From NCBI GenBank assembly GCA_045657225.1, contig JAZOSR010000035.1, positions 20,953 through 84,952 on the forward strand: a stretch of 64,000 nucleotides of DNA, given 5' to 3'. Below the pieces are notes generated by a model. The model saw nothing but the letters and a program-made list of their open reading frames with translations. It was not told where the DNA came from and did no database searches. The stretch is from Eubacteriales bacterium (GTDB lineage Bacteria; Bacillota; Clostridia; Oscillospirales; CAG-272). Both the position numbers and the translations under genes were made by a program. Positions 1 to 64,000 of this stretch are shown here, piece after piece; within the stretch, counting starts at the first letter, position 1; each line of letters opens with the position of its first letter.

Positions 1-396
1 GCGGCAAAGGAATGGAAGCATTCGGTGGAGAGCATGATATTGATGGCAATATCCTCCTCACCCGTCTTGCGCACACTGTGCTGCGTGTGACGGTTCAGAA
101 GCAGCACGTCGCCCGCTTTCATTTTTACCTCGCGGTGCTTGATAACGTGCGTGATCTCGCCTGAGCAAACGTAGGTCATTTCCACGTAGTTGTGACCGTG
201 CGCGGGGAAGCTTGCAAATCTTGTGTGACGGCGCAGGGAGATTTGCTGATCGTCCTCCATCAGGCGGTGGTTGTTGATAATAAACTCCTTGGCAAAGGCA
301 GAATAGAGCTTTTTGTTGATTCTATTTTCGCCCTCGATAATGCGTTGCTCCTCATCGTTGATGAGAGAAAGTCTTGATAAAATTTCAGCTTTCACA
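1..396 (-). CDS. AraC-family transcriptional regulator, N-terminal cupin-type sensor domain (partial; gene continues past window start)
   Basis: Not in ORF track because it runs off the edge. Reverse-strand translation from GTG at 396 (GGAAAGGA upstream) gives VKAEILSRLSLINDEEQRII...RRHTRFASFPAHGHNYVEMTYVCSGEITHVIKHREVKMKAGDVLLLNRHTQHSV, the H-x-H...E and G-D-hydrophobic pattern typical of cupin domains of AraC regulators. Confidence 0.5.
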
Positions 397-411
397 ATGC
401 GTCCTTTCCGA

Positions 412-445
412 TTTTGCCAAGCAAACGGCGGGATTTGGCAAAATA
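412..445. promoter_or_regulatory. 10-bp perfect inverted repeat ATTTTGCCAA-N14-TTGGCAAAAT just upstream of the AraC-family gene start; possible operator
   Basis: Read directly from sequence; position in the leader/promoter region of the divergent regulator gene. Confidence 0.3.
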
Positions 446-540
446 CACCGTCATTATCTTTATTCTACCATAAAAAATAATTATTTGCAATAGGTTAATT
501 AAAAATAGGTCTATTTTTGTAAAATTATCGTTCCAAATGC

Positions 541-575
541 AAAAAAACACCGCCGAATGATTCGGCGGTGTTTTT
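541..575 (-). terminator. Rho-independent terminator downstream of purA (A-tract/T-tract on both sides, could act bidirectionally)
   Basis: CACCGCCGAA-TGA-TTCGGCGGTG 10-bp stem flanked by A7 and T5 runs, 5 nt after the purA stop. Confidence 0.8.
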
Positions 576-579
576 GATT

Positions 580-1854
580 TTAGAACATCTGGATATATGC
601 CTCACGCTCGGCACCAACCGAAACGTATTTGATCTTGCAATCCACAAGCTCCTCAAGCTTCTTGACGTAAGCGAGCAGCTCGGCGGGCATATCCTCAATG
701 GTGCGGCACTTCGAGATGTCGCAGTTCCAACCGTCAACGTACTCGATGATGGGCTTTGCAATGATGAGGTCGTTGCCCGTGGGGAACTCGGTCGTGCGCT
801 TGCCGTTTACGTCGTAAGCAACACAGATCGGGATCTTCTTCATATAGGAAAGAATGTCGGTCTTGGTGAGCGCGATCTCGTCAGCACCCTGTACACGGCA
901 ACCGTAGCGGGAAGCAACGACGTCAAAGGGACCAACGCGACGGGGACGACCCGTAGCGGCACCGTACTCGCCACCGGCGGCACGAAGCTCCTCAGCCTCC
1001 TCACCAAACCACTCGCAGGTGAAGGGACCCTCACCAACGCAGGTGGAGTAAGCCTTCATGATACCGATAACGTTATCAAGCTTCACACCGGGAATGCCCG
1101 CACCGATCGGACCGTAAGCGGCGATCGTGGAGGACGAGGAGGTGTAGGGGTAAATACCGAAATCAATATCACGCAGAGCACCGAGCTGTGCCTCAAACAT
1201 GATGCGCTTGCCAGCCTTAACGGCGTCGGTAAGATAAACACCCGTGTCAACGATGTAGTCACGGAAGATATCAGCATATTTCTTCAGCCAAGCAAAGAGC
1301 TCGTCGTAAACGAGGGGCTCTGCGCCGTACATGCCCTCAACCATCAGGGACTTGTAGGCAACCACGCCCTTGAGGCGCTTTGCAAGGTAATCAAGATCAA
1401 GCAGATCACCCATGCGAATGCATTTCTTAAGGTACTTGTCGCCGTAAACGGGACCGATACCGCGGCGGGTGGAGCCGTATTTTTCGCCTGCAAGACGCTC
1501 TTCCTCAAGGCAGTCGAGCTGCACGTGGTAGGGAAGCGTGAGAATGGCGCGGTCGCTGATCTTGAGGTTCTTGGGCGAGATCTCAATGCCGCCCTCGCGA
1601 AGGCTTGCAGCCTCCTTGTCAAGGTGTGCGAGGTCAATTGCCATACCGTTACCCATGACGCACACAACGTCGGGGCGCAGAATGCCCGAGGGCAACAGAT
1701 TGAGCACGAACTTGCCGCGCTCGTTAATAACGGTGTGACCCGCGTTGTTGCCGCCCTGATAGCGTACAACGATGTCCTGCTGTTCGGAAAGAAGGTCGAC
1801 CATGCGGCCCTTACCTTCATCTCCCCAGTTAATACCAACAATAGATGTGAGCAT
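580..1854 (-). CDS. purA: adenylosuccinate synthetase
   Basis: 424 aa; N-terminus INWGDEGKGRMVDLL...YQGGNNAGHTV is the PurA P-loop/GTP signature; full-length collinear with PurA. Confidence 0.97.
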   Translation of the reverse strand: MLTSIVGINWGDEGKGRMVDLLSEQQDIVVRYQGGNNAGHTVINERGKFVLNLLPSGILRPDVVCVMGNGMAIDLAHLDKEAASLREGGIEISPKNLKISDRAILTLPYHVQLDCLEEERLAGEKYGSTRRGIGPVYGDKYLKKCIRMGDLLDLDYLAKRLKGVVAYKSLMVEGMYGAEPLVYDELFAWLKKYADIFRDYIVDTGVYLTDAVKAGKRIMFEAQLGALRDIDFGIYPYTSSSSTIAAYGPIGAGIPGVKLDNVIGIMKAYSTCVGEGPFTCEWFGEEAEELRAAGGEYGAATGRPRRVGPFDVVASRYGCRVQGADEIALTKTDILSYMKKIPICVAYDVNGKRTTEFPTGNDLIIAKPIIEYVDGWNCDISKCRTIEDMPAELLAYVKKLEELVDCKIKYVSVGAEREAYIQMF

Positions 1855-1887
1855 AAATGCTACCTCCTCATTTTTTCAACATTTTAT

Positions 1888-1916
1888 ATTATAACAAATA
1901 TTTTACCGATTTGCAA
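1888..1916 (-). promoter_or_regulatory. sigma-A type promoter for purA (TTGCAA-17-TATAAT)
   Basis: On the minus strand TTGCAA (1911-1916), 17-nt spacer, TATAAT (1888-1893), about 30 nt upstream of the purA SD GAGGAGG. Confidence 0.6.
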
Positions 1917-1987
1917 CTGTAAAAATAAAATTTTAGGTAAAAAAATGATATTTTTTGATATAGGGTGTCTTAAAATCGGGTGTTTTT

Positions 1988-2806
1988 TTAAGCTTCCTTG
2001 TTTTGACGCAGTATCTCGAAGGCAAGAACCGTCGTTGCGGCGGCGGTGGAAAGTGAGCCGCGAAAGCTTCTTCCGTAATCGATTCTGACGTTTTGGTCGA
2101 TCGTTTCGGCAACGGCGGCACAAATACCGCGCTTTTCGCCACCAACGACCAAAAGGATCGGTTTTTTGAGGTTTGCCTCGGTGTGGGAAACGGAATCGCG
2201 GATCGAGGCGGCGATCACGGTGTAGCCAAGAGATTTGGCGAGCTTGATGGTTTCAAGTGAATCTCCGCAAAAGGCGGGAAGCGCCTCGGAGGCGCCTGCC
2301 GATGCCTTGGCGACAACCCCCGCGGCTGAAAACCAATTGCGCGTGCCCGTAAGGATCGCGTCGCACCCCGCGGCGTAAAGCGAGCGCAGAGAATAGCCGA
2401 AATTGTAGGGGTCCTCAATGCCGTCAAGCAGGCAAAGAAAGGCGTTTTTCGGTAAATTTTCGGCAGTGGGCAAGGGGAGAGTGCGCGCCGTACAGCGAGC
2501 GACCACGCCGCCGTGCGTGTTGCCAACGCCAAGCGCGTCGATGGTAGCGGCATCGGTGACGGTCAGCAAAAAGCCAAGCTCCTTTGCCTTATGCTCAAGA
2601 AAACGAAATTCACGTTGCTTTTTCTTGATTTTTTCTTTATCAAATAGGATTTCAACAATGCTGCGGTCATTGGTACCAATCTCCTTGGCACCAATCAGGG
2701 CAGAAATGGAGGTCATACCCTCCAAAATGCAGATATTGTCAAAATCAAGGTTTTCTCGACCCATAAAAAACGCGCTCCTTGGTTCTTTTTTGAAGAAAAT
2801 AGACAT
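1988..2806 (-). CDS. TrmH/SpoU-family RNA 2'-O-methyltransferase (RlmB-like)
   Basis: 272 aa; C-terminal LLVVGGEKRGI ... GSLSTAAATTVLAFEI matches the SpoU methylase knot motifs. Confidence 0.85.
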   Translation of the reverse strand: MSIFFKKEPRSAFFMGRENLDFDNICILEGMTSISALIGAKEIGTNDRSIVEILFDKEKIKKKQREFRFLEHKAKELGFLLTVTDAATIDALGVGNTHGGVVARCTARTLPLPTAENLPKNAFLCLLDGIEDPYNFGYSLRSLYAAGCDAILTGTRNWFSAAGVVAKASAGASEALPAFCGDSLETIKLAKSLGYTVIAASIRDSVSHTEANLKKPILLVVGGEKRGICAAVAETIDQNVRIDYGRSFRGSLSTAAATTVLAFEILRQNKEA

Positions 2807-2883
2807 ACCTTAAAAATAAAGGGCGTGCCCACTACCAAGTATAACAGATATTTGGCAAAATTTCAACAGAGAAGAGTAGAATT

Positions 2884-3156
2884 ATGAAGCAATTTTTAGA
2901 ATTAACCAGATGCGAGCGACTTGGCAGATATATCGTTGATCACTGTGCCACCGTGCGTAGCACGGCAGGGCATTTTCTTATCAGCAAAAGCACGGTACAT
3001 AAGGACGTGACAGTCCATTTAAAGGGAATTGACCAAGCGCTTTACGAGGAGGTGCGCGAGGTGCTTGAAAAGAACAAATCCGAGCGCCATCTGCGCGGTG
3101 GCGCCGCTACCAAGCAAAAATATAAAGAACGGGAAAAGCGCTATTTCGGCGCGTGA
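2884..3156 (+). CDS. spoIIID: stage III sporulation protein D, DNA-binding regulator
   Basis: 90 aa; ...RLGRYIVDHCATVRSTAGHFLISKSTVHKDVT...SERHLRGGAATKQKY closely parallels B. subtilis SpoIIID (KSTVHKD, RHLRGG motifs). Confidence 0.9.
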   Translation: MKQFLELTRCERLGRYIVDHCATVRSTAGHFLISKSTVHKDVTVHLKGIDQALYEEVREVLEKNKSERHLRGGAATKQKYKEREKRYFGA

Positions 3157-3160
3157 AAGT

Positions 3161-3194
3161 AAAAAAGAACCGATGATAAATCGGTTCTTTTTTT
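3161..3194 (+). terminator. Rho-independent terminator after spoIIID
   Basis: AAGAACCGA-TGATAAA-TCGGTTCTT stem followed by T7. Confidence 0.8.
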
Positions 3195-3276
3195 GTACCG
3201 CAGGGATGGCAAAGCAAAGGAACAATCCATCTCGCTAATCGGGAGGAGGACGAGGGCAAAAATGTTGCCGAAGCCG

Positions 3277-3305
3277 TTGACGAAAGCGGCAAGGTGAGGT
3301 ATAAT
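3277..3305 (+). promoter_or_regulatory. near-consensus promoter TTGACG-17-TATAAT
   Basis: TTGACG 3277-3282, 17-nt spacer, TATAAT 3300-3305; it overlaps the GTG start (3294) that the ORF track assigns to the 274-aa ORF. Confidence 0.6.
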
Positions 3306-4118
3306 AAAAGGGTACCCAGCGGTAACGATTTTGCAACCAAAGCAATGATTTGGGCGAGATCTGATGGTACACTGATTGGTGAGAAAAAAGCGCTCATCAA
3401 TGGTGATGTTGTTATCATAAAGACGAAGGATGAATATGAGGTAATTGGGGATTATCCCAACCAAAACAAGAACAGCATTGATCAAATCTATGAGAAAGTG
3501 AGAGGGAACAATGAAGGATTATATGGAAGCCTTCATAGCAGTATTAGCGCATACGAAGCTATCACGGGAGGGGGTTCACTACATAGCGGAAGCAATGTGG
3601 GAAAAACGGGGCTTCACGGACAAAATGGTGGAATACATCAAAGCCAATCCGGAGGCAACAGAGTCGGACCTTCTCGAGGAAGCAAACAGAATCGTGGTCC
3701 AATAAAACCCGTACGGTATGATCTGGCTAATATGACCGACGATGGCTGGGTAGAGGTTACTTATTCGGACGGTACCATAGGGCGACAAAATGTTAACGAT
3801 AAGAAAAATTTTGGAAAGCCCAAATACTCCCACAACGCGAGTGAAACAGTGACACTTTCCAAAGGGCAGATCGCGGCATTGCGTGCCAATTACGAGGGCG
3901 ACAAGGTCTTTACCAAGAAGGAGGTCGCCGCGGCGATCAAGACCATTGATGCTTTGCAAAGCCTTCCTGCGAAAGCTGTCAAATCATCACAATCCAACTC
4001 AAACAACCCATCAGCGCGGGCAAGGGAATTTATCCCCCCGCGCCTATTTATTCACACACACTTTTATACAAAATACAAGTTTTATATAAAACAGGGAATG
4101 GGAAAGGCGGTTTTTTGA
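3294..4118 (+). CDS. hypothetical ORF, possibly a decayed mobile-element remnant (start uncertain; predicted start lies inside a promoter)
   Basis: 274-aa open frame with a G/S/N low-complexity middle that overlaps a better-supported 64-aa ORF in another frame; no SD before in-frame ATGs (3345, 3726 region). No family recognised. Confidence 0.3.
   Translation: MRYNKRVPSGNDFATKAMIWARSDGTLIGEKKALINGDVVIIKTKDEYEVIGDYPNQNKNSIDQIYEKVRGNNEGLYGSLHSSISAYEAITGGGSLHSGSNVGKTGLHGQNGGIHQSQSGGNRVGPSRGSKQNRGPIKPVRYDLANMTDDGWVEVTYSDGTIGRQNVNDKKNFGKPKYSHNASETVTLSKGQIAALRANYEGDKVFTKKEVAAAIKTIDALQSLPAKAVKSSQSNSNNPSARAREFIPPRLFIHTHFYTKYKFYIKQGMGKAVF
3511..3705 (+). CDS. hypothetical small helical protein (64 aa)
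   Basis: SD-like GAGAGGGA just upstream of ATG; balanced, helix-like composition (MKDYMEAFIAVLAHTKLSREGVHYIAEAMWEKRGFTDKMVEYIK...). Confidence 0.4.
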   Translation: MKDYMEAFIAVLAHTKLSREGVHYIAEAMWEKRGFTDKMVEYIKANPEATESDLLEEANRIVVQ

Positions 4119-4502
4119 GGGTTTTTGCTTTTTTTGGTGTTGGTGTCTTATGTTTGGGGCGTTTACGTATAATTATCGTGTCAGGGCTATTAAGGATTGG
4201 CTGATCCTTGATTGGTATTTGTCTTGCGGGATGTGCTTTTATAAATTTGTATTTTTATATCGGTTCCATGGCTCTGTGTGAGTTAGCGTGATTTATTTAT
4301 CAATTAAAATTTTGATGTGCAACGGTGTTTCCTCCGTTTGCGATCATTATTTTAATTGCGCTTTTTTATTATCGTCTTCTATCCAGCCCTTTTACTGTTT
4401 GTTTTTATCCTTATTTTCCTTTTGCGTGAAAAATAACGTGGCGTCCCTAAAATCGGCATTTAAAATTTTTGATTGTGGCGGACAACTCCATCGTTTTTAC
4501 CC

Positions 4503-4728
4503 AAAATTTTAAATGCTCTTTTCGAGTGTTATTTTTGCGTTTAAAATTTTTCTTTTAACAGTACCGTTTATCGTTGTCTTTCAAAATTTTCAATGCGGTT
4601 TTTAAAACCGATCGATCAGATTGCAAAAATAATACGCCGTCTTTACAACGTTTTTTTGATTGCTTTATTTTTACGCGCGTGCCGAAAAGTCATTTGAAAA
4701 TAAAATTTTAAATGCTGCTTTTAAAACC
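4503..4728. repeat. dispersed AAAATTTT(A/C)AATGC...TTTTAAAACC motif copies in a 680-bp AT-rich non-coding spacer
   Basis: 27-nt copies at 4583-4609 and 4702-4728 (24/27 identical) and a 14-nt partial copy at 4503-4516. Confidence 0.5.
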
Positions 4729-4803
4729 ACCTGTTTTCGCAATTGTTGACTAATCAACAAAAAAAGAAAGAGGGAAATAAAAAATTAAATTTCAGAAAAA
4801 CAT

Positions 4804-4832
4804 TTGCACTTTTTGAAAATATATGTTATAAT
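4804..4832 (+). promoter_or_regulatory. promoter TTGCAC-17-TATAAT
   Basis: TTGCAC 4804-4809, 17-nt spacer, TATAAT 4827-4832, upstream of SD GGAGGA and ATG 4864. Confidence 0.6.
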
Positions 4833-4863
4833 AAGACAAATAAATTTTTGGAGGACCATTCAA

Positions 4864-5289
4864 ATGGCAATTAAAATGCGTGTGCTTTACGCATCCGGCA
4901 AGGCAAAGATCGCTCAGATGGCTGACATCATCAAGGACGAGTACGATCTTGCGATCAACGCCGTAGACAAGATCCCCCCTGCATATTCCTGCAACAACGA
5001 GCGCCTTGTGGTGCTGATGTTTTCCATGAAGGGCGACCCCGATGACCAGGTTCGTCTGTTCTGCCAGGAGCTGACCAAGGCTCGCGCGCAAAACGTCGCT
5101 TTGGTGATGGACGGCAATGAGGCTGCTGCCAACAAAATGAAGGACATTTTGAAGGCTGCGGGCACCAACGTCGCTGACGAGGTATTTTACGTCAAGTGCG
5201 CTTTCCTTCCCTTCCTTGACAAGATCAAGCCCGAGGAAAAGGAAGCTCTGCTTGCTTTCACCCACCGCATTGTAGACAGCCTGCAATAA
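4864..5289 (+). CDS. hypothetical protein, flavodoxin-like fold suspected
   Basis: Start moved to ATG 4864 (SD GGAGGA 7 nt upstream). MAIKMRVLYASGKAKIAQMADII... alternating beta-alpha pattern; family not recognised with confidence. Confidence 0.7.
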   Translation: MAIKMRVLYASGKAKIAQMADIIKDEYDLAINAVDKIPPAYSCNNERLVVLMFSMKGDPDDQVRLFCQELTKARAQNVALVMDGNEAAANKMKDILKAAGTNVADEVFYVKCAFLPFLDKIKPEEKEALLAFTHRIVDSLQ

Positions 5290-5294
5290 AAATT

Positions 5295-5338
5295 CAAGCC
5301 GATTTTAGGGATTTTTCCTTGAAATCGGCTTGTTTTTG
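5295..5338 (+). terminator. Rho-independent terminator
   Basis: CAAGCCGATTT ... AAATCGGCTTG 11-bp stem followed by T5. Confidence 0.8.
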
Positions 5339-5370
5339 TTAAAATAATGAAAAATTTCATTCTTTTGGTG

Positions 5371-5399
5371 TTGCTCTTGTTTAAGATTTATGTTATAAT
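5371..5399 (+). promoter_or_regulatory. promoter TTGCTC-17-TATAAT
   Basis: Read from sequence upstream of the apgM-like gene. Confidence 0.55.
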
Positions 5400-5446
5400 A
5401 ATTTAATCATAAATTCCCACGCACACGCGCATATACGAGGTGTAAT

Positions 5447-6661
5447 ATGAAATATTTAGTTTTAATACCCGATGGCATGGCTGATGAGCCTATCGCTTCC
5501 CTGCAAGACAAAACCCCCATGGAGGTGGCAAAAAAGCCCAACATGGACGCGCTTGCAAAAACGGCATTGGTCGGCACGGTGTCAAACGTGCCCGCCGATA
5601 TGGTGCCCGAGAGCGATACTGCCAATCTTGCTATTCTTTCTTACGATCCCAAGATCTTTTCCAAGGGGCGCTCTCCCCTTGAGGCGGTCAGCATGGGCAT
5701 TGAAATGCAGCCCGATGAAACGGCGTACCGCTGCAACGTCGTGACCCTTTCCGACAACGGCGAGGATTACGAGGACAAGATCATTCTTGACCACAGTGCC
5801 GATGAGATCACAACGGCAGAGGCGGACGTTTTAATTCGCGCCGTGCAGGAAAAATTCGGCAACGATCTCCGTCACTTTTATACGGGTATCAGCTACCGTC
5901 ATTGTCTCATTAAAAAGAACGGCAACGACCGCTATCCCTTCATGCGCCCCCACGATATTCTCGGCAAGCGCATTGGCGAGTATCTGCCCGAAAAGACAGG
6001 CGACGGCAAGGAATTTTACGATCTGATGCGTGAGAGCTTTGATCTTCTCAATCACCACCCCGTCAACGAGGCAAGACGCGCAAGAGGACTTAAGCCCGCC
6101 AACTCGATTTGGTTCTGGAGCCCCGGCAAAAAGCCGCAGCTTCCCTCCTTTAGCGAAAAATGGGGGGTGAAGGGCGCCGTGATTTCTGCCGTTGACCTCA
6201 TCAAGGGCATCGGTCTTTGCGCCGGCATGCGCTCGATCGACGTTGAGGGCGCTACCGGTAATGTGCACACAAATTACAAGGGTAAGGCAGACGCCGCGAT
6301 CTCCGCTTTTGCCGAGGGCTATGAGCTCGTTTACGTGCACGTGGAGGCACCCGACGAGTGCGGACACCGTGCCGAGCTTGAAAACAAGGTATTGTCGATC
6401 GAGCTCATCGACCGTGATATACTCGGTCCCGTGGTTGAATACCTGAAAAGCACGGGCGAGGATTTCAAGGTGATGCTCCTGCCCGATCACCCCACGCCGA
6501 TCCGTGCGCGCACGCACACGATCGACCCTGTTCCCTTCTTCATTTACGCATCCGACGCGGTGCTTGAGGGCGTTGAGAGATTCAATGAGAAAACCGCTAC
6601 CGCCAAGAATAATTATCTTGCAAACGGCTATAAACTGATGGGGATACTGACCGAAAAATAA
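5447..6661 (+). CDS. apgM: cofactor-independent phosphoglycerate mutase family protein (archaeal ApgM type; alternative role as non-canonical homoserine kinase possible)
   Basis: 404 aa; MKYLVLIPDGMADEPI...KTPMEVAKKPNMDALA N-terminus and HVEAPDECGH metal-site motif typical of the ApgM/COG3635 family. Confidence 0.85.
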   Translation: MKYLVLIPDGMADEPIASLQDKTPMEVAKKPNMDALAKTALVGTVSNVPADMVPESDTANLAILSYDPKIFSKGRSPLEAVSMGIEMQPDETAYRCNVVTLSDNGEDYEDKIILDHSADEITTAEADVLIRAVQEKFGNDLRHFYTGISYRHCLIKKNGNDRYPFMRPHDILGKRIGEYLPEKTGDGKEFYDLMRESFDLLNHHPVNEARRARGLKPANSIWFWSPGKKPQLPSFSEKWGVKGAVISAVDLIKGIGLCAGMRSIDVEGATGNVHTNYKGKADAAISAFAEGYELVYVHVEAPDECGHRAELENKVLSIELIDRDILGPVVEYLKSTGEDFKVMLLPDHPTPIRARTHTIDPVPFFIYASDAVLEGVERFNEKTATAKNNYLANGYKLMGILTEK

Positions 6662-6679
6662 TCAAAGGGAGTTTTTCTG

Positions 6680-7309
6680 ATGGGAGAAGCAGCCAGAAAA
6701 AAGAAAACGCAAGCCGAGCAGGAAAAAGTTACCCCTGCCGTTGCTATTCTTGAATATATGGAAATGTTTGTGTTTGCCGTGGTGTTTGTCATTCTTTTAC
6801 TCACCTTTGCGCTTCGCCTTTGTGAGGTGGACGGCCCCTCCATGAACAATACGCTCACAGAGGGCGAGCGACTTCTCATTTCCGATCTTTTTTACACACC
6901 AAAGCAAAATGATATTATCGTCTTTCACTTGACCGATTCCCCCAATCCGCATTATAACAAGCCGATCGTCAAGCGCGTGATCGCCACGGGTGGACAGTTT
7001 GTGAAGATAGACTATATGCAAAATCAAGTGTTCGTATCAAATGACGATGTCTTTACCGAGGATGAGATCATAGACGAGAGTGGCTACGCGTATTTTAGTG
7101 CCAATTACGGCGGCACGTGGCGCGAAGCCGTACAAAATGAACCGCCGGAGGTATTTGCCGTTCCGGAAGGTAAGCTTTTTGTGATGGGTGATAATCGCAA
7201 CAATTCCGCGGATAGCCGCAATAAGGATATTGGCTTTGTTGACGAGGACTGCGTGCTTGGCAGAGCGCTTTGCTGTGTGATGCCCTTTTCCTCGTTCCGC
7301 ACACTTTAA
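6680..7309 (+). CDS. lepB: signal peptidase I
   Basis: N-terminal TM, GPSMNNTL (catalytic Ser), VKRVIATGG (catalytic Lys), GDNRNNSADSR boxes. Confidence 0.9.
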   Translation: MGEAARKKKTQAEQEKVTPAVAILEYMEMFVFAVVFVILLLTFALRLCEVDGPSMNNTLTEGERLLISDLFYTPKQNDIIVFHLTDSPNPHYNKPIVKRVIATGGQFVKIDYMQNQVFVSNDDVFTEDEIIDESGYAYFSANYGGTWREAVQNEPPEVFAVPEGKLFVMGDNRNNSADSRNKDIGFVDEDCVLGRALCCVMPFSSFRTL

Positions 7310-7320
7310 TGAGGTGAATT

Positions 7321-8202
7321 ATGCCAACCGATATTATACAGTGGTTTCCGGGCCACATGGCGAAAACAAGGCGCCTGATCTCGGAAAAATTAAAGCAGGT
7401 GGATATTATTATTGAGCTGCTTGACGCACGCATTCCGAAAAGCTCTCGCAATCCCGAGATCGCGAAGCTGACTGAGGGAAAGCCGATCGTCACGCTTTTA
7501 AATAAATCCGCGCTTGCTGACCCCAAGGAAACCGATAAATGGATCGCCTTTTACACGGGTAAGGGACAGCGCTGTCTTGCCTTTGACTGCGTTTCCAAAA
7601 AAGGACTTGACCGCTTAATGCCTACGGTGCGAGAGGTGCTTGCCGAAAAGATCGAGCGCTATGAGCAAAAGGGCATGAGCGGCAGACGCTTGCGTGCTAT
7701 GGTGGTGGGTATCCCGAACGTTGGAAAATCCTCACTGATCAATTTGCTCGGTGGCAGCAAAAAGGCAAAGGTTGAAAACCGTCCCGGCGTGACCCTTGCC
7801 CCGCAATGGATCACCACGCGCGAGGGTATTGACCTTATGGACATGCCCGGCGTTTTGTGGCCGCGCTTTGACGATCGCGCCACGGGCGAGAATCTTGCTA
7901 TCACGGGCGCCATTAAGGACGATGTGGTGGAGATCGAAACACTTGCCTTCGTGCTTTGCCGTCGCCTGCGCGAGCAATACCCTGCTCTGCTTGCGGCACG
8001 GTATAAAATTGAGGATTCCGTCTTGTCCGGTGACATGACCGACTATGAATTATTTGAATATATCGGTAAAAAACGCGGCTTCCTTGTCAGCGGCGGCGAG
8101 GTGAATACCGAGCGCACCGCCAATATGCTGCTTGATGAATTTCGCGCGGCAAAGATCGGTCGCATTACGCTTGACCGCTTTGAGGAGGTGGCAAAATGCT
8201 GA
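7321..8202 (+). CDS. rbgA: ribosome biogenesis GTPase A (YlqF/RbgA)
   Basis: IQWFPGHMAKTRR start, circularly permuted GTPase motifs (LNKSAL ... GIPNVGKSSLIN ... DMPG). Confidence 0.93.
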   Translation: MPTDIIQWFPGHMAKTRRLISEKLKQVDIIIELLDARIPKSSRNPEIAKLTEGKPIVTLLNKSALADPKETDKWIAFYTGKGQRCLAFDCVSKKGLDRLMPTVREVLAEKIERYEQKGMSGRRLRAMVVGIPNVGKSSLINLLGGSKKAKVENRPGVTLAPQWITTREGIDLMDMPGVLWPRFDDRATGENLAITGAIKDDVVEIETLAFVLCRRLREQYPALLAARYKIEDSVLSGDMTDYELFEYIGKKRGFLVSGGEVNTERTANMLLDEFRAAKIGRITLDRFEEVAKC

Positions 8203-8798
8203 CATATGAGCTTGAATCCGCCCTTGAAAGCGAAGGCTTCCAAGCGATTTGCGGCGTTGACGAGGCGGGGCGAGGCCCGTTGTGCGGACCTGTTGCCGCT
8301 GCCGCTTGTATCCTGCCCACGGGGCTTGTGATCGAGGGGCTGAACGACTCCAAAAAGTTAACCGAAGCCAAGCGAGAAAAGCTTTACGACGAGATCACGA
8401 AAAACGCGGTAGCCTGGTGCGTGGCACTTGGTAGTGTCGAGGAGATCAACGAAACCGACATTCTCTCCACTACCCTACATACCATGCGCCGCGCGATCGA
8501 GGGCTTGCAGATAAAGGCGGATTACGCCCTGATTGACGGCAATATCACACGCGGCTTTACGCTTCCCTGCCGCGCCGTTGTGCACGGCGATGCCACTTCG
8601 CCCAGTATTGCCGCCGCCTCTATTCTTGCCAAGGTCACGCGTGACCGCATTTGCGCCGAGCTTGATGCGGCATATCCGCAATATGGCATTGCCAAGCACA
8701 AGGGCTATGGCACCAAGGCGCATATGGACGCTCTGCGTCAATACGGTCCCGCTCCCATTTACCGCACGAAATTCATTCGTTTTCTTGACGAAAAATGA
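8196..8798 (+). CDS. rnhB: ribonuclease HII
   Basis: GVDEAGRGPLCGPV active-site motif; 200 aa; classical rbgA-rnhB neighbourhood. Confidence 0.95.
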   Translation: MLTYELESALESEGFQAICGVDEAGRGPLCGPVAAAACILPTGLVIEGLNDSKKLTEAKREKLYDEITKNAVAWCVALGSVEEINETDILSTTLHTMRRAIEGLQIKADYALIDGNITRGFTLPCRAVVHGDATSPSIAAASILAKVTRDRICAELDAAYPQYGIAKHKGYGTKAHMDALRQYGPAPIYRTKFIRFLDEK

Positions 8799-9202
8799 AG
8801 GAATTATCAATCAGAGCGATCGGTCGGCGCGGTGAGCGAATTGCCGCCCGTCATTTGAAGCGTCAGGGCTATAAAATTGTTGGTAAAAACCTGCATTACC
8901 GCAAAAACGAGCTTGATATTATTGCGGCTGACCGTCAATATCTTGTTTTCGTTGAGGTAAAAACACGCACGTTTTTATCATCTACCGGTGCCGATACGGT
9001 GCGCCCTGCCACTGCGGTCGATGCCGAAAAGCGCAAGCGAACGGTAGAAGCGGCAATGGCGCATCTTGCCGCACATCACACAGAGCTTTGCCCTCGCTTT
9101 GACGTGATCGAAATCTATCTTGATCAATCAAGGCGTTATCGTGCCTTCAAGATCAATCATATTGAGGACGCATTTACCGCAAGCGGAAAATTCCGCAGAT
9201 AA
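8795..9202 (+). CDS. yraN: YraN-family (UPF0102) putative endonuclease
   Basis: GERIAARHLKRQGYKIVGKN...ELDIIA...LVFVEVKTR pattern; follows rnhB as in many Firmicutes. Confidence 0.85.
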   Translation: MKELSIRAIGRRGERIAARHLKRQGYKIVGKNLHYRKNELDIIAADRQYLVFVEVKTRTFLSSTGADTVRPATAVDAEKRKRTVEAAMAHLAAHHTELCPRFDVIEIYLDQSRRYRAFKINHIEDAFTASGKFRR

Positions 9203-9240
9203 TTTATGATAAAATTTCAGCTAACATAAAGGAGCCAATT

Positions 9241-10725
9241 ATGAAATTCCAAAGCACACGCGATCAAAGCGCTGCCAAATTCAGTGCGGCACAGGTCATC
9301 AAGCAGGGTCTTGCCGCAGACGGCGGTCTTTTCGTGCCCGAAGAGATCCCCGCGCTTACCGAAACCGAGATCAAAGCACTTTGCACCATGGATTATCCCG
9401 CACGCGCGGCAGAGATCCTTGGTAAATTTCTTACCGATTATAGCAAAGAGGAGCTTCTTGCAGACTGCCGCGCGGCGTATGCCCCCGCATCCTTTGTCGG
9501 TGGTGCCGCCCCCCTTCACGCCTTGCAGGATCATCTTCAAGTAATGGAGCTTTGGCACGGTCCTACCGCCGCTTTTAAGGATATGGCGTTGCAGATCATG
9601 CCTCGCCTACTCTCCCGCGCGCTCATCAAAACGGGCGAGGAGCGCACGGCGCTGATTCTGGTTGCCACCTCGGGTGACACGGGCAAGGCGGCTCTTGAGG
9701 GCTACAAGGACATTGACCGCATTCAGATGATGGTCTTCTACCCCGTTGACGGTGTCAGTGCCGTGCAAAAGCTGCAAATGCAAACGCAAACCGGCGACAA
9801 TGTCAACGTAACCGCCATCAAGGGCAATTTTGACGATGCACAAACCGGTGTCAAGCGCATTTTCTCCAGCGAAGAGGTTGCCCGCAAGCTCAACGAAAAG
9901 GGCTATTTCCTCTCCTCCGCTAACTCGATCAACTGGGGACGCCTTGCGCCGCAGATCGTGTATTACGTATCGGCATACTGCGACCTTCTGAATAAGGGCA
10001 CGATCAAGTACGGTGACAAGATCAACGTAACGGTTCCCACGGGCAATTTCGGCAATATTTTCGCCGCTTATCTTGCAAAGCTCATGGGTCTGCCCATCGA
10101 CAAGCTCGTTTGCGCTTCCAACAAAAACAATATTCTCACCGATTTCCTGAAAACCGGCACGTACGACCGCAACCGCGATTTTTATCTCACCATGTCGCCC
10201 TCGATGGATATTCTCATTTCGAGCAATCTTGAAAGACTGCTTTACTTCACTGCAGGTCCCGCGCGCACTGCGGCATATATGAAGGATTTGAACGAAAAGG
10301 GCGTTTATACGGTGGACGAGGAGATCAAAAACGCGATCGACGAGTCCTTTGTCGGTTGCTTTGCCGATGAGCAAGCGACCGCCGCTACCATCAAAAGCAC
10401 GATGGAAAAGTACGGCTATCTCATTGACACGCACACTGCCGTTGCTGTCAGCGCCGCCGAGCAGTATATGAAGGAAAGCGGCGATCAAAAGCCGATGGTG
10501 GTTGCCTCGACCGCAAGTCCTTACAAGTTCGCCTTTGACGTTTATACCTCGCTTTACGATAGTGCCCCCACCTCGTCGCTTGCGGCACTTGATGAGCTGG
10601 CGGCAAAAACCGGCACGGAAATTCCCTATCCTCTTTGCGGTATTGGCGAGCGCAAGGTGCGCTTTACCGACGTTGTTGATGCGGCGGATATGGAACAGGC
10701 AATGCTTGATTACGTTGCCAAATAA
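9241..10725 (+). CDS. thrC: threonine synthase
   Basis: 494 aa; MKFQSTRD start, PLP-lysine motif TAAFKDMALQ, long-form ThrC length. Confidence 0.95.
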   Translation: MKFQSTRDQSAAKFSAAQVIKQGLAADGGLFVPEEIPALTETEIKALCTMDYPARAAEILGKFLTDYSKEELLADCRAAYAPASFVGGAAPLHALQDHLQVMELWHGPTAAFKDMALQIMPRLLSRALIKTGEERTALILVATSGDTGKAALEGYKDIDRIQMMVFYPVDGVSAVQKLQMQTQTGDNVNVTAIKGNFDDAQTGVKRIFSSEEVARKLNEKGYFLSSANSINWGRLAPQIVYYVSAYCDLLNKGTIKYGDKINVTVPTGNFGNIFAAYLAKLMGLPIDKLVCASNKNNILTDFLKTGTYDRNRDFYLTMSPSMDILISSNLERLLYFTAGPARTAAYMKDLNEKGVYTVDEEIKNAIDESFVGCFADEQATAATIKSTMEKYGYLIDTHTAVAVSAAEQYMKESGDQKPMVVASTASPYKFAFDVYTSLYDSAPTSSLAALDELAAKTGTEIPYPLCGIGERKVRFTDVVDAADMEQAMLDYVAK

Positions 10726-10737
10726 AAAGCAACGAAA

Positions 10738-10770
10738 AAGGTTGCTTGCGGTTATTTCGCAAGCAACCTT
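10738..10770. terminator. hairpin between convergent thrC and DUF1540 gene
   Basis: AAGGTTGCTTGCG-GTTATTT-CGCAAGCAACCTT 13-bp stem; weak U-tract. Confidence 0.6.
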
Positions 10771-10786
10771 CTGAAATTAGTTAAGA

Positions 10787-10969
10787 TCAGTTGTTCTTCG
10801 GCTTAAATGTCGCGCATACCGTATCGGTGCTGCAATCGGCGTAGCTGGGGCCAACACTGATCTTTTGAGCGGTGCAGTAGCACTCGCCCTCATGGTATTG
10901 GCAATTTTTGACGTCGCAGGTAATACCTCTGTTGACGTCGTGACAACAGTTATCGTTTCTTTCCATCAT
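10787..10969 (-). CDS. DUF1540 domain-containing Cys-rich small protein
   Basis: 60 aa; ITCDVKNCQYHEGECYCTAQKISVGP pattern characteristic of DUF1540. Confidence 0.8.
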   Translation of the reverse strand: MMERNDNCCHDVNRGITCDVKNCQYHEGECYCTAQKISVGPSYADCSTDTVCATFKPKNN

Positions 10970-11050
10970 GATAGTTCTCTCCTTTCAAAGGATAGTATTA
11001 TTATGCTCGTTTTCTCGTGCTTCATTCTTCAAGAAAGGAGGGGATTTTGT

Positions 11051-11791
11051 ATGGCACTTTTTACCATAGCCGACCTGCATTTTTCAGCCTGCGGCGATCA
11101 TAAAATGGACGTTTTTGGCTCTCGTTGGCAAAACTACACGAAAAAAATATGTGACACGTGGCGCGCGGTTGTCGGTGAGAATGATACCGTGGTGATCCCC
11201 GGTGACATTTCTTGGGGCATGACGCTTAGCGAGGCAAAGGATGATTTTGCCCTGCTCCATTCTCTTCCCGGCAAAAAGCTGATCGGCAAGGGTAACCATG
11301 ATTTTTGGTGGGATACCGCCAAAAAGTGCAATGGCTTTTTTGAAGAAAATGGCTTTGATACGTTGTCGCTTCTTTACAACAACGCATATATTGTAGAAGA
11401 TTTTATCGTTTGCGGCACACGTGGATGGTTTCTTGACAAGGAGCAGCAGGTCACGGTCGGTGAGGTTGATTTTGAAAAAATTTCGGCGCGTGAGCTTGGG
11501 AGATTAAAGCTTTCGCTTGATGCCGCAAAAAAATTGCAAACGGGCGAGCACGAGGACAAGGAAATACTTGTTTTTTTGCATTTCCCTCCTAAATGGAAGG
11601 ATTTTGAATTTACCGCTATGCTGGAGCTTCTTTTATCTTATCATGTGAAGCGCTGCTATTTCGGGCATATTCACGGTCTTTACGGAGCGGAGCCGATTGT
11701 GCGGTATGGCGCGCTTTCGGGCCGTCTTATCTCGTCCGATTTTTTAAATTTCATTCCCCACAGAATATTTTCTGCCGAAAACGCCTTATAA
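11051..11791 (+). CDS. metallophosphoesterase (calcineurin-like phosphoesterase family)
   Basis: Start moved to ATG 11051 (SD AGGAGGGG). Motifs IADLHFS, PGDISWG, GNHDFWW, FLHFPP, GHIHG in canonical order. Confidence 0.85.
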   Translation: MALFTIADLHFSACGDHKMDVFGSRWQNYTKKICDTWRAVVGENDTVVIPGDISWGMTLSEAKDDFALLHSLPGKKLIGKGNHDFWWDTAKKCNGFFEENGFDTLSLLYNNAYIVEDFIVCGTRGWFLDKEQQVTVGEVDFEKISARELGRLKLSLDAAKKLQTGEHEDKEILVFLHFPPKWKDFEFTAMLELLLSYHVKRCYFGHIHGLYGAEPIVRYGALSGRLISSDFLNFIPHRIFSAENAL

Positions 11792-11798
11792 TTAATAT

Positions 11799-11813
11799 AT
11801 TTTGTAGATATTT
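11799..11813 (+). repeat. left copy of 15-bp direct repeat ATTTTGTAGATATTT (candidate attL / element end)
   Basis: Exact match to 26574-26588; continues cGCAAA vs tGCtAAA. Confidence 0.8.
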
Positions 11814-11841
11814 CGCAAATGTCAACCCCCTATTTTAGAAA

Positions 11842-12900
11842 TTAAGCAAATTTTTTTATGCCGAGGGTGGAGAGCTCGGCGTGGAAGCGTTCTCTTGCGG
11901 TGTCCCAATTAAAGAGCTGGCGGGGCATATCGTTAAGATAATCGCATGCCTCGGCTATCTCATTATCGCTATAATTGGCTATGGGAACGCCCTTTTTAAT
12001 GAAGCGGCGGAGGATCCTATTTTGGTTCTCGTTGCTCCCTCGTTCAGAACTGCAATACGGATGGCAATAAAAGACCGACGTGCGGACGGAATTACCTCTC
12101 CTCGATAATTCCATCCTGCGCCAGTCTGCAAACTCGCTGCCATTGTCACAAGTGATCGTCTTGAAGATCTTACGAAATTTAGTGATACCGAGCTGTTTTT
12201 CGAGCTTATCCAGGACGGCGACGGTGGAGGCGGCACTTTTATCCGTCGCACGAAAAACAAGCTCAAATCGCGTTTTTCGCTCCGTTAAGACCAACAACGT
12301 ATTACCGTGCCGTTTTGTGCCTATGACGCTATCAAGCTCCCAATGACCAAATTCCTCACGCTGCAGCACGTGCGGCGGACGCAGATCAATACAAGTACCG
12401 CGAGGTGGATTTTTTACCTTTTCCACCTTGCGGTATTTTCTTTTTCTCATGCCGCGGCAAACGAGATCCTTATTGGTGAGGCGGCGGAAATATCCCTTGT
12501 CGATATAGTGATAAAGCGTTGTGACACAGATCTGTGTTTTCACCGGGATCTGTTCACGTCTGATCGTTGCGAGAGCGACTGCCGGGGAGAGCTTGCGCTT
12601 AAGGATCAGCTCCTCGATCGTGCGGAGGGTATCGTGATCATTGCTGATCTTTGGCTGCGCTCCCCGGGCCTCTTTATTGAAATCTGCGTTTCTTTGTGCC
12701 AGATCTGCACTATATTTCTTTGTTTCGGTCCAATCATGATTACGATGCATGTAATAACCGCGTTTCAGCTCGTAATAGATTGCCGGATTAGAATAGCCGA
12801 GGATCTGTGAGATTTTTACGGCATTCAAATGAAGCACATTATACATGCGCTCGATCGTCTTTCTTACCTCATACGTCATTCGTTTGTAACCCATTGTCAA
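11842..12900 (-). CDS. IS30-family DDE transposase
   Basis: 352 aa; N-terminal HTH, then GHWELDSV (D), ITCDNGSEF (D), SERGSNENQNRILRRFIKKG (E) - the IS30 DDE spacing and motifs. Confidence 0.92.
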   Translation of the reverse strand: MTMGYKRMTYEVRKTIERMYNVLHLNAVKISQILGYSNPAIYYELKRGYYMHRNHDWTETKKYSADLAQRNADFNKEARGAQPKISNDHDTLRTIEELILKRKLSPAVALATIRREQIPVKTQICVTTLYHYIDKGYFRRLTNKDLVCRGMRKRKYRKVEKVKNPPRGTCIDLRPPHVLQREEFGHWELDSVIGTKRHGNTLLVLTERKTRFELVFRATDKSAASTVAVLDKLEKQLGITKFRKIFKTITCDNGSEFADWRRMELSRRGNSVRTSVFYCHPYCSSERGSNENQNRILRRFIKKGVPIANYSDNEIAEACDYLNDMPRQLFNWDTARERFHAELSTLGIKKFA

Positions 12901-13065
12901 GTGCTCCTTTCACCAAAAAGGCGGAAGGCGGTGGGGCGGCGCCGGCTAACCCGCCTTGGCGCGCGCCCCACACTCGCCATTCCGCCCACTCTTTTGTTTG
13001 AAATTCCTTTTGTCCCTGTAGCCAGACCCTTGACAATCGGGTGCTTTTGCGATCTCTCCCACAGA

Positions 13066-13197
13066 TGAAAATAAGCCCGAAAGGAGGTGATAAGATGGGA
13101 TACTTACGTATATGCAACTGGATCTGCACTCACAGCCAAATGATTGTTGATCTAATTGCAAAGATGCTCGTCATCTTATAAACCCTTACGGGCTTGT
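13066..13197 (-). ncRNA. candidate cis-antisense (antitoxin-like) RNA A; ends approximate
   Basis: Predicted start about 7 nt downstream of the antisense -10; would be fully complementary to the 28-codon ORF and its SD; a weak hairpin plus U-rich run (CCTTTCGGGCTTATTTT) lies opposite the SD region. Confidence 0.4.
13095..13181 (+). CDS. 28-aa peptide, candidate type I toxin (copy A): MGYLRICNWICTHSQMIVDLIAKMLVIL
   Basis: Strong SD AAGGAGGTGATAAG before ATG; same-length homologous ORF at 18009-18095 with several synonymous third-position differences; followed by a 9-bp-stem hairpin. Confidence 0.55.
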   Translation: MGYLRICNWICTHSQMIVDLIAKMLVIL

Positions 13198-13203
13198 GGG
13201 ATT

Positions 13204-13232
13204 ATTATATCACACAAGCCCCTTCTTGTCAA
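13204..13232 (-). promoter_or_regulatory. consensus antisense promoter TTGACA-17-TATAAT convergent on peptide ORF A
   Basis: Minus strand: TTGACA (13227-13232), 17-nt spacer, TATAAT (13204-13209); the -10 lies in the loop of the hairpin after the ORF stop. Conserved in copy B. Confidence 0.65.
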
Positions 13233-13649
13233 GCCTTGGGGTGGAAAACCTTATCCGCGGTTTTCCCCAACACCACACCGTGGTGTCGGTGCCCCTTTCC
13301 CTGCGAGGTGTTTCATAACGCTCTCGCAAACTCAAAAGTGGGGTATATAACGGTTTTTCTAACTTTTCTCTGACACGCGGGGAGAAAACTTAAAAAAGCC
13401 GTTACATCTTCCCGAGGTCTAAACGACCTCGTTTTGATTTTACTCACTCGTTATGTAGCTCCGCTATCAAGGAAGTGAAGGCAAGGCGCAAGCGCCTTAC
13501 TTTCACTTCCCATTTCCATTTTTGGGGAGGCGCCGTCTGCGGACGGCGGCGCGGAGTTGGTTGCCGCGTACGTTCATCAACAGCGACCGGGGGCGGCTGA
13601 ATACCCCCGGGGTTGCAAAGCCGAACAGCAACGAAGGCAGGTGGAAAGG

Positions 13650-13763
13650 ATGGAGAACGTGAGCTTAAGCGACAAGGCAATACAACGGCTGATCGAGTTT
13701 CTCTCACGTGCCGGGTGGACCGACGCACAGATCCTTGATCTGATCAATTACGTAACGAAATAA
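13650..13763 (+). CDS. hypothetical 37-aa protein (MENVSLSDKAIQRLIEFLSRAGWTDAQILDLINYVTK)
   Basis: SD AGGTGGAAAGG before ATG 13650; followed by hairpin CGAGGAG...CTCCTCG. The 68-aa ORF-track start lies in GC-rich hairpin DNA and is unlikely. Confidence 0.5.
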   Translation: MENVSLSDKAIQRLIEFLSRAGWTDAQILDLINYVTK

Positions 13764-13919
13764 AAAATACCCGAGGAGCCCTAACTCCTCGAGTATTCCA
13801 CATATTGCAGATGGGGTGCGAGCCTGCCCGCATCCTGTCTGCCAACCCTGTATGCACAGTATACCACAAACAAATCTATTTGTCAAGCCCCGGGTTTTCC
13901 CGGGCGGAAAGGAAGAAAA

Positions 13920-14102
13920 ATGACCTATCAAGACCTGATCAGCGCCGGCATTGAGATCCAATGCCAAACCGTACTTTACTACTACGACTATAACCGGGAT
14001 AAGCGCGTGCTGCTTTCGCCTGCAGATGCAGCCGGCAAAGAGATCAGATACATGTACGTGGAGGACGACGTGCTTTACATCGAAGTGGAGGTGGAGCTAT
14101 GA
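13920..14102 (+). CDS. hypothetical 60-aa protein
   Basis: SD GGAAAGGAAG; stop overlaps next start (ATGA). Confidence 0.6.
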   Translation: MTYQDLISAGIEIQCQTVLYYYDYNRDKRVLLSPADAAGKEIRYMYVEDDVLYIEVEVEL

Positions 14103-14392
14103 ACGAATTCAATTTCAGCGTATTGATGAAGAAATCGCAAAACTACACGCCGAGCAGCTTGATGCACACCTATGCGCAGCAGCACCCGAGCGCAAGCTTT
14201 TGCTATGATCTGAACGGCAAGCCCTATCTGCTCATTGCCAACGTTCGCTATTACTACAAGCATTGGCGCATAATCGCCGTGTCGCCGAACAGCGAGATGG
14301 TAACCGTCTATCTCAACGATCCCCACGCACTTGTGCCTATGCCGGGCACAGAAGGTAATTGGGGTGAAAGACATTGGGGAGGTTTGAAATGA
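14099..14392 (+). CDS. hypothetical 97-aa protein
   Basis: SD GGAGGTGGAG; ATGA overlaps at both ends. Confidence 0.65.
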   Translation: MNEFNFSVLMKKSQNYTPSSLMHTYAQQHPSASFCYDLNGKPYLLIANVRYYYKHWRIIAVSPNSEMVTVYLNDPHALVPMPGTEGNWGERHWGGLK

Positions 14393-14550
14393 TCGAATTA
14401 TGGGTAAATTATTGGAGCGGAGATTTTTTCGTAGGACATTTTCCAGATATTACATCAGCTCAAAAATATTTTGAAGATCACAAGGAACGTTTTAGAGATT
14501 ATAGAGGTGAAAAATTTGGTTTCCCATACGCTACTCCATTTTTGCGCTAA
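14389..14550 (+). CDS. hypothetical 53-aa protein (MIELWVNYWSGDFFVGHFPDITSAQKYFEDHKERFRDYRGEKFGFPYATPFLR)
   Basis: Below ORF-track cutoff; found by reading on from the ATGA overlap at 14389-14392; SD GGGGAGG upstream. Confidence 0.55.
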   Translation: MIELWVNYWSGDFFVGHFPDITSAQKYFEDHKERFRDYRGEKFGFPYATPFLR

Positions 14551-14649
14551 AACAAAACATAATAGGGGGCGGTTTAACCGTCCCCGCCACCTCAAGCCCT
14601 ACTCCCTACCACTACCACATAGGGTGCTCTGCACCCGGAAAGGATTTTT

Positions 14650-14910
14650 ATGACAGAAGCTACTTACTACACCATCATACTTGTTTGTGTATCTGCTTTT
14701 GCCATTTTACATGGCATTAACTGCTTTATTCAAAGTCGAAAATATTACCAACTCACCATAGATGGTGAAACATTTCAAGTAGTATTTAATTTAGATATAA
14801 GCCGGTGGAGCAAAACCGTTACTTTCACAGATCTAAATTACATAGAGCACACTATGACTTACAACAGAATTGAACTCTATGAGATTAAGCTAAAGGAGCA
14901 TGACCAATGA
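14650..14910 (+). CDS. hypothetical 86-aa membrane-anchored protein
   Basis: SD GAAAGGA; N-terminal hydrophobic segment YYTIILVCVSAFAILHGINCFI. Confidence 0.6.
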   Translation: MTEATYYTIILVCVSAFAILHGINCFIQSRKYYQLTIDGETFQVVFNLDISRWSKTVTFTDLNYIEHTMTYNRIELYEIKLKEHDQ

Positions 14911-15002
14911 AATACTTCCTCCGTGCGCTTGAGATCCTCGGGATCCTCTCCTTCTCGCTTTTTGTGGGCTATCTGCTCTTTCTGATGGTCTACATCGTGT
15001 GA
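14907..15002 (+). CDS. hypothetical 31-aa hydrophobic micro-protein (MKYFLRALEILGILSFSLFVGYLLFLMVYIV)
   Basis: ATGA overlap with the preceding ORF; single predicted TM helix; ends 9 nt before the NTPase ATG. Confidence 0.5.
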   Translation: MKYFLRALEILGILSFSLFVGYLLFLMVYIV

Positions 15003-15011
15003 GGTGCTGCC

Positions 15012-17177
15012 ATGCTCAAGAAGCTCAAGCAAATCAACTACCGTCATTTCATTGCCGCCGGGCTGGTGCTCGGCTCGGCGGCGCTATGTGTGTTCGTTTA
15101 CAAGTACCCTTTGGTGCGTTTGTGGGAAAGCATCATTGCCTTCATCCGCGCGATCGCGTATTCCTTCATGGATCTCCTCGAGCTCCCCGAGGCGCCCGAG
15201 ATCACCCAGACCGTCAACGACTTTTCTCGGGTAGACCTCACCGGTGCGATCGGCATTGACGTTGACGAGCTCTGGCGGCGGCTCTCCGGGGTATGGTCCG
15301 AGATCTTTGTGTGGGAGCATTTTCAATACTATCTGATCTTCCTCTTGTGGCACTTCACGCGCTTCATGTATTACAGCTGCATTATCCTCTTGATCGGCGT
15401 CGTTGCCATCATTCCCGTCGTGCTTACGTGGGACGATATCAACAACGACTACAACCAGGATACCGTGCCCCTTGTGCTATTCAAGCGCTTTGTGGCAGCA
15501 CCCTGCAGGCGCGTGTTCACGTGGCTTCGGGATCTCCTGGTGTTCTTCCGTAGCTCACGATATTGGAGCTGGTTCGTGTTCGTGTGGCTCCTGAACTTCG
15601 GCGTGTTCTCGGTGGCGATCTCGTTCCTTGCCTATTACTTTTGGGCGCTGACCGCCTTTGATCTCTCCACCTTCGGCGTGCAGCTCGTCAAGCTGGCGGC
15701 GGATCTCTTGCTTATGCTGAACACGTTGCCATGGTACGCCTGGGCGGTGATCTTCGCACTCTTGTGGGATCTGTGGCGCCACCGCATTGCCGACGATAAG
15801 ATGCAGCACATGGAAGCACAAAACAAAGGGATGCTGAGCGAGATGCCCATGTGTGCCTTCGTAACGGCTCCGCCGCGTACCGGCAAGACCACGCTGATCA
15901 CCTCCATGGCGATCTCCTACGCCGCCATGTTTCGCCACAATGCCCTCGAGCTCATGACCGGGAACATGCACAAATATCCGCGCTTCCCCTGGATCAACTT
16001 TGAGCTCGATCTCAAGGACGCGATCAGAGCGCACTTCGTTTACAACCTCTATACCGCAAGGGAATGGGTCCGCACGTGGTGTGCCGGCTTCCTTGAGGAT
16101 CCTTGCCGGCAACGGCTGTGGGATTACAACATAGACCTCTATCCGACGGAATACAACGATCACCTTACCGTCACGCCGATCTGGAGAGCACTCGAGAACT
16201 ACGCCCAGGAGTTTTTTATCTACTTCATGCAAACCTCTATCCTGGTGTCTGCCTACTCGATCCGCGAGGACTTTATCTTTATTGACGAGGGGAACTTCCC
16301 GATCGTTGACACCAACTTCTTTGCGCGTGATCCCGCTGCCATCGAGGAGGACAGCAGCTACGCGCACGTCATCGACTACGACATGCTGCGTCTTGGCAAA
16401 AAAATGCTGGAGGACAACCCCAATATAGGCGCCCTCGAATTCGGCGTCGTGCTGATCCCGGAGGTAGACAAGGAGCGCAAGAACGATCTGCGTTTGCGCG
16501 AGCTGAAGCTAAAGGACGACGTCTGCACCCAAAAGAACGACCTATTTAACGAATGGATGAAGATGGCGGGGCAATCTGCCATGGTGGAGAATTTCTGCTT
16601 TTTGCGTATTCTTTCGGATGCACAACGGCCATCCTCCTGGGGCGCGGATGCGCGCGAGCTTTCGATCGTCTTGCACATTGACAAGAAGGGCGACGCTGCC
16701 AACGCCTTGCCGCTCTTCTGGGTGGAGAACGGACTTGTCGGCAAATACCTCTCCTGGTGGGATAGTGTATACGTGAACAGTCGCTTCAAATGGGGCAATA
16801 ACCGTCTGATCACGTGGCTGGGCGAGGGGCTCGGCTCCTTCCTTTATAGCTACCTCCTGCGGCGCAACAACGACTACGGCTATTGGCGGCAGAAGATCCA
16901 GAGCGAGAGCGGAACCCTTGAGAAAGAAAACCTCGAAGAATACAGCTACACGATCGCACGCAAAAAGGACTACGCCGAGCGCTTTGCCTCCGACCATTTC
17001 AAGTCCTACTCACAAATCCAGACCGCCGAGTGTCACGTGGGCCTCGGTGATCTGCCCGCTTACAACTCAATCTATCCCACGTTTGACGAAATGATCATCC
17101 AAAATTCGCACTTCTGCCGGGAACTCATTCAATACTTTGATATCGTACCGGCAGAGGAGAAAGGAGAAAGCAAATGA
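15012..17177 (+). CDS. polytopic-membrane P-loop NTPase (N-terminal ~270-aa multi-TM domain + C-terminal Walker A/B domain); DNA-translocase/assembly ATPase candidate
   Basis: 721 aa; at least four long hydrophobic stretches in residues 13-255; Walker A APPRTGKT at residues 286-293 (nt 15867-15890); Walker-B-like VVLIPEVDKE; no confident family assignment. Confidence 0.8.
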   Translation: MLKKLKQINYRHFIAAGLVLGSAALCVFVYKYPLVRLWESIIAFIRAIAYSFMDLLELPEAPEITQTVNDFSRVDLTGAIGIDVDELWRRLSGVWSEIFVWEHFQYYLIFLLWHFTRFMYYSCIILLIGVVAIIPVVLTWDDINNDYNQDTVPLVLFKRFVAAPCRRVFTWLRDLLVFFRSSRYWSWFVFVWLLNFGVFSVAISFLAYYFWALTAFDLSTFGVQLVKLAADLLLMLNTLPWYAWAVIFALLWDLWRHRIADDKMQHMEAQNKGMLSEMPMCAFVTAPPRTGKTTLITSMAISYAAMFRHNALELMTGNMHKYPRFPWINFELDLKDAIRAHFVYNLYTAREWVRTWCAGFLEDPCRQRLWDYNIDLYPTEYNDHLTVTPIWRALENYAQEFFIYFMQTSILVSAYSIREDFIFIDEGNFPIVDTNFFARDPAAIEEDSSYAHVIDYDMLRLGKKMLEDNPNIGALEFGVVLIPEVDKERKNDLRLRELKLKDDVCTQKNDLFNEWMKMAGQSAMVENFCFLRILSDAQRPSSWGADARELSIVLHIDKKGDAANALPLFWVENGLVGKYLSWWDSVYVNSRFKWGNNRLITWLGEGLGSFLYSYLLRRNNDYGYWRQKIQSESGTLEKENLEEYSYTIARKKDYAERFASDHFKSYSQIQTAECHVGLGDLPAYNSIYPTFDEMIIQNSHFCRELIQYFDIVPAEEKGESK

Positions 17178-17335
17178 CACAGCACAGCACAGCACAGCAC
17201 AGCACAGCACAGCACACCCTCGAGCGTGACATAAAGGACTATTTCAAGCTGCAGGTCGATCGGGATCCCGACGAGCTCGATCTCACCGAGATCTCCAAAG
17301 ACGTGCTTGAGATTATCAGACGTCATATAAAGTAA
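17174..17335 (+). CDS. hypothetical 53-aa protein with (CACAG)7 repeat in codons 2-13
   Basis: ATGA overlap with NTPase stop; MTQHSTAQHSTAQHTLERDIKDYFKLQVDRDPDELDLTEISKDVLEIIRRHIK. Confidence 0.55.
   Translation: MTQHSTAQHSTAQHTLERDIKDYFKLQVDRDPDELDLTEISKDVLEIIRRHIK
17178..17212 (+). repeat. perfect pentanucleotide tandem repeat (CACAG)x7
   Basis: Counted base by base from 17178 to 17212, followed by CACAC. Confidence 0.95.
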
Positions 17336-17363
17336 TACAATTCAAACGTTTAAATTGTATTAC
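17332..17363. promoter_or_regulatory. 32-nt near-perfect palindrome GTAATACAATT-CAAACGTTTA-AATTGTATTAC (terminator and/or operator upstream of the RHH gene)
   Basis: 11-bp perfect arms; one mismatched pair in the centre; 20 nt before the RHH gene ATG. Confidence 0.6.
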
Positions 17364-17382
17364 ATCCTTGTGAGGAGCGATT

Positions 17383-17619
17383 ATGTATAAACAAAGAGAT
17401 AAGCTAATCAGTATACGCGTCAATAGCAAGCTGTTGGAGCAAGTGAAAAAGATCATCGATGCCAAAACCGAGGTCAGAGAAGGTTGGGGTGCTCGTAAAA
17501 TTTATTACTACCGCGACGAAAAACGTCCCTATGAATATGATAAATTCACCATTGCAGATCTTCTCGAAGAAGCCATGGAAAAATACCTCGAGGAACAAAC
17601 ACCTTCAGCGCAAAAGTAA
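17383..17619 (+). CDS. ribbon-helix-helix (CopG/Arc-like) DNA-binding protein
   Basis: 78 aa; SD GAGGAG; N-terminal KLISIRVNSKLLEQVKKII fits the RHH beta-strand plus helix pattern. Confidence 0.7.
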   Translation: MYKQRDKLISIRVNSKLLEQVKKIIDAKTEVREGWGARKIYYYRDEKRPYEYDKFTIADLLEEAMEKYLEEQTPSAQK

Positions 17620-17667
17620 TACACGGCGCCGGAAATGTAATACACGGCGCCGGAAATGTAATACATC
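17616..17667 (+). repeat. 21-nt tandem direct repeat GTAATACACGGCGCCGGAAAT x2 plus partial third copy (iterons)
   Basis: 17616-17636 and 17637-17657 identical; 17658-17667 GTAATACATC. Confidence 0.9.
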
Positions 17668-17731
17668 ATTCAACGTCTGACAACGTATCACATTTAACCA
17701 GGGTTTTTGTATTACTTTGTGCGATCGCCAT

Positions 17732-17773
17732 ATGTAATACATTGCTGTGAGATCTCACTGCAATGTATTACAT
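17732..17773. repeat. 42-nt near-perfect palindrome ATGTAATACATTGC-TGTGAGATCTCACT-GCAATGTATTACAT
   Basis: Only one mismatched pair; carries two more GTAATAC boxes in inverted orientation. Confidence 0.8.
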
Positions 17774-17974
17774 ACTTAAGCAAACAAAAACAGCCCTCGG
17801 GCATTGCCCGGGGGCTTTTCACACTTTTGTGCATTTTGTATATTCAGAAGATCTATTTTGCGCTCCGATCGCCACGCTGCAGCGCAAGTTTTCTGTGTAT
17901 CTTGCACAACTCTCCCCGGGCTCACCCTAACCTCGTATTCACCCACTTGACACTCACGGGCTTGCATAATCCCC

Positions 17975-18111
17975 GAAAAAGGAAACAAACCCGAAGGGAG
18001 GTGATAAGATGCTATACGTACGTATATACAATTGGGTCAACGCTCATTACCACACGATCCTTGACCTAATTGTAATGCTACTCGCACACTTATAACCCCC
18101 AACGGGCTTGT
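17975..18111 (-). ncRNA. candidate cis-antisense (antitoxin-like) RNA B; ends approximate
   Basis: Starts downstream of the antisense -10; CCCTTCGGG hairpin plus TTTGTTTCCTTTTT run opposite the SD region. Confidence 0.4.
18009..18095 (+). CDS. 28-aa peptide, candidate type I toxin (copy B): MLYVRIYNWVNAHYHTILDLIVMLLAHL
   Basis: SD AGGGAGGTGATAAG; same length and frame as copy A; synonymous differences (AAC/AAT, CAC/CAT, ATT/ATC, GAT/GAC) argue for coding constraint. Confidence 0.55.
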   Translation: MLYVRIYNWVNAHYHTILDLIVMLLAHL

Positions 18112-18117
18112 GTGGTT

Positions 18118-18146
18118 ATTATATCATACAAGCCCAATCCTGTCAA
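18118..18146 (-). promoter_or_regulatory. consensus antisense promoter TTGACA-17-TATAAT convergent on peptide ORF B
   Basis: Minus strand TTGACA (18141-18146), 17 nt, TATAAT (18118-18123); same position relative to the hairpin as in copy A. Confidence 0.65.
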
Positions 18147-18176
18147 GTCCTCACCGGGGAGAGAGCTTTCGATCTA

Positions 18177-18362
18177 TTGACAATTTTCCCCTTTTGTGAT
18201 ATCCTTTTATTGTCACACAATTTCATCACAATCACAGGGGAAACTATCTTTGGTAAAAAGTGTTCCTCTCTTTTTCTCATACCCTTGTGGTTGTGGAATT
18301 GTGTGACAACAATGAGTGGACCACTTTTTCGGTGTGCCTCTCGTTGGAGGCACACTTTTTTA
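18177..18362 (+). ncRNA. candidate ~150-nt small RNA (promoter TTGACA-17-TATCCT to strong intrinsic terminator)
   Basis: TTGACA 18177-18182, TATCCT 18200-18205; terminator GTGTGCCTC-loop-GAGGCACAC (18332-18355) plus T6ATTTT; no SD-preceded ORF inside; contains ATTGTCACACAAT / ATTGTGTGACAA inverted boxes. Confidence 0.45.
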
Positions 18363-18379
18363 TTTTCGACATTTTTCAC

Positions 18380-18408
18380 TTGCACGTGCGCCTGCTTTTC
18401 GCTAAAAT
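18380..18408 (+). promoter_or_regulatory. promoter TTGCAC-17-TAAAAT for the zinc-ribbon/nuclease gene
   Basis: Read from sequence; 28 nt upstream of ATG 18436 (SD GGAGG). Confidence 0.6.
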
Positions 18409-18435
18409 ATTTTTATAAATGCTTGGAGGTTTATT

Positions 18436-19176
18436 ATGGCTGACAAACTTATTTGCCCGATCTGTGGCGAACCAACACGAATCTACATGGGAAACGCACG
18501 CAAGGACCGTCTTTGCGGCAAACATGCCGACATGCTTAAGGCAGGTGATCTGATCCTCGGCGAGGACGGAAAATTCACCCTCAAGGATGCACCAAAGCCG
18601 GAGCTGAAGGAGAGAGCTGCGGCAGAACCGGCAGCTGCTTCTGATCTGACGTGCATTATCTGCGGCGAGCCGAGTAATGGGAAGCATTTTTGTGTGAAAT
18701 GTTATCACAAATACAAAAACAAAATCATTTATCTAAAGATAAAAGATTGCGTAGAATATGAACCACTCGGTTATGAATATGAAAGTGATTTAGTATGCGA
18801 AGATGGTCACATTGTAAAAAGTGAACCCGAACGAAACATTGACAATTGGCTTTTCAATCACGATATTAAACATATTTATGAGAGAACTTATCAAGTAAAC
18901 GAAACCGTGAAATTGCGTCCTGACTGGTGCTTACCGGGTTACATCAAAGATGAAGATGGACGCCCTGTTGATGTTTATGTTGAATATTGGGGAATCGAAG
19001 GCAGTGCAAAATATGAAAATATAAAGAATTATAAACTTCCTATTTACCAACAAGAAGGATTAACGCTAATAAACATCAACGCCGAACAAGACAAACGAGA
19101 TATAAGTGCAGCTCTTGATTGGAAAGTTTGGAACAAGAAAAATATCAAACCCTATCGAATCAATTTTCTTAAATAA
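18436..19176 (+). CDS. double zinc-ribbon protein with C-terminal PD-(D/E)xK-like nuclease domain
   Basis: 246 aa; CPICG...CGKH and CIICG...CVKCYH motifs; C-terminal SEPERNIDNWL...YERTY...RPDWCLP...VYVEYWG...Y...K...Y resembles the restriction-endonuclease-like module seen at the N-terminus of some UvrD/helicase IV-like proteins (from memory). Confidence 0.75.
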   Translation: MADKLICPICGEPTRIYMGNARKDRLCGKHADMLKAGDLILGEDGKFTLKDAPKPELKERAAAEPAAASDLTCIICGEPSNGKHFCVKCYHKYKNKIIYLKIKDCVEYEPLGYEYESDLVCEDGHIVKSEPERNIDNWLFNHDIKHIYERTYQVNETVKLRPDWCLPGYIKDEDGRPVDVYVEYWGIEGSAKYENIKNYKLPIYQQEGLTLININAEQDKRDISAALDWKVWNKKNIKPYRINFLK

Positions 19177-19180
19177 GACC

Positions 19181-19214
19181 AAGGAGCTCGCCCAACTGGG
19201 CGAGCTCCTTTTGT
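19181..19214. terminator. bidirectional terminator between convergent genes
   Basis: AAGGAGCTCGCCC-AACT-GGGCGAGCTCCTT 13-bp stem, T-rich after. Confidence 0.8.
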
Positions 19215-19415
19215 TCATCGGAATTTTCTTCCGGCATTTTTAATGCCGAGATAATCCGCTTGTCCTGCCTTAATATGTGTTCCAAAGTGACTTCTTAGCA
19301 TAGCTTCCGATTCTCCATATTGATGAGCAGCAATACCAACGCCAATCCAATATGCACGACGTTGATCCGCAGAATACCTTTTTTTACTTTTGTAATTTTT
19401 TCTTGCTTTTGCCAT
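19215..19415 (-). CDS. hypothetical basic 66-aa protein
   Basis: SD AAAAGGAG 8 nt upstream of ATG; no family recognised. Confidence 0.65.
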   Translation of the reverse strand: MAKARKNYKSKKRYSADQRRAYWIGVGIAAHQYGESEAMLRSHFGTHIKAGQADYLGIKNAGRKFR

Positions 19416-19446
19416 AATTTTTCTCCTTTTATTTTTTAAAATAGGG

Positions 19447-19548
19447 TTGACAAATACCCGACTTTCGGATATACTATTAATGAGCTTGATTCTTCAAGCG
19501 CCGACTTGTGTCGGATAGATGGGGGAGAAAATCCCCCTTTTTTATTTT
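19447..19548 (+). ncRNA. candidate ~65-nt small RNA, antisense to the junction of two minus-strand genes
   Basis: Consensus-like promoter TTGACA (19447-19452)-17-TATACT (19470-19475); terminator GGGGGA-GAAAA-TCCCCC (19521-19537) plus T6ATTTT; internal CCGA..TCGG hairpin. Confidence 0.55.
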
Positions 19549-19997
19549 CGCCCTTTCATAGTTCTTAATCTTTTTCGGTTTGATTTCCCGTTTTTTCCGG
19601 AAATCAAATCTTTTTTTATGTTATTAACGTCCTTGATGGACATTTCGCTTGAAACACCCTTTCTTACAAATTTATGCCCTAATTTAATAGGTGCATCAGA
19701 ATCATCTAAAGTAAGAACAACCGGTCTATATTTTGATTTTCCCGATTGATAATTAGGCAATGCTTTCCCAGAAGACGTTCCAAGTTTAACAAGTGCCAAT
19801 TCATCAAAACGATTGCTGTCAACTACAACCGTTTTGCGATAGTTACCTTTTCCTTCATATCCAGGCTTACGATAGTTTTTTTGCCCTTTAAAATATTCAT
19901 CACGAGTATGTATAATAGTGCCATTAGGAATATTTCTCGAAACATTACGTTTAGGTTTTCCCGGATAATTTGATTTTTTGTTTGCCGTAAATATCAC
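19542..19997 (-). CDS. hypothetical very basic 151-aa protein
   Basis: Open frame with GTG start (SD AAGGAG abuts the start codon, so the exact start is uncertain); Lys/Arg/Gly/Asn-rich; no family recognised. Confidence 0.6.
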   Translation of the reverse strand: MIFTANKKSNYPGKPKRNVSRNIPNGTIIHTRDEYFKGQKNYRKPGYEGKGNYRKTVVVDSNRFDELALVKLGTSSGKALPNYQSGKSKYRPVVLTLDDSDAPIKLGHKFVRKGVSSEMSIKDVNNIKKDLISGKNGKSNRKRLRTMKGRK

Positions 19998-20078
19998 TCC
20001 TTTTGTTCAACTTGCTCTATCAGAGTGCCGTAGCTGCAGCGCGATCGCGCCGAGCTGCGGCACTCTTTGTTTTAAGAA

Positions 20079-22025
20079 TTATTCATTCTTATTTTCATTA
20101 TGTTTTCGGCTCTCTTTGTCCGCTCGTCTATCTCGTCGTCGCTGGCGTACTGCTGAATTTGTTGCACTGCACAAACGAATCACAGGAGGTAAAAAGAAAA
20201 TTGCCAAGATAATCAAAGCAATAATCAACATTAAAAAAACGATTTTCTTAATTGCTCCTTTTAATGCATCCAAAATATCCTGCCATAAGGAACTAGGTGT
20301 TTTTCCTACCCCCAAATCACCAACTATATCATATACAATACCATCACCAAAGCTATTTACGGTATTACTGACGGTAGGAATGACCACAGTGCCTCTTTTA
20401 CTTGTAAAAGCGATATGAGCAATAGATACGTTCAGCATCGCGCTTTTTTCGATGCTGTAACCAACGATAGGTCCTATATAAACCTGATCCATTTCCCATA
20501 CATCCTGAAGCAGTGTACAGCGGTAATCCGCAATTGCATAACGCAAAATTACAACCACCTCATCATTCATTGCAGCTTCTGCACAAACTTTAGAAAAGGC
20601 ATCAAGATCACAAGCATTGATAAAAAGGTTTTTGCTATATTCTGCATATTCACTTTGTAAAATTACACTGTAACTAACCGGGTTCTCAATGACCTCTATT
20701 TTTTTGCACTCTTTTAAGAAATCCTCCGTTAAATAAACGTCTTTATCGCCAAAAAGTCTTTGCCAAAAATTCGGTTCATATTTTCCGTGCGACATTTCAT
20801 AGGTTTCCAAATTGAACAAATCCTTATCGGTATAATCAATATCTAAGTTTCTCCTATACTCTGTATAGAGTGCGGATGCGTCAATACCCTTTGCAACCTG
20901 ATCCTTATAAAGCTTCTCCAACTTCTCTGAAGTAAAAGCTGTCATTTGACTCAAATCGCCCAAATCAAAATCCTCGGGTATGGCGTTGCTTTCGATTAAG
21001 TAAGCCAAACGTTCATAAATAAGAGCGTTTCTATAATCATCAAAAATGTTTTCCTTATCCGTATAAATCCAATCGGCATAATGATATCCTCCACTAAGAG
21101 GAATTTCTTCTTTTATAAATTTATCACCCGCCACCAAATCCATTACGTCAGTATCCTCTGTAATTTTTTGACCGTTTTGAATCATATTACGTGTAACATC
21201 ATCAAAAACGCCTTCACGTGTCACGATAATCGGTGTCAGTTTTACAGAATCATAGCTCGCGCGAATGGAAGAAATATATCCGTATCGCTCCAAAACACTT
21301 TTTTTTACCTTAAAATAAACCGAATGGATTTCATAATGGTCATATTCATCGGAAAGATTACCGTCAACGGTTTTGCCGGCGTTCGGGCTCACCCACGTAG
21401 TATCGTACAGCTTAATTGGCAAAACCTCGCCGTCGCGCACCTCGCAATTCAAGCTTTTATCGAAATCATATCCCGTAAAGATATACATACGGGATATCAC
21501 AAACTCCTGAATCTCGCCCTCTTTTGAAAGAAAAATGCCGGGAATATTATACACACGCTCGCCGGGATTTTCATGCAGGCTCCAAAGCTGCTTTACCACG
21601 TTGCTACCATACGACGTTACCTTATATTTCAAAAAACGGTTATCATTGCTTTTTGAAGCCAACTCCAGACCGTAAAAGTTATATGCCGCTACCACCATAT
21701 TCAAACCAAACTCTACGTGATCATCCGGAGAATTTTCAAATTTAATGCAACCGGGATTATACAAGTAAATGTAAAAGCCGTAATTTGAAGAATTGGTAAT
21801 GCTTTTAAAGCCTACTTCGGCTACAAAAAGCACCTCCACGTCCGTACGCGATTGATCCACGGGATATTTACTTTGATCAAACGGTTCTCCGTTTATTTTT
21901 AGTTGCGCAAGCTCTTTCATTACCACGCTATCATCCGTTGCCGCATCGACGGCGGCTGATGCGCTCATACAAAACACACTCAGCAACGATAAAAGCGCCA
22001 ACATAAGCGCCAATATTTTTTCCAT
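20079..22025 (-). CDS. secreted protein with N-terminal signal peptide and C-terminal TM anchor plus Arg/Lys tail (adsorption/spike-like topology)
   Basis: Start moved to MEKILALMLALLSLLSVFCMSASA (SD AAAGGAGAAGGG). C-terminus IVFLMLIIALIILAIFFLPPVI then RQRRRDRRADKESRKHNENKNE. Confidence 0.8.
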   Translation of the reverse strand: MEKILALMLALLSLLSVFCMSASAAVDAATDDSVVMKELAQLKINGEPFDQSKYPVDQSRTDVEVLFVAEVGFKSITNSSNYGFYIYLYNPGCIKFENSPDDHVEFGLNMVVAAYNFYGLELASKSNDNRFLKYKVTSYGSNVVKQLWSLHENPGERVYNIPGIFLSKEGEIQEFVISRMYIFTGYDFDKSLNCEVRDGEVLPIKLYDTTWVSPNAGKTVDGNLSDEYDHYEIHSVYFKVKKSVLERYGYISSIRASYDSVKLTPIIVTREGVFDDVTRNMIQNGQKITEDTDVMDLVAGDKFIKEEIPLSGGYHYADWIYTDKENIFDDYRNALIYERLAYLIESNAIPEDFDLGDLSQMTAFTSEKLEKLYKDQVAKGIDASALYTEYRRNLDIDYTDKDLFNLETYEMSHGKYEPNFWQRLFGDKDVYLTEDFLKECKKIEVIENPVSYSVILQSEYAEYSKNLFINACDLDAFSKVCAEAAMNDEVVVILRYAIADYRCTLLQDVWEMDQVYIGPIVGYSIEKSAMLNVSIAHIAFTSKRGTVVIPTVSNTVNSFGDGIVYDIVGDLGVGKTPSSLWQDILDALKGAIKKIVFLMLIIALIILAIFFLPPVIRLCSATNSAVRQRRRDRRADKESRKHNENKNE

Positions 22026-22082
22026 CCCTTCTCCTTTCCACAAGAAGGCCTGCGACCTATCGTCGCACGCCTTCCCCTGTTC

Positions 22083-22568
22083 TTATTCAATTACCGTAAA
22101 GTAAATAAATTTTAACGCCGCGCTATTGAAGCTACCCGTATATTCCATCAGCACAATCGCATATCTACCGGGCGTAAACGTCGGATCGCCACTACCTTCA
22201 TAATTGCTTTCCATATGATCAAACACATTGGTTGCATTGCCGGAACCTGCCCCAAGCAACGTTTCACTCTCGCCATCGCGCAAAGCGCCAACACGCCAAT
22301 AAGCCATACGGTCGGTGAACTCTCCATCACGGTAAACCATTACACGATCAAGCGGATTGAACGTTGTTACGGTAACCAAAATTGGCTCTCCCTCTTTATA
22401 CACATCCTTACTGGTATAAATTGAACGTGTGCGAGGATTGGCCGACACGTTGATGATTGTGCCCTCATCCTTTTGTACGTTTTGCTGCTGCAGCATTTTA
22501 CCTGCCACTAACGTGCCGCCAAACGACAACAGAAGCACAAGAACACACAAGACTATGCGCTTCCACAT
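22083..22568 (-). CDS. hypothetical signal-anchored/secreted 161-aa protein
   Basis: N-terminal hydrophobic segment IVLCVLVLLLSFGGTLVAG; beta-rich remainder. Confidence 0.75.
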   Translation of the reverse strand: MWKRIVLCVLVLLLSFGGTLVAGKMLQQQNVQKDEGTIINVSANPRTRSIYTSKDVYKEGEPILVTVTTFNPLDRVMVYRDGEFTDRMAYWRVGALRDGESETLLGAGSGNATNVFDHMESNYEGSGDPTFTPGRYAIVLMEYTGSFNSAALKFIYFTVIE

Positions 22569-22571
22569 AAT

Positions 22572-23135
22572 TTACTTCCAGAACTCTACCAAGTCCTCAA
22601 CGGAAGTACCTACGCAGAGAATGGGCTTAATTTTGACGTTATTCAGGCTGCAATCCTCAGCAAGAACAAGCTCAAGCTTCACGGTGATATCCTCGACCAG
22701 CTCGTCGCCGGGAATCACAACCGTAGAATTGTAACAGCTCTTTACCTCAGCGTCATTGTTGACGTTCGTCAGCTTCAAATACGCGGTGCCCTTAGAACCG
22801 TTCATGCCGGAATTAAAAACGTATGAAGTACCCTTTTTCAGCGTATACGTACCAATCGGAATGCTCGTTGCTTCCTCAGCCGTGCCGCTTACCTTGATGA
22901 TATTATCATCATCAATCGATACGGTCACACCGTTCTCTCCACCGGAAAGCACGCCGTCATCATCTGCAAAATTCATTGCCTGATACAGGTTGTCCTCGTT
23001 TACCTCGCGCAGCTGCCACTCGGTAGGATCCATGTTTTGGAAACCCTTGGAAAGATTACCGATCAGGATCAGACCGGTACAGGCAACCAGGACGATTGCC
23101 ACCATCGTTGCGATCATTTTTCTTTTTGCTCTCAT
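22572..23135 (-). CDS. hypothetical signal-anchored/secreted 187-aa protein
   Basis: SD AAGGAG; N-terminal MIATMVAIVLVACTGLILIG; beta-rich remainder. Confidence 0.75.
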   Translation of the reverse strand: MRAKRKMIATMVAIVLVACTGLILIGNLSKGFQNMDPTEWQLREVNEDNLYQAMNFADDDGVLSGGENGVTVSIDDDNIIKVSGTAEEATSIPIGTYTLKKGTSYVFNSGMNGSKGTAYLKLTNVNNDAEVKSCYNSTVVIPGDELVEDITVKLELVLAEDCSLNNVKIKPILCVGTSVEDLVEFWK

Positions 23136-23261
23136 TTTTTGTTTTCTCCTTTTTTGTTAAAATTTGATTTTTTATACGCCCATCGGGCTACTTGAAACGC
23201 CGGGAAAATACTTGAATTTTTCGCCCTGCTTGCGGGCGGTGCATCATGTTCACCTTCCTTC

Positions 23262-23293
23262 AATGAAAAATGGGTGGGGACGTATCCCCACCC
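23262..23293 (-). terminator. intrinsic terminator after the 101-aa gene
   Basis: Minus strand GGGTGGGGA-TACG-TCCCCACCC followed by ATTTTTCATT. Confidence 0.7.
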
Positions 23294-23372
23294 AAGTTCA
23301 ATGCGCTGTGGGGCAGCGCTATTGACAGATCAGATACACAACCGCCCCCACTGCAATTGTGCTTTTCGGATA

Positions 23373-23678
23373 TCACGCCGACTTTACGGGCTCGATCTTG
23401 ATATCCATCTTTGCCTTGCCGATCACACGAACCTCGCAAAGCGTGGCAACCGTACGGGTGCCGAACTGCTCGATCAGATACTCGAAATCACAGTAATCGC
23501 CGATCATGATATTGGAAATATCAAAACGGACGAAAACCGCTTCCACCTTCTGACCCTGCTCGCCGTCTGCCTGCTGCGCGGGCTTGTCCCAAAGCACGTG
23601 CAACGTGCGTGACATCTTTTGCTCGCCGTCCTTTTCGTAAGAACGCTCCTGCTTGCCTACAATAATCCCTTTTCTCAT
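23373..23678 (-). CDS. hypothetical 101-aa protein
   Basis: SD AAGAGGT; no family recognised (a single-stranded-DNA-binding role would fit the context but is unsupported). Confidence 0.7.
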   Translation of the reverse strand: MRKGIIVGKQERSYEKDGEQKMSRTLHVLWDKPAQQADGEQGQKVEAVFVRFDISNIMIGDYCDFEYLIEQFGTRTVATLCEVRVIGKAKMDIKIEPVKSA

Positions 23679-23718
23679 TTTCTTTACCTCTTTTCTTTAT
23701 GTATTTTTTTAGGGAATA

Positions 23719-25149
23719 CTAAAATGAATTATCGACACACTCAAAACAAGCAATTTTCGAACCATCACGAAAGTAAGCTCTAATCACAAAAATTTCCGTG
23801 CCGTTTATTACAGCGTCAGGCGCAATTAATTCACCATTCTCGTAACGAAATGTTGTACCATTTTCCAGAAGAACTTTATAGTAAAGCAAAACATCAAAAC
23901 GATTTCCGCCATTATCATAAATTTCATCAGTAAGCGTATTCATTACGACAAACCGTACCGCAACATTTAAACGCTGCCCAGGTATCATCACAGTAAACGG
24001 ACGATCAAGAAGCTCTTGATTAGATACTATATCTACAATTTGATGCTTGTATATTAATCGCTTGTTAAGTAACGATTCCAAGACACTTTCATCTGCATTT
24101 TCATAACCGTTAAAAATGCCTGCAGTAATATTTGCACTGACCATTAAAGCCCTATTGCATTCATCCAAAGCAATTTCACTATAGGAATTGCCACTTATTG
24201 TACTACCTGTATATAATGCCTTAGAACAAACATACGCATAAGAGGAAGCGTATGTCAAAAAGCTTTCTCCATACGGAACAAAAGCATATTGACGAACGGA
24301 TTTTTCCCCAAATTCCGCATAAGGAATTGCAACTATCACACGATTCGTATTTAACATTTTAATTCGTATCAAATAAGTGCGAAGCAACATTTCATTTAAG
24401 CCTTGTTCTTCACTGCAATTTAAGATCTCGTAATTACGACCTAATGTTAACTCTTCATTTTTAGAAAACTCCACAACCCAATCGACCACGGCAGTCATCG
24501 AACTTATTTTTTGCACCTCATCAATAGGAGCCAATAACATCTTAAACACACCACCTGCAGATACTACGTTTTGATAAAAAGTAGTATCTACATGCGCCAG
24601 AAATTTAATGCCGCCGTATTCTCCCATAGAAGCTTCGTTATAAGCAAATTCAGACGGCATCAAATAAAAGTCATTACTTGTATATGGCACAACATCCTTA
24701 TCCGCTGTAGGCGAAGAAATAGGATTAACCTTTATTTTACAGTTGGCTTCCATACCATCATAACGAAGTGTAACAATAGCCTCTCCGACTCCCACACCTT
24801 TTACGATAAAACCGTTTGCAACAGGACCGGATTCACCAATCGTTATATTTTGTTCAACAAAAACTATATCAGAGGCAGAAGATTCATATTCCCAAGGTAA
24901 TGTAACGTCCTTATGCGTCAGTTGAACGTCTATCAACCAGCTCTCTCCCAAAGTCAATTGCTTTTCCGTAGTTTGAATGACAAGCTTCGAATTAATGCTT
25001 ACCGAGCCCTGCAAATCCACAACAGAATTCTCCCGATGCATCATATATTCTTTAAGACTTTGAATCAAATTAACGGCTAAAATAATCAAAAAAACAAGTA
25101 AAACAGCCGTTACTAACAAAACAACAATTTTTTTTCGCTTTGCACTCAT
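23719..25149 (-). CDS. membrane-anchored protein with Ig-like (Big_2-type) domain
   Basis: Start set to MSAKRKKIVVLLVTAVLLVFLIILAV, whose ATG overlaps the Rep stop (ATGA). Segment DIVFVEQNITIGESGPVANGFIVKGVGVGEAIVTLRYDGMEANCKIKV resembles bacterial Ig-like group 2 domains. Confidence 0.8.
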   Translation of the reverse strand: MSAKRKKIVVLLVTAVLLVFLIILAVNLIQSLKEYMMHRENSVVDLQGSVSINSKLVIQTTEKQLTLGESWLIDVQLTHKDVTLPWEYESSASDIVFVEQNITIGESGPVANGFIVKGVGVGEAIVTLRYDGMEANCKIKVNPISSPTADKDVVPYTSNDFYLMPSEFAYNEASMGEYGGIKFLAHVDTTFYQNVVSAGGVFKMLLAPIDEVQKISSMTAVVDWVVEFSKNEELTLGRNYEILNCSEEQGLNEMLLRTYLIRIKMLNTNRVIVAIPYAEFGEKSVRQYAFVPYGESFLTYASSYAYVCSKALYTGSTISGNSYSEIALDECNRALMVSANITAGIFNGYENADESVLESLLNKRLIYKHQIVDIVSNQELLDRPFTVMIPGQRLNVAVRFVVMNTLTDEIYDNGGNRFDVLLYYKVLLENGTTFRYENGELIAPDAVINGTEIFVIRAYFRDGSKIACFECVDNSF

Positions 25150-26414
25150 TTTTTGTTTTTTCCTTTGCACTTGTAACAAATTCCAAAATTACTATCCGAT
25201 TCTACATGATCGAAAGCATGTATCGGCTTTACTTCCTGGCACTTTGCGCACAAAATTTGCTGCACACCGTTCCATATTTGAGGGCCCGGACGAGAGAACA
25301 CCGTAAACCACGGGGAGCGCTCCTCGTTTTGCTTCTGATCATTCAGCCATTCAAGCGCAATGTCCGTTTCGTTGCTCTCGCAATACTCGCGGATCATATC
25401 CGCATCAAGCTTGTCCTCATACTTGCCATGCTGGTGTATCAGATCTATGTATTTTGACGTCTGCTCGATCTGTCTTGCTTGTATCAGCTCGAAAAATTTT
25501 GTCGGGCCTAATATGGTAATTGCCGCATCAATGGCGTTACCGGCATTATTTTGCACAAAATTGACCATACGCTCCAGGTTATAGCCCTTGCCGGGCTTAC
25601 GGTACAAGGAAAGCTTTTCGGCATCCTGCAAAAACGCTTGCCAATACGGAAAACGGTGCCAAACCATTTTCTTGGGGTTGCCGCGCGCGGCGACCTCGTA
25701 ACCGTAATCAAGATAGTTTTCCATCACCCCACGGAACGCTTGTCCGAGCGTCAGCGGCGCCTCGATCTGTGTCACAGGGTCCTTGCCTATGAGGTACTTA
25801 ACAAACTCAAGCGCGCGATCGTCGCGCAGCTGCAGCTCGCAACGTACCCAGTGGGGAATGCTCTCCTTCACCTTTTCACGGTCCTCACGGCCGCGCATTT
25901 TGGAAATGCGCTCCTGCAGCTTATCGTAGATACGCACCAACAGCAACGACTTGGGTGATCCTATATCACACGACAAGCCGTTTGTGGATTCTATCACCTG
26001 GGCATAATCGGTTTTGGCTTTATATTTGTGGTTGCGCGGGCGCGTATCATCGCAAATGCGCTCAATATCCAAAACGCCGGTAAAATCATCGTAAGCAATA
26101 TCAAGACGTGTCAACTTCATAGCATTTTCGGGCTTCATTAAAGCCGCGAAAATCACGTCGTAGCTCTTATGGCTGGATTCACTTTCAAATGTGCGGCAGC
26201 CTTGACCCGAAAACTCACACCAAACGTTGTCTTGTGTGCCTCCATAATGTATGGAGATAGACCCATTATAGAAACGAGCACCATATCCGCGCACTCCTCG
26301 GTCGATCAATTGCCACCCTGAAGTAATCCCGATCAATTCCATCATATCCTCGGGGGTCATGGTCTTGCTCGTAATCGAAAGCCAGTCAATAAGAATACCG
26401 TTCTTATACTCCAT
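25146..26414 (-). CDS. rolling-circle replication initiator, Rep_trans family (PF02486-like), with C-terminal zinc ribbon
   Basis: 422 aa; IDWLSIT, RLDIAYD, IGSPKSLLLVRIYDK, VRCELQLRD motifs in the order typical of Rep_trans initiators/relaxases; C-terminal CAKC...CYKC. Confidence 0.9.
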   Translation of the reverse strand: MEYKNGILIDWLSITSKTMTPEDMMELIGITSGWQLIDRGVRGYGARFYNGSISIHYGGTQDNVWCEFSGQGCRTFESESSHKSYDVIFAALMKPENAMKLTRLDIAYDDFTGVLDIERICDDTRPRNHKYKAKTDYAQVIESTNGLSCDIGSPKSLLLVRIYDKLQERISKMRGREDREKVKESIPHWVRCELQLRDDRALEFVKYLIGKDPVTQIEAPLTLGQAFRGVMENYLDYGYEVAARGNPKKMVWHRFPYWQAFLQDAEKLSLYRKPGKGYNLERMVNFVQNNAGNAIDAAITILGPTKFFELIQARQIEQTSKYIDLIHQHGKYEDKLDADMIREYCESNETDIALEWLNDQKQNEERSPWFTVFSRPGPQIWNGVQQILCAKCQEVKPIHAFDHVESDSNFGICYKCKGKNKK

Positions 26415-26573
26415 TTTTCGCGGTACCCCCTACGACAGTGTTTTGAAGATCTGTACCCCCCTGTTAGCGGGGGGGCACCGCCCGCCCTCCGCCGCGCTTC
26501 GCGCGGCTTCGAGCGGGCATTTTTCGCCTCTCATTCGCTCCTTTGACTTTCTAAAATAGATTTTAACATTCAA

Positions 26574-26588
26574 ATTTTGTAGATATTT
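26574..26588 (+). repeat. right copy of 15-bp direct repeat ATTTTGTAGATATTT (candidate attR / element end)
   Basis: Exact match to 11799-11813. Confidence 0.8.
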
Positions 26589-26600
26589 TGCTAAAAGCTC

Positions 26601-26629
26601 TTGACAAAGAAATAAAAAAAAGTTAAAAT
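26601..26629 (+). promoter_or_regulatory. tig promoter TTGACA-17-TAAAAT
   Basis: TTGACA 26601-26606, 17-nt spacer, TAAAAT 26624-26629; SD GGAGGA and ATG 26667 downstream. Confidence 0.7.
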
Positions 26630-26666
26630 ATACTTTGTGAATTTTTCAACTCTTGGAGGACAAAAA

Positions 26667-28061
26667 ATGAAATTGGTAAAAGCTGAAAAAATTGAGGGTA
26701 GCAAATTTGAGCTTCACATCTCGATTGACAAGGCAACCTTTGACGAGGCAGTCAGCAAGGCTTATCAGAAGGAAAAGGGTAAGATCAGTGTTCCCGGCTT
26801 CCGTAAGGGCAAGGCTCCCCGTTCTATTATTGAGAAAATGTACGGCACCGGCGTGTTCTACGAAACCGCTATTAACGATCTCATTCCCGATGCTTATAAC
26901 GACGCTGTAAAAGAAGCGGGCATTTCTCCTGTTGCACAGCCTGACATTGACGTTGTTTCTCTTGACGACAACGGTCTTGTGCTCTCTGCTAAGGTATTTG
27001 TTAAGCCCGAGGTGAAGATCGCCGATTACTTTGGTCTTGCCGCTACCAAAAACGTAGCACCCGTTGAGGATGCAGAGGTTGAGAGCGAGATCAACACCGT
27101 GCGTGAGCGCAACTCCCGCGAAACCGAGGTAATGGGTCGCGCCGCAGAGCTTGGCGACACTGCTGTTATTGATTACGAGGGCTTTTGCGACGGTAAGGCA
27201 TTCGACGGCGGCAAGGGCGAGGATTACGCGCTGAAGCTTGGCTCCGGCACCTTTATTCCCGGCTTTGAGGATCAGATCGTCGGTCACAAGGTTGACGATG
27301 AGTTTGACGTTAACGTCACCTTCCCCACCGAGTATCACTCGGCAGAGCTTGCAGGCAAGGAAGCTGTCTTTAAGTGCAAGATCCATGCTCTCACTCACGT
27401 TGAGCTGCCCGAGCTTGATGACGATTTCGCAAAAGATATTTCCGAATTTGACACCTTTGCTGAATACAAGGCTGACTTGGCGGCAAAGATTGCAAAGAGA
27501 CATGAGGACACCGCTGATGCGGCTGTCAGCGAGCAGCTTGTTGACGCCCTTATCGAGAAGATGGAGGCAGAGATCCCCGCTCCCATGTTTGATGCAGAGG
27601 TAGAAAACTTCCTGCGCGATTACGACAACCGTCTGCGTATGTCCGGTCTTGACCTCAACACCTATATCAAGTACACCGGCATGACCCTTGAGAAGATGCG
27701 CGAGGAGTTCCGTCCCCAGGCAGAGCGTCAGGTAAAGGCTCGTCTTGCTCTTGAAAAGATCGCTGAGCTTGAGAACGTTGTTGCCGAGGAGGCTGACATT
27801 ACCGCCGAGATCGAGCGCATTGCCGCTGCTTACAATATGCCCGTTGACCAGGTCAAGGAAAGCCTTCCCACCGATGTGATCGCTGAAGATATCAAGGTGA
27901 AGAAGACGATGGACCTTGTACGCGAAAAGGCAGTTGTAACGAGCGAGGCTCCCGCAAAGAAGCCCGCTGCAAAGAAAACCACCTCTACCGCTAAGAAGCC
28001 TGCCGCAAAGAAAACCACCGCAAAAAAGACGGCTGAAAAGGCTGAAGAGGAAAACGCATAA
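26667..28061 (+). CDS. tig: trigger factor, with Lys/Ala-rich C-terminal tail
   Basis: Start moved to MKLVKAEKIEGSKFEL (SD GGAGGA). PPIase core GFRKGKAP ... FIPGFEDQIVGH; tig-clpP-clpX synteny. Confidence 0.95.
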   Translation: MKLVKAEKIEGSKFELHISIDKATFDEAVSKAYQKEKGKISVPGFRKGKAPRSIIEKMYGTGVFYETAINDLIPDAYNDAVKEAGISPVAQPDIDVVSLDDNGLVLSAKVFVKPEVKIADYFGLAATKNVAPVEDAEVESEINTVRERNSRETEVMGRAAELGDTAVIDYEGFCDGKAFDGGKGEDYALKLGSGTFIPGFEDQIVGHKVDDEFDVNVTFPTEYHSAELAGKEAVFKCKIHALTHVELPELDDDFAKDISEFDTFAEYKADLAAKIAKRHEDTADAAVSEQLVDALIEKMEAEIPAPMFDAEVENFLRDYDNRLRMSGLDLNTYIKYTGMTLEKMREEFRPQAERQVKARLALEKIAELENVVAEEADITAEIERIAAAYNMPVDQVKESLPTDVIAEDIKVKKTMDLVREKAVVTSEAPAKKPAAKKTTSTAKKPAAKKTTAKKTAEKAEEENA

Positions 28062-28148
28062 TTAATACTGTTCATTGTAGCCGCGGCATCGTCGCGGCTA
28101 CAGCAATCTTAACATAAAAAATCGAAAAACGGAGGTTAGAGTTAAATT

Positions 28149-28754
28149 ATGATGGATTTTTTCCGTAAAGATGCACTTGTTCCCATGGTTGTGGAGCAGA
28201 CCGGTCGCGGTGAGCGTTCCTACGATATTTTCTCCCGTTTACTTAACGACCGCATTGTTTTTCTTTCCGATGAAGTAAACGACACCACCGCTTCTCTTGT
28301 GGTTGCGCAAATGCTTTTCCTTGAGGCACAGGATCCCGATAAGGATATCAGCTTTTATATCAATAGCCCCGGCGGCTCTGTTACCGCTGGCATGGCAATT
28401 TACGACACGATGAATTATATTAAATGTGACGTATCTACCATTTGTATTGGTATGGCGGCATCTATGGGTGCGTTTCTTCTCTCCTCCGGCACTAAGGGTA
28501 AGCGCTTTGCACTTCCCAACAGCGAGATCATGATCCACCAGCCCCTTGGCGGTGCACGCGGTCAAGCGTCCGATATTAAGATTCAAGCAGATCTGATTTT
28601 GAGAACGCGCGATACCCTCAACCGCATTCTTGCCGAAAATACCGGTAAGAGCATCGAGGAGATCGCACGCGATACCGACCGCGACAATTTCATGACCGCT
28701 GATCAAGCGCTTGCATACGGCTTGGTAGACAAGGTACTTGCAAAGCGCGCTTAA
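28149..28754 (+). CDS. clpP: ATP-dependent Clp protease proteolytic subunit
   Basis: [21 protein letters not shown] (Ser), MIHQP (His) motifs. Confidence 0.97.
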
Positions 28755-28776
28755 AATACAATTTGTGAGGTAATTC

Positions 28777-30111
28777 ATGGCAAATTCAAGCTCCGGTAAG
28801 GGTAATAACGGGCACAGCATTCCCCACTGCTCCTTTTGTGGCAGAAACGAATCGCAAGCAATGCTCATCTCCTCCAATACAGGACTTTATATTTGTAATT
28901 ATTGCGTAGATGCTTGCATGGATATGATCGCCAAGAGTGAGGAGGAAGCGCTTGACGCTACTGCCTTTACCGCTGACAATCTTCCCCGCCCCACGCAGAT
29001 CAAGGCGGCGCTTGATGAATACGTCATCGGTCAAAACGAGGCAAAGATCGCGCTTTCCGTGGCGGTTTACAACCATTATAAGCGCGTTTTGTATGCCGAA
29101 AAATTCGAGCAACAGAAAAAGAGAAAGCGCAAAACGCAAGATGCTGTTGACGAAATTGACGAGGTCGAGCTTCAAAAAAGCAACGTGCTTTTGCTTGGAC
29201 CCACGGGTGTTGGAAAAACCTATCTCGCGCAAACGCTTGCCAAAACATTGCACGTGCCCTTTGCCATTGCCGATGCTACGACTCTGACAGAAGCCGGTTA
29301 CGTTGGTGAGGACGTTGAAAATATCCTTTTGCGCCTCATTCAAGCGGCAGATTACGATATTTCGCTCGCGGAGCGCGGCATTATTTATATTGACGAGATT
29401 GACAAGATCGCGCGCAAGAGCGAAAACCGCTCTATCACCCGCGATGTGTCGGGCGAGGGTGTGCAGCAAGCGCTCCTTAAAATTTTGGAGGGTACCGTTG
29501 CCAATGTGCCTCCGCAGGGCGGCAGAAAGCACCCGAATCAAGAATTCATTCGCATCAACACCAAGAATATTCTCTTTATTTGCGGCGGTGCGTTTGAGGG
29601 TCTTGATAAGCTGATCGAAAAGCGCAAGGGCAACCAAACCGTTGGCTTTGGCGGCGTGATCCTCAAAAAAGAAGAAAAGAAAAAGGCGGGGCTTTTCCAC
29701 GACGTTTTACCGCAGGATATCGTAAAATACGGCTTGATTCCCGAGCTTGTCGGTCGTGTACCCGTTATCGTTTCGCTTGATGAGCTTGACAAGAGCGCGC
29801 TTGTGCGCATTATCAGCGAGCCCAAAAATTCGCTTGTCCGTCAGTATCAAAAGCTCTTTGATCTTGACGGCGTGAAGCTGACCTTTGCCAAGGGCGCTAT
29901 GGAAGCGATCGCCGAGCTTGCGCTTGAGCGCAATACGGGCGCCCGCGGTCTTCGCGCCATTATGGAAAATCTGATGCTCTCCTCTATGTACGAAATTCCC
30001 GCACGCAAGGACGTTGCGGAGGTTCGTATTACCGCGAAATCGGTCAAAGGCAAGGAAGCGCCGCAATATATTTTGTTGCGTGACGCGCTGTCTGAACAAA
30101 AGGAAGCATAA
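28777..30111 (+). CDS. clpX: ATP-dependent Clp protease ATP-binding subunit ClpX
   Basis: N-terminal zinc finger CSFCGR...CNYC, Walker A GPTGVGKT, full-length ClpX. Confidence 0.97.
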
Positions 30112-30118
30112 AATGCAA

Positions 30119-30166
30119 AAGAACACCGTCGTTTTTTAAAAAAGCCGACGGTGTTCTTCTTTTTTC
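30119..30166 (+). terminator. Rho-independent terminator after clpX
   Basis: AAGAACACCGTCG ... CGACGGTGTTCTT 13-bp stem followed by a T-run. Confidence 0.85.
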
Positions 30167-30260
30167 TTGATTTTTCTTTCATTGTATGATATAATATATA
30201 TTGTTATTTTGGCATAAGCAAAGCCCCTGCCTCCATATAGTGCAAAGAGGGGGTGTTGTT

Positions 30261-30797
30261 ATGCATTTCTTTTTACCGACTAATGAGCAAAATGCACTGT
30301 CGCGGTTGTTTTTTCGTTATTTTTTGCTTTACGTATCTGCGTTACCCTTTGGTTTTTGGCTATCAAAGCAGCAATTTTTCGCTGCTGTTACGATTCCCTT
30401 GCCGTTTGCCGCGCTTTTGCCCGTAGTGTTCGCTACCTTGCTTGCATTCTTTACGTTAACAGGGCCTCTTATGGTTCTTTTGACCTTTCTTAAGGGATGC
30501 GTTGATTTTTTATTTTTGATTGATCTCATTTCCCTTGCGGGAAATGCCGAAATTAGCTTATTACATTTTAATATCGTATTGTTTTTAATTGGCGCGGGTA
30601 TTATCATTTATATTCTCGCCGCCGCAAATGCGCGTTTGTTTGCTTTTGAAAACACCTCTCGCGATCTTTCCTTGGTGCTTTCAAAACCCTTCTTTCGATA
30701 TCTCACACAAGCAGCCGTGTTTGTGACGATTGCCGCTTTTTTATATTATTTGTGGCAAAAATTATTGACGTTACTGCCGTTACTGCAACAGCTCTAA
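30261..30797 (+). CDS. hypothetical integral membrane protein
   Basis: Start moved to MHFFLPTNEQ (SD AGAGGGGG); 4-5 hydrophobic segments. Confidence 0.6.
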   Translation: MHFFLPTNEQNALSRLFFRYFLLYVSALPFGFWLSKQQFFAAVTIPLPFAALLPVVFATLLAFFTLTGPLMVLLTFLKGCVDFLFLIDLISLAGNAEISLLHFNIVLFLIGAGIIIYILAAANARLFAFENTSRDLSLVLSKPFFRYLTQAAVFVTIAAFLYYLWQKLLTLLPLLQQL

Positions 30798-30822
30798 CGG
30801 CGAGAAAGGATACATAAAATTC

Positions 30823-31788
30823 ATGGAACAAAAAAAGAAATGGTTCTTTGGTAACAAGGACCGTCCCGATGCCGAGGTGGAGGATACCACCCCTACGCTA
30901 TCGTATTTTTTTAAGCTTTTGTGGCGCAAGGCGGGTAAGCTTTTGTCACTGAATCTGTTAATGGCTTTGCAATTCATTCCGCTGCTCGTGGCACTTCTGG
31001 TATTCTTACTCGGTCCCACCACCCCGACCGTGGAGCATCCGCTTTATGCTCCCCTGCTTGGCGCCTCTATGGCGGGCGGAGCTCCTACCGCAAACCTAAT
31101 GCTCGCCATTTTCGGGCAGCAGCTTGACGTGCCCGTGCTTTCTACGGGTAGATTGGTTGTAATAATCGTAATGCTGTCGATCACGGCACTGACGTGGGGC
31201 TGGCAAAACGTGGGGGCTGGCTATAATCTGCGTAGCCTTGTTCGTGGAGATTCCTGCTTCCTGCTTTCCGATTATTTTTACGCCATTCGTCGCAATTTTT
31301 GGCAGAGCTTCATTTTTGGTATCATTGACTTCGCCTTTATTGCGTTGATCCTGTTTGATATTTTCTTCTTTTATCCGCTTTCCGCTGATTTTGCGTACGG
31401 CTTTATGTATATCGTCGTGCTGGTGATCGGTATTCTTTATATCATCATGAGAGCTTATATTTTCCCCATGATGATTACCTTTGATCTCTCCATTCGAAAG
31501 CTCCTCAAAAACGCCCTCATATTTACCATGCTTGGTATTAAGCGAAATATTGTTGCCCTGCTCGGTATCCTCGCTGTGGTTATTTTGAACGTTGTTCTGA
31601 TCGTTGGCGGACTTTCGATCGGCTTTTCCGCACCGATCATTCTCCCCATCTTCTATGTGCCCGCTTTGCTTGGATTTATCGGTATGTTTGCCGTTTACCC
31701 CAATATCAAGCGCTATATGATCGATCCTTATACCGAGAAAAACGGCACCGATACCGCGAACGATACCGATGCCGACGCATCCGTTTGA
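30823..31788 (+). CDS. integral membrane protein (possibly YesL/DUF624-like)
   Basis: 321 aa, multiple TM segments; N-terminal FFKLLWRKAGKLLSLNLLMAL resembles DUF624 proteins (weak, from memory). Confidence 0.6.
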   Translation: MEQKKKWFFGNKDRPDAEVEDTTPTLSYFFKLLWRKAGKLLSLNLLMALQFIPLLVALLVFLLGPTTPTVEHPLYAPLLGASMAGGAPTANLMLAIFGQQLDVPVLSTGRLVVIIVMLSITALTWGWQNVGAGYNLRSLVRGDSCFLLSDYFYAIRRNFWQSFIFGIIDFAFIALILFDIFFFYPLSADFAYGFMYIVVLVIGILYIIMRAYIFPMMITFDLSIRKLLKNALIFTMLGIKRNIVALLGILAVVILNVVLIVGGLSIGFSAPIILPIFYVPALLGFIGMFAVYPNIKRYMIDPYTEKNGTDTANDTDADASV

Positions 31789-32496
31789 TCAGCCGCGCAA
31801 AAGCTCGCTGACCGTTACAAACTCATATCCCGACCTCTGCAGCATCGGTATGATTTGCCGAAGCACCGCAGGGGTCGGACTGTTTTTACCCGTGAAATCG
31901 TGCATTAAAATGATCGAACCGTCGCAGATGTTTTTTTGAATGTTTGAAACGATTTTTGCCACGGGTGTTTTTGCCCAATCCCGCGTGTCAATGCTCCACA
32001 TCACGATCGTATAGCCCATTTCCTCGCAAAGCGCCTTGATCTCGTCTGTACAAATTCCCTCAGGAGGACGAAAAAGCCGTGGTGCATGCCCTGTTTTTCC
32101 CTCTAATGCTTTACTGCAAGCTAAAATATCCGCAATTAAAATATTTGCCTGTATATCCTTTGTGTGATAGTGATGGTAGGTGTGATTGCCGATTTCGTGC
32201 CCATCCTCTATTTCCCGTTTGATGAGATCTTCGTAGGTGTCTGCATTTATGCCAATTGTAAAAAAGGTCGCGTGCACACCGTATTTTTTTAAAATATCTA
32301 AGATCTGCGGCGTGTAACGCGGATGCGGTCCGTCATCAAAGGTAAGGGCAATTCTTTTTTTGCCGTCGCTTTTCGTGTGGTGAAATACAATTTCGGGTGT
32401 TGCGTTAACCGAGATCGTTGCGCTCATGAATAAAACAACCGCCAAAAGAAGCGTTATCAGGCGAAAAATCGCCTTTTTCCTCATCGCTCGATACAT
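31789..32496 (-). CDS. polysaccharide deacetylase family protein (NodB homology domain)
   Basis: RIALTFDDGPHP...ATFF, HTYHH, LFRPPEG motifs; N-terminal signal anchor. Confidence 0.88.
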   Translation of the reverse strand: MYRAMRKKAIFRLITLLLAVVLFMSATISVNATPEIVFHHTKSDGKKRIALTFDDGPHPRYTPQILDILKKYGVHATFFTIGINADTYEDLIKREIEDGHEIGNHTYHHYHTKDIQANILIADILACSKALEGKTGHAPRLFRPPEGICTDEIKALCEEMGYTIVMWSIDTRDWAKTPVAKIVSNIQKNICDGSIILMHDFTGKNSPTPAVLRQIIPMLQRSGYEFVTVSELLRG

Positions 32497-33266
32497 AATT
32501 CATCTAACGTACCGAAGCGATAGCCTTTTTCCTTTAATGCTTGGATAAGCTTCGGTAAAATTGCCGCGTTTGTTGCAGAAGTCGGGTGCAAAAGGATCAC
32601 TGCGCCGTTGTGCATACGTTCAAGTAACAAGGAGAGTGCTTTTTCCTCGCTTGGTTGCTTATTGTTATCCCAATCGGCATACGCAAGGCTCCAAAACACG
32701 GTGCGATAGCCCATGGAATCTACCTTTTGCAGTAACGTGCGCGAAAAGCTCCCCTCGGGAGGTCTGAAATAGGATGCAACCGATTTTCCCGTCGCGCTCA
32801 TCACCGCATCCTCTAAATCTCTTATTTCTTTTTCAATAACAGTGTCATCGACCATTGATAAATTGGTATGGCGCGCTGTATGGTTGCAAACAAGATGCCC
32901 TTCCGCTTGCATACGCACAACAAGGCTCGGGCATTCTGTCACAAAATGCTTTAACAGAAAAAACGCGGCAGGTGTTTTTGTATCACGAAGCGTGTTCAGT
33001 ATTTTCTCGGTGTTGCCGTTTTCGTAGCCTGCGTCAAAGGTCAGATATACCACCTTTTCTTCAGTCGTATCGCCGTGACGGTGGTCGATATAATAGCCCC
33101 CTAATTCCTCAACAAACAAAAGCTCCTCGGCGGCAAGGGCTTGCCTGCCGTTTTTTGTTTTTGTGGTATACCAGTGGTATTCTTTTTCCTTAATGGCGGT
33201 TACAGAAAAGGAAAATAAAGAAAATATAAGCATTCCCGCCAAAAAACAACTGCATATTTTTTTCAT
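32481..33266 (-). CDS. pdaA: delta-lactam-biosynthetic de-N-acetylase-like polysaccharide deacetylase
   Basis: VVYLTFDAGYENGNTEKIL...AAFFLL pattern matches the PdaA subgroup (TFD-x-GYENG). Confidence 0.8.
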   Translation of the reverse strand: MKKICSCFLAGMLIFSLFSFSVTAIKEKEYHWYTTKTKNGRQALAAEELLFVEELGGYYIDHRHGDTTEEKVVYLTFDAGYENGNTEKILNTLRDTKTPAAFFLLKHFVTECPSLVVRMQAEGHLVCNHTARHTNLSMVDDTVIEKEIRDLEDAVMSATGKSVASYFRPPEGSFSRTLLQKVDSMGYRTVFWSLAYADWDNNKQPSEEKALSLLLERMHNGAVILLHPTSATNAAILPKLIQALKEKGYRFGTLDELCIER

Positions 33267-33331
33267 TTGCGATCCTCCCCAATGTTTTACTGATATATAT
33301 TGTTATCTGAATCTCAATTTCTACACGATAT

Positions 33332-33376
33332 AAAAAATGGTGCTCCTGCATGAAGCAGGAGCACCGTTTTACTTTT
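33332..33376 (-). terminator. terminator (bidirectional geometry)
   Basis: GGTGCTCCTGC-ATGAA-GCAGGAGCACC flanked by A6 and T-runs. Confidence 0.8.
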
Positions 33377-33378
33377 TA

Positions 33379-34047
33379 TTAATCTTCAAAATCGAAATCA
33401 GCTAAATTTTTCTTTATGTACTGTATCGTTTTGGCTTCAAAATAGCGTTTGTTTTTTTGGAAGAATGGGACCACTCGTCCCTCTTGTCCTTCGACGTTTT
33501 GCTTCAGATCAAAGAGAAAATCCGCCATTTCCTTTTCACCGCCCATTTTAAGTGAGCGGCAGACAAATGCAACCGTACGCTCGTCTGCACTTAAGAACAA
33601 GGGTAAAATATCGTTTTCGTCCATGATCGATACATCGTGCAGCATCTTCAAAGAAATCAGCGGGACAAAGGCAGAATTCGCTTGTAATTGGATCACCAGC
33701 TCGCGCGGGATCCCACTCCAAAGCTCGATGGATTTTGGCGCAAATGAAGAAAGATAAAAGCTTAAGTTGTCATCGGCAAAATCATAGGTGAGCGCCTCGG
33801 CGGTTATCGAAATTTTGCGGCGACGATCGTACAAAAAGAAATTTGCTCTCGGTGCGTTTTTGCGATAAGAAAGGTAAAGCAGCACGATGCCCAAAACAAG
33901 CGACAGCGCTCCTAAAATTGTTAAAACAATGGAGAGCATTTTCTGGTCTTTTATGCTCGACGAGAAAATGAAAAGCACCAAAGCCAGCAAGGACAGAAAA
34001 AATGCTATAAATTTAGGGTTGTAAAAATCAAACTTCTTTTCTTTCAT
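33379..34047 (-). CDS. hypothetical membrane protein (two N-terminal TM helices)
   Basis: 222 aa; no family recognised. Confidence 0.65.
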   Translation of the reverse strand: MKEKKFDFYNPKFIAFFLSLLALVLFIFSSSIKDQKMLSIVLTILGALSLVLGIVLLYLSYRKNAPRANFFLYDRRRKISITAEALTYDFADDNLSFYLSSFAPKSIELWSGIPRELVIQLQANSAFVPLISLKMLHDVSIMDENDILPLFLSADERTVAFVCRSLKMGGEKEMADFLFDLKQNVEGQEGRVVPFFQKNKRYFEAKTIQYIKKNLADFDFED

Positions 34048-34061
34048 AATGCAACCTTTCT

Positions 34062-36455
34062 TTATATTTTTGTTAATTTAGCGTATGTTGACATCAATCT
34101 TTTCGTGCCCTTGGTGTCGAATGCAATTTCGTAAAGATAATCGGCGCCCATTTTTTGCACACTGATGATGAGTCCCTCGCCAAAGAGCATATGCCGCACT
34201 CGATCGCCTGGTGAAAGTACACAGGGTGTGGTCTTCGGTACCTTTTTTTCGATACCGCCAACGTTCACGTGCTCCTTTGCAGCCGCATATTTACTCTTCT
34301 CAAAATTATATTGCGCAACGCCAAATCTTTGCGTTGGAACGGCACGTTTTTCGCGCTCAATCAGATTGGCGGGAATTTCATCAAGAAAGCGCGAGGGTGG
34401 ATTTGCGCCCGTGCGTCCGTAAAGCAGGCGCGAGGCGGCATGGAGAATGTAAAGCTCATCCTTGGCGCGCGTGATCGCAACGTAAGCAAGACGGCGTTCC
34501 TCCTCAAGTGCTTCGGGACCCTCCATGATCGTTTGGGAACTTGGGAAAAGCCCTTCCTCAAAGCCCGGGAGAAAGACGCGGGGGAATTCAAGCCCCTTGG
34601 CACTGTGTATCGTCATCATTACAACGGCGTCGGCTGTATCGTCATAGCGGTCAACGTCGGCAACGAGCGCTGTAACCTCCAAAAATTCGGTCAGTGTCGG
34701 TGTGTCGGTGCTATCCTGATACTCCTTGACGTTGGAAATAAATTCGTTTAAGTTGTCAAGACGGTCGGCTTCCTCAGGACCCATATCAATGATCATTTGA
34801 CGGTAACCGCTTCTCTCAAGCACCTCGTTGACGAAATCGTCAAGCGACATCACATCGGCAAGCTCGGTTAAGGAGGAGATCAATCCCGCAAAATCAAGGA
34901 GCGACGCGGCAGAGCGCGAAAGCGCCATATAACGGTCGGCGTGACTGATGACGTCAAACATGGAAACGCCCTCCATTGCCGCAATTTCCTCAATAGCGGC
35001 AAGCGTGCGATCACCGATCTTGCGCCTTGGCTCATTGATAATGCGCAAAAGGCGTTCCTTGTCGCTGTGATTGTTAATGAGCTGTAAATATGCCACGATA
35101 TCGCGAATTTCCTTGCGGTCCGCAAAGCGAACGCCGCCGAGCATACGGTAAGGGATACCGCTTCTCGTAAAAGTGGTTTCAAGGGCGTTGGATTGCGCGT
35201 TGGTACGATAAAGCACGGCAAAATCACGGTAAGCGCATTCCCCTGCCGCCACCTTTTTACCGATAATATCAATGATCTTGCGCGCCTCGGCATTTTGGTG
35301 CTCGGGATTCAGCACCTGAATCTTTTCCCCCCCCTCGCGGTTGGTCCAAAGCGTTTTTCCCTTTCTGTTTTCGTTGTGGGAGATCACGGCATTGGCGGCA
35401 TCAAGAATCGGCTGTGTGGAACGGTAATTTTGCTCAAGGCGAATCACCTTGGCATCGTTAAATCGACGGTCAAACTGCAAAATATTGGCGATCGTCGCGC
35501 CGCGGAAGCGGTAAATGCTTTGGTCATCATCACCCACTACCATCAAATTGCGATAGCCTCCCGCAAGAAGCGCTGTTAGGCGAAACTGCGCTTCGTTTGT
35601 GTCCTGATACTCGTCAACCGATACGTAACGAAACTGACTTTGGTAGGTGTTGCGCACCTCCTCGTTGTTTTCAAGGAGCTTGACGGTATAAAAGATAATA
35701 TCGTCAAAATCAAGCGCGTTTGAGCCCTCCATGCGCTTTTGATACGCCTCATAGATCTTTGCGATCTGCTTCATTTTATAGTCGTTTCCAAACTCCAATA
35801 AAAATTCATCGGGCGTGATCAGCTTTTCCTTGGCGTCACTGATGTGACGAATGACGGATTTTATGTTCAGCGTCTTTTCGTCAATATTTTGCTCCTTCAT
35901 GACTGCCCCGATGGCTTTTTTGGTATCGTCGGTATCGTAAATGGTAAAGCCCTCACGAAGCCCTGCCGCATCGCTGAAGCGGCGCAGAATACGCATACAG
36001 ATCGAGTGGAAGGTGCCCGCCCAAATATTCGAGGCAAGATCGGGATCCTCGGGGAATGCCGAGGCAAGGCGCGCCTTGATCTCCCCTGCCGCTTTATTGG
36101 TAAAGGTAATGGCAAGCACACGCCACGGCGGGCAAGGATTATTGGTAAATTCAGAAAGCAGCCCTTCAAGCTCCTCGTCGGTAAGCGGCTCGTTCAGTGC
36201 TCTTTCCAATGCCTCAACGTGTCTTTCGTCAAGGTCAAACGGTACGTAATCGCTATGGTAAGCGTTTCCAAAACGGATCATGTACGCAATGCGGCGCACC
36301 AAAACGGTGGTTTTTCCGCTTCCCGCCCCCGCTAAAACAAGCAAGGGTGAATTGATATGATAAACCGCTGCTCTTTGCATGCTGTTAAGGGACCGATAAT
36401 ATCGGTCAAACAGCGCGCGCTTAACGGTAAGATAACGTGTTTGCAGATCTAACAT
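34062..36455 (-). CDS. pcrA: ATP-dependent DNA helicase PcrA (UvrD/Rep family)
   Basis: LNSMQRAAV...LVLAGAGSGKTTVL Walker A, DEYQDTN Walker B, full SF1 motif set. Start placed at ATG 36455 (SD GGAGG 6 nt upstream) rather than the upstream TTG. Confidence 0.95.
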   Translation of the reverse strand: MLDLQTRYLTVKRALFDRYYRSLNSMQRAAVYHINSPLLVLAGAGSGKTTVLVRRIAYMIRFGNAYHSDYVPFDLDERHVEALERALNEPLTDEELEGLLSEFTNNPCPPWRVLAITFTNKAAGEIKARLASAFPEDPDLASNIWAGTFHSICMRILRRFSDAAGLREGFTIYDTDDTKKAIGAVMKEQNIDEKTLNIKSVIRHISDAKEKLITPDEFLLEFGNDYKMKQIAKIYEAYQKRMEGSNALDFDDIIFYTVKLLENNEEVRNTYQSQFRYVSVDEYQDTNEAQFRLTALLAGGYRNLMVVGDDDQSIYRFRGATIANILQFDRRFNDAKVIRLEQNYRSTQPILDAANAVISHNENRKGKTLWTNREGGEKIQVLNPEHQNAEARKIIDIIGKKVAAGECAYRDFAVLYRTNAQSNALETTFTRSGIPYRMLGGVRFADRKEIRDIVAYLQLINNHSDKERLLRIINEPRRKIGDRTLAAIEEIAAMEGVSMFDVISHADRYMALSRSAASLLDFAGLISSLTELADVMSLDDFVNEVLERSGYRQMIIDMGPEEADRLDNLNEFISNVKEYQDSTDTPTLTEFLEVTALVADVDRYDDTADAVVMMTIHSAKGLEFPRVFLPGFEEGLFPSSQTIMEGPEALEEERRLAYVAITRAKDELYILHAASRLLYGRTGANPPSRFLDEIPANLIEREKRAVPTQRFGVAQYNFEKSKYAAAKEHVNVGGIEKKVPKTTPCVLSPGDRVRHMLFGEGLIISVQKMGADYLYEIAFDTKGTKRLMSTYAKLTKI

Positions 36456-36465
36456 GCTGGCCTCC

Positions 36466-36498
36466 AAAAGAAAAAACGGGGGACAAAATCAGTCCCCC
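36466..36498 (-). terminator. Rho-independent terminator after the Asn/Gln-rich micro-ORF
   Basis: Minus strand GGGGGAC-TGATTTT-GTCCCCC followed by GTTTTTTCTTTT. Confidence 0.8.
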
Positions 36499-36511
36499 GC
36501 CGCCGATTGGA

Positions 36512-36682
36512 TTAATAATCCTTCTTTTGCTGGTTCTGATTTTTGTTCTGATTGTTGTTTTGATTATTGTTCTGATTTTGGTTGTTCTGGTTGTTCTGGT
36601 TGTTTTGGTTGTTATTCTGATTATTGTTCTGATTGTTGTTCTGGTTCTTGTTGTAGTTTTGGTTCTGATTTTGGTTCTGCAT
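36512..36682 (-). CDS. 56-aa Asn/Gln-rich micro-protein (31 N + 17 Q)
   Basis: Hand translation of the minus strand: MQNQNQNQNYNKNQNNNQNNNQNNNQNNQNNQNNQNQNNNQNNNQNKNQNQQKKDY; SD AAGGGAG 8 nt upstream; own terminator; same strand as all neighbours. Below the ORF-track size cutoff. Confidence 0.6.
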   Translation of the reverse strand: MQNQNQNQNYNKNQNNNQNNNQNNNQNNQNNQNNQNQNNNQNNNQNKNQNQQKKDY

Positions 36683-36762
36683 GATACACACTCCCTTTTA
36701 GCATTGCCCTGCCTTTTGCTGTGCAAGGCTGATGTTAGTATGCGTCAAGCAAAATAAAGTAT

Positions 36763-38151
36763 TCATTCAAAGCGATATCTTTCCTTGATCTTGCCAAAAA
36801 TAAGGAATAGGGTGTAACCGAAATAAACGGCGAAAAGCAAGGCGCAAAGAAAATCTGCACACCAGAAAAATTCAAGAATGCGGAATGCCTTGGTGTTGGG
36901 CCATTCCTTAATATAATCATAAAGGAACGAGAAAAGCCCGCTGATAAAGCCAAGGATGAAGCACTTGATAAGCTGCCAATCAAATTCCTCAAGGACACGC
37001 TTTCTGTTACGCAGCTCAAATTCCGCAGGCTCGTGCTCAAAAACATAGCCTGTTTTGTTTTTGATGATCTCTCGCAAGAAGAAAAGCAAGAGAATGAGAA
37101 ACGCAAGAAACGCCAAAAATTCAAGCAAGGAAAAGATCCACATCGTGGTATATGCCTTAAAAACAACTTGATCCTTGCCAATGTTTTCCGCATAATGCTC
37201 GCTTGAAAATTGATAGGAAAAATAACTTGATACGGTTGCAATCACGGTAAAGATAATAGCCGAAAGCCAAAGCCCCCATTTTTTAAGGAGCGAATCCTTG
37301 GCGGCAAGCAAAATAGCAAGCAGTAAAATAATTCCCGCGACGGTGTCTGAAATGATGTTTTGAAAATCGATGTAAAAATCGACAAGAAAAAGCGCACCGA
37401 TAAGCATGAGAATAAATACTGCGCGGTAAAAGGCCTTTACTCTGATGCCGGGGTGGCGCTCCATAAAGGAGCTATACGCTTCTCCGAGCGACGTCAGGAA
37501 ACGTTCCTCCCCTTTTACCTTGGCGAAATAATAGAGTATGCTTACCAACCACACAATACCGAGCACGAGCGCGGGCAAAAATGCCAAAATGCGCATCACG
37601 CCGATATATTGGTATAGATTGATCATTCCCGTTTCGGCAGAGCTGCTGTTCATCAGTGCCGCAAATTCGGGTAGGAGCAAAACGATCTCGCGCACGATAA
37701 AGAAGATGACCGAGAAGCGGCGCATTCTCTCGCAGATCGAATATTTCTTATCCCAACGCAGATAAAGCGCTTCGCAGTCATACGTGCCCGCCAGCATATC
37801 CATACCGTCAAAAAAAGCATTTATGGCAACTACGGCAAAATACGTGCGCACAGTAGCGCTTAAAAACGAAATGATAAGTAAGAGCAGCTCCTGCTCTCCC
37901 TTTGCTCCCATGCCGAAAACAAACAAAAGAAGTAAGTTTTTGACAAGATCTGCAAGCAAGAAGTAAAAAAATGCTTTACTTGCCTCTTGCATATGGCGAT
38001 CAATGCGAGAAAATGGGATAAGACCGAGTATCACGAAAATCGCACCGATAAAATCGGGCAAAACGTCAATCGCGGCAAAATAAGGATTAAAGAAAAATAC
38101 AAAGCCGATGCAAATCAGAAATATACGCAACGGACGAATCTGCATTGCCAT
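36763..38151 (-). CDS. hypothetical polytopic membrane protein (462 aa)
   Basis: More than 10 hydrophobic segments; no family recognised. Confidence 0.7.
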   Translation of the reverse strand: MAMQIRPLRIFLICIGFVFFFNPYFAAIDVLPDFIGAIFVILGLIPFSRIDRHMQEASKAFFYFLLADLVKNLLLLFVFGMGAKGEQELLLLIISFLSATVRTYFAVVAINAFFDGMDMLAGTYDCEALYLRWDKKYSICERMRRFSVIFFIVREIVLLLPEFAALMNSSSAETGMINLYQYIGVMRILAFLPALVLGIVWLVSILYYFAKVKGEERFLTSLGEAYSSFMERHPGIRVKAFYRAVFILMLIGALFLVDFYIDFQNIISDTVAGIILLLAILLAAKDSLLKKWGLWLSAIIFTVIATVSSYFSYQFSSEHYAENIGKDQVVFKAYTTMWIFSLLEFLAFLAFLILLLFFLREIIKNKTGYVFEHEPAEFELRNRKRVLEEFDWQLIKCFILGFISGLFSFLYDYIKEWPNTKAFRILEFFWCADFLCALLFAVYFGYTLFLIFGKIKERYRFE

Positions 38152-38154
38152 GAT

Positions 38155-38760
38155 TTATTTTCCTTTCTTTGTTTTTTTGTCTTGTATGGGCGCTGTGATC
38201 TCGCTGCCCTCGGGCAAAATATAACGGTAGCATCTGAAAAAGAGCCAGAGGTTTAAGAATGCGCAGAAAAAGCGCAAGAGCGAGATGGGAAGCGCAAAGG
38301 CTGTCTGATGCGTTTCGATAAACGAGATCGGCAGCTTGGCAATCAAATAAAGCAGATGATATATGCCGACAAAGACCAAATTTCTCATAGAAATGCTTTG
38401 AATTTCAACAAGTCCAAGGTCGCCCGCAAGCATCATAAGACCGCCCAAAAGTACCGCATGGAACAATAGTGTATAAACGAAATAGCACCACTCAACAACG
38501 GTATAAAACGTGCCGACAAGGAACGACATCTCGGGCAATACGTTAAGCGTCATTAAGCCGTACAAGGCAAAATAACAGCCAAACAACACGCCGAGTGCCG
38601 ACACGAAAAGAGATTTCAAGAAAAAGGAGTGGTATGGCGCAAGACGGTAGCACGCAAACGCTACAATGCCAAAGCCGATCGGCATTACCAGTGCAAACGG
38701 CGCAAAGATCGTCATGATATTGATCATAAAATAGCCGATCAGCAATAATCCAAAGCCCAT
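38155..38760 (-). CDS. hypothetical polytopic membrane protein (201 aa)
   Basis: Six or so hydrophobic segments; begins 19 nt after the secA stop. Confidence 0.7.
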   Translation of the reverse strand: MGFGLLLIGYFMINIMTIFAPFALVMPIGFGIVAFACYRLAPYHSFFLKSLFVSALGVLFGCYFALYGLMTLNVLPEMSFLVGTFYTVVEWCYFVYTLLFHAVLLGGLMMLAGDLGLVEIQSISMRNLVFVGIYHLLYLIAKLPISFIETHQTAFALPISLLRFFCAFLNLWLFFRCYRYILPEGSEITAPIQDKKTKKGK

Positions 38761-38779
38761 GTCCTACTCCTTTTTATTC

Positions 38780-41527
38780 TCAAGAATTGTTCTGCGCGGC
38801 ACCGCAGCACTTTTTGTATTTTTTACCGCTGCCGCAGGGGCAAAGATCGTTTCTGCCGACCTTTTCTGCCTTGCGCACCACAACTGTCTTTTTTCTTGCG
38901 GCTCCGTCTTGTCCCTCAAAGCTTTCCTGCAAGGGCTTGGCGAGCTGCACGCGGCGAACGGGCTGCGGGCGCGGAATCACGGTCAGCACGTGGCGAACGG
39001 TTTCGTCACGGATCTCGGCGATCATCTCATCAAACATATCTGCGCCCTGCAGACGGTATTCGTTGACGGGATTGCGTTGTGCATAAGAGTGCAGACCAAT
39101 GCTTCCCTTCAAATCGTCCATGGCATCGATATGATCCATCCAATGACGGTCTACCGATTGCAACAAAATCGAGCGCTCGACCTCGCGGAAGGTCTCCTCG
39201 CCAAAGAGCTTTACCTTTTCCTCGTAGAGCGCCTCGGCGCGTGCGGTAAGGTGCTCGACCAGCGCATCTTGCTTGTTCTTCTCGGCAAGCACTGCCTCAA
39301 GCTCATCGTCGGTGTTGATCAAATAAGGCTTATAAACAGTGGCAAGACCTGCAATGTTACGGGTCTCCTCACTGCCATCGCCCCAATAAAGCGCCACGTT
39401 GTCGGCGATCGTCGAACGGATCATCGAAAGGATCGTTGCGGAAATATCCTCGCCGTTTAGCACGTCAAGACGTTGCTTATAAATGAGATTGCGTTGCTGG
39501 TTCATTACGTCGTCGTAGGTGAGGACGTTCTTACGGCGCTTAAAGTTGTTATCCTCAATGCGCTTTTGTGCCATTTCAATACGGCTTGACAAAAGTCCCA
39601 TTGAAAGCGGCTGATCGTCAGGCAGTCCCAAGCGGTCGGCAAAGCCCTGCATGCGGTCACCGCCAAACAAACGCATCAGATCATCCTCAAGCGAGAGGAA
39701 AAAGCGAGATTCGCCCGGGTCACCCTGACGGCCTGCACGACCGCGCAGCTGATTGTCAATACGGCGGCTCTCGTGACGCTCGGTACCGAGAATATAAAGT
39801 CCCCCTGCCGCGCGCACGCGCTCTGCCTCGGGTGGAATTTCTTTTTTATACTTTTCGTGAAGATCACGGAAGAGCTCGCATGCGGCACGTACCTCATCAT
39901 CCTCAATGTCGGTCGTGCCCGTTGCCATCGCGATCATTTCCTCGGTATATTCGAGCTTGCGCATCTCATTTTTGGCTAGGAACTCGGCATTGCCACCCAG
40001 CATAATGTCCGTACCGCGTCCTGCCATGTTTGTGGAGATCGTTACGGCACCGAATTTGCCTGCCTGCGCCACAATCTCCGCCTCGCGCTCATGGTGCTTG
40101 GCATTGAGGACGTTGTGCTTGATGCCGCGCTTCTTGAGCTTTGCGGAAAGCTCCTCGGACTTGTCTACACTGATCGTACCGACAAGCACGGGCTGACCCT
40201 TTTCGTGACATTCCACGATCTGGGCAATGATCGCATCATATTTCCCCTTGATATTCTTATAAACGTTATCGTTGTGATCAATGCGGATCATCGGCTTATT
40301 GGTGGGTACCTCCACCACGTCAAGCGCGTAGATCTCACGGAATTCCATATCCTCGGTGAGTGCCGTGCCCGTCATGCCCGAAAGCTTTTGATACATACGG
40401 AAATAATTCTGGAAGGTGATCGTCGCGAGCGTGCGGTTTTCCTTTTGCACCTCCACACCCTCTTTTGCCTCAATTGCTTGGTGCAAGCCGTTTGAGTAAC
40501 GGCGTCCCGGCATAATACGACCCGTGAAGGAATCCACGATCATCACGCCGTTTTCATTCACAACGTAATCAACGTCGCGCTTCATCACGCCCCATGCGTG
40601 AATGGCCTGATTGATGTGATGCGCGATCTCGGAATTGGCGGGATCGCCAAAGTTTTCAATACCGAAGAATTCCTCCGCGCGCGCGGCTCCGCGAGGGGTG
40701 ATGACCGCATTGCGTGCCTTCTCATCTACTACGTAATCGGCTTCGACCGTATCAAGCTCCTCTTTACTGTCAATTTCTTTTTTGACGAGCTTGGTCATGG
40801 TGCGCACCAGCGTATTCGCACGGTCGTAAAGATCGGTCGACTTTTGCCCTGCGCCCGAGATAATAAGCGGCGTGCGCGCCTCGTCAATGAGGATCGAGTC
40901 CACCTCGTCAACGATGGCGAAGGTGTGACCGCGCTGTACCATATCGGCCTTATACACCACCATGTTATCACGCAGATAATCAAATCCAAATTCATTGTTG
41001 GTGCCGTAGGTAATATCCGCATTGTATGCCGCCTGCTTCTCCGCGGGCGTAAGACCGTGAACCACAAGACCCGTGGAAAGACCCATAAAGGCATAGACTC
41101 TGCCCATTTCCTCACTGTCGCGGCGTGCAAGATAATCGTTGACGGTGACAACGTGCACACCATTCCCCGTCAGCGCGTTGAGGTAAGCGGGCATAGTCGC
41201 CACAAGGGTCTTACCCTCGCCCGTTTTCATTTCGGCAATACGACCTTGGTGCAAAATAATACCGCCCAGCAGTTGTACAAAGAAGGGGCGCTTGCCAAGC
41301 ACACGCTCGTCTGCCTCGCGTACTGCGGCAAATGCGTCGCACAAAATATCATCAAGTGTTTCACCCGCCGCAAGGCGCGCCTTCAGCTGCGGTGTGACAC
41401 CCGCAAGCTCCTCGTTTGACATTGCGGCATATTTGGGCGCAAGCGCCTCGATCTCGTTAGCGATGCGACGCAGCTTTTTAATTTGACGGTCACTGTATGA
41501 ACCGAACATTTTACGAAACAATCCCAT
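38780..41527 (-). CDS. secA: preprotein translocase ATPase SecA
   Basis: 915 aa; MKTGEGKT Walker A, DEVDSILIDEARTPLIISG, C-terminal zinc motif CPCGSGKKYKKCCG. Confidence 0.98.
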   Translation of the reverse strand: MGLFRKMFGSYSDRQIKKLRRIANEIEALAPKYAAMSNEELAGVTPQLKARLAAGETLDDILCDAFAAVREADERVLGKRPFFVQLLGGIILHQGRIAEMKTGEGKTLVATMPAYLNALTGNGVHVVTVNDYLARRDSEEMGRVYAFMGLSTGLVVHGLTPAEKQAAYNADITYGTNNEFGFDYLRDNMVVYKADMVQRGHTFAIVDEVDSILIDEARTPLIISGAGQKSTDLYDRANTLVRTMTKLVKKEIDSKEELDTVEADYVVDEKARNAVITPRGAARAEEFFGIENFGDPANSEIAHHINQAIHAWGVMKRDVDYVVNENGVMIVDSFTGRIMPGRRYSNGLHQAIEAKEGVEVQKENRTLATITFQNYFRMYQKLSGMTGTALTEDMEFREIYALDVVEVPTNKPMIRIDHNDNVYKNIKGKYDAIIAQIVECHEKGQPVLVGTISVDKSEELSAKLKKRGIKHNVLNAKHHEREAEIVAQAGKFGAVTISTNMAGRGTDIMLGGNAEFLAKNEMRKLEYTEEMIAMATGTTDIEDDEVRAACELFRDLHEKYKKEIPPEAERVRAAGGLYILGTERHESRRIDNQLRGRAGRQGDPGESRFFLSLEDDLMRLFGGDRMQGFADRLGLPDDQPLSMGLLSSRIEMAQKRIEDNNFKRRKNVLTYDDVMNQQRNLIYKQRLDVLNGEDISATILSMIRSTIADNVALYWGDGSEETRNIAGLATVYKPYLINTDDELEAVLAEKNKQDALVEHLTARAEALYEEKVKLFGEETFREVERSILLQSVDRHWMDHIDAMDDLKGSIGLHSYAQRNPVNEYRLQGADMFDEMIAEIRDETVRHVLTVIPRPQPVRRVQLAKPLQESFEGQDGAARKKTVVVRKAEKVGRNDLCPCGSGKKYKKCCGAAQNNS

Positions 41528-41686
41528 TGGGGGCCTCCAAAATATATAAATTATATTTATTATACTACATATAATAGAAAATTGCCATAGAAATCACGAA
41601 AAATTTGCAAATTTTTTTCACTCTCCCTTGCGCCTTGCGGACAAATCGGTTATAATGATAAGGATAACGAAAAGGGGGTGCTTGTT

Positions 41687-42199
41687 ATGCCCAAAATTCA
41701 TATCGTGCTTTTCGAGCCCGAAATTCCGCAAAACACGGGCAATATCGCGAGGACCTGTGCGGCAACGGGCGCTTCCCTGCACCTCATTAAGCCCATGGGC
41801 TTTGAGATCGACGACAAAAAGCTCAAGCGCGCAGGGCTTGATTATTGGGATAAGCTTGATATTACTTATTACGAAGGAATTGATGACTTTTTTTCAAAGC
41901 ACAGCGACGCGAAAATCTACTATTTTACCACCAAAGGCACGCACAATTATACCGAGGTAACCTATCCCGCAGAAGTGTTTTTGATGTTTGGTAAGGAAAG
42001 CGCGGGACTGCCCGAGGAGCTTTTATTCTCTCACCCAGGAGAGGCACTGCGTATCCCGATGCGTGACAAGCTTCGTAGCCTCAATCTCTCGAATTCCGTG
42101 GCAATTGCGGTATACGAGGTTCTTCGCCAAGATCATTTTAGTGATCTGCGCGAGTCGGGCGAGCTGACAAAATACGATTGGAACGATGCAAATGGATAA
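41687..42199 (+). CDS. trmL: tRNA (cytidine/uridine-2'-O-)-methyltransferase TrmL
   Basis: MPKIHIVLFEPEIPQNTGNIARTCAATG start typical of TrmL; SpoU knot motifs at the C-terminus. Confidence 0.9.
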   Translation: MPKIHIVLFEPEIPQNTGNIARTCAATGASLHLIKPMGFEIDDKKLKRAGLDYWDKLDITYYEGIDDFFSKHSDAKIYYFTTKGTHNYTEVTYPAEVFLMFGKESAGLPEELLFSHPGEALRIPMRDKLRSLNLSNSVAIAVYEVLRQDHFSDLRESGELTKYDWNDANG

Positions 42200-43241
42200 A
42201 ATCATGATCGCGATGAGCGGCGGCGTTGACAGTGCCGTTGCCGCTTATCTTACTGCAAAAGACGTGACCTGTGCGGGTGTTACGATGTATCTTGCCAAAG
42301 ACGGCACACATCACGCCCAAAATGCAAAAAAAGATATTGCCGATGCGCGCGCGATCTGCGAGAAGCTTCATATCCCGCATTTTACAGCCGATCTATCGGC
42401 GGAATTTTCGCGCGAGGTCGTTGATCGCTTTGTAAAAAGCTATCTTGCAGGCGAAACGCCTAACCCTTGTGTCGATTGCAACCGTTACATCAAATTCGGC
42501 GCTCTGTTTGATTTTGCAAGAAAAAACGGATATCAGAGCATTGCAACGGGACATTATGCGCGAGTTGAACGCGATGCCTCGGGCAAATATTTACTCCGCC
42601 GCGCCAAGGATACCTCAAAGGACCAAAGCTATATGCTTTATTCTCTTTCTCAAGAAACGCTCGCCGCCACGCGATTTCCGCTTGGTGACCTTACCAAGGA
42701 TGAGGTGCGCGAAATCGCGAGAGGACTTGATTTTGCCGTTGCGCACAAAAGCGACAGCCAGGATATTTGCTTCGTGCCAAACGGAGATTACGCAAGTATG
42801 ATCGAGGAAATAACAAAAACAAGCATCCCGCGCGGCAATTTTCTCTCGCTTGACGGCAAGGTGCTGGGTGAGCATCAAGGCATTATCCGCTATACGGTCG
42901 GTCAAGGCAAAGGACTTGGTATTTCGCTTGGTAAGAAAATGTTCGTGGTTTCCAAATCCGCCGCCGATCACACCGTCACACTCGGTGATGAAAAGGAGCT
43001 TTATACCACACGCCTTACGGCATCAAACATTAATTTGATCCCCTTTGATAAAATGTCCTCTAAAATGAAGCTGACCGCGAAGGCACGCTATCGCCAAGCA
43101 CCCGCCGAGGTTATAGTTGAGCAAACGGGTGAGGATGAGTTGACCGTTGAATTTAGCGAGCCGCAACGTGCGATCGCCGCAGGACAATCCCTTGTTTTAT
43201 ACGACGGCGAGTATGTTATCGGTGGCGGTAAGATCAATTAA
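42186..43241 (+). CDS. mnmA: tRNA 2-thiouridine(34) synthase
   Basis: PP-loop AMSGGVDSAVAA, CVDCN and DQSY motifs. Confidence 0.95.
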   Translation: MQMDKIMIAMSGGVDSAVAAYLTAKDVTCAGVTMYLAKDGTHHAQNAKKDIADARAICEKLHIPHFTADLSAEFSREVVDRFVKSYLAGETPNPCVDCNRYIKFGALFDFARKNGYQSIATGHYARVERDASGKYLLRRAKDTSKDQSYMLYSLSQETLAATRFPLGDLTKDEVREIARGLDFAVAHKSDSQDICFVPNGDYASMIEEITKTSIPRGNFLSLDGKVLGEHQGIIRYTVGQGKGLGISLGKKMFVVSKSAADHTVTLGDEKELYTTRLTASNINLIPFDKMSSKMKLTAKARYRQAPAEVIVEQTGEDELTVEFSEPQRAIAAGQSLVLYDGEYVIGGGKIN

Positions 43242-43251
43242 AAATCACAAA

Positions 43252-43288
43252 ACCGAGCGCACAAAATTTGTGCGCTCGGTGCTTTTTT
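43252..43288 (+). terminator. terminator between convergent mnmA and PBP gene
   Basis: ACCGAGCGCAC-AAAATTT-GTGCGCTCGGT followed by GCTTTTTT. Confidence 0.8.
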
Positions 43289-45668
43289 ACGGCAAAAGCA
43301 GCCGCCGATCCCAAAAGTCGTCAAGGGTATGCTGTGGACAAATTCTATTATAGGGTATCACCCCCATAGGAATGCCGTAATGTGAGCTTGTTTGACCTTC
43401 TTGTGCATAATACGGCTCATTATCGGTTAAAAAAGGTTTCTTTTCGTGACATTCTCCACCGTAAGAATAAGGTGCGTCCAACACCTTTATCTGCCGTGGA
43501 AAGTGTCTTGACACGCGCAAAAGCGCAACCTTGTGCCTGCACTCCGTGGGGCATTTGTCACACGCGACGCCCCCACCCTCACAGTAATCGATCAACGTGT
43601 GGCAGTCGCAATAAGAGGTTGGCTCCGTGCCTTTTTTGAAATAACCGATCTCGCTGCGGTCGCCGCGCGGATCAAGCGCGCAATTTTGTGAAAGCAGCTT
43701 TCCCGAATCCTTGCAATAACGAACTGAAATCACATTTTCATTTGTAGGAAAGCTCTTCTGCACGTCGCTTCGCTCGGCAAGAATTTCTCCCATCACCGCA
43801 TCGAAAATGGCAAGCGCGTGATTCCCCCTCACATCCGCAACCGATCGCGGCTCGTCAAAGCCGTACCACACGCCCGCGAGATATTGCGGCGTGTAACCTA
43901 TAAACCATTTATCACAGTTTTTACTGCTCGTTCCCGTCTTCCCTGCCACGTCTGTCTTTGTGTCAACAGTCAGATCTCTGCCCGTGCCTTCTCTTACGGC
44001 TCGCCTTAGCATCATTGTGGTAATATACGCAGTTTCCGCAGAAAACACGCGCTCGCTTTTATCCTCGTTGCTTAAAAGAAGCTCGTTTTTCTCACTTAGC
44101 ACCTTATAAAAGCTTTTTGTTCCGCAAAAATAGCCCCCTGAGGAAAGCGCCGTATAACCACCCACCACCTCGCGAAGAGATACACCGTTTGACTGCTGTC
44201 CGAGTGCGAGTGCCGCGGCACCCATATCTCCCTTTTCGCTCAAGGACGAAAAACCAAGCTTATCCTTTAAAAAATGAAAGGAGCTTGCGTTTCCAAGCCT
44301 TTGCAAGATTGAAACACTAACCGTATTGATCGAATAGGTCAGCGCCGTCCCTGCGGTGGTAAGACCTCTGTATAGGTCGGGCGAATTGCGCGGCCACGGC
44401 GCGCCGTTCTCGCGAAAGCTGATCGGCACGTCATCAAACACGCTTCCATAGGTGATGAGCCCCTGTTCAAGCGCGGGTGCATATACAGCCAAAGGCTTGA
44501 TAACAGACCCCGATGGGCGCGTGGTATTGAAGGCGTAATTTTGTGATCGATTGGCGTTTTTTGTGCCAATCGCGCCCGCTACGGCTAAAATATGCCCGTT
44601 TTTTGCATCGGTGATCATCATAGCACTCTGTGCTTTTTTACCGTTTTCGTGTGTGGGAAAGTTTTCCTTGTTTTCATAAAACCGCAGAAGCACACGCTCA
44701 ATTTGGGGATCTATCGTGGTATAGATCTTTAAGCCGCCGCAATACACAAGACGGCTCGCGCGCTCCTTGCTATATCCCTTTTCCTTTACAAGCGCATTGA
44801 TGACGTCCTCTATGACCAAATCCGCATACCAGGAATTGATCCTTCCCGTCATGACACGGTCGTTGACGCGGAGGGCGGTAGCCGACGATTTTGCCTCCTG
44901 CCATGCCGCATCGTCAATCATGCCCTGTGCGTGCATTTCATCAAGAATAATATCTCGGCGAACACGATTTTCATCGGGGTGCTTTATGGGATCGTATTTT
45001 GCGGGATTATTGGTGATCGCGGCGATCGTAGCGCATTCCGCCAGCGAAAGCTCGCCCACTTCCTTTGAAAAATAAGCGTTTGCGGCAGTTTTCACGCCAA
45101 GACAGCCTCTTGCGAGATTAACGACGTTTAAATACTGCTCAAGAATTTCATCCTTTGAAAATTCCTTTTCGAGTTTTGCCGCACGCATGACCTCGCCCAC
45201 CTTGCGCGTGACACTCTTTTGACTTTCTCCCGTTAGGTTTTTGATCAACTGCTGTGTGATGGTTGAGCCGCCAAAGTCACCTCTGCCGCCGCTTGTGACA
45301 AAGCGCCCCGCGGCAGAAGCGGTACGCCGCCAATCAACACCGCCGTGCTCGTAAAAGCGCTTATCCTCAATCGCGATAAATGCGTTTTTAAGATCATTTG
45401 GCACTTCACCGATCGGAGAAAACAGCATATTTTCATATCCGCTGATGCGATCATCTTCAAGCTCCAGCGCCTCGCCCTGCTTGTTATAATAATATAACCT
45501 CGTTGTTTTATCGCCCCTAATGAAAAGCGCGTCGTTTATATCGCTTTTCACAAAAAACAAGGCAAACACACTAAAGCCTATGACAAAAGCGGTTACCAAA
45601 ACCGTACAGGATAATTGCAAAAGCAGTAAAAATCGAAGGAATCTTCCCTTTTTTTCGTTTTCACACAT
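43287..45668 (-). CDS. class A penicillin-binding protein (glycosyltransferase + transpeptidase) with Cys-rich C-terminal extension
   Basis: IAIEDKRFYEHGGVD, GGSTITQQL (GT51); SGSVIKP SxxK (TPase). Start set at MCENEKK (45668), after a GC hairpin; ORF-track start 45701 is an alternative. Confidence 0.92.
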   Translation of the reverse strand: MCENEKKGRFLRFLLLLQLSCTVLVTAFVIGFSVFALFFVKSDINDALFIRGDKTTRLYYYNKQGEALELEDDRISGYENMLFSPIGEVPNDLKNAFIAIEDKRFYEHGGVDWRRTASAAGRFVTSGGRGDFGGSTITQQLIKNLTGESQKSVTRKVGEVMRAAKLEKEFSKDEILEQYLNVVNLARGCLGVKTAANAYFSKEVGELSLAECATIAAITNNPAKYDPIKHPDENRVRRDIILDEMHAQGMIDDAAWQEAKSSATALRVNDRVMTGRINSWYADLVIEDVINALVKEKGYSKERASRLVYCGGLKIYTTIDPQIERVLLRFYENKENFPTHENGKKAQSAMMITDAKNGHILAVAGAIGTKNANRSQNYAFNTTRPSGSVIKPLAVYAPALEQGLITYGSVFDDVPISFRENGAPWPRNSPDLYRGLTTAGTALTYSINTVSVSILQRLGNASSFHFLKDKLGFSSLSEKGDMGAAALALGQQSNGVSLREVVGGYTALSSGGYFCGTKSFYKVLSEKNELLLSNEDKSERVFSAETAYITTMMLRRAVREGTGRDLTVDTKTDVAGKTGTSSKNCDKWFIGYTPQYLAGVWYGFDEPRSVADVRGNHALAIFDAVMGEILAERSDVQKSFPTNENVISVRYCKDSGKLLSQNCALDPRGDRSEIGYFKKGTEPTSYCDCHTLIDYCEGGGVACDKCPTECRHKVALLRVSRHFPRQIKVLDAPYSYGGECHEKKPFLTDNEPYYAQEGQTSSHYGIPMGVIPYNRICPQHTLDDFWDRRLLLP

Positions 45669-45761
45669 AACAATCACCCCCGCCTTGTTAGTGTTGCGCA
45701 AGGCGGGGGTGAAATACCTGTTCTTATATGGGATAATTGCGTGATTTTTGTTATTTAAGCT

Positions 45762-48700
45762 TTATTTGGGCACGACGTTTTCTGCTCCCAACATATCCTT
45801 TAGCTTTTGCAGTAAGGCTTCTTCGCGTTTGACACCGAAGACCTGCTTGTGATAGGTCTTTTTCTCGTTGTCAAAAAAGGAAAGCGCAAGATCGCCCGTG
45901 TTGGCAAGCAAATATTTGCGCACTTCAAAATAAAGCGGCGCGGTAAGCGAGGGCACGCGCAAATAAAGATGTGCGGCATGGGTTAACGGACTATCGCTTG
46001 CAATGGGCGTTTTGACGGACTGCTTACCGTCGTTTGGCGTGAGCGCTTGCAGACGTGATACCAAAATTTTCGGCGGCTCGTCCTCGCGCAGTGAGATCTG
46101 TCCTTCTACGCGCAGTACACTGTCGCTTCCCAAAATATCAAGATAGCGCTCGCGTACCTTTGGAAAAACCACGCACTCAATTTCGCCCGTGCGATCCTCC
46201 AGCGTGAAAAACGCCATTTTTTGGTCGGTTTTCGTTGATTTTACCGTCATGGCAGTGACGATGCCCGCAACAGTCACGTTTTCCTTGTCTGAAACAAGAT
46301 AACCGTCCTCACCGTCACTCTCGCATATTTCCTCCACCGTTTTAAGGTCGGGGGCACAGAGCGCTTTTGAAAAGCCGTCAAGCACGTGACCCGAGAAATA
46401 CATGCCCGAAGCCTCTTTTTCCTGCAAAAGAAGGGTTTGAAGCTCGTATTCGGGCAATTCGGGATAGGTGACCGCGGGCGTTGCCTCAACGGCGGTAAAC
46501 ATATCAAGCTGTCCTGTGAGATTGGTGCGATTGCGCCCCTGCTGATAATCGACCAGCTGCTCGTAAACCGCCATCAGGCGACTGCGGTAAACGCCAAGCG
46601 TATCGAAGGCGCCCGCCTTGATCAGTGATTCAATTTGACGCTTGTTGAGGTCATAGGGTGCCATGCGCTCCACAAATTCCTCAAAAGATCGGTAGCGACC
46701 GTTTTGCTCGCGCTCGCTGACAACCGCTTCAAGAAACTGTCTGCCCACGTTTTTCAGTGCGAGAAGTCCAAAGCGGATATGGTCGCCACACGCCGAAAAA
46801 TCCACCTCGGATTCGTTTATATCGGGGGGCAACACACGCACGCCTCGCTTGCCGACCTCGGCAATATACGCCGCAATTTTGGGCAAATTTCCAAGCTCGG
46901 AGGTAAGGAGCGCCGCAAAATATTCCTTTGGCGCATGCTCCTTCAGATACGCGGTGCGGTAGGAGATCACGGCGTATGCCGCCGCGTGGCTTTTATTAAA
47001 GGCATAATTGGCAAAGGAGGAAAGATCGTCAAAGAGCTTCCCTGCCGCCTCGGCTGCAATGCCGTTTTTGGCGCATCCCGCAAGGAACGCGCCACGCTCC
47101 GCTTCCATCACGTCTGCTTTTTTCTTTGCCATGGCACGGCGCACAATGTCTGCCTTGCCAAAGGTATATCCCGCAAGCTCACGGAAGATCTGCATGACCT
47201 GCTCTTGATAGACCACGCATCCGTAGGTGTTTTTGAGGATGGGCTCAAGCTGCGGAATATCGTATATCACCGCATCGGGATTGCGGTGATTCTCAATAAA
47301 TTTCGGGATCGATTCCATTGGTCCCGGGCGATAAAGGGCGATTGCCGCCACAATATCCTCAAAGCAAGTGGGGGAAAGGTTTGCAAGCATTTGTCGCATA
47401 CCACCCGATTCAAGCTGAAAAATACCCGAGGTGTTTCCCTTCGCGATCAAGCGATAGGTCGCCGCATCGTCAAACGGAATCTTATTAAGATCAAAGGAAG
47501 GATCTGTCTTTTGAACCGCCGTGGCGGCATCGTTCATGATCGTCAGATACCGCAATCCCAGAAAATCGAATTTCAAAAGCCCAAGCGACGCAACCGTATC
47601 CATATCGTATTGCGTAATCACCGCGCCATTGCTGACCGCGATCGGCAAGTGGCGATCAAGCGCTTCTTTGGTAATGACAATGCCTGCCGCATGGATTGAA
47701 AGATTGCGCGGCATACCCTCAAGCGCCATTGAAAGGTCGATCAGCCTTTTCACGGTAGGACTGCTATCATATAGCCTTTTCAAATCGGGCAGCTTCAATG
47801 CGTGCTTGATGGTGATACCAAGCTCGCGCGGAATAGCTTTTGCCACGGCATCAACCTCGACATACGGCAAGCCAAGCACACGCCCAACGTCACGCACCGC
47901 GGCACGCGCCGCAAGGGTGCCAAAGGTCACGATCTGCGTGACGTGATCCTTGCCGTAACGGCGCGTCACGTATTCTATGACCTCCTCGCGCCTGTTGTAG
48001 CAAAAGTCAATATCAATATCGGGCATACTGACGCGCTCGGGATTCAAAAAGCGCTCGAAAAGTAATTCGTGCGGCAACGGATCAACGTCGGTAATGCCGA
48101 GGAAATACGCCACCAAGCTTCCCGCACCCGAGCCACGTCCGGGACCCACGGGAATATGCTTGCTTTTGGCAAAATTCACGTAATCCTGCACGATAAGGAA
48201 ATAATCGGCATATCCCATATCGTTGATGACCGAGAGCTCGTATTCCATACGCGCTCTGTATTGCGAGAGCGAAAAGCGCGCGGTGGATAAGCATCCCTCT
48301 TTTTCCCTCTTTTCCATGCCCGCTTTGGTGAGAGCGGCAAGGTATTCCTTGGCATCTTGTCCGTCGGGGCAAGGAAATTGCGGCAAATAGGTTTTGGTAA
48401 AATCAAACTCAAACGAGCAACGATCGGCAATTTTTACCGTATTTTCAAGTGCGCCCTCAAAGCTTTCGAACAAAGCGCGCATTTCGTCGCTGTTTTTATA
48501 GTAAAATTCGTCGGTTTCAAAGCCGATCGGGCGACCGTCCGCGAGGCGTGTGTTCGTCTGAATGCACATGAGGACCGCCTGCGTGCCCGCGTCCTCGCGC
48601 GTGAGGTAATGACAATCGTTGGTGGCTACCATGGGCAGATTCAATTTTCTTGCAAGCTGGGCAAGCATGGGCAAAATTTGCTGTTGCTGGGGGAGCCCGT

Positions 48701-49229
48701 GATCCTGCAATTCAATATAAAAACGATCCTTGCCGAAAATCTCGGCAAGCTCAGCGGCGCTCTTACAAGCGGCATCAAAATCCCCTGCCACAAGCATCTG
48801 CGGAATGCGCCCTGCAAGGCATCCCGAAAGGGCGATAAGTCCCTTTGAATATTCCTTTAAAAGCTCAATGTCCACGCGCGGCTTGCTGTAAAAGCCCTCG
48901 GTAAAGGAGAGGGATACCATGCGAATGAGATTTTGATAACCGATTTCATTTTCACAAAGCAAAACAAGGTGATTGGGGTGTGCGTCCTGCGTGCTTTTCG
49001 CAAAGCGCGAGCGCGGTGCCACATATACCTCGCAGCCAATGATCGGCTTGATGCCCTCTGCCTTGCAGGCGCGGTAAAACGCCACAGCGCCGTACATCAC
49101 ACCGTGATCGGTCAGTGCTACCGCACTGTGACCGCAAGCCTTGGCGCGGCGCGGTATTTCGCTCACACGGCACGCGCCGTCAAGCAGGCTGTATTCGCTG
49201 TGCAAATGCAAATGTACAAAATCCGACAT
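45762..49229 (-). CDS. dnaE: DNA polymerase III alpha subunit
   Basis: PHP N-terminus FVHLHLHSEYSLLDGA; full-length DnaE. Start at MSDFVHLH (SD AAGGAGGG). Confidence 0.97.
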   Translation of the reverse strand: MSDFVHLHLHSEYSLLDGACRVSEIPRRAKACGHSAVALTDHGVMYGAVAFYRACKAEGIKPIIGCEVYVAPRSRFAKSTQDAHPNHLVLLCENEIGYQNLIRMVSLSFTEGFYSKPRVDIELLKEYSKGLIALSGCLAGRIPQMLVAGDFDAACKSAAELAEIFGKDRFYIELQDHGLPQQQQILPMLAQLARKLNLPMVATNDCHYLTREDAGTQAVLMCIQTNTRLADGRPIGFETDEFYYKNSDEMRALFESFEGALENTVKIADRCSFEFDFTKTYLPQFPCPDGQDAKEYLAALTKAGMEKREKEGCLSTARFSLSQYRARMEYELSVINDMGYADYFLIVQDYVNFAKSKHIPVGPGRGSGAGSLVAYFLGITDVDPLPHELLFERFLNPERVSMPDIDIDFCYNRREEVIEYVTRRYGKDHVTQIVTFGTLAARAAVRDVGRVLGLPYVEVDAVAKAIPRELGITIKHALKLPDLKRLYDSSPTVKRLIDLSMALEGMPRNLSIHAAGIVITKEALDRHLPIAVSNGAVITQYDMDTVASLGLLKFDFLGLRYLTIMNDAATAVQKTDPSFDLNKIPFDDAATYRLIAKGNTSGIFQLESGGMRQMLANLSPTCFEDIVAAIALYRPGPMESIPKFIENHRNPDAVIYDIPQLEPILKNTYGCVVYQEQVMQIFRELAGYTFGKADIVRRAMAKKKADVMEAERGAFLAGCAKNGIAAEAAGKLFDDLSSFANYAFNKSHAAAYAVISYRTAYLKEHAPKEYFAALLTSELGNLPKIAAYIAEVGKRGVRVLPPDINESEVDFSACGDHIRFGLLALKNVGRQFLEAVVSEREQNGRYRSFEEFVERMAPYDLNKRQIESLIKAGAFDTLGVYRSRLMAVYEQLVDYQQGRNRTNLTGQLDMFTAVEATPAVTYPELPEYELQTLLLQEKEASGMYFSGHVLDGFSKALCAPDLKTVEEICESDGEDGYLVSDKENVTVAGIVTAMTVKSTKTDQKMAFFTLEDRTGEIECVVFPKVRERYLDILGSDSVLRVEGQISLREDEPPKILVSRLQALTPNDGKQSVKTPIASDSPLTHAAHLYLRVPSLTAPLYFEVRKYLLANTGDLALSFFDNEKKTYHKQVFGVKREEALLQKLKDMLGAENVVPK

Positions 49230-49251
49230 GCTTTTCCCTCCTTTTCTTTTA

Positions 49252-50100
49252 TTATTTCTCCTTTTGCAGTGAATCTGCAAACGAAATCAACTTTTGAAGT
49301 CTGTGATTGAGCCCCGATTTCGTCAGTGGCGGATTGTGTGCCTTGGCAAGCTCAAACAAGGAAGCGGCAGGCATTTCCTCGCGCAAACGAGCCGTTTGTG
49401 CAAGCTCGCTCGGCAGAGTTTCAAATCGCATGGCGGCACGGATCCGTTCAATTGCTTCAAGCGTGCGTCCCGCGGCATCCACCGACCTTGTAATATTGCG
49501 TGTTACGCAGTTGGTGGCACGGTTTTCCTCGTTGCGAATATCGCGCACGATCTTGGCGTTCATCAACTCGAAAAGCGCGTTTGTCGCGCCGAGAAAGGTC
49601 AGTATTTCTTCAATGGCGGCACTGTTTTTGATGTAGATGCCCGTGCCCGTTCGATGCGTGCGCTGCTTGGGAGCCCAACCGTTTTCAAGAAGAACACGTG
49701 AAAGGAATTCCGCGCCTTCCCCCTCCTCTGCCTTGATCTCCAAATGATAGCTTTTTTGCGGGTCGGTCATCGTGCCCGCGGCAATGACAGCGCCGCGCAA
49801 AAAATGCGCCGCGCAGTGCGCGCAATGAGGCGTATATTCCGTTTTTGTTAAAAAATCATATAATTTTTTTGACGAGAAAAGCAGGGTGTTTCTTTCCATC
49901 AGCGCCTCGCCGCGGTAAAGATCACGGTAAAGGCGGGCAATCTCCATGCGCGCGTCAAGCGAGGAAACAGAAAGCAAAATATTCCCCGATTTGGTCTGTG
50001 CGGCATTGAGAAAAAGCCCCCTTGCGTAAGCCGCCTTACAGCAAGCCTTACGCGGAGCACCCAAGATCAATTCACTTTTCAGGCGCATTGAATAATTCAT
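49252..50100 (-). CDS. whiA: DNA-binding protein WhiA
   Basis: FLRGAVIAAGTMTDPQKSYHLE, NAKIVRDIRNEENRATNC, C-terminal HTH LTKSGLNHRLQKL. Confidence 0.88.
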   Translation of the reverse strand: MNYSMRLKSELILGAPRKACCKAAYARGLFLNAAQTKSGNILLSVSSLDARMEIARLYRDLYRGEALMERNTLLFSSKKLYDFLTKTEYTPHCAHCAAHFLRGAVIAAGTMTDPQKSYHLEIKAEEGEGAEFLSRVLLENGWAPKQRTHRTGTGIYIKNSAAIEEILTFLGATNALFELMNAKIVRDIRNEENRATNCVTRNITRSVDAAGRTLEAIERIRAAMRFETLPSELAQTARLREEMPAASLFELAKAHNPPLTKSGLNHRLQKLISFADSLQKEK

Positions 50101-51014
50101 GTTTCGTTTGAGATCAACCGAATTTCAGGCTTCGGTCGAAATCCCCTTTCTCTTTGTGTAATATCCTGAATCTTTTGAATTAAATTAAGAACGTCGGCGG
50201 CAGTTGCGCCGCCCGTATTTACAATAAACCCTGCATGCTTTTCACTCACCGCAGCGCCGCCCACACGCATACCCTTGAGTCCCAACTCGTCAAGAATGGC
50301 ACTGATCGCCACGTCGGGCGCAGGGCGCAAAAATGTGCTTCCCGCACTCGGCAAGCCGCAAGGCTGTGATCTGCTTCGCCAAGCTGTGAGGGCATCGATT
50401 TCCTTGCGTATCTTAGCAGGATCGGCGATGCCCGAAAAAGAAAATGAAATACGCAAAATAATAGCATTTAAGCCTTGAAAAGAACTGTTTCTGTAAGAAA
50501 AAGTCAACTCTTTGCTAAAATACGTTCTTTTTTTACAACAGTCAAGGTCAAAAACAGTCACTGTGCGAACGCTCTCGCCAATACATTTTCCGTGCGCGCC
50601 CGCGTTCATCATCACCGCACCGCCAACACTCGCGGGTATTCCTGCGGCAAAGGCAAGATCACCAAACCCACGGGCTGCCACGCGTCTTGCCAATAGCGGC
50701 AGCGAAAGCCCCGCTCCCACTGTGGCACCGTGCGACTCAAAGCGGCAAGCATCAAGCAAGCGCGTGCGGATCACGGCGCGAAAGATCATGCCGTCGTCAA
50801 AAAGCAAATTACTACCATTCCCTATGACCGAAAACGGCAAGGAAAGCGCTTGGCAAAGGCAAACGCTCTCAACGAGCTCGCACTCACAAGCCGGGTCTAT
50901 GACAAGGCGGCAAATGCCTCCCACACGGAAGGTCGATAAGACCTTGGCATCAACGTAGGGAGTAAACTTGATATTCTTTCTCTTTAAAACTTCCTCCAGC
51001 CGCGCCCAGCTCAT
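50097..51014 (-). CDS. murB: UDP-N-acetylenolpyruvoylglucosamine reductase
   Basis: FRVGG, GNGSNLL, SAGSTF motifs; 305 aa. Confidence 0.93.
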   Translation of the reverse strand: MSWARLEEVLKRKNIKFTPYVDAKVLSTFRVGGICRLVIDPACECELVESVCLCQALSLPFSVIGNGSNLLFDDGMIFRAVIRTRLLDACRFESHGATVGAGLSLPLLARRVAARGFGDLAFAAGIPASVGGAVMMNAGAHGKCIGESVRTVTVFDLDCCKKRTYFSKELTFSYRNSSFQGLNAIILRISFSFSGIADPAKIRKEIDALTAWRSRSQPCGLPSAGSTFLRPAPDVAISAILDELGLKGMRVGGAAVSEKHAGFIVNTGGATAADVLNLIQKIQDITQRERGFRPKPEIRLISNET

Positions 51015-51703
51015 ACCAAGACCAAAGGAAGAATGTCCTTTGGCTCCTTGACGGTGTAGGTGATAGGAAGATTTTTTGTGTTGGGCATGCTTTTGGGATT
51101 AAACCAACAGGAGTCTATCCCCACGCCAATGGCGCCCGCAATATCGGAGGTAAGTGAATCTCCGATCACCAAAGCATTTTTGGGGGAAAAATCGGGTATC
51201 CTCTTTGCTACTGCCTCAAAATAACGGGGATCGGGCTTTTCGTATCCGAGTGCTTCGGAAATAAATATGTCTTTGAAATACGGCACGAAGCTTGATTTTT
51301 GGAAGCGCGCCTCCTGCACGTATTTGATGCCGTTGGTTACGATATAAAGATCGCAAAAGTCAGCAAGCGTGCGGCAAAGCTCCTCCATACCGTCCACGGT
51401 AAAGGTCTGCCTTGAGAGAAAATCCGTGTAGGTCGTTGCCATTTTTTCGGCATCAAGCGAAAATGAGTGTTCCTTGCAAAATACGGCAAAGCGCTCGGTA
51501 CGAAGCTTGCTTTTTTCAATTTCTCCGCGCTCTAATTTTTTCCACATCTGATCGTTGATGGCGCTATAAGAAAGGATCAGCTCCTCGGTGGGGGTAATCC
51601 CAAAGCTTTGCATGGTTTTTGAAATCGCAACGCGCTCGGAGAGCGAAAAATCAAATAGCGTATTATCCGCATCAAAAAGCAAGGTTTTGTATCTTACCGT
51701 CAA
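51011..51703 (-). CDS. HAD-superfamily hydrolase (YjjG-type nucleotidase-like)
   Basis: LLFDADNTLFDF (DxD), VTNG, GDSLTSDI motifs. Start placed at TTG 51703 (SD AAGGAGAG); the longer ORF-track N-terminus lacks support. Confidence 0.85.
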   Translation of the reverse strand: MTVRYKTLLFDADNTLFDFSLSERVAISKTMQSFGITPTEELILSYSAINDQMWKKLERGEIEKSKLRTERFAVFCKEHSFSLDAEKMATTYTDFLSRQTFTVDGMEELCRTLADFCDLYIVTNGIKYVQEARFQKSSFVPYFKDIFISEALGYEKPDPRYFEAVAKRIPDFSPKNALVIGDSLTSDIAGAIGVGIDSCWFNPKSMPNTKNLPITYTVKEPKDILPLVLV

Positions 51704-51855
51704 AAAAATCACTCTCCTTTTTACCGTATATCCATTATAGCTTATTTTTTTTAAAATTTCAACCCATAAGCGCTTGAAAGTAAAAGTTTTCTCTTGCATT
51801 TTCACACAATATGTAGTATAATACTAATTAATAATATCTATTTATGGAGGTTTTT

Positions 51856-53001
51856 ATGAAACAGCGCATCTTAAAACTTGGCACGCTCGGCTTCGGCGCA
51901 ATGGGCAAGACCCATGCCTATGCCGTCAAAAACCTCCCTTTTTTCTGCTCCGACCTCCCCTTTCGGGCGGAGCTTTTCGGCGTTGCGACACGCGATGTGC
52001 AAAAGGCAAAAAATGCGGCAAGCACCTACGGCATTCCCTTTGCCACGGCAAGTGAGGATGAGATCATTTATCATAAGGACGTAGATATTGTCGATGTCTG
52101 CACTCCCAATCATTGCCATTTTAACACCGTCAAAAAGGCGCTTCTTGCAGGCAAGCACGTTTACTGCGAAAAGCCGCTATGCACGACCTATGCCGAGGCA
52201 AAGGAGCTCTCGGACCTCGCAAAAAAAGCGGGCGTTACCGCCGCTATTGTATTTAATAACCGCCATCTTGCGGCAGTAAAGCGCGCAAAAGAGTTGATCG
52301 ATGAAGGAAAAATCGGCAGGATCCTTCATTTTGAGGTGCAGTATCTTCACAACTCCTGTATTGATAAAACTCGCACAGCGGGTTGGAAGCAGGATGCCGA
52401 TATTTGCGGCGAGGGCGGCGTGCTCTTTGATCTTGGCTCGCACGCGCTTGATCTTGCCGTGCTCTTGTGCGGCGAGCTTGCCACCGTTTGGGGAAAATCG
52501 CAGATCGCCTATCCCACACACAAAAAAGCTGACGGTTCGGTGTTTTACACCAACGCGCCCGAGGCGTTTTATATGCAGGTAACAACAAAAACGGGCGCTG
52601 TCGGTACCATCACCGCAAGCAAGCTGACGATGGGCGCAAACGACGAGCTTTCGTTTGCCATATACGGCGAGCGCGGCGCACTTCGCTTCTCTCTCATGCA
52701 ACCCAATTACCTTTATTTTTACGATGCCGAGGTACCCGGCGGCAATTACGGCGGCTCACAAGGCTTCACCGCCATTGAATGTGTTGGCAGATACGAAAAT
52801 CCTGCGGGCACGTTCCCCTCGCCGAAGGCACCGACAGGGTGGCTTGCGGGGCACGTGATGAGCATGTACCACTTCCTGAGTGCGGTTTATGAGGGCAGAT
52901 CCGCAACGCCCGATTTCGCACACGGCGCGTATATTCAATATCTCATGGAATTAGCGCTTGCCTCTGCCGCAGACGGCACCGAAAAGGCGGTGATGCTATG
53001 A
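51856..53001 (+). CDS. Gfo/Idh/MocA family oxidoreductase
   Basis: N-terminal Rossmann GTLGFGAMGKTHA; CEKP motif; start at MKQRILKLG after SD GGAGG. Confidence 0.88.
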   Translation: MKQRILKLGTLGFGAMGKTHAYAVKNLPFFCSDLPFRAELFGVATRDVQKAKNAASTYGIPFATASEDEIIYHKDVDIVDVCTPNHCHFNTVKKALLAGKHVYCEKPLCTTYAEAKELSDLAKKAGVTAAIVFNNRHLAAVKRAKELIDEGKIGRILHFEVQYLHNSCIDKTRTAGWKQDADICGEGGVLFDLGSHALDLAVLLCGELATVWGKSQIAYPTHKKADGSVFYTNAPEAFYMQVTTKTGAVGTITASKLTMGANDELSFAIYGERGALRFSLMQPNYLYFYDAEVPGGNYGGSQGFTAIECVGRYENPAGTFPSPKAPTGWLAGHVMSMYHFLSAVYEGRSATPDFAHGAYIQYLMELALASAADGTEKAVML

Positions 53002-53597
53002 CCGTCATAGGCCTCACGGGCGGTAGCGGCGCGGGTAAAAGCCTTGCCGCAGATATTTTTAAAAAGCATGGCGTGCCCTCGCTTAACGCCGATCAAATTT
53101 ACCACGAAATTTTATCGCAAAAAGGCAACTGCACAAAGGAGATTGCCGATGCCTTCGGGCAAGAGGTTTTAGACCCCGAGGGATTCGTTGTGCGCCAAAA
53201 GCTTGCCGCCGCCGTCTTTGGCAAAAAAGACACGCCCTCTCTTTTGCATACTTTAAACACAATCACCCATAAATATGTTATGAGCGAGATCCGCAAAAGG
53301 TTGAATGATCTGAAGATCAATGGGTGTCGCGCCGCTTTGCTTGATGCGCCACAGCTGTTTGAAGCAGGGGCTGACAAGGATTGCGACGTGATCGTCGGTG
53401 TGATCGCCCCGCGTGACCTGCGCGTGGCACGTATTATGGCGCGCGACGGCTTGGACGTTACTACCGCCAAGGCACGTATTAACGCACAGCCAAGCGACGA
53501 TTTTTACCGAACAAATTGCCACGTGATTCTTGAAAACGACCACGACGAAGCGGCGCTCGAACAACGAATCAAGGAGCTGCTTGCTCTGTGGGGGTAA
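52998..53597 (+). CDS. coaE: dephospho-CoA kinase
   Basis: IGLTGGSGAGKS P-loop; 199 aa. Confidence 0.93.
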   Translation: MTVIGLTGGSGAGKSLAADIFKKHGVPSLNADQIYHEILSQKGNCTKEIADAFGQEVLDPEGFVVRQKLAAAVFGKKDTPSLLHTLNTITHKYVMSEIRKRLNDLKINGCRAALLDAPQLFEAGADKDCDVIVGVIAPRDLRVARIMARDGLDVTTAKARINAQPSDDFYRTNCHVILENDHDEAALEQRIKELLALWG

Positions 53598-53598
53598 A

Positions 53599-54174
53599 TT
53601 GAGTATTCGCAAAAGTATTCTCTTTAAAACGGCGATTGTCGCCGTTTTGATGGCAATGCTGCTCATAGCAGCGGCAGATGCCTTGACGAATTCTTTACAG
53701 CAAAAACGGGAGCGCGAGCTGCTTCCCGCCGTACTTCTTTACAGTCAAACCTACCGTCTATCACCCGCGCTGGTGTTAGCGGTCATTAAAACCGAAAGCG
53801 ATTTTCGACCGCGCGCCGTATCGCGGGCAGGGGCTATGGGGCTGATGCAATTAATGCCCGACACATTTTTATATCTTTCAAAGGAAAAATTCGGAGAAGA
53901 TCATAAGCAAGCAGAGCTTTTTGACCCAAGCGTCAACCTGCGCTTCGGTTGCTATTATCTTTCCTATCTTTTTGAAAGATTTGAAGATAAAAATACCGTT
54001 CTTGCCGCATACAACGCGGGCGAGGGACGCGTGTCGGCGTGGCTTGACGATCCTGCGCTTGCAAGGGACGGAAGGCTGATCAGCATTCCTTTTGCCGAAA
54101 CGGCGGCGTACGTAAAAAGCGTCAACAACGCCGAGAGCGCATATCAAAATAAATATCATTTTAAGGAGAAATAA
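53599..54174 (+). CDS. lytic transglycosylase (SLT domain), membrane-anchored
   Basis: ESDFRPRAVSRAGAMGLMQLMPDT, AAYNAGEGRV motifs. Start placed at TTG 53599 (SD TGGGGG) just after the coaE stop. Confidence 0.85.
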   Translation: MSIRKSILFKTAIVAVLMAMLLIAAADALTNSLQQKRERELLPAVLLYSQTYRLSPALVLAVIKTESDFRPRAVSRAGAMGLMQLMPDTFLYLSKEKFGEDHKQAELFDPSVNLRFGCYYLSYLFERFEDKNTVLAAYNAGEGRVSAWLDDPALARDGRLISIPFAETAAYVKSVNNAESAYQNKYHFKEK

Positions 54175-54175
54175 A

Positions 54176-55564
54176 ATGGATACCCAAAAGCTGGCAGCAG
54201 AGCTGCTTTACCGCAAAAAAAGTGTGTATGAAACAAAGAGCGGTGACGATATTGATGCCGCCTATGCCTATGCCAAAGGCTACGCCGCCTATCTTGACGC
54301 CGCAAAAACCGAGCGCGAGGCGGTCACCACGTCTCTCAATATGGCAATCGAGAAAGGCTTCAAGCCCTATACCATGGGCATGCCGCTTACCGTTGGCGGT
54401 AAATATTACTATAACAACCGCGGCAAGAACCTCTATCTCTTTACCGTAGGTAAAAAGCCGATCGATGAGGGCATTCGCATCTGCGCCGCACACATTGATT
54501 CTCCCCGCATTGACCTCAAGCAATGCCCCCTTTATGAGGAGGACGGCATGAGCTTCTTCAAAACGCATTATTACGGCGGTATTCGCAAGTATCAATGGGT
54601 GGCAACGCCCCTTTCCTTGCACGGCGTTATCATCAAAAAGGACGGCTCTACCATCACCGTAAACATCGGTGAGGACGAGGGCGACCCCGTATTTTATATC
54701 AACGATCTTCTCCCCCACCTTGCATACGACGGTAGCGAAAAGCTGCCCATCGGCGAAGCGATTCAGGGCGAGAAGCTCAACATTCTTGTTGGTAGCCGTC
54801 CGATCGATACCGAGAGCGACAATGCCATCAAGCTCAACACCCTTTATCTCCTCAACCAAAAATACGGCATCACCGAAGCTGACCTTCTTTCTGCCGAGCT
54901 CTGTGCCGTACCCGCCTTTAAGGCACGCGACATCGGCTTTGACCGCTCGCTCGTTGGCGCATACGGTCACGACGACCGCGTTTGCGCTTACCCTGCTCTT
55001 TCGGCAATTCTTGAGGCAGATGCACCCGAAAACACCATCATGTGCATTCTCGCGGACAAGGAGGAAACGGGTAGCGAGGGTAACACGGGCATGAAGAGCG
55101 CCCTGCTTCCCGATTTGATCAATGAGATCTCCCGTGCGCTTGGCGGCAACCCCGCACTTGTGCGCGCCAACTCCAAGTGCCTTTCTGCCGACGTTTCCGC
55201 GGCATACGATCCCAATTTCTCCGCCGTGTTTGAAAAGCGCAACACTCCCCTCTTGTCCGCGGGTGTAGTCCTGATGAAATTCACAGGCTCGCGCGGCAAA
55301 TCCGCGACCAACGACGCCAGCGCCGAATATATCGGGTGGCTGCGCCGCGTCATGGAGAAAGAGGGCGTCATTTGGCAAGCGGGTGAGCTTGGCAAGGTCG
55401 ATTGCGGCGGCGGTGGCACCGTTGCCAAATATATTGCAGGTCACAACATTGAAACCGTTGACCTCGGTGTGCCTGTTATTTCTATGCATGCTCCCTTTGA
55501 GGTGATCGCCAAGGTCGATCTTTTTGAGGCATACCGTGCCTTCACCGCCTTCTGCCACGCCTGA
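54176..55564 (+). CDS. M18-family aminopeptidase
   Basis: 462 aa; AAHIDSPRIDLK, GAYGHDDRVC, DKEETGSEG, VPVISMHAP metal-site motifs. Confidence 0.88.
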   Translation: MDTQKLAAELLYRKKSVYETKSGDDIDAAYAYAKGYAAYLDAAKTEREAVTTSLNMAIEKGFKPYTMGMPLTVGGKYYYNNRGKNLYLFTVGKKPIDEGIRICAAHIDSPRIDLKQCPLYEEDGMSFFKTHYYGGIRKYQWVATPLSLHGVIIKKDGSTITVNIGEDEGDPVFYINDLLPHLAYDGSEKLPIGEAIQGEKLNILVGSRPIDTESDNAIKLNTLYLLNQKYGITEADLLSAELCAVPAFKARDIGFDRSLVGAYGHDDRVCAYPALSAILEADAPENTIMCILADKEETGSEGNTGMKSALLPDLINEISRALGGNPALVRANSKCLSADVSAAYDPNFSAVFEKRNTPLLSAGVVLMKFTGSRGKSATNDASAEYIGWLRRVMEKEGVIWQAGELGKVDCGGGGTVAKYIAGHNIETVDLGVPVISMHAPFEVIAKVDLFEAYRAFTAFCHA

Positions 55565-56628
55565 TGCTGGATAAATTAACAGCCGTAGCGGCAAGGTTCG
55601 CCGAGCTTGAAAGCAAGTGTGAATCTCCCGAGGTTTTCACCGATACGGAAGCCTACACGGCGCTGATGAAGGAATACCGCAAGCTCGAGCCGACGGTTGC
55701 CCTTTACCGTGCGTACAACGCCGTTTTGACCGAACTGAACGAAGCACGCGAGCTTGCCGCCGTATCTGATACGGAGCTACGTGAAATGGCGCAAGCCGAA
55801 TGCCGCTTGCTCGAGGAAAAGGCAGAGGCGCTTTTGAATGATTTAAAGATCAAGCTTCTTCCAAGAGATGAAAACGACGACCGCAACGTGATCGTTGAGA
55901 TCCGCGCGGGTGCGGGCGGTGAGGAGGCGGCACTTTTCGCCGCTGTGCTTTACCGTATGTACACAATGTACGCCGATTCCGTTGGCTTTAAAACCTCTGC
56001 GCTTTCCGCGAATCAGACCGAGCTTGGCGGCTACCGTGAGATCACGTTTATGGTGGAGGGTGAGGGCGCTTATTCCCGCTTCAAATTTGAATCGGGTGTG
56101 CACCGCGTACAGCGCGTGCCCGTGACCGAATCGCAAGGGCGCATTCAAACCTCAACCGTGACCGTCGCGGTCCTGCCCGAGGCCGAGGAGGTGGACGTGC
56201 AGATCAACCCTGCCGACATCGTGATCGAATCCTGCAAGAGTAGCGGCGCTGGCGGTCAGCACGTCAATAAAACCGAGTCTGCCGTGCGCCTCACACACAA
56301 GCCAAGCGGTATTGTCGTTGAATGCCAAGAGGAGCGCAGTCAGTTCAAAAACCGCGACAAGGCAATGAAAATGCTGCGCACAAAGCTCCTTGATATTGAA
56401 AGGACGGCACAGCAGGAGCAAATTGCCACCGCACGTCGCACACAAGTGGGCACGGGCGATCGCAGTGAGCGCATCCGCACCTATAATTATCCGCAGGGGC
56501 GCGTCACCGATCACCGCATTTCCCTGACGCTCTACACACTTGAAAAGATCCTCAACGGCAATGTGGGAGAGCTGATCGACGCCCTCATTACCGCGGATAC
56601 CGCCCTGAAATTACAAAGCGAACAGTAA
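55564..56628 (+). CDS. prfA: peptide chain release factor 1
   Basis: GAGGQHVNKTESAVR (GGQ), RVPVTESQGRIQTS region typical of RF1. Confidence 0.96.
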   Translation: MLDKLTAVAARFAELESKCESPEVFTDTEAYTALMKEYRKLEPTVALYRAYNAVLTELNEARELAAVSDTELREMAQAECRLLEEKAEALLNDLKIKLLPRDENDDRNVIVEIRAGAGGEEAALFAAVLYRMYTMYADSVGFKTSALSANQTELGGYREITFMVEGEGAYSRFKFESGVHRVQRVPVTESQGRIQTSTVTVAVLPEAEEVDVQINPADIVIESCKSSGAGGQHVNKTESAVRLTHKPSGIVVECQEERSQFKNRDKAMKMLRTKLLDIERTAQQEQIATARRTQVGTGDRSERIRTYNYPQGRVTDHRISLTLYTLEKILNGNVGELIDALITADTALKLQSEQ

Positions 56629-56640
56629 GGAGGTTTTCTC

Positions 56641-57681
56641 TTGAAAACCGAAATTTTTCAAATAACCGATCCTGCCGCAAGCGCGGAGCTTATCGACCGC
56701 GCGGCGGCAAGGCTTCGTGACGGCGGTCTGGTCGTCTTTCCCACCGAAACCGTTTACGGCATCGGCGGTGATGCAACAAGCGCCGATGCGGCAGGCGCGA
56801 TATACGCCGCAAAGGGTCGTCCGTCGGACAACCCCCTCATTATACATATCGCCACGCCCGAGGACGCGGAAAAATACGCCGTAACAAGCGAAACCTATTA
56901 TAAGCTTGCCGCACAGTTTATGCCGGGACCGCTTACCGTGATCTTACCAAAAAAAGACACTGTCCCAAGCGCTGTGACGGGTGGGCTTGATACCGTGGCG
57001 ATTCGCTGTCCCGCGCATCCCGTGGCAAGCGCCCTGATCCGCGCGGCAGGCGTGCCGATCGCCGCCCCCTCTGCAAATACATCGGGTAAGCCCTCCCCCA
57101 CCCTTGCCGCCCACGTAATCGAGGACCTTGACGGCAAGGTCGATATCATTATTGACGGCGGAGAATGCGAGGTGGGGCTTGAATCCACCATTGTGGCGCT
57201 TCACGGCGAGGATGGCGTGCTTTTGCGCCCCGGCGCGATTACCTATGACGCGCTTTGTTGCGTTTGTAAGACCGTAACGGTGGCACCCGCGGTAACTGCG
57301 GCACTTGCCGAAAACGAGCGCGTGCTCTCACCCGGCATGAAATACCGTCATTACGCCCCCAACGCCTCCCTTGTTCTCCTTGACGGCGAGGAGGAACGCG
57401 TACTTTCATTTATGAAAAATGCCGCGAAGGACAAGACTGTCGGCATCATTTGCTATGACGAGGAGCAGGCGCTCTTTGAGAAGCAAGCCACGATCTTTTC
57501 GATCGGCGAAAAAGCCGATCTCAAGACGCAAGCGCACCGCTTGTTTGCAGTTTTGCGACAGTTAAACGACCACCAAGGGCTTTCAACCGTTTATGCTCAT
57601 CTGCCCCCCAAGGAAGGATTAGGGCTTGCCTTATATAACCGCTTGATCCGTGCCGCCGCGCACACTGTAAAACACGTTTAA
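56641..57681 (+). CDS. tsaC: L-threonylcarbamoyladenylate synthase (Sua5/YwlC long form)
   Basis: VVFPTETVYGIGGDA, SANTSGKPSPT motifs; prfA neighbourhood. Confidence 0.92.
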   Translation: MKTEIFQITDPAASAELIDRAAARLRDGGLVVFPTETVYGIGGDATSADAAGAIYAAKGRPSDNPLIIHIATPEDAEKYAVTSETYYKLAAQFMPGPLTVILPKKDTVPSAVTGGLDTVAIRCPAHPVASALIRAAGVPIAAPSANTSGKPSPTLAAHVIEDLDGKVDIIIDGGECEVGLESTIVALHGEDGVLLRPGAITYDALCCVCKTVTVAPAVTAALAENERVLSPGMKYRHYAPNASLVLLDGEEERVLSFMKNAAKDKTVGIICYDEEQALFEKQATIFSIGEKADLKTQAHRLFAVLRQLNDHQGLSTVYAHLPPKEGLGLALYNRLIRAAAHTVKHV

Positions 57682-57708
57682 ATACCGAAAGGAAGGTAAC
57701 ATACCGAG

Positions 57709-59964
57709 ATGGCAAAGAAAAAGAACTCTCCCGTAACAGAGCTCTCTCGCATTATCCCTGCCCCCGCAACGCCACAGCCCATTACCGAAACGATCGAGAA
57801 AAACTATATGCCCTACGTCATGAGCGTCATTATCTCGCGCGCCATTCCCGAGATCGACGGCCTCAAGCCCTCGCACCGCAAGCTTCTTTATACCATGTAT
57901 AAGATGGGACTTTTGAACGGCGCGCGCACCAAGAGCGCAAATATCGTCGGTCAAACGATGAAGCTGAACCCGCACGGTGATGCCGCCATTTACGAAACGA
58001 TGGTGCGCTTAACGCGCGGTAATGCGGCACTCCTGCACCCACTCGTTGACTCAAAGGGTAGCTTTGGTAAGCAATATTCGAGTGATATGAAATATGCCGC
58101 CTCGCGTTATACCGAGGCAAAGCTTGACGGTATTTGCACGGAGCTTTTCAGTGGCATTGAAAAGGATGCGGTGGATTTTGTTGACAACTACGACAACAGT
58201 ATGAAGGAGCCGGTTCTGCTCCCCACTACCTTCCCGAACGTCCTTGTCACCCCGAACGTCGGTATCGCGGTTGGTATGGCGTCCAATATCTGCTCGTTTA
58301 ACCTGGCGGAAATTTGCGACGGCACGATTGCCCTGCTCAAAAACCCCAAGGCTTCGATGGATCGCATTCTTGATCTTGTCAAAGCCCCCGATTTTTCGGG
58401 AGGCGGTCTGATTATTTACGACCGCGAGCAGATGCGCCGTATTTACGAAACGGGTCAGGGCTCATTTAAGATTCGTGCGCGTTATTCCTATGATAAAGCG
58501 TCACAGTGCATTGATATTTTGCAAATTCCCTACTCCACCACGATCGAGGCGATCCTTGACAGCATTACCGACCTTGTCAAGGAGGGTAAGATCAAGGAAA
58601 TCGTTGACTTCCGAGATGAGATCGACCTCAACGGCTTTAAGCTCACGCTTGACCTGAAGCGCGGAACAGATCCCGACAAGCTGATGAATCGCTTGTTTAA
58701 GCTGACGCCCCTTGAGGATAGCTTCAAGTGCAACTTTAATATTTTGATCAACTCCACTCCCCGTCAGCTCGGCGTGGTCGATATTCTGAAGGAATGGATC
58801 AGCTTCCGCATCGGGTGTGTACGCCGCGAGCTTAGCTTTGATCTCAAAAAGAAGCGCGACAGACTCCATCTCGTCACGGGTCTTGGCAAAATTTTGCTTG
58901 ATATTGATAAAGCCGTGCGCATCATCCGCCACGCGGAAAGCGACGACCGCGTCGTGCCCGAATTGATGGCAGGCTTCTCCATTGACGAGGTGCAGGCAGA
59001 TTACATTGCCAATATTAAGCTGCGCAACCTCAACAAAAAATACATTGTCAACTGTATTGAGGAAATGGAGAGCCTCAAAAAGGATATTGCCGAATTTGAG
59101 GAGATCTTGGCGGACGAGCTGAAGATCCGCGCCCGTATTGCCAACCAACTGACCGAAATTAAGAAAAAATACGGTCAGCCCCGTCGCTCACAGCTGATAT
59201 TTGCCAGCGACATTCCCGAGGAAGAAGAAGAAAACACCGTTGAGAACTATCCTGTTCGCCTTGTACTGACAAAGGAGGGCTACTTCAAAAAGATCACCTT
59301 CCAGTCCCTGCGAGGCAACGATGAGCAACGCCTCAAGGAGGGTGATAGCATCCACCAGCTCTTTGATGCTGAAAACAAGGACAATCTCATCATCTTTACC
59401 GACAAGGCACAGGTCTACAACGTCGCGGTTGACGATTTTGACACCACCAAAGCATCCGCTATGGGTGATTTCTTGAGTGCAAAGCTCGGTATGGACAAGG
59501 ACGAGCGCCCTGTCTTTATGCACGTACAAAACACCTATCCCGACGGTGAAAATATGGTCTTTATCTTTGAAAACGGTAAGGGCGTGCGCGTACCGATCTC
59601 GGCTTACGCCGCCAAGGGCAACCGCCGCAAGCTGAAAAACGCATTCTCCGACGCGTCGCCGCTTGTTGCAGCTTTTTACGAAAAAGAGAAAGAACCTTTC
59701 GATATCCTCTTGCTTTCTGACGCGGATCGTGCTATGATAATAAAGAGTTCGCTTTTGCCCATCATGTCAACACGTTACGCAAACGGCAACGCCGTCATGA
59801 CCTTTGGCAGACGCGAGAAGCGCATTGTGGAGGCACTGACCGATTATACCGCGCGCTTTGGCGACGGTAAGGGATATCGCAAATATAAGATACCCGCCAC
59901 GGGTGTGTTACTCAATGAAAAAAATATTGATGCCATGCAGATCAGCATGGACGACAAATTATAA
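57709..59964 (+). CDS. type IIA topoisomerase subunit A (ParC/GyrA-like)
   Basis: YMPYVMSVIISRAIPEIDGLKPSHRKLLY, HPHGD-type NPHGDAAIYE, catalytic AASRYTEAKL. No B subunit gene adjacent. Confidence 0.88.
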   Translation: MAKKKNSPVTELSRIIPAPATPQPITETIEKNYMPYVMSVIISRAIPEIDGLKPSHRKLLYTMYKMGLLNGARTKSANIVGQTMKLNPHGDAAIYETMVRLTRGNAALLHPLVDSKGSFGKQYSSDMKYAASRYTEAKLDGICTELFSGIEKDAVDFVDNYDNSMKEPVLLPTTFPNVLVTPNVGIAVGMASNICSFNLAEICDGTIALLKNPKASMDRILDLVKAPDFSGGGLIIYDREQMRRIYETGQGSFKIRARYSYDKASQCIDILQIPYSTTIEAILDSITDLVKEGKIKEIVDFRDEIDLNGFKLTLDLKRGTDPDKLMNRLFKLTPLEDSFKCNFNILINSTPRQLGVVDILKEWISFRIGCVRRELSFDLKKKRDRLHLVTGLGKILLDIDKAVRIIRHAESDDRVVPELMAGFSIDEVQADYIANIKLRNLNKKYIVNCIEEMESLKKDIAEFEEILADELKIRARIANQLTEIKKKYGQPRRSQLIFASDIPEEEEENTVENYPVRLVLTKEGYFKKITFQSLRGNDEQRLKEGDSIHQLFDAENKDNLIIFTDKAQVYNVAVDDFDTTKASAMGDFLSAKLGMDKDERPVFMHVQNTYPDGENMVFIFENGKGVRVPISAYAAKGNRRKLKNAFSDASPLVAAFYEKEKEPFDILLLSDADRAMIIKSSLLPIMSTRYANGNAVMTFGRREKRIVEALTDYTARFGDGKGYRKYKIPATGVLLNEKNIDAMQISMDDKL

Positions 59965-59979
59965 GGAAGGTACAATCCA

Positions 59980-60171
59980 ATGAGCAACAAACAAAAGAAG
60001 TCCAATCCCGCCACAAAAATTCTCGCAATTATCCTTGCCGTTTTGATGGTCGTCAGCATGGCGTTTTATACCATCTACATGATCGTTGAAAGCTTCAAAG
60101 GTACGGATGACGAAAACACAGAGAAGCAAACCGCACAAACCGAGATTGTTCCCTATTACGATTTTGCGTAA
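59980..60171 (+). CDS. hypothetical small membrane protein (63 aa)
   Basis: One TM (ILAIILAVLMVVSMAFYTIYMIV); SD GGAAGG upstream. Confidence 0.55.
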   Translation: MSNKQKKSNPATKILAIILAVLMVVSMAFYTIYMIVESFKGTDDENTEKQTAQTEIVPYYDFA

Positions 60172-60210
60172 AAAAAGAACGGACCGCTTTTAGCGGTCCG
60201 TTCTTTTTTT
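60171..60210. terminator. bidirectional Rho-independent terminator
   Basis: AAGAACGGACCGC-TTTTA-GCGGTCCGTTCTT flanked by A7 and T7. Confidence 0.85.
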
Positions 60211-60214
60211 GCTT

Positions 60215-61624
60215 TTAAATTTGTCTTGTAATTTTCTCCGAAAAAACAGAAGATCCCTTGGTAAGCGGGCCCTCTAAATGGCGTGCACGCCATTTTTCCT
60301 CAAATTCAATAATCTTTTTCGAAGGAAGCAAGGGGGCTTTTCTGCCGAAATAACGATCGGTGAAATCCTTGGTCTGTGCCACTTGAAGCTCAATGAGCGC
60401 GGCGGGCGCGTTATCCATTGCATAACTGCGCATGGCAATTCCCTCACCCTGGCAGACGCGCTGCAGCTCGTGGAAATAATATTTAAGAAGGAATTGTGCG
60501 TAAGAAACAAGACGCAAGCTACCGTACACACGGTAATGGCGATTTTTGCCCTCACCCGTTGCTTCAACGGCAACGCAATAACCGTTCTTTACCGCATCAA
60601 CGATCGCATCGTTTTCCTTTGCCTTTGCAAAGCAAATGTTGAAAAGATAATTGAAATAATTACCTTCAAGTGCATGCACGTCGCTTGAAGCAACAACCGA
60701 GATCTTCAGTCCATCGGCGCGAAGATCGCTCCAAAGCGCAATTGAACGGTTGTTGCCGTCCTGACCCATGCCGCCCATCAGCTCATAGGCATCAAACATA
60801 CCACTCTTCAGAAGAATCTTGGCAAATTCATCACGCACGTTGCGAATAGAAGAGCCGGCAGGACGCCAATAGGGATGCGCGAAGATGGCAAGACCGCCTG
60901 CTGCGTGAATTTTATCGGTTGCCCACATTGCTTTTTGGTATCTTTCGCGATACTGCGCAGGCACGCTTGCGGGTACCTTTTCAGCATAGGTCGCAAGCTC
61001 CCTTTCGTATTCGTCCTTATGATTATAATAAAGATCTGTAACGCTTGACTTACCGCCTACGTGAACGATATGCACGATACTGCCGGGGGTATGTACCTCC
61101 TCTCCAAGCACGCGCGTCACGCCAAGCTCGATGCCCTCATAGGTTTCGTCGATCTCGCCGCCCGGATAATAGCGGTTGTGGTCAGTGAGAGCAAAGAAAT
61201 CAAAGCCCTGCTCACGAAAATGCCCTGCCAGTGCCGCAGGATCGCGTTTGCCGTCAGAACGGTAGCTGTGCGTGTGAAGGTCGCCCTTCAGGGGCATACG
61301 CTCGTAAAGATCGCTTTCAAGCGCATACACGTGCATCGTTTCAAGCAGCTTTTCATCACGGTAAAGAAGCACAAGATATTCTTGCTCACCTTCAAAATTG
61401 AAAGAAAAGGTGAGATAACCGTTTTCGGCAACGGCACTCAGCTTTATCTTTCCCTCATCGGTATGATAATCGTTCGTGTCTCCGTCAACGGGAATAATAG
61501 TGAGGTTGTATACGCCGTCAAAGAGCAAAAATGCCTTTTCCGCGGGCGCAACCGTCATGGTCGTTTCTGTATTTGCTAAAACAACAGAGGGGTAAATAAC
61601 GTAACTTTTAGATGCGGGAAACAT
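60215..61624 (-). CDS. PHP-domain metal-dependent phosphoesterase family protein
   Basis: GDLHTHSYRSDG, ALTDHN, EVHTPG motifs of the PHP/CehA-like fold. Confidence 0.8.
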   Translation of the reverse strand: MFPASKSYVIYPSVVLANTETTMTVAPAEKAFLLFDGVYNLTIIPVDGDTNDYHTDEGKIKLSAVAENGYLTFSFNFEGEQEYLVLLYRDEKLLETMHVYALESDLYERMPLKGDLHTHSYRSDGKRDPAALAGHFREQGFDFFALTDHNRYYPGGEIDETYEGIELGVTRVLGEEVHTPGSIVHIVHVGGKSSVTDLYYNHKDEYERELATYAEKVPASVPAQYRERYQKAMWATDKIHAAGGLAIFAHPYWRPAGSSIRNVRDEFAKILLKSGMFDAYELMGGMGQDGNNRSIALWSDLRADGLKISVVASSDVHALEGNYFNYLFNICFAKAKENDAIVDAVKNGYCVAVEATGEGKNRHYRVYGSLRLVSYAQFLLKYYFHELQRVCQGEGIAMRSYAMDNAPAALIELQVAQTKDFTDRYFGRKAPLLPSKKIIEFEEKWRARHLEGPLTKGSSVFSEKITRQI

Positions 61625-61668
61625 ATCCTTACCTGCCTTTAAACTTTTGCCTGATTTATCATTGAAGC

Positions 61669-62757
61669 TTAATATTTCTTCTTGGTATCACAGTAAATGC
61701 AACGGCACACACGGTTTTCGGCGCTCACCACACGGAAGACCTGCTGCAGCTCCTGCTCGGTGGTCGTAATACAACGCGGGTTATCGCACTTAAGATCGTA
61801 TACAAACTCACCATTTTCCTGCTTTTCCGCAGCCTTTTCGCTGAGCTTACGGCCAAGAAGGCTGTAAATCAATGCCATACGCATGTATTTACCGTTTTGT
61901 ACCTGCTTGAAGTAGCAAGCGCGGGGGTCGTTGTCAACCGCTACGCTGATCTCGTTGACGCGAGGCAGCGGATGCAGCACGATCATATCCTTTTTAGCGG
62001 GTGCCAGCTTCTCGGGATTCAAAATATATGCGTCGCGCAGGCGCAGATATTCGTCAATATCGGTAAAGCGCTCCTGCTGTACGCGCGTCATATAGAGAAT
62101 GTCGAGCGTGGGCATGACTGCCTCAAGGTCGGTGGTTTCGGTGTAGGTGAAGCCGCGACCCTCGGGAATCTCGTTTTTGACGTAACCGGGGAGCTTCAGC
62201 TCATCGGGCGAGATCATCACAAAATTGATATTCTCGTAACGGCAAAGCGCAGCAATCAGCGAATGCACGGTTCTGCCAAACTTCAAATCGCCGCAAAAGC
62301 CGACGGTAAGACCCGTAAATCTTCCCTTTTCACGCTTAATGGTGAGAAGGTCGGCAAGCGTCTGCGTCGGGTGGTGGTGACCGCCGTCACCTGCATTAAT
62401 GACGGGAATGCCCGCATTTTGCGAAGCGACGAAGGGCGCGCCCTCCTTGGGGTGACGCATAGCAATAATATCCGCATAGCAGCTGATGACCTTTGCGGTA
62501 TCCGCCACACTCTCGCCCTTGCTGGCAGAGGTGCTGGAGGCAGAGGAAAAGCCAATCACATTGCCGCCAAGCTCATACATTGCCGCCTCAAAGGAAAGGC
62601 GGGTTCTGGTGGAAGGCTCAAAGAAAAGCGTTGCCAGCTTTTTACCGCGGCAAGCATCAGCATATTTCCCCGGATTTTCGATCATATCCTCGGCAGTTGC
62701 GAGAAGCTGGTCTACCTCCTCTACCGACAGATCCAAAATATCAACTATACTTTTCAT
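61669..62757 (-). CDS. pyrB: aspartate carbamoyltransferase catalytic chain fused to a PyrI-type zinc domain
   Basis: [18 protein letters not shown] motifs of PyrB; extra C-terminal ~55 aa [14 protein letters not shown]...[17 protein letters not shown] resembles the PyrI zinc domain. Start at MKSIVDIL (SD AGAGGA). Confidence 0.92.
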
Positions 62758-62779
62758 TCTTATTTCCTCTTTTATATTA

Positions 62780-63436
62780 TTACGCTTTTGCACCGTTCAC
62801 GGCAAGATAGTTCTTGATACGCGTAACGTTTTCCTCGTTTTTGGGATCCTCTTCAAGATACTCGATAATATCGTATACGTCAACGATGGAATATACGGGG
62901 AAGCCGAACTGCTCCTCGATCTCCTGCATTGCGCCCTTCTCGCCTTGTCCCTTTTCCTTACGGTCTACCATAATAAAGGTAGCGGCAACCTTTGTGCCCT
63001 CAAGGTGGGAAAGGATCTCCATCGACTCGCGGATCGCCGTGCCTGCGGTGATCACGTCCTCGATAATAACGATCTCCTCGCCTGCCGTCGGTACGTAACC
63101 AACGAAAACGCCGCCCTCGCCGTGATCCTTCACTTCCTTACGGTTGAAGAAGAAAGGAACGTTAAGACCGTTTTTTGAAAGCGCGACAGCCGCGGAAACA
63201 GAAAGCGAAATGCCCTTGTAAGCAGGACCGTAAAGAACCGCCTTTTTAGCACCCAGCTTTTCAAAATATGCCTTGGCGTAAAATTCACCGAGCGTGGCAA
63301 TATCACTGCCCGTCTTGATCATACCGGCATTGATAAAATAAGGAATCTTTCTGCCGCTCTTTGCGGTAAAATCACCGAATTTCAGAACGCCTGCTCTTTC
63401 CAAAAACTGAATAAATTCTCTCTTATAAGCTTCCAT
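62780..63436 (-). CDS. pyrE: orotate phosphoribosyltransferase
   Basis: [23 protein letters not shown] loop [11 protein letters not shown]. Confidence 0.95.
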
Positions 63437-63447
63437 TTTAAACTCCT

Positions 63448-64000
63448 TTAATCAACAAATTCACGAATGCAACGCTCGTAAGCGACAACGGGATCCTCCG
63501 CTGCGGTAATGGGTCTGCCCACCACGATATAATCCGAGCCGATTCTCTTTGCCTCGGCGGGGGTCATAACGCGCTTTTGGTCACCAATATCACCGTCAGC
63601 AAAGCGCACACCGGGCGTCACGGTCATAAACTGCTTGCCGCAGGTGTCGTGTACCTTACCTGCCTCAAGCGGAGAGCACACTACACCGTCAAGACCTGCC
63701 ACCATGGCGTTATGCGCGTAGTGCATGACGACCTTGTCGATGGGCTCCTTGATGAGCAGGTCGTTTTCCATGCGCTCCTGATCGGTAGAAGTCAGCTGCG
63801 TTACAGCAATCAGCATCGGGCGCGTGCCATCGGGGCGCGTAAGGCCCTCAAGTGCACCCTGCATCATGGTGATCGTGCCTGCGGCGTGCAGGTTCGTCAT
63901 ATCAACGTCAAGGCGAGAAAGCACTGCCATAGACTTTTTCACGGTGTTGGGAATGTCGTGAAGCTTAAGGTCAAGGAAGATCTTGTGACCGCGCTTTTTG
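63448..64000 (-). CDS. pyrF: orotidine 5'-phosphate decarboxylase (partial; N-terminus beyond window end)
   Basis: Frame stays open to the window edge: [20 protein letters not shown]... ([10 protein letters not shown] signature), then VVGRPIT. Confidence 0.9.

Follow-up and report, generated by a model that had tools for sequence, protein, structure and literature searches.

Does the short reading frame upstream of pcrA, composed almost entirely of asparagine and glutamine codons, correspond to a real gene and, if so, what might its product be for? A sequence-only reading of the window (the whole stretch of DNA analysed, 64,000 nucleotides) had described a minus-strand ORF for a protein of 56 aa with 86% Asn+Gln, preceded by an AAGGGAG Shine-Dalgarno (SD) sequence 8 nt upstream, consisting of imperfect repeats and sharing the strand of its neighbours. 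All of these features were recovered in our analysis (Table 1). Translation of the frame yields MQNQNQNQNYNKNQNNNQNNNQNNNQNNQNNQNNQNQNNNQNNNQNKNQNQQKKDY, with 31 N and 17 Q, the other residues being 4 K, 2 Y, 1 D and 1 M (pI 9.7, net charge +3). The repeats identified by TRF are imperfect and have periods of 9, 12 and 18, each a multiple of 3, and all genes from 31789 to 41527 lie on the minus strand. A six-frame scan of the whole 64-kb window for segments with at least 60% N+Q over 20 aa gave this ORF as its sole match, and a scan for at least 55% N+Q in 80 pcrA loci from other genomes returned three short stretches only, corresponding to one orthologue (L001, see below) and two unrelated glutamine-rich stretches. 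The N/Q composition of the ORF is far beyond chance. The structure predicted with AF2 from the single sequence, which is weak evidence, had a pLDDT of 58.7 and lacked secondary structure or a fold, a result that would be compatible with a disordered protein.

Table 1. Features at and around the N/Q locus, in window coordinates.
Feature	Position	Strand	Remarks
N/Q coding sequence	36512..36682	-	ATG...TAA; translation, orthologues, synonymous excess
Shine-Dalgarno AAGGGAG	36691..36697	-	8 nt 5' of N/Q ATG
Candidate forespore (sigma-G-type) promoter	36736..36765	-	T-GAATA, 17-nt spacer, CATACTA
-35 box of candidate promoter	36764-36760	-	
-10 box of candidate promoter	36742-36736	-	
Intrinsic terminator	36465..36501	-	GGCGGGGGAC-loop-GTCCCCCGTT + T tract; MFE hairpin -25.1 kcal/mol
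Stem-loop of terminator	36501-36475	-	10 pairs, 7 G-C, then TTTTCTTTT
SD of pcrA	36461-36465	-	GGAGG
Upstream neighbour, 462-aa polytopic membrane protein	36763..38151	-	synteny anchor
Downstream neighbour pcrA, UvrD-family helicase, 797 aa	34062..36455	-	ATG 36455; synteny anchor

Relatives of the locus were sought with PcrA as the synteny anchor, in species-representative genomes, metagenome contigs and a protein collection, followed by contig retrieval. Including the window, 12 complete copies of the N/Q gene were found on the same strand and in the same slot, between a gene for a membrane protein of ~460-500 aa and pcrA (Table 2), and a further, truncated copy was present in L091. The family belongs to uncultured endospore-forming gut/rumen Clostridia ('Ruminococcaceae'/Oscillospirales-type MAGs). 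The PcrA proteins of the relatives are ~62-85% identical to that of the window, which is itself 100% identical to a 797-aa protein (P0001). In L161, L162, L164, L165, L167, L168 and L086, the membrane-protein gene likewise precedes the N/Q gene. The two upstream membrane proteins, including the 462-aa neighbour, matched no Pfam or NCBIfam family. In L163 and L003-L005 the N/Q gene is missing and the membrane gene abuts pcrA. Its absence from some close relatives indicates that the gene is a dispensable, lineage-specific insertion.

Table 2. Complete members of the N/Q family and identity of the adjacent PcrA to that of the window (full-length, except for L081, L085, L086 and L090, in which only the N-terminal 135 aa were compared).
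Locus	N/Q protein (aa)	PcrA identity
window	56	reference
L161	45	85%
L081	40	77% (N-terminal 135 aa)
L001	22	70%
L164	47	74%
L162	59	72%
L165 (L166 identical)	63	70%
L167	37	68%
L168	43	66%
L085	50	65% (N-terminal 135 aa)
L086	48	62% (N-terminal 135 aa)
L090	61	63% (N-terminal 135 aa)

The 12 members are 22-63 aa long, with 59-86% N+Q, pI values of 9.7-11.3 and net charges of +2 to +5. Besides Asn and Gln, the chains contain some Lys, Ser and Arg, with Lys accounting for 2-14% of residues in most members. Tyr is the only aromatic residue, and hydrophobic residues beyond Met1 are almost nil (1-3 Ala or Val in half of the members). Most of the proteins start with MQN(Q/Y/R)NQNQN, and their C-terminal tails are short and free of repeats (QQKKDY, NNNQEY, QKAQSENRQ, GRGQVDNKNQ and others).

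The orthologues also bear on whether the frame is translated. In 12 of 12 orthologues, the N/Q frame has an ATG with an SD match of 4-6 nt before it, whereas the other five frames (two sense, three antisense) lack a start or an SD in nearly all loci; the N/Q frame is the only one in which the two signals occurred together in all 12, as the sequence-only reading had maintained for the window. In five close pairs, 42 codon differences were synonymous and 22 non-synonymous, although this count uses repeat alignments, which favour amino-acid identity. The length differences in close pairs were always whole codons, and all length changes among the orthologous loci kept the N/Q frame, which is the in-frame variation that had been expected of a coding repeat. 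Codon use in the family was 177 AAC and 82 AAT for Asn and 130 CAG and 61 CAA for Gln, the second codon position was A in 511 of 559 codons, and the shared N-terminus MQN(Q/Y)NQNQN was spelled with differing synonymous codons among loci. Two longer frames overlapping the locus were rejected: an antisense ORF for a hydrophobic product of 106 aa (36437-36757, plus strand) and a sense +1 ORF for an R/T/K/I-rich product of 101 aa (36421-36726, minus strand), neither of which has an SD or is conserved. These frames are mirror or shift by-products of the AAY/CAR codons. With 12 syntenic orthologues, in-frame length variation and a synonymous excess, the earlier description of a stand-alone translated gene is upheld, and the N/Q ORF is almost certainly a real coding gene.

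A strong terminator of its own had also been ascribed to the ORF, ahead of the pcrA SD, and the 10-bp stem and T tract found at this position agree with that description. The terminator begins within 10 nt of the ORF, and its T tract reaches up to the pcrA SD. Folding showed a GC-rich hairpin followed by a T run 3' of the ORF in 11 of the 12 loci, and in L161, for which the fold was cut short, the terminator is visible in the sequence instead. In L165, L167 and L168, a sigma-A-type pcrA promoter lies between the terminator and pcrA (e.g., TTGATT-17-TATAAT), so the small gene forms a cassette of its own in these lineages. In the window, L161, L081 and L001, pcrA needs terminator read-through, since its SD touches the T tract. 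In the window, a sigma-A-like promoter is located upstream of secA, and the search of the minus strand from secA to pcrA gave no sigma-70-type promoter. There is no room here for a promoter of pcrA itself, so vegetative operon transcripts that start at the secA promoter have to run through the small ORF, which may in this way be translated during growth as well. The previous placement of the gene at the tail of the secA operon is thus correct as regards the shared strand, but not as regards its independence, given its own promoter-like motif and the sigma-A promoter of pcrA in three lineages. Judging from its flanking signals, the N/Q gene would be monocistronic. The helicase gene pcrA is not part of its function.

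The promoter-like motif lies in the 80 nt between the membrane-protein gene and the ORF, with its CATACTA box 53 nt 5' of the ATG and its -35 element overlapping the TGA stop codon of the former. The consensus for sigma-G of Bacillus subtilis is GHATR-17/18-CATXHTA, and the window motif (GAATA-17-CATACTA) is a full match to it. On both strands of the 64-kb window (128 kb), this consensus had 3 matches, versus 1.0-1.5 expected, and a TG-anchored motif with a relaxed -10 box matched only the N/Q promoter, versus 0.36 expected. A bipartite motif of the form G-N-A-T-A / 17-18 nt / x-A-x-A-C-T-R was found exactly once per upstream region in 12 of 12 loci, at 31-76 nt before the ATG, with the overall form tG(A/C)ATA-17/18-CAtACTA; the calculated chance expectation of this pattern is ~0.01 per 110-nt region. 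Part of the conservation of the boxes was forced by the search pattern, but among the unforced positions, -35 position 5 was A and -10 position 5 was C in all 12 loci, and a T preceded the G in 10 of 12. Furthermore, the spacers and flanks could not be aligned between the ~7 independent lineages, and information content was high in the two boxes only. In L081 and L167 the -10 box is the variant CAAACTA. Promoters mapped for sigma-F/G in Clostridioides difficile have TGAATA or TGTATA at -35 and xAxACTA at -10 (e.g., CD1290, CD2465 and CD1789), and the authors of that work noted the strong similarity of the consensus to the B. subtilis one. Judged by consensus similarity, the invariant ACT(A/G) end, the -35 G and the 17-18-nt spacer fit sigma-G better than a mother-cell sigma factor, and forespore-specific expression of the N/Q gene is, in our view, probable.

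The window provides a sporulation context for this motif. Of the two other matches to the sigma-G consensus, the only one in context (GAATG-17-CATAATA, 11027-10999) immediately precedes a Cys-rich ORF of 60 aa assigned to DUF1540 (E = 1.2e-11). In C. difficile, a sigma-G promoter has been mapped for the DUF1540 protein CdeA/CD2375, and DUF1540 co-occurs with endospore formation (PMC3789822, PMC7677010, PMC2955703). This match serves as a positive control for the consensus, albeit with a single gene only. An alpha/beta SASP gene was also sought in the window as a promoter control, and no E[IVL][AS]xE[LFMIV]G motif was present anywhere in it. The upstream regions of the pdaA-like gene from 7 loci contained only weak forespore-like boxes. 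The window encodes SpoIIID (E = 2e-28) and PdaA-like and PdaB-like deacetylases, and the organism therefore has sporulation machinery.

Database searches placed the protein in no known family. With the 56-aa query, a phmmer-based search of a set of 5.8 billion proteins gave 3757 word candidates and none at E <= 0.001, because the composition correction kills the score. The window protein (as 56 and 59 aa), the neighbouring membrane protein and 8 orthologues were absent from the protein collection by exact look-up. At E <= 1, no Pfam family was found for the window N/Q protein or the L001 orthologue, including the alpha/beta-type SASP family (PF00269) for the former; NCBIfam gave no family for three members, and Rfam (E <= 1, 30-43 kb) gave no match at the N/Q locus. 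A scan of viral contigs for ATG(CARAAY)4 returned 11 matches, all unrelated and discarded, which were N-terminal QN tracts of larger proteins or came from giant-virus bins. Searching the literature for strings of the QNQNQNQN type and for spore proteins rich in Asn/Gln yielded nothing equivalent. The gene had been thought too short for the ORF track and liable to be masked by low-complexity filters. Homology searches do fail on it, but gene callers in JGI, ENA and Logan assemblies predict orthologues of 37-63 aa. From these comparisons, the N/Q proteins constitute a previously undescribed, compositionally extreme family, unrelated to the known families of small hydrophilic forespore proteins.

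The closest functional parallels are found among these spore proteins. The SASP genes are sigma-G-dependent, and the gamma-type SASPs of Bacilli, which are Gln/Asn-rich, are thought to be an amino-acid reservoir for outgrowth and are absent from all clostridial genomes examined. SspE (SASP_gamma PF04259, Bacillales) resembles the N/Q proteins in being small, very hydrophilic, of low complexity and Gln/Asn-rich, in its monocistronic gene with a strong SD, a terminator and a sigma-G-type promoter (for SspE, from the literature), and in its patchy, lineage-restricted distribution. However, the N/Q proteins are shorter, basic and clostridial, they have no detectable sequence similarity to SspE, and the SASP_gamma profile was unmatched. 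SspE is roughly one third N+Q, far below the share in the N/Q family. The cleavage motif of the germination protease (GPR), which occurs in known major SASPs and is repeated in SspE, is of the type E-[FIY]-[AG]-S-E, and it is absent from the 12 N/Q sequences, which contain no F or I and no E-x-A/G-S-E string. The minor SASPs of Bacillus (SspG-SspP, Tlp and CsgA) and the putative SASPs CD1290 and CD3220.1 of C. difficile are likewise short, hydrophilic and lineage-specific forespore proteins, with sigma-G-dependent expression, and the mapped -10 box of CD1290 (AAAACTA) resembles the CAAACTA of L081 and L167, but they share no homology with the N/Q proteins and none is a near-homopolymeric N/Q repeat. 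Cyanophycin, the non-ribosomal Asp-Arg nitrogen reserve, would be comparable in its nitrogen density (for the N/Q peptide, a calculated N:C of 0.4-0.5, with two N per Asn or Gln). This would be a functional analogy only; the N/Q peptide is ribosomal and tiny, and there are no synthetase or cyanophycinase genes nearby.

Two further systems have an Asn- or Gln-rich sequence in common with the family. GerG (CD0311) of C. difficile is a sigma-E-controlled, sporulation-specific protein with Asn-rich low-complexity repeats that gel spontaneously in vitro and vary in number between strains; it contains ~30% Asn, 15% Met and 11% Pro, and its non-repeat regions are functional, whereas the repeats are dispensable. 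Unlike the N/Q proteins, it is much larger and made in the mother cell, and there is no sequence relationship between them. The Q/N-rich prion-like domains, such as those of yeast Sup35 (GNNQQNY segment) and Clostridium botulinum Rho, share the extreme Gln/Asn bias and the predicted disorder. These domains are parts of larger proteins, whereas the N/Q peptide is entirely a Q/N tract, short and cationic. The family members are mostly below 60 aa in length, and their net positive charge argues against aggregation.

Among the functions suggested previously for the peptide, which included prion-like or condensate-forming behaviour, our analysis favours a spore-associated or nitrogen-storage-type peptide, because the sigma-G-type promoter is conserved. 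The combination of a monocistronic gene, a strong SD, a terminator, a sigma-G-type promoter and a tiny, unfolded, hydrophilic product makes a functional analogue of the gamma-type SASPs the best-supported reading. We would expect RNA polymerase with sigma-G (possibly also sigma-F) to initiate transcription late in sporulation at the tGAATA-17/18-CATACTA motif, and the strong SD to drive heavy translation, with the terminator confining the transcript to the small gene. The N/Q peptide would then be made in the forespore and stored in the core, and its degradation at germination would release Asn and Gln, supplying outgrowth with amino acids and amide nitrogen. As a polar, hydrogen-bonding and weakly cationic chain, it may help to establish a gel- or glass-like state of the dehydrated core; alternatively, it may coat nucleic acids. 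Transcription by sigma-G, presence in the spore, degradation and the storage role are steps that we infer. That the protein is a monocistronically encoded, forespore-expressed, SASP-like disordered basic peptide seems to us an evenly balanced proposition, and a storage or SASP-like role is proposed more tentatively, at somewhat below even chances. The most specific version, in which the poly(Asn/Gln) peptide fills the niche of the gamma-type SASPs as a ribosomally made nitrogen reserve and also forms a reversible polar-zipper gel or glass in the core that adds to dormancy and is dissolved or degraded at germination, is speculative and, taken as a whole, unlikely.

Other explanations can be weighed against the same evidence. 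The repeat could be untranslated, either a slippage-prone A/C-rich microsatellite or an unstructured RNA (e.g., a protein-binding sponge), and open by chance. Units of 6, 9 and 12 nt stay in frame by slippage alone, an AAY/CAR repeat cannot hold stops in the N/Q frame, and the exact proteins are absent from a large protein collection. However, such a repeat would hardly be expected to retain an ATG and a properly spaced SD in the N/Q frame only, an N-terminus written in different codons with a synonymous excess, non-repetitive C-terminal tails and a stop that always precedes the terminator, nor to hold its amino-acid composition between lineages with low DNA identity, and we regard this explanation as extremely improbable. 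A coding role of another kind, that of a leader peptide, is suggested by the strong terminator so close to the ORF, with its T tract against the pcrA SD, and by the transcription of pcrA only by read-through in this genome: the progress of the ribosome over the 48 Asn/Gln codons (tRNA charging) would control the terminator and set pcrA expression. We rejected this attenuator model of pcrA as very unlikely, on the grounds that pcrA has its own sigma-A promoter past the terminator in L165, L167 and L168, that the distance from stop to hairpin varies from <10 nt to ~30 nt (counted), and that neither a conserved antiterminator pairing or alternative fold nor an Rfam match was evident. Moreover, a DNA helicase has no physiological connection with the supply of Asn or Gln, and in relatives that lack the ORF the membrane gene is followed immediately by pcrA.

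The remaining alternatives accept the peptide but place it elsewhere. It could be a vegetative prion-like, amyloid or condensate-forming peptide, translated from a secA-to-pcrA operon transcript, the promoter-like motif being irrelevant. It has the composition of Q/N-rich prion-like domains, the Asn-rich repeats of GerG gel in vitro, a sigma-A-like promoter precedes secA and, in four loci (the window, L161, L081 and L001), an operon transcript can reach pcrA only by traversing the ORF. We nevertheless consider this rather unlikely: the retention of the bipartite motif in 12 of 12 loci, amid diverged intergenic sequence, is hard to explain without a function, the terminator and the separate pcrA promoter in three lineages indicate an independent unit, and most members are below the typical length of a prion domain and have 2-14% Lys and a net positive charge, features that work against aggregation. 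A mother-cell protein of the coat or exosporium, or an assembly gel protein like the Asn-rich GerG, expressed under sigma-E or sigma-K, would have a precedent in that sigma-E-controlled, gel-forming spore protein. A mother-cell sigma factor is still conceivable, because sigma-E/K -10 boxes also begin with CATA, and mother-cell promoters too have ATA in the -35 region. The -10 consensus of sigma-E/K is CATACA-T / CATA---TA, unlike the CATACT(A/G) present in every lineage, and the first base of the -35 box is always G, mostly as TG, at a spacing of 17-18 nt, as for sigma-G. The family also lacks similarity to GerG, a much larger protein with GMPNNMSNNMNSNM repeats, Met and Pro. A mother-cell origin thus seems quite improbable to us.

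The reading that we favour, a forespore peptide functionally analogous to the gamma-type SASPs, has implications beyond this locus. If the gene is expressed in the forespore, at least one gut/rumen lineage would have invented an unrelated, compositionally extreme substitute for the gamma-type SASPs, and the textbook view that storage-type SASPs are missing from clostridia would have to be revised in part. The N/Q family is among the most Asn/Gln-rich stand-alone bacterial proteins seen, and it would offer a natural system in which to study how cells make a polar-zipper-type polypeptide, keep it soluble or as a gel, and later remove it. It also illustrates how a conserved gene family can escape homology searches through composition filtering, and such genes can be recovered by a scan for sigma-G promoters combined with synteny.

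The window encodes a SpoIIID-like regulator and, in tandem, two polysaccharide deacetylases, one PdaA-like and the other PdaB-like; these genes point to an endospore former. The DUF1540 gene was used as the positive control for the candidate sigma-G-type promoter of the N/Q gene. Its ORF is preceded by a strong SD and a promoter-like site, and its family includes CdeA (CD2375), an exosporium protein of C. difficile for which a sigma-G promoter has been mapped. The region from ~11800 to 26500 is probably an integrated mobile element.

Features of the window discussed in the text
Feature	Position	Strand	Remarks
SpoIIID-like regulator	2884-3156	+	TIGR02844, E = 2e-28, below trusted cut-off
DUF1540 ORF, 60 aa	10787-10969	-	Cys-rich; Pfam E = 1.2e-11
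Promoter-like site	11027-10999	-	GAATG-17-CATAATA; upstream of DUF1540 ORF
rve-integrase/HTH_38 protein	11842-12900	-	within probable mobile element
Large ORF	15012-17177	+	no Pfam family; within probable mobile element
Large ORF	20079-22043	-	as above
Large ORF	23719-25179	-	as above
Rep_trans rolling-circle replication initiator	25146-26414	-	within probable mobile element
PdaA-like and PdaB-like pair	31789-33266	-	just downstream of pcrA
Sense +1 ORF, 101 aa	36421-36726	-	R/T/K/I; overlaps N/Q repeat
Antisense ORF, 106 aa	36437-36757	+	V/L/I only; overlaps N/Q repeat
Polytopic membrane protein, 462 aa	36763-38151	-	between secA and pcrA
Polytopic membrane protein, 201 aa	38155-38760	-	between secA and pcrA

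The two membrane proteins matched no family in Pfam or NCBIfam, and their gene order is kept throughout the clade, whether the N/Q gene is present or absent. In the orthologous locus L168, the stop codon that normally closes the membrane-protein gene upstream has been lost (L168:2100-2400), and the gene as called overlaps the N/Q ORF by 35 nt in a different frame; this 43-aa N/Q ORF was missed by the gene caller. The antisense and sense +1 ORFs lying across the repeat, which lack both an SD and conservation, were rejected as mechanical by-products of the AAY/CAR codons.

A Cys/His-rich viral protein of ~250–270 aa, encoded by IMG/VR contigs of ~30% GC (L169, L171, L173, L178 and L179), carries an N-terminal MQ(NQ)n tract differing in length among these contigs (n ~4 to 10). 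This tract is another in-frame variable Q/N repeat, with no relation to the clostridial N/Q family.

At 36453-36501 (minus strand), the SD of the helicase gene pcrA, which is presumably essential, abuts the T tract of the terminator that follows the small gene, as it does in the closest relatives (orthologous loci L161, L081 and L001). In the more distant relatives L165, L167 and L168, a sigma-A-type promoter (e.g., TTGATT-17-TATAAT) is inserted at that point. In the window, L161, L081 and L001, since the SD touches the T tract, expression of pcrA must therefore come by read-through of the terminator.
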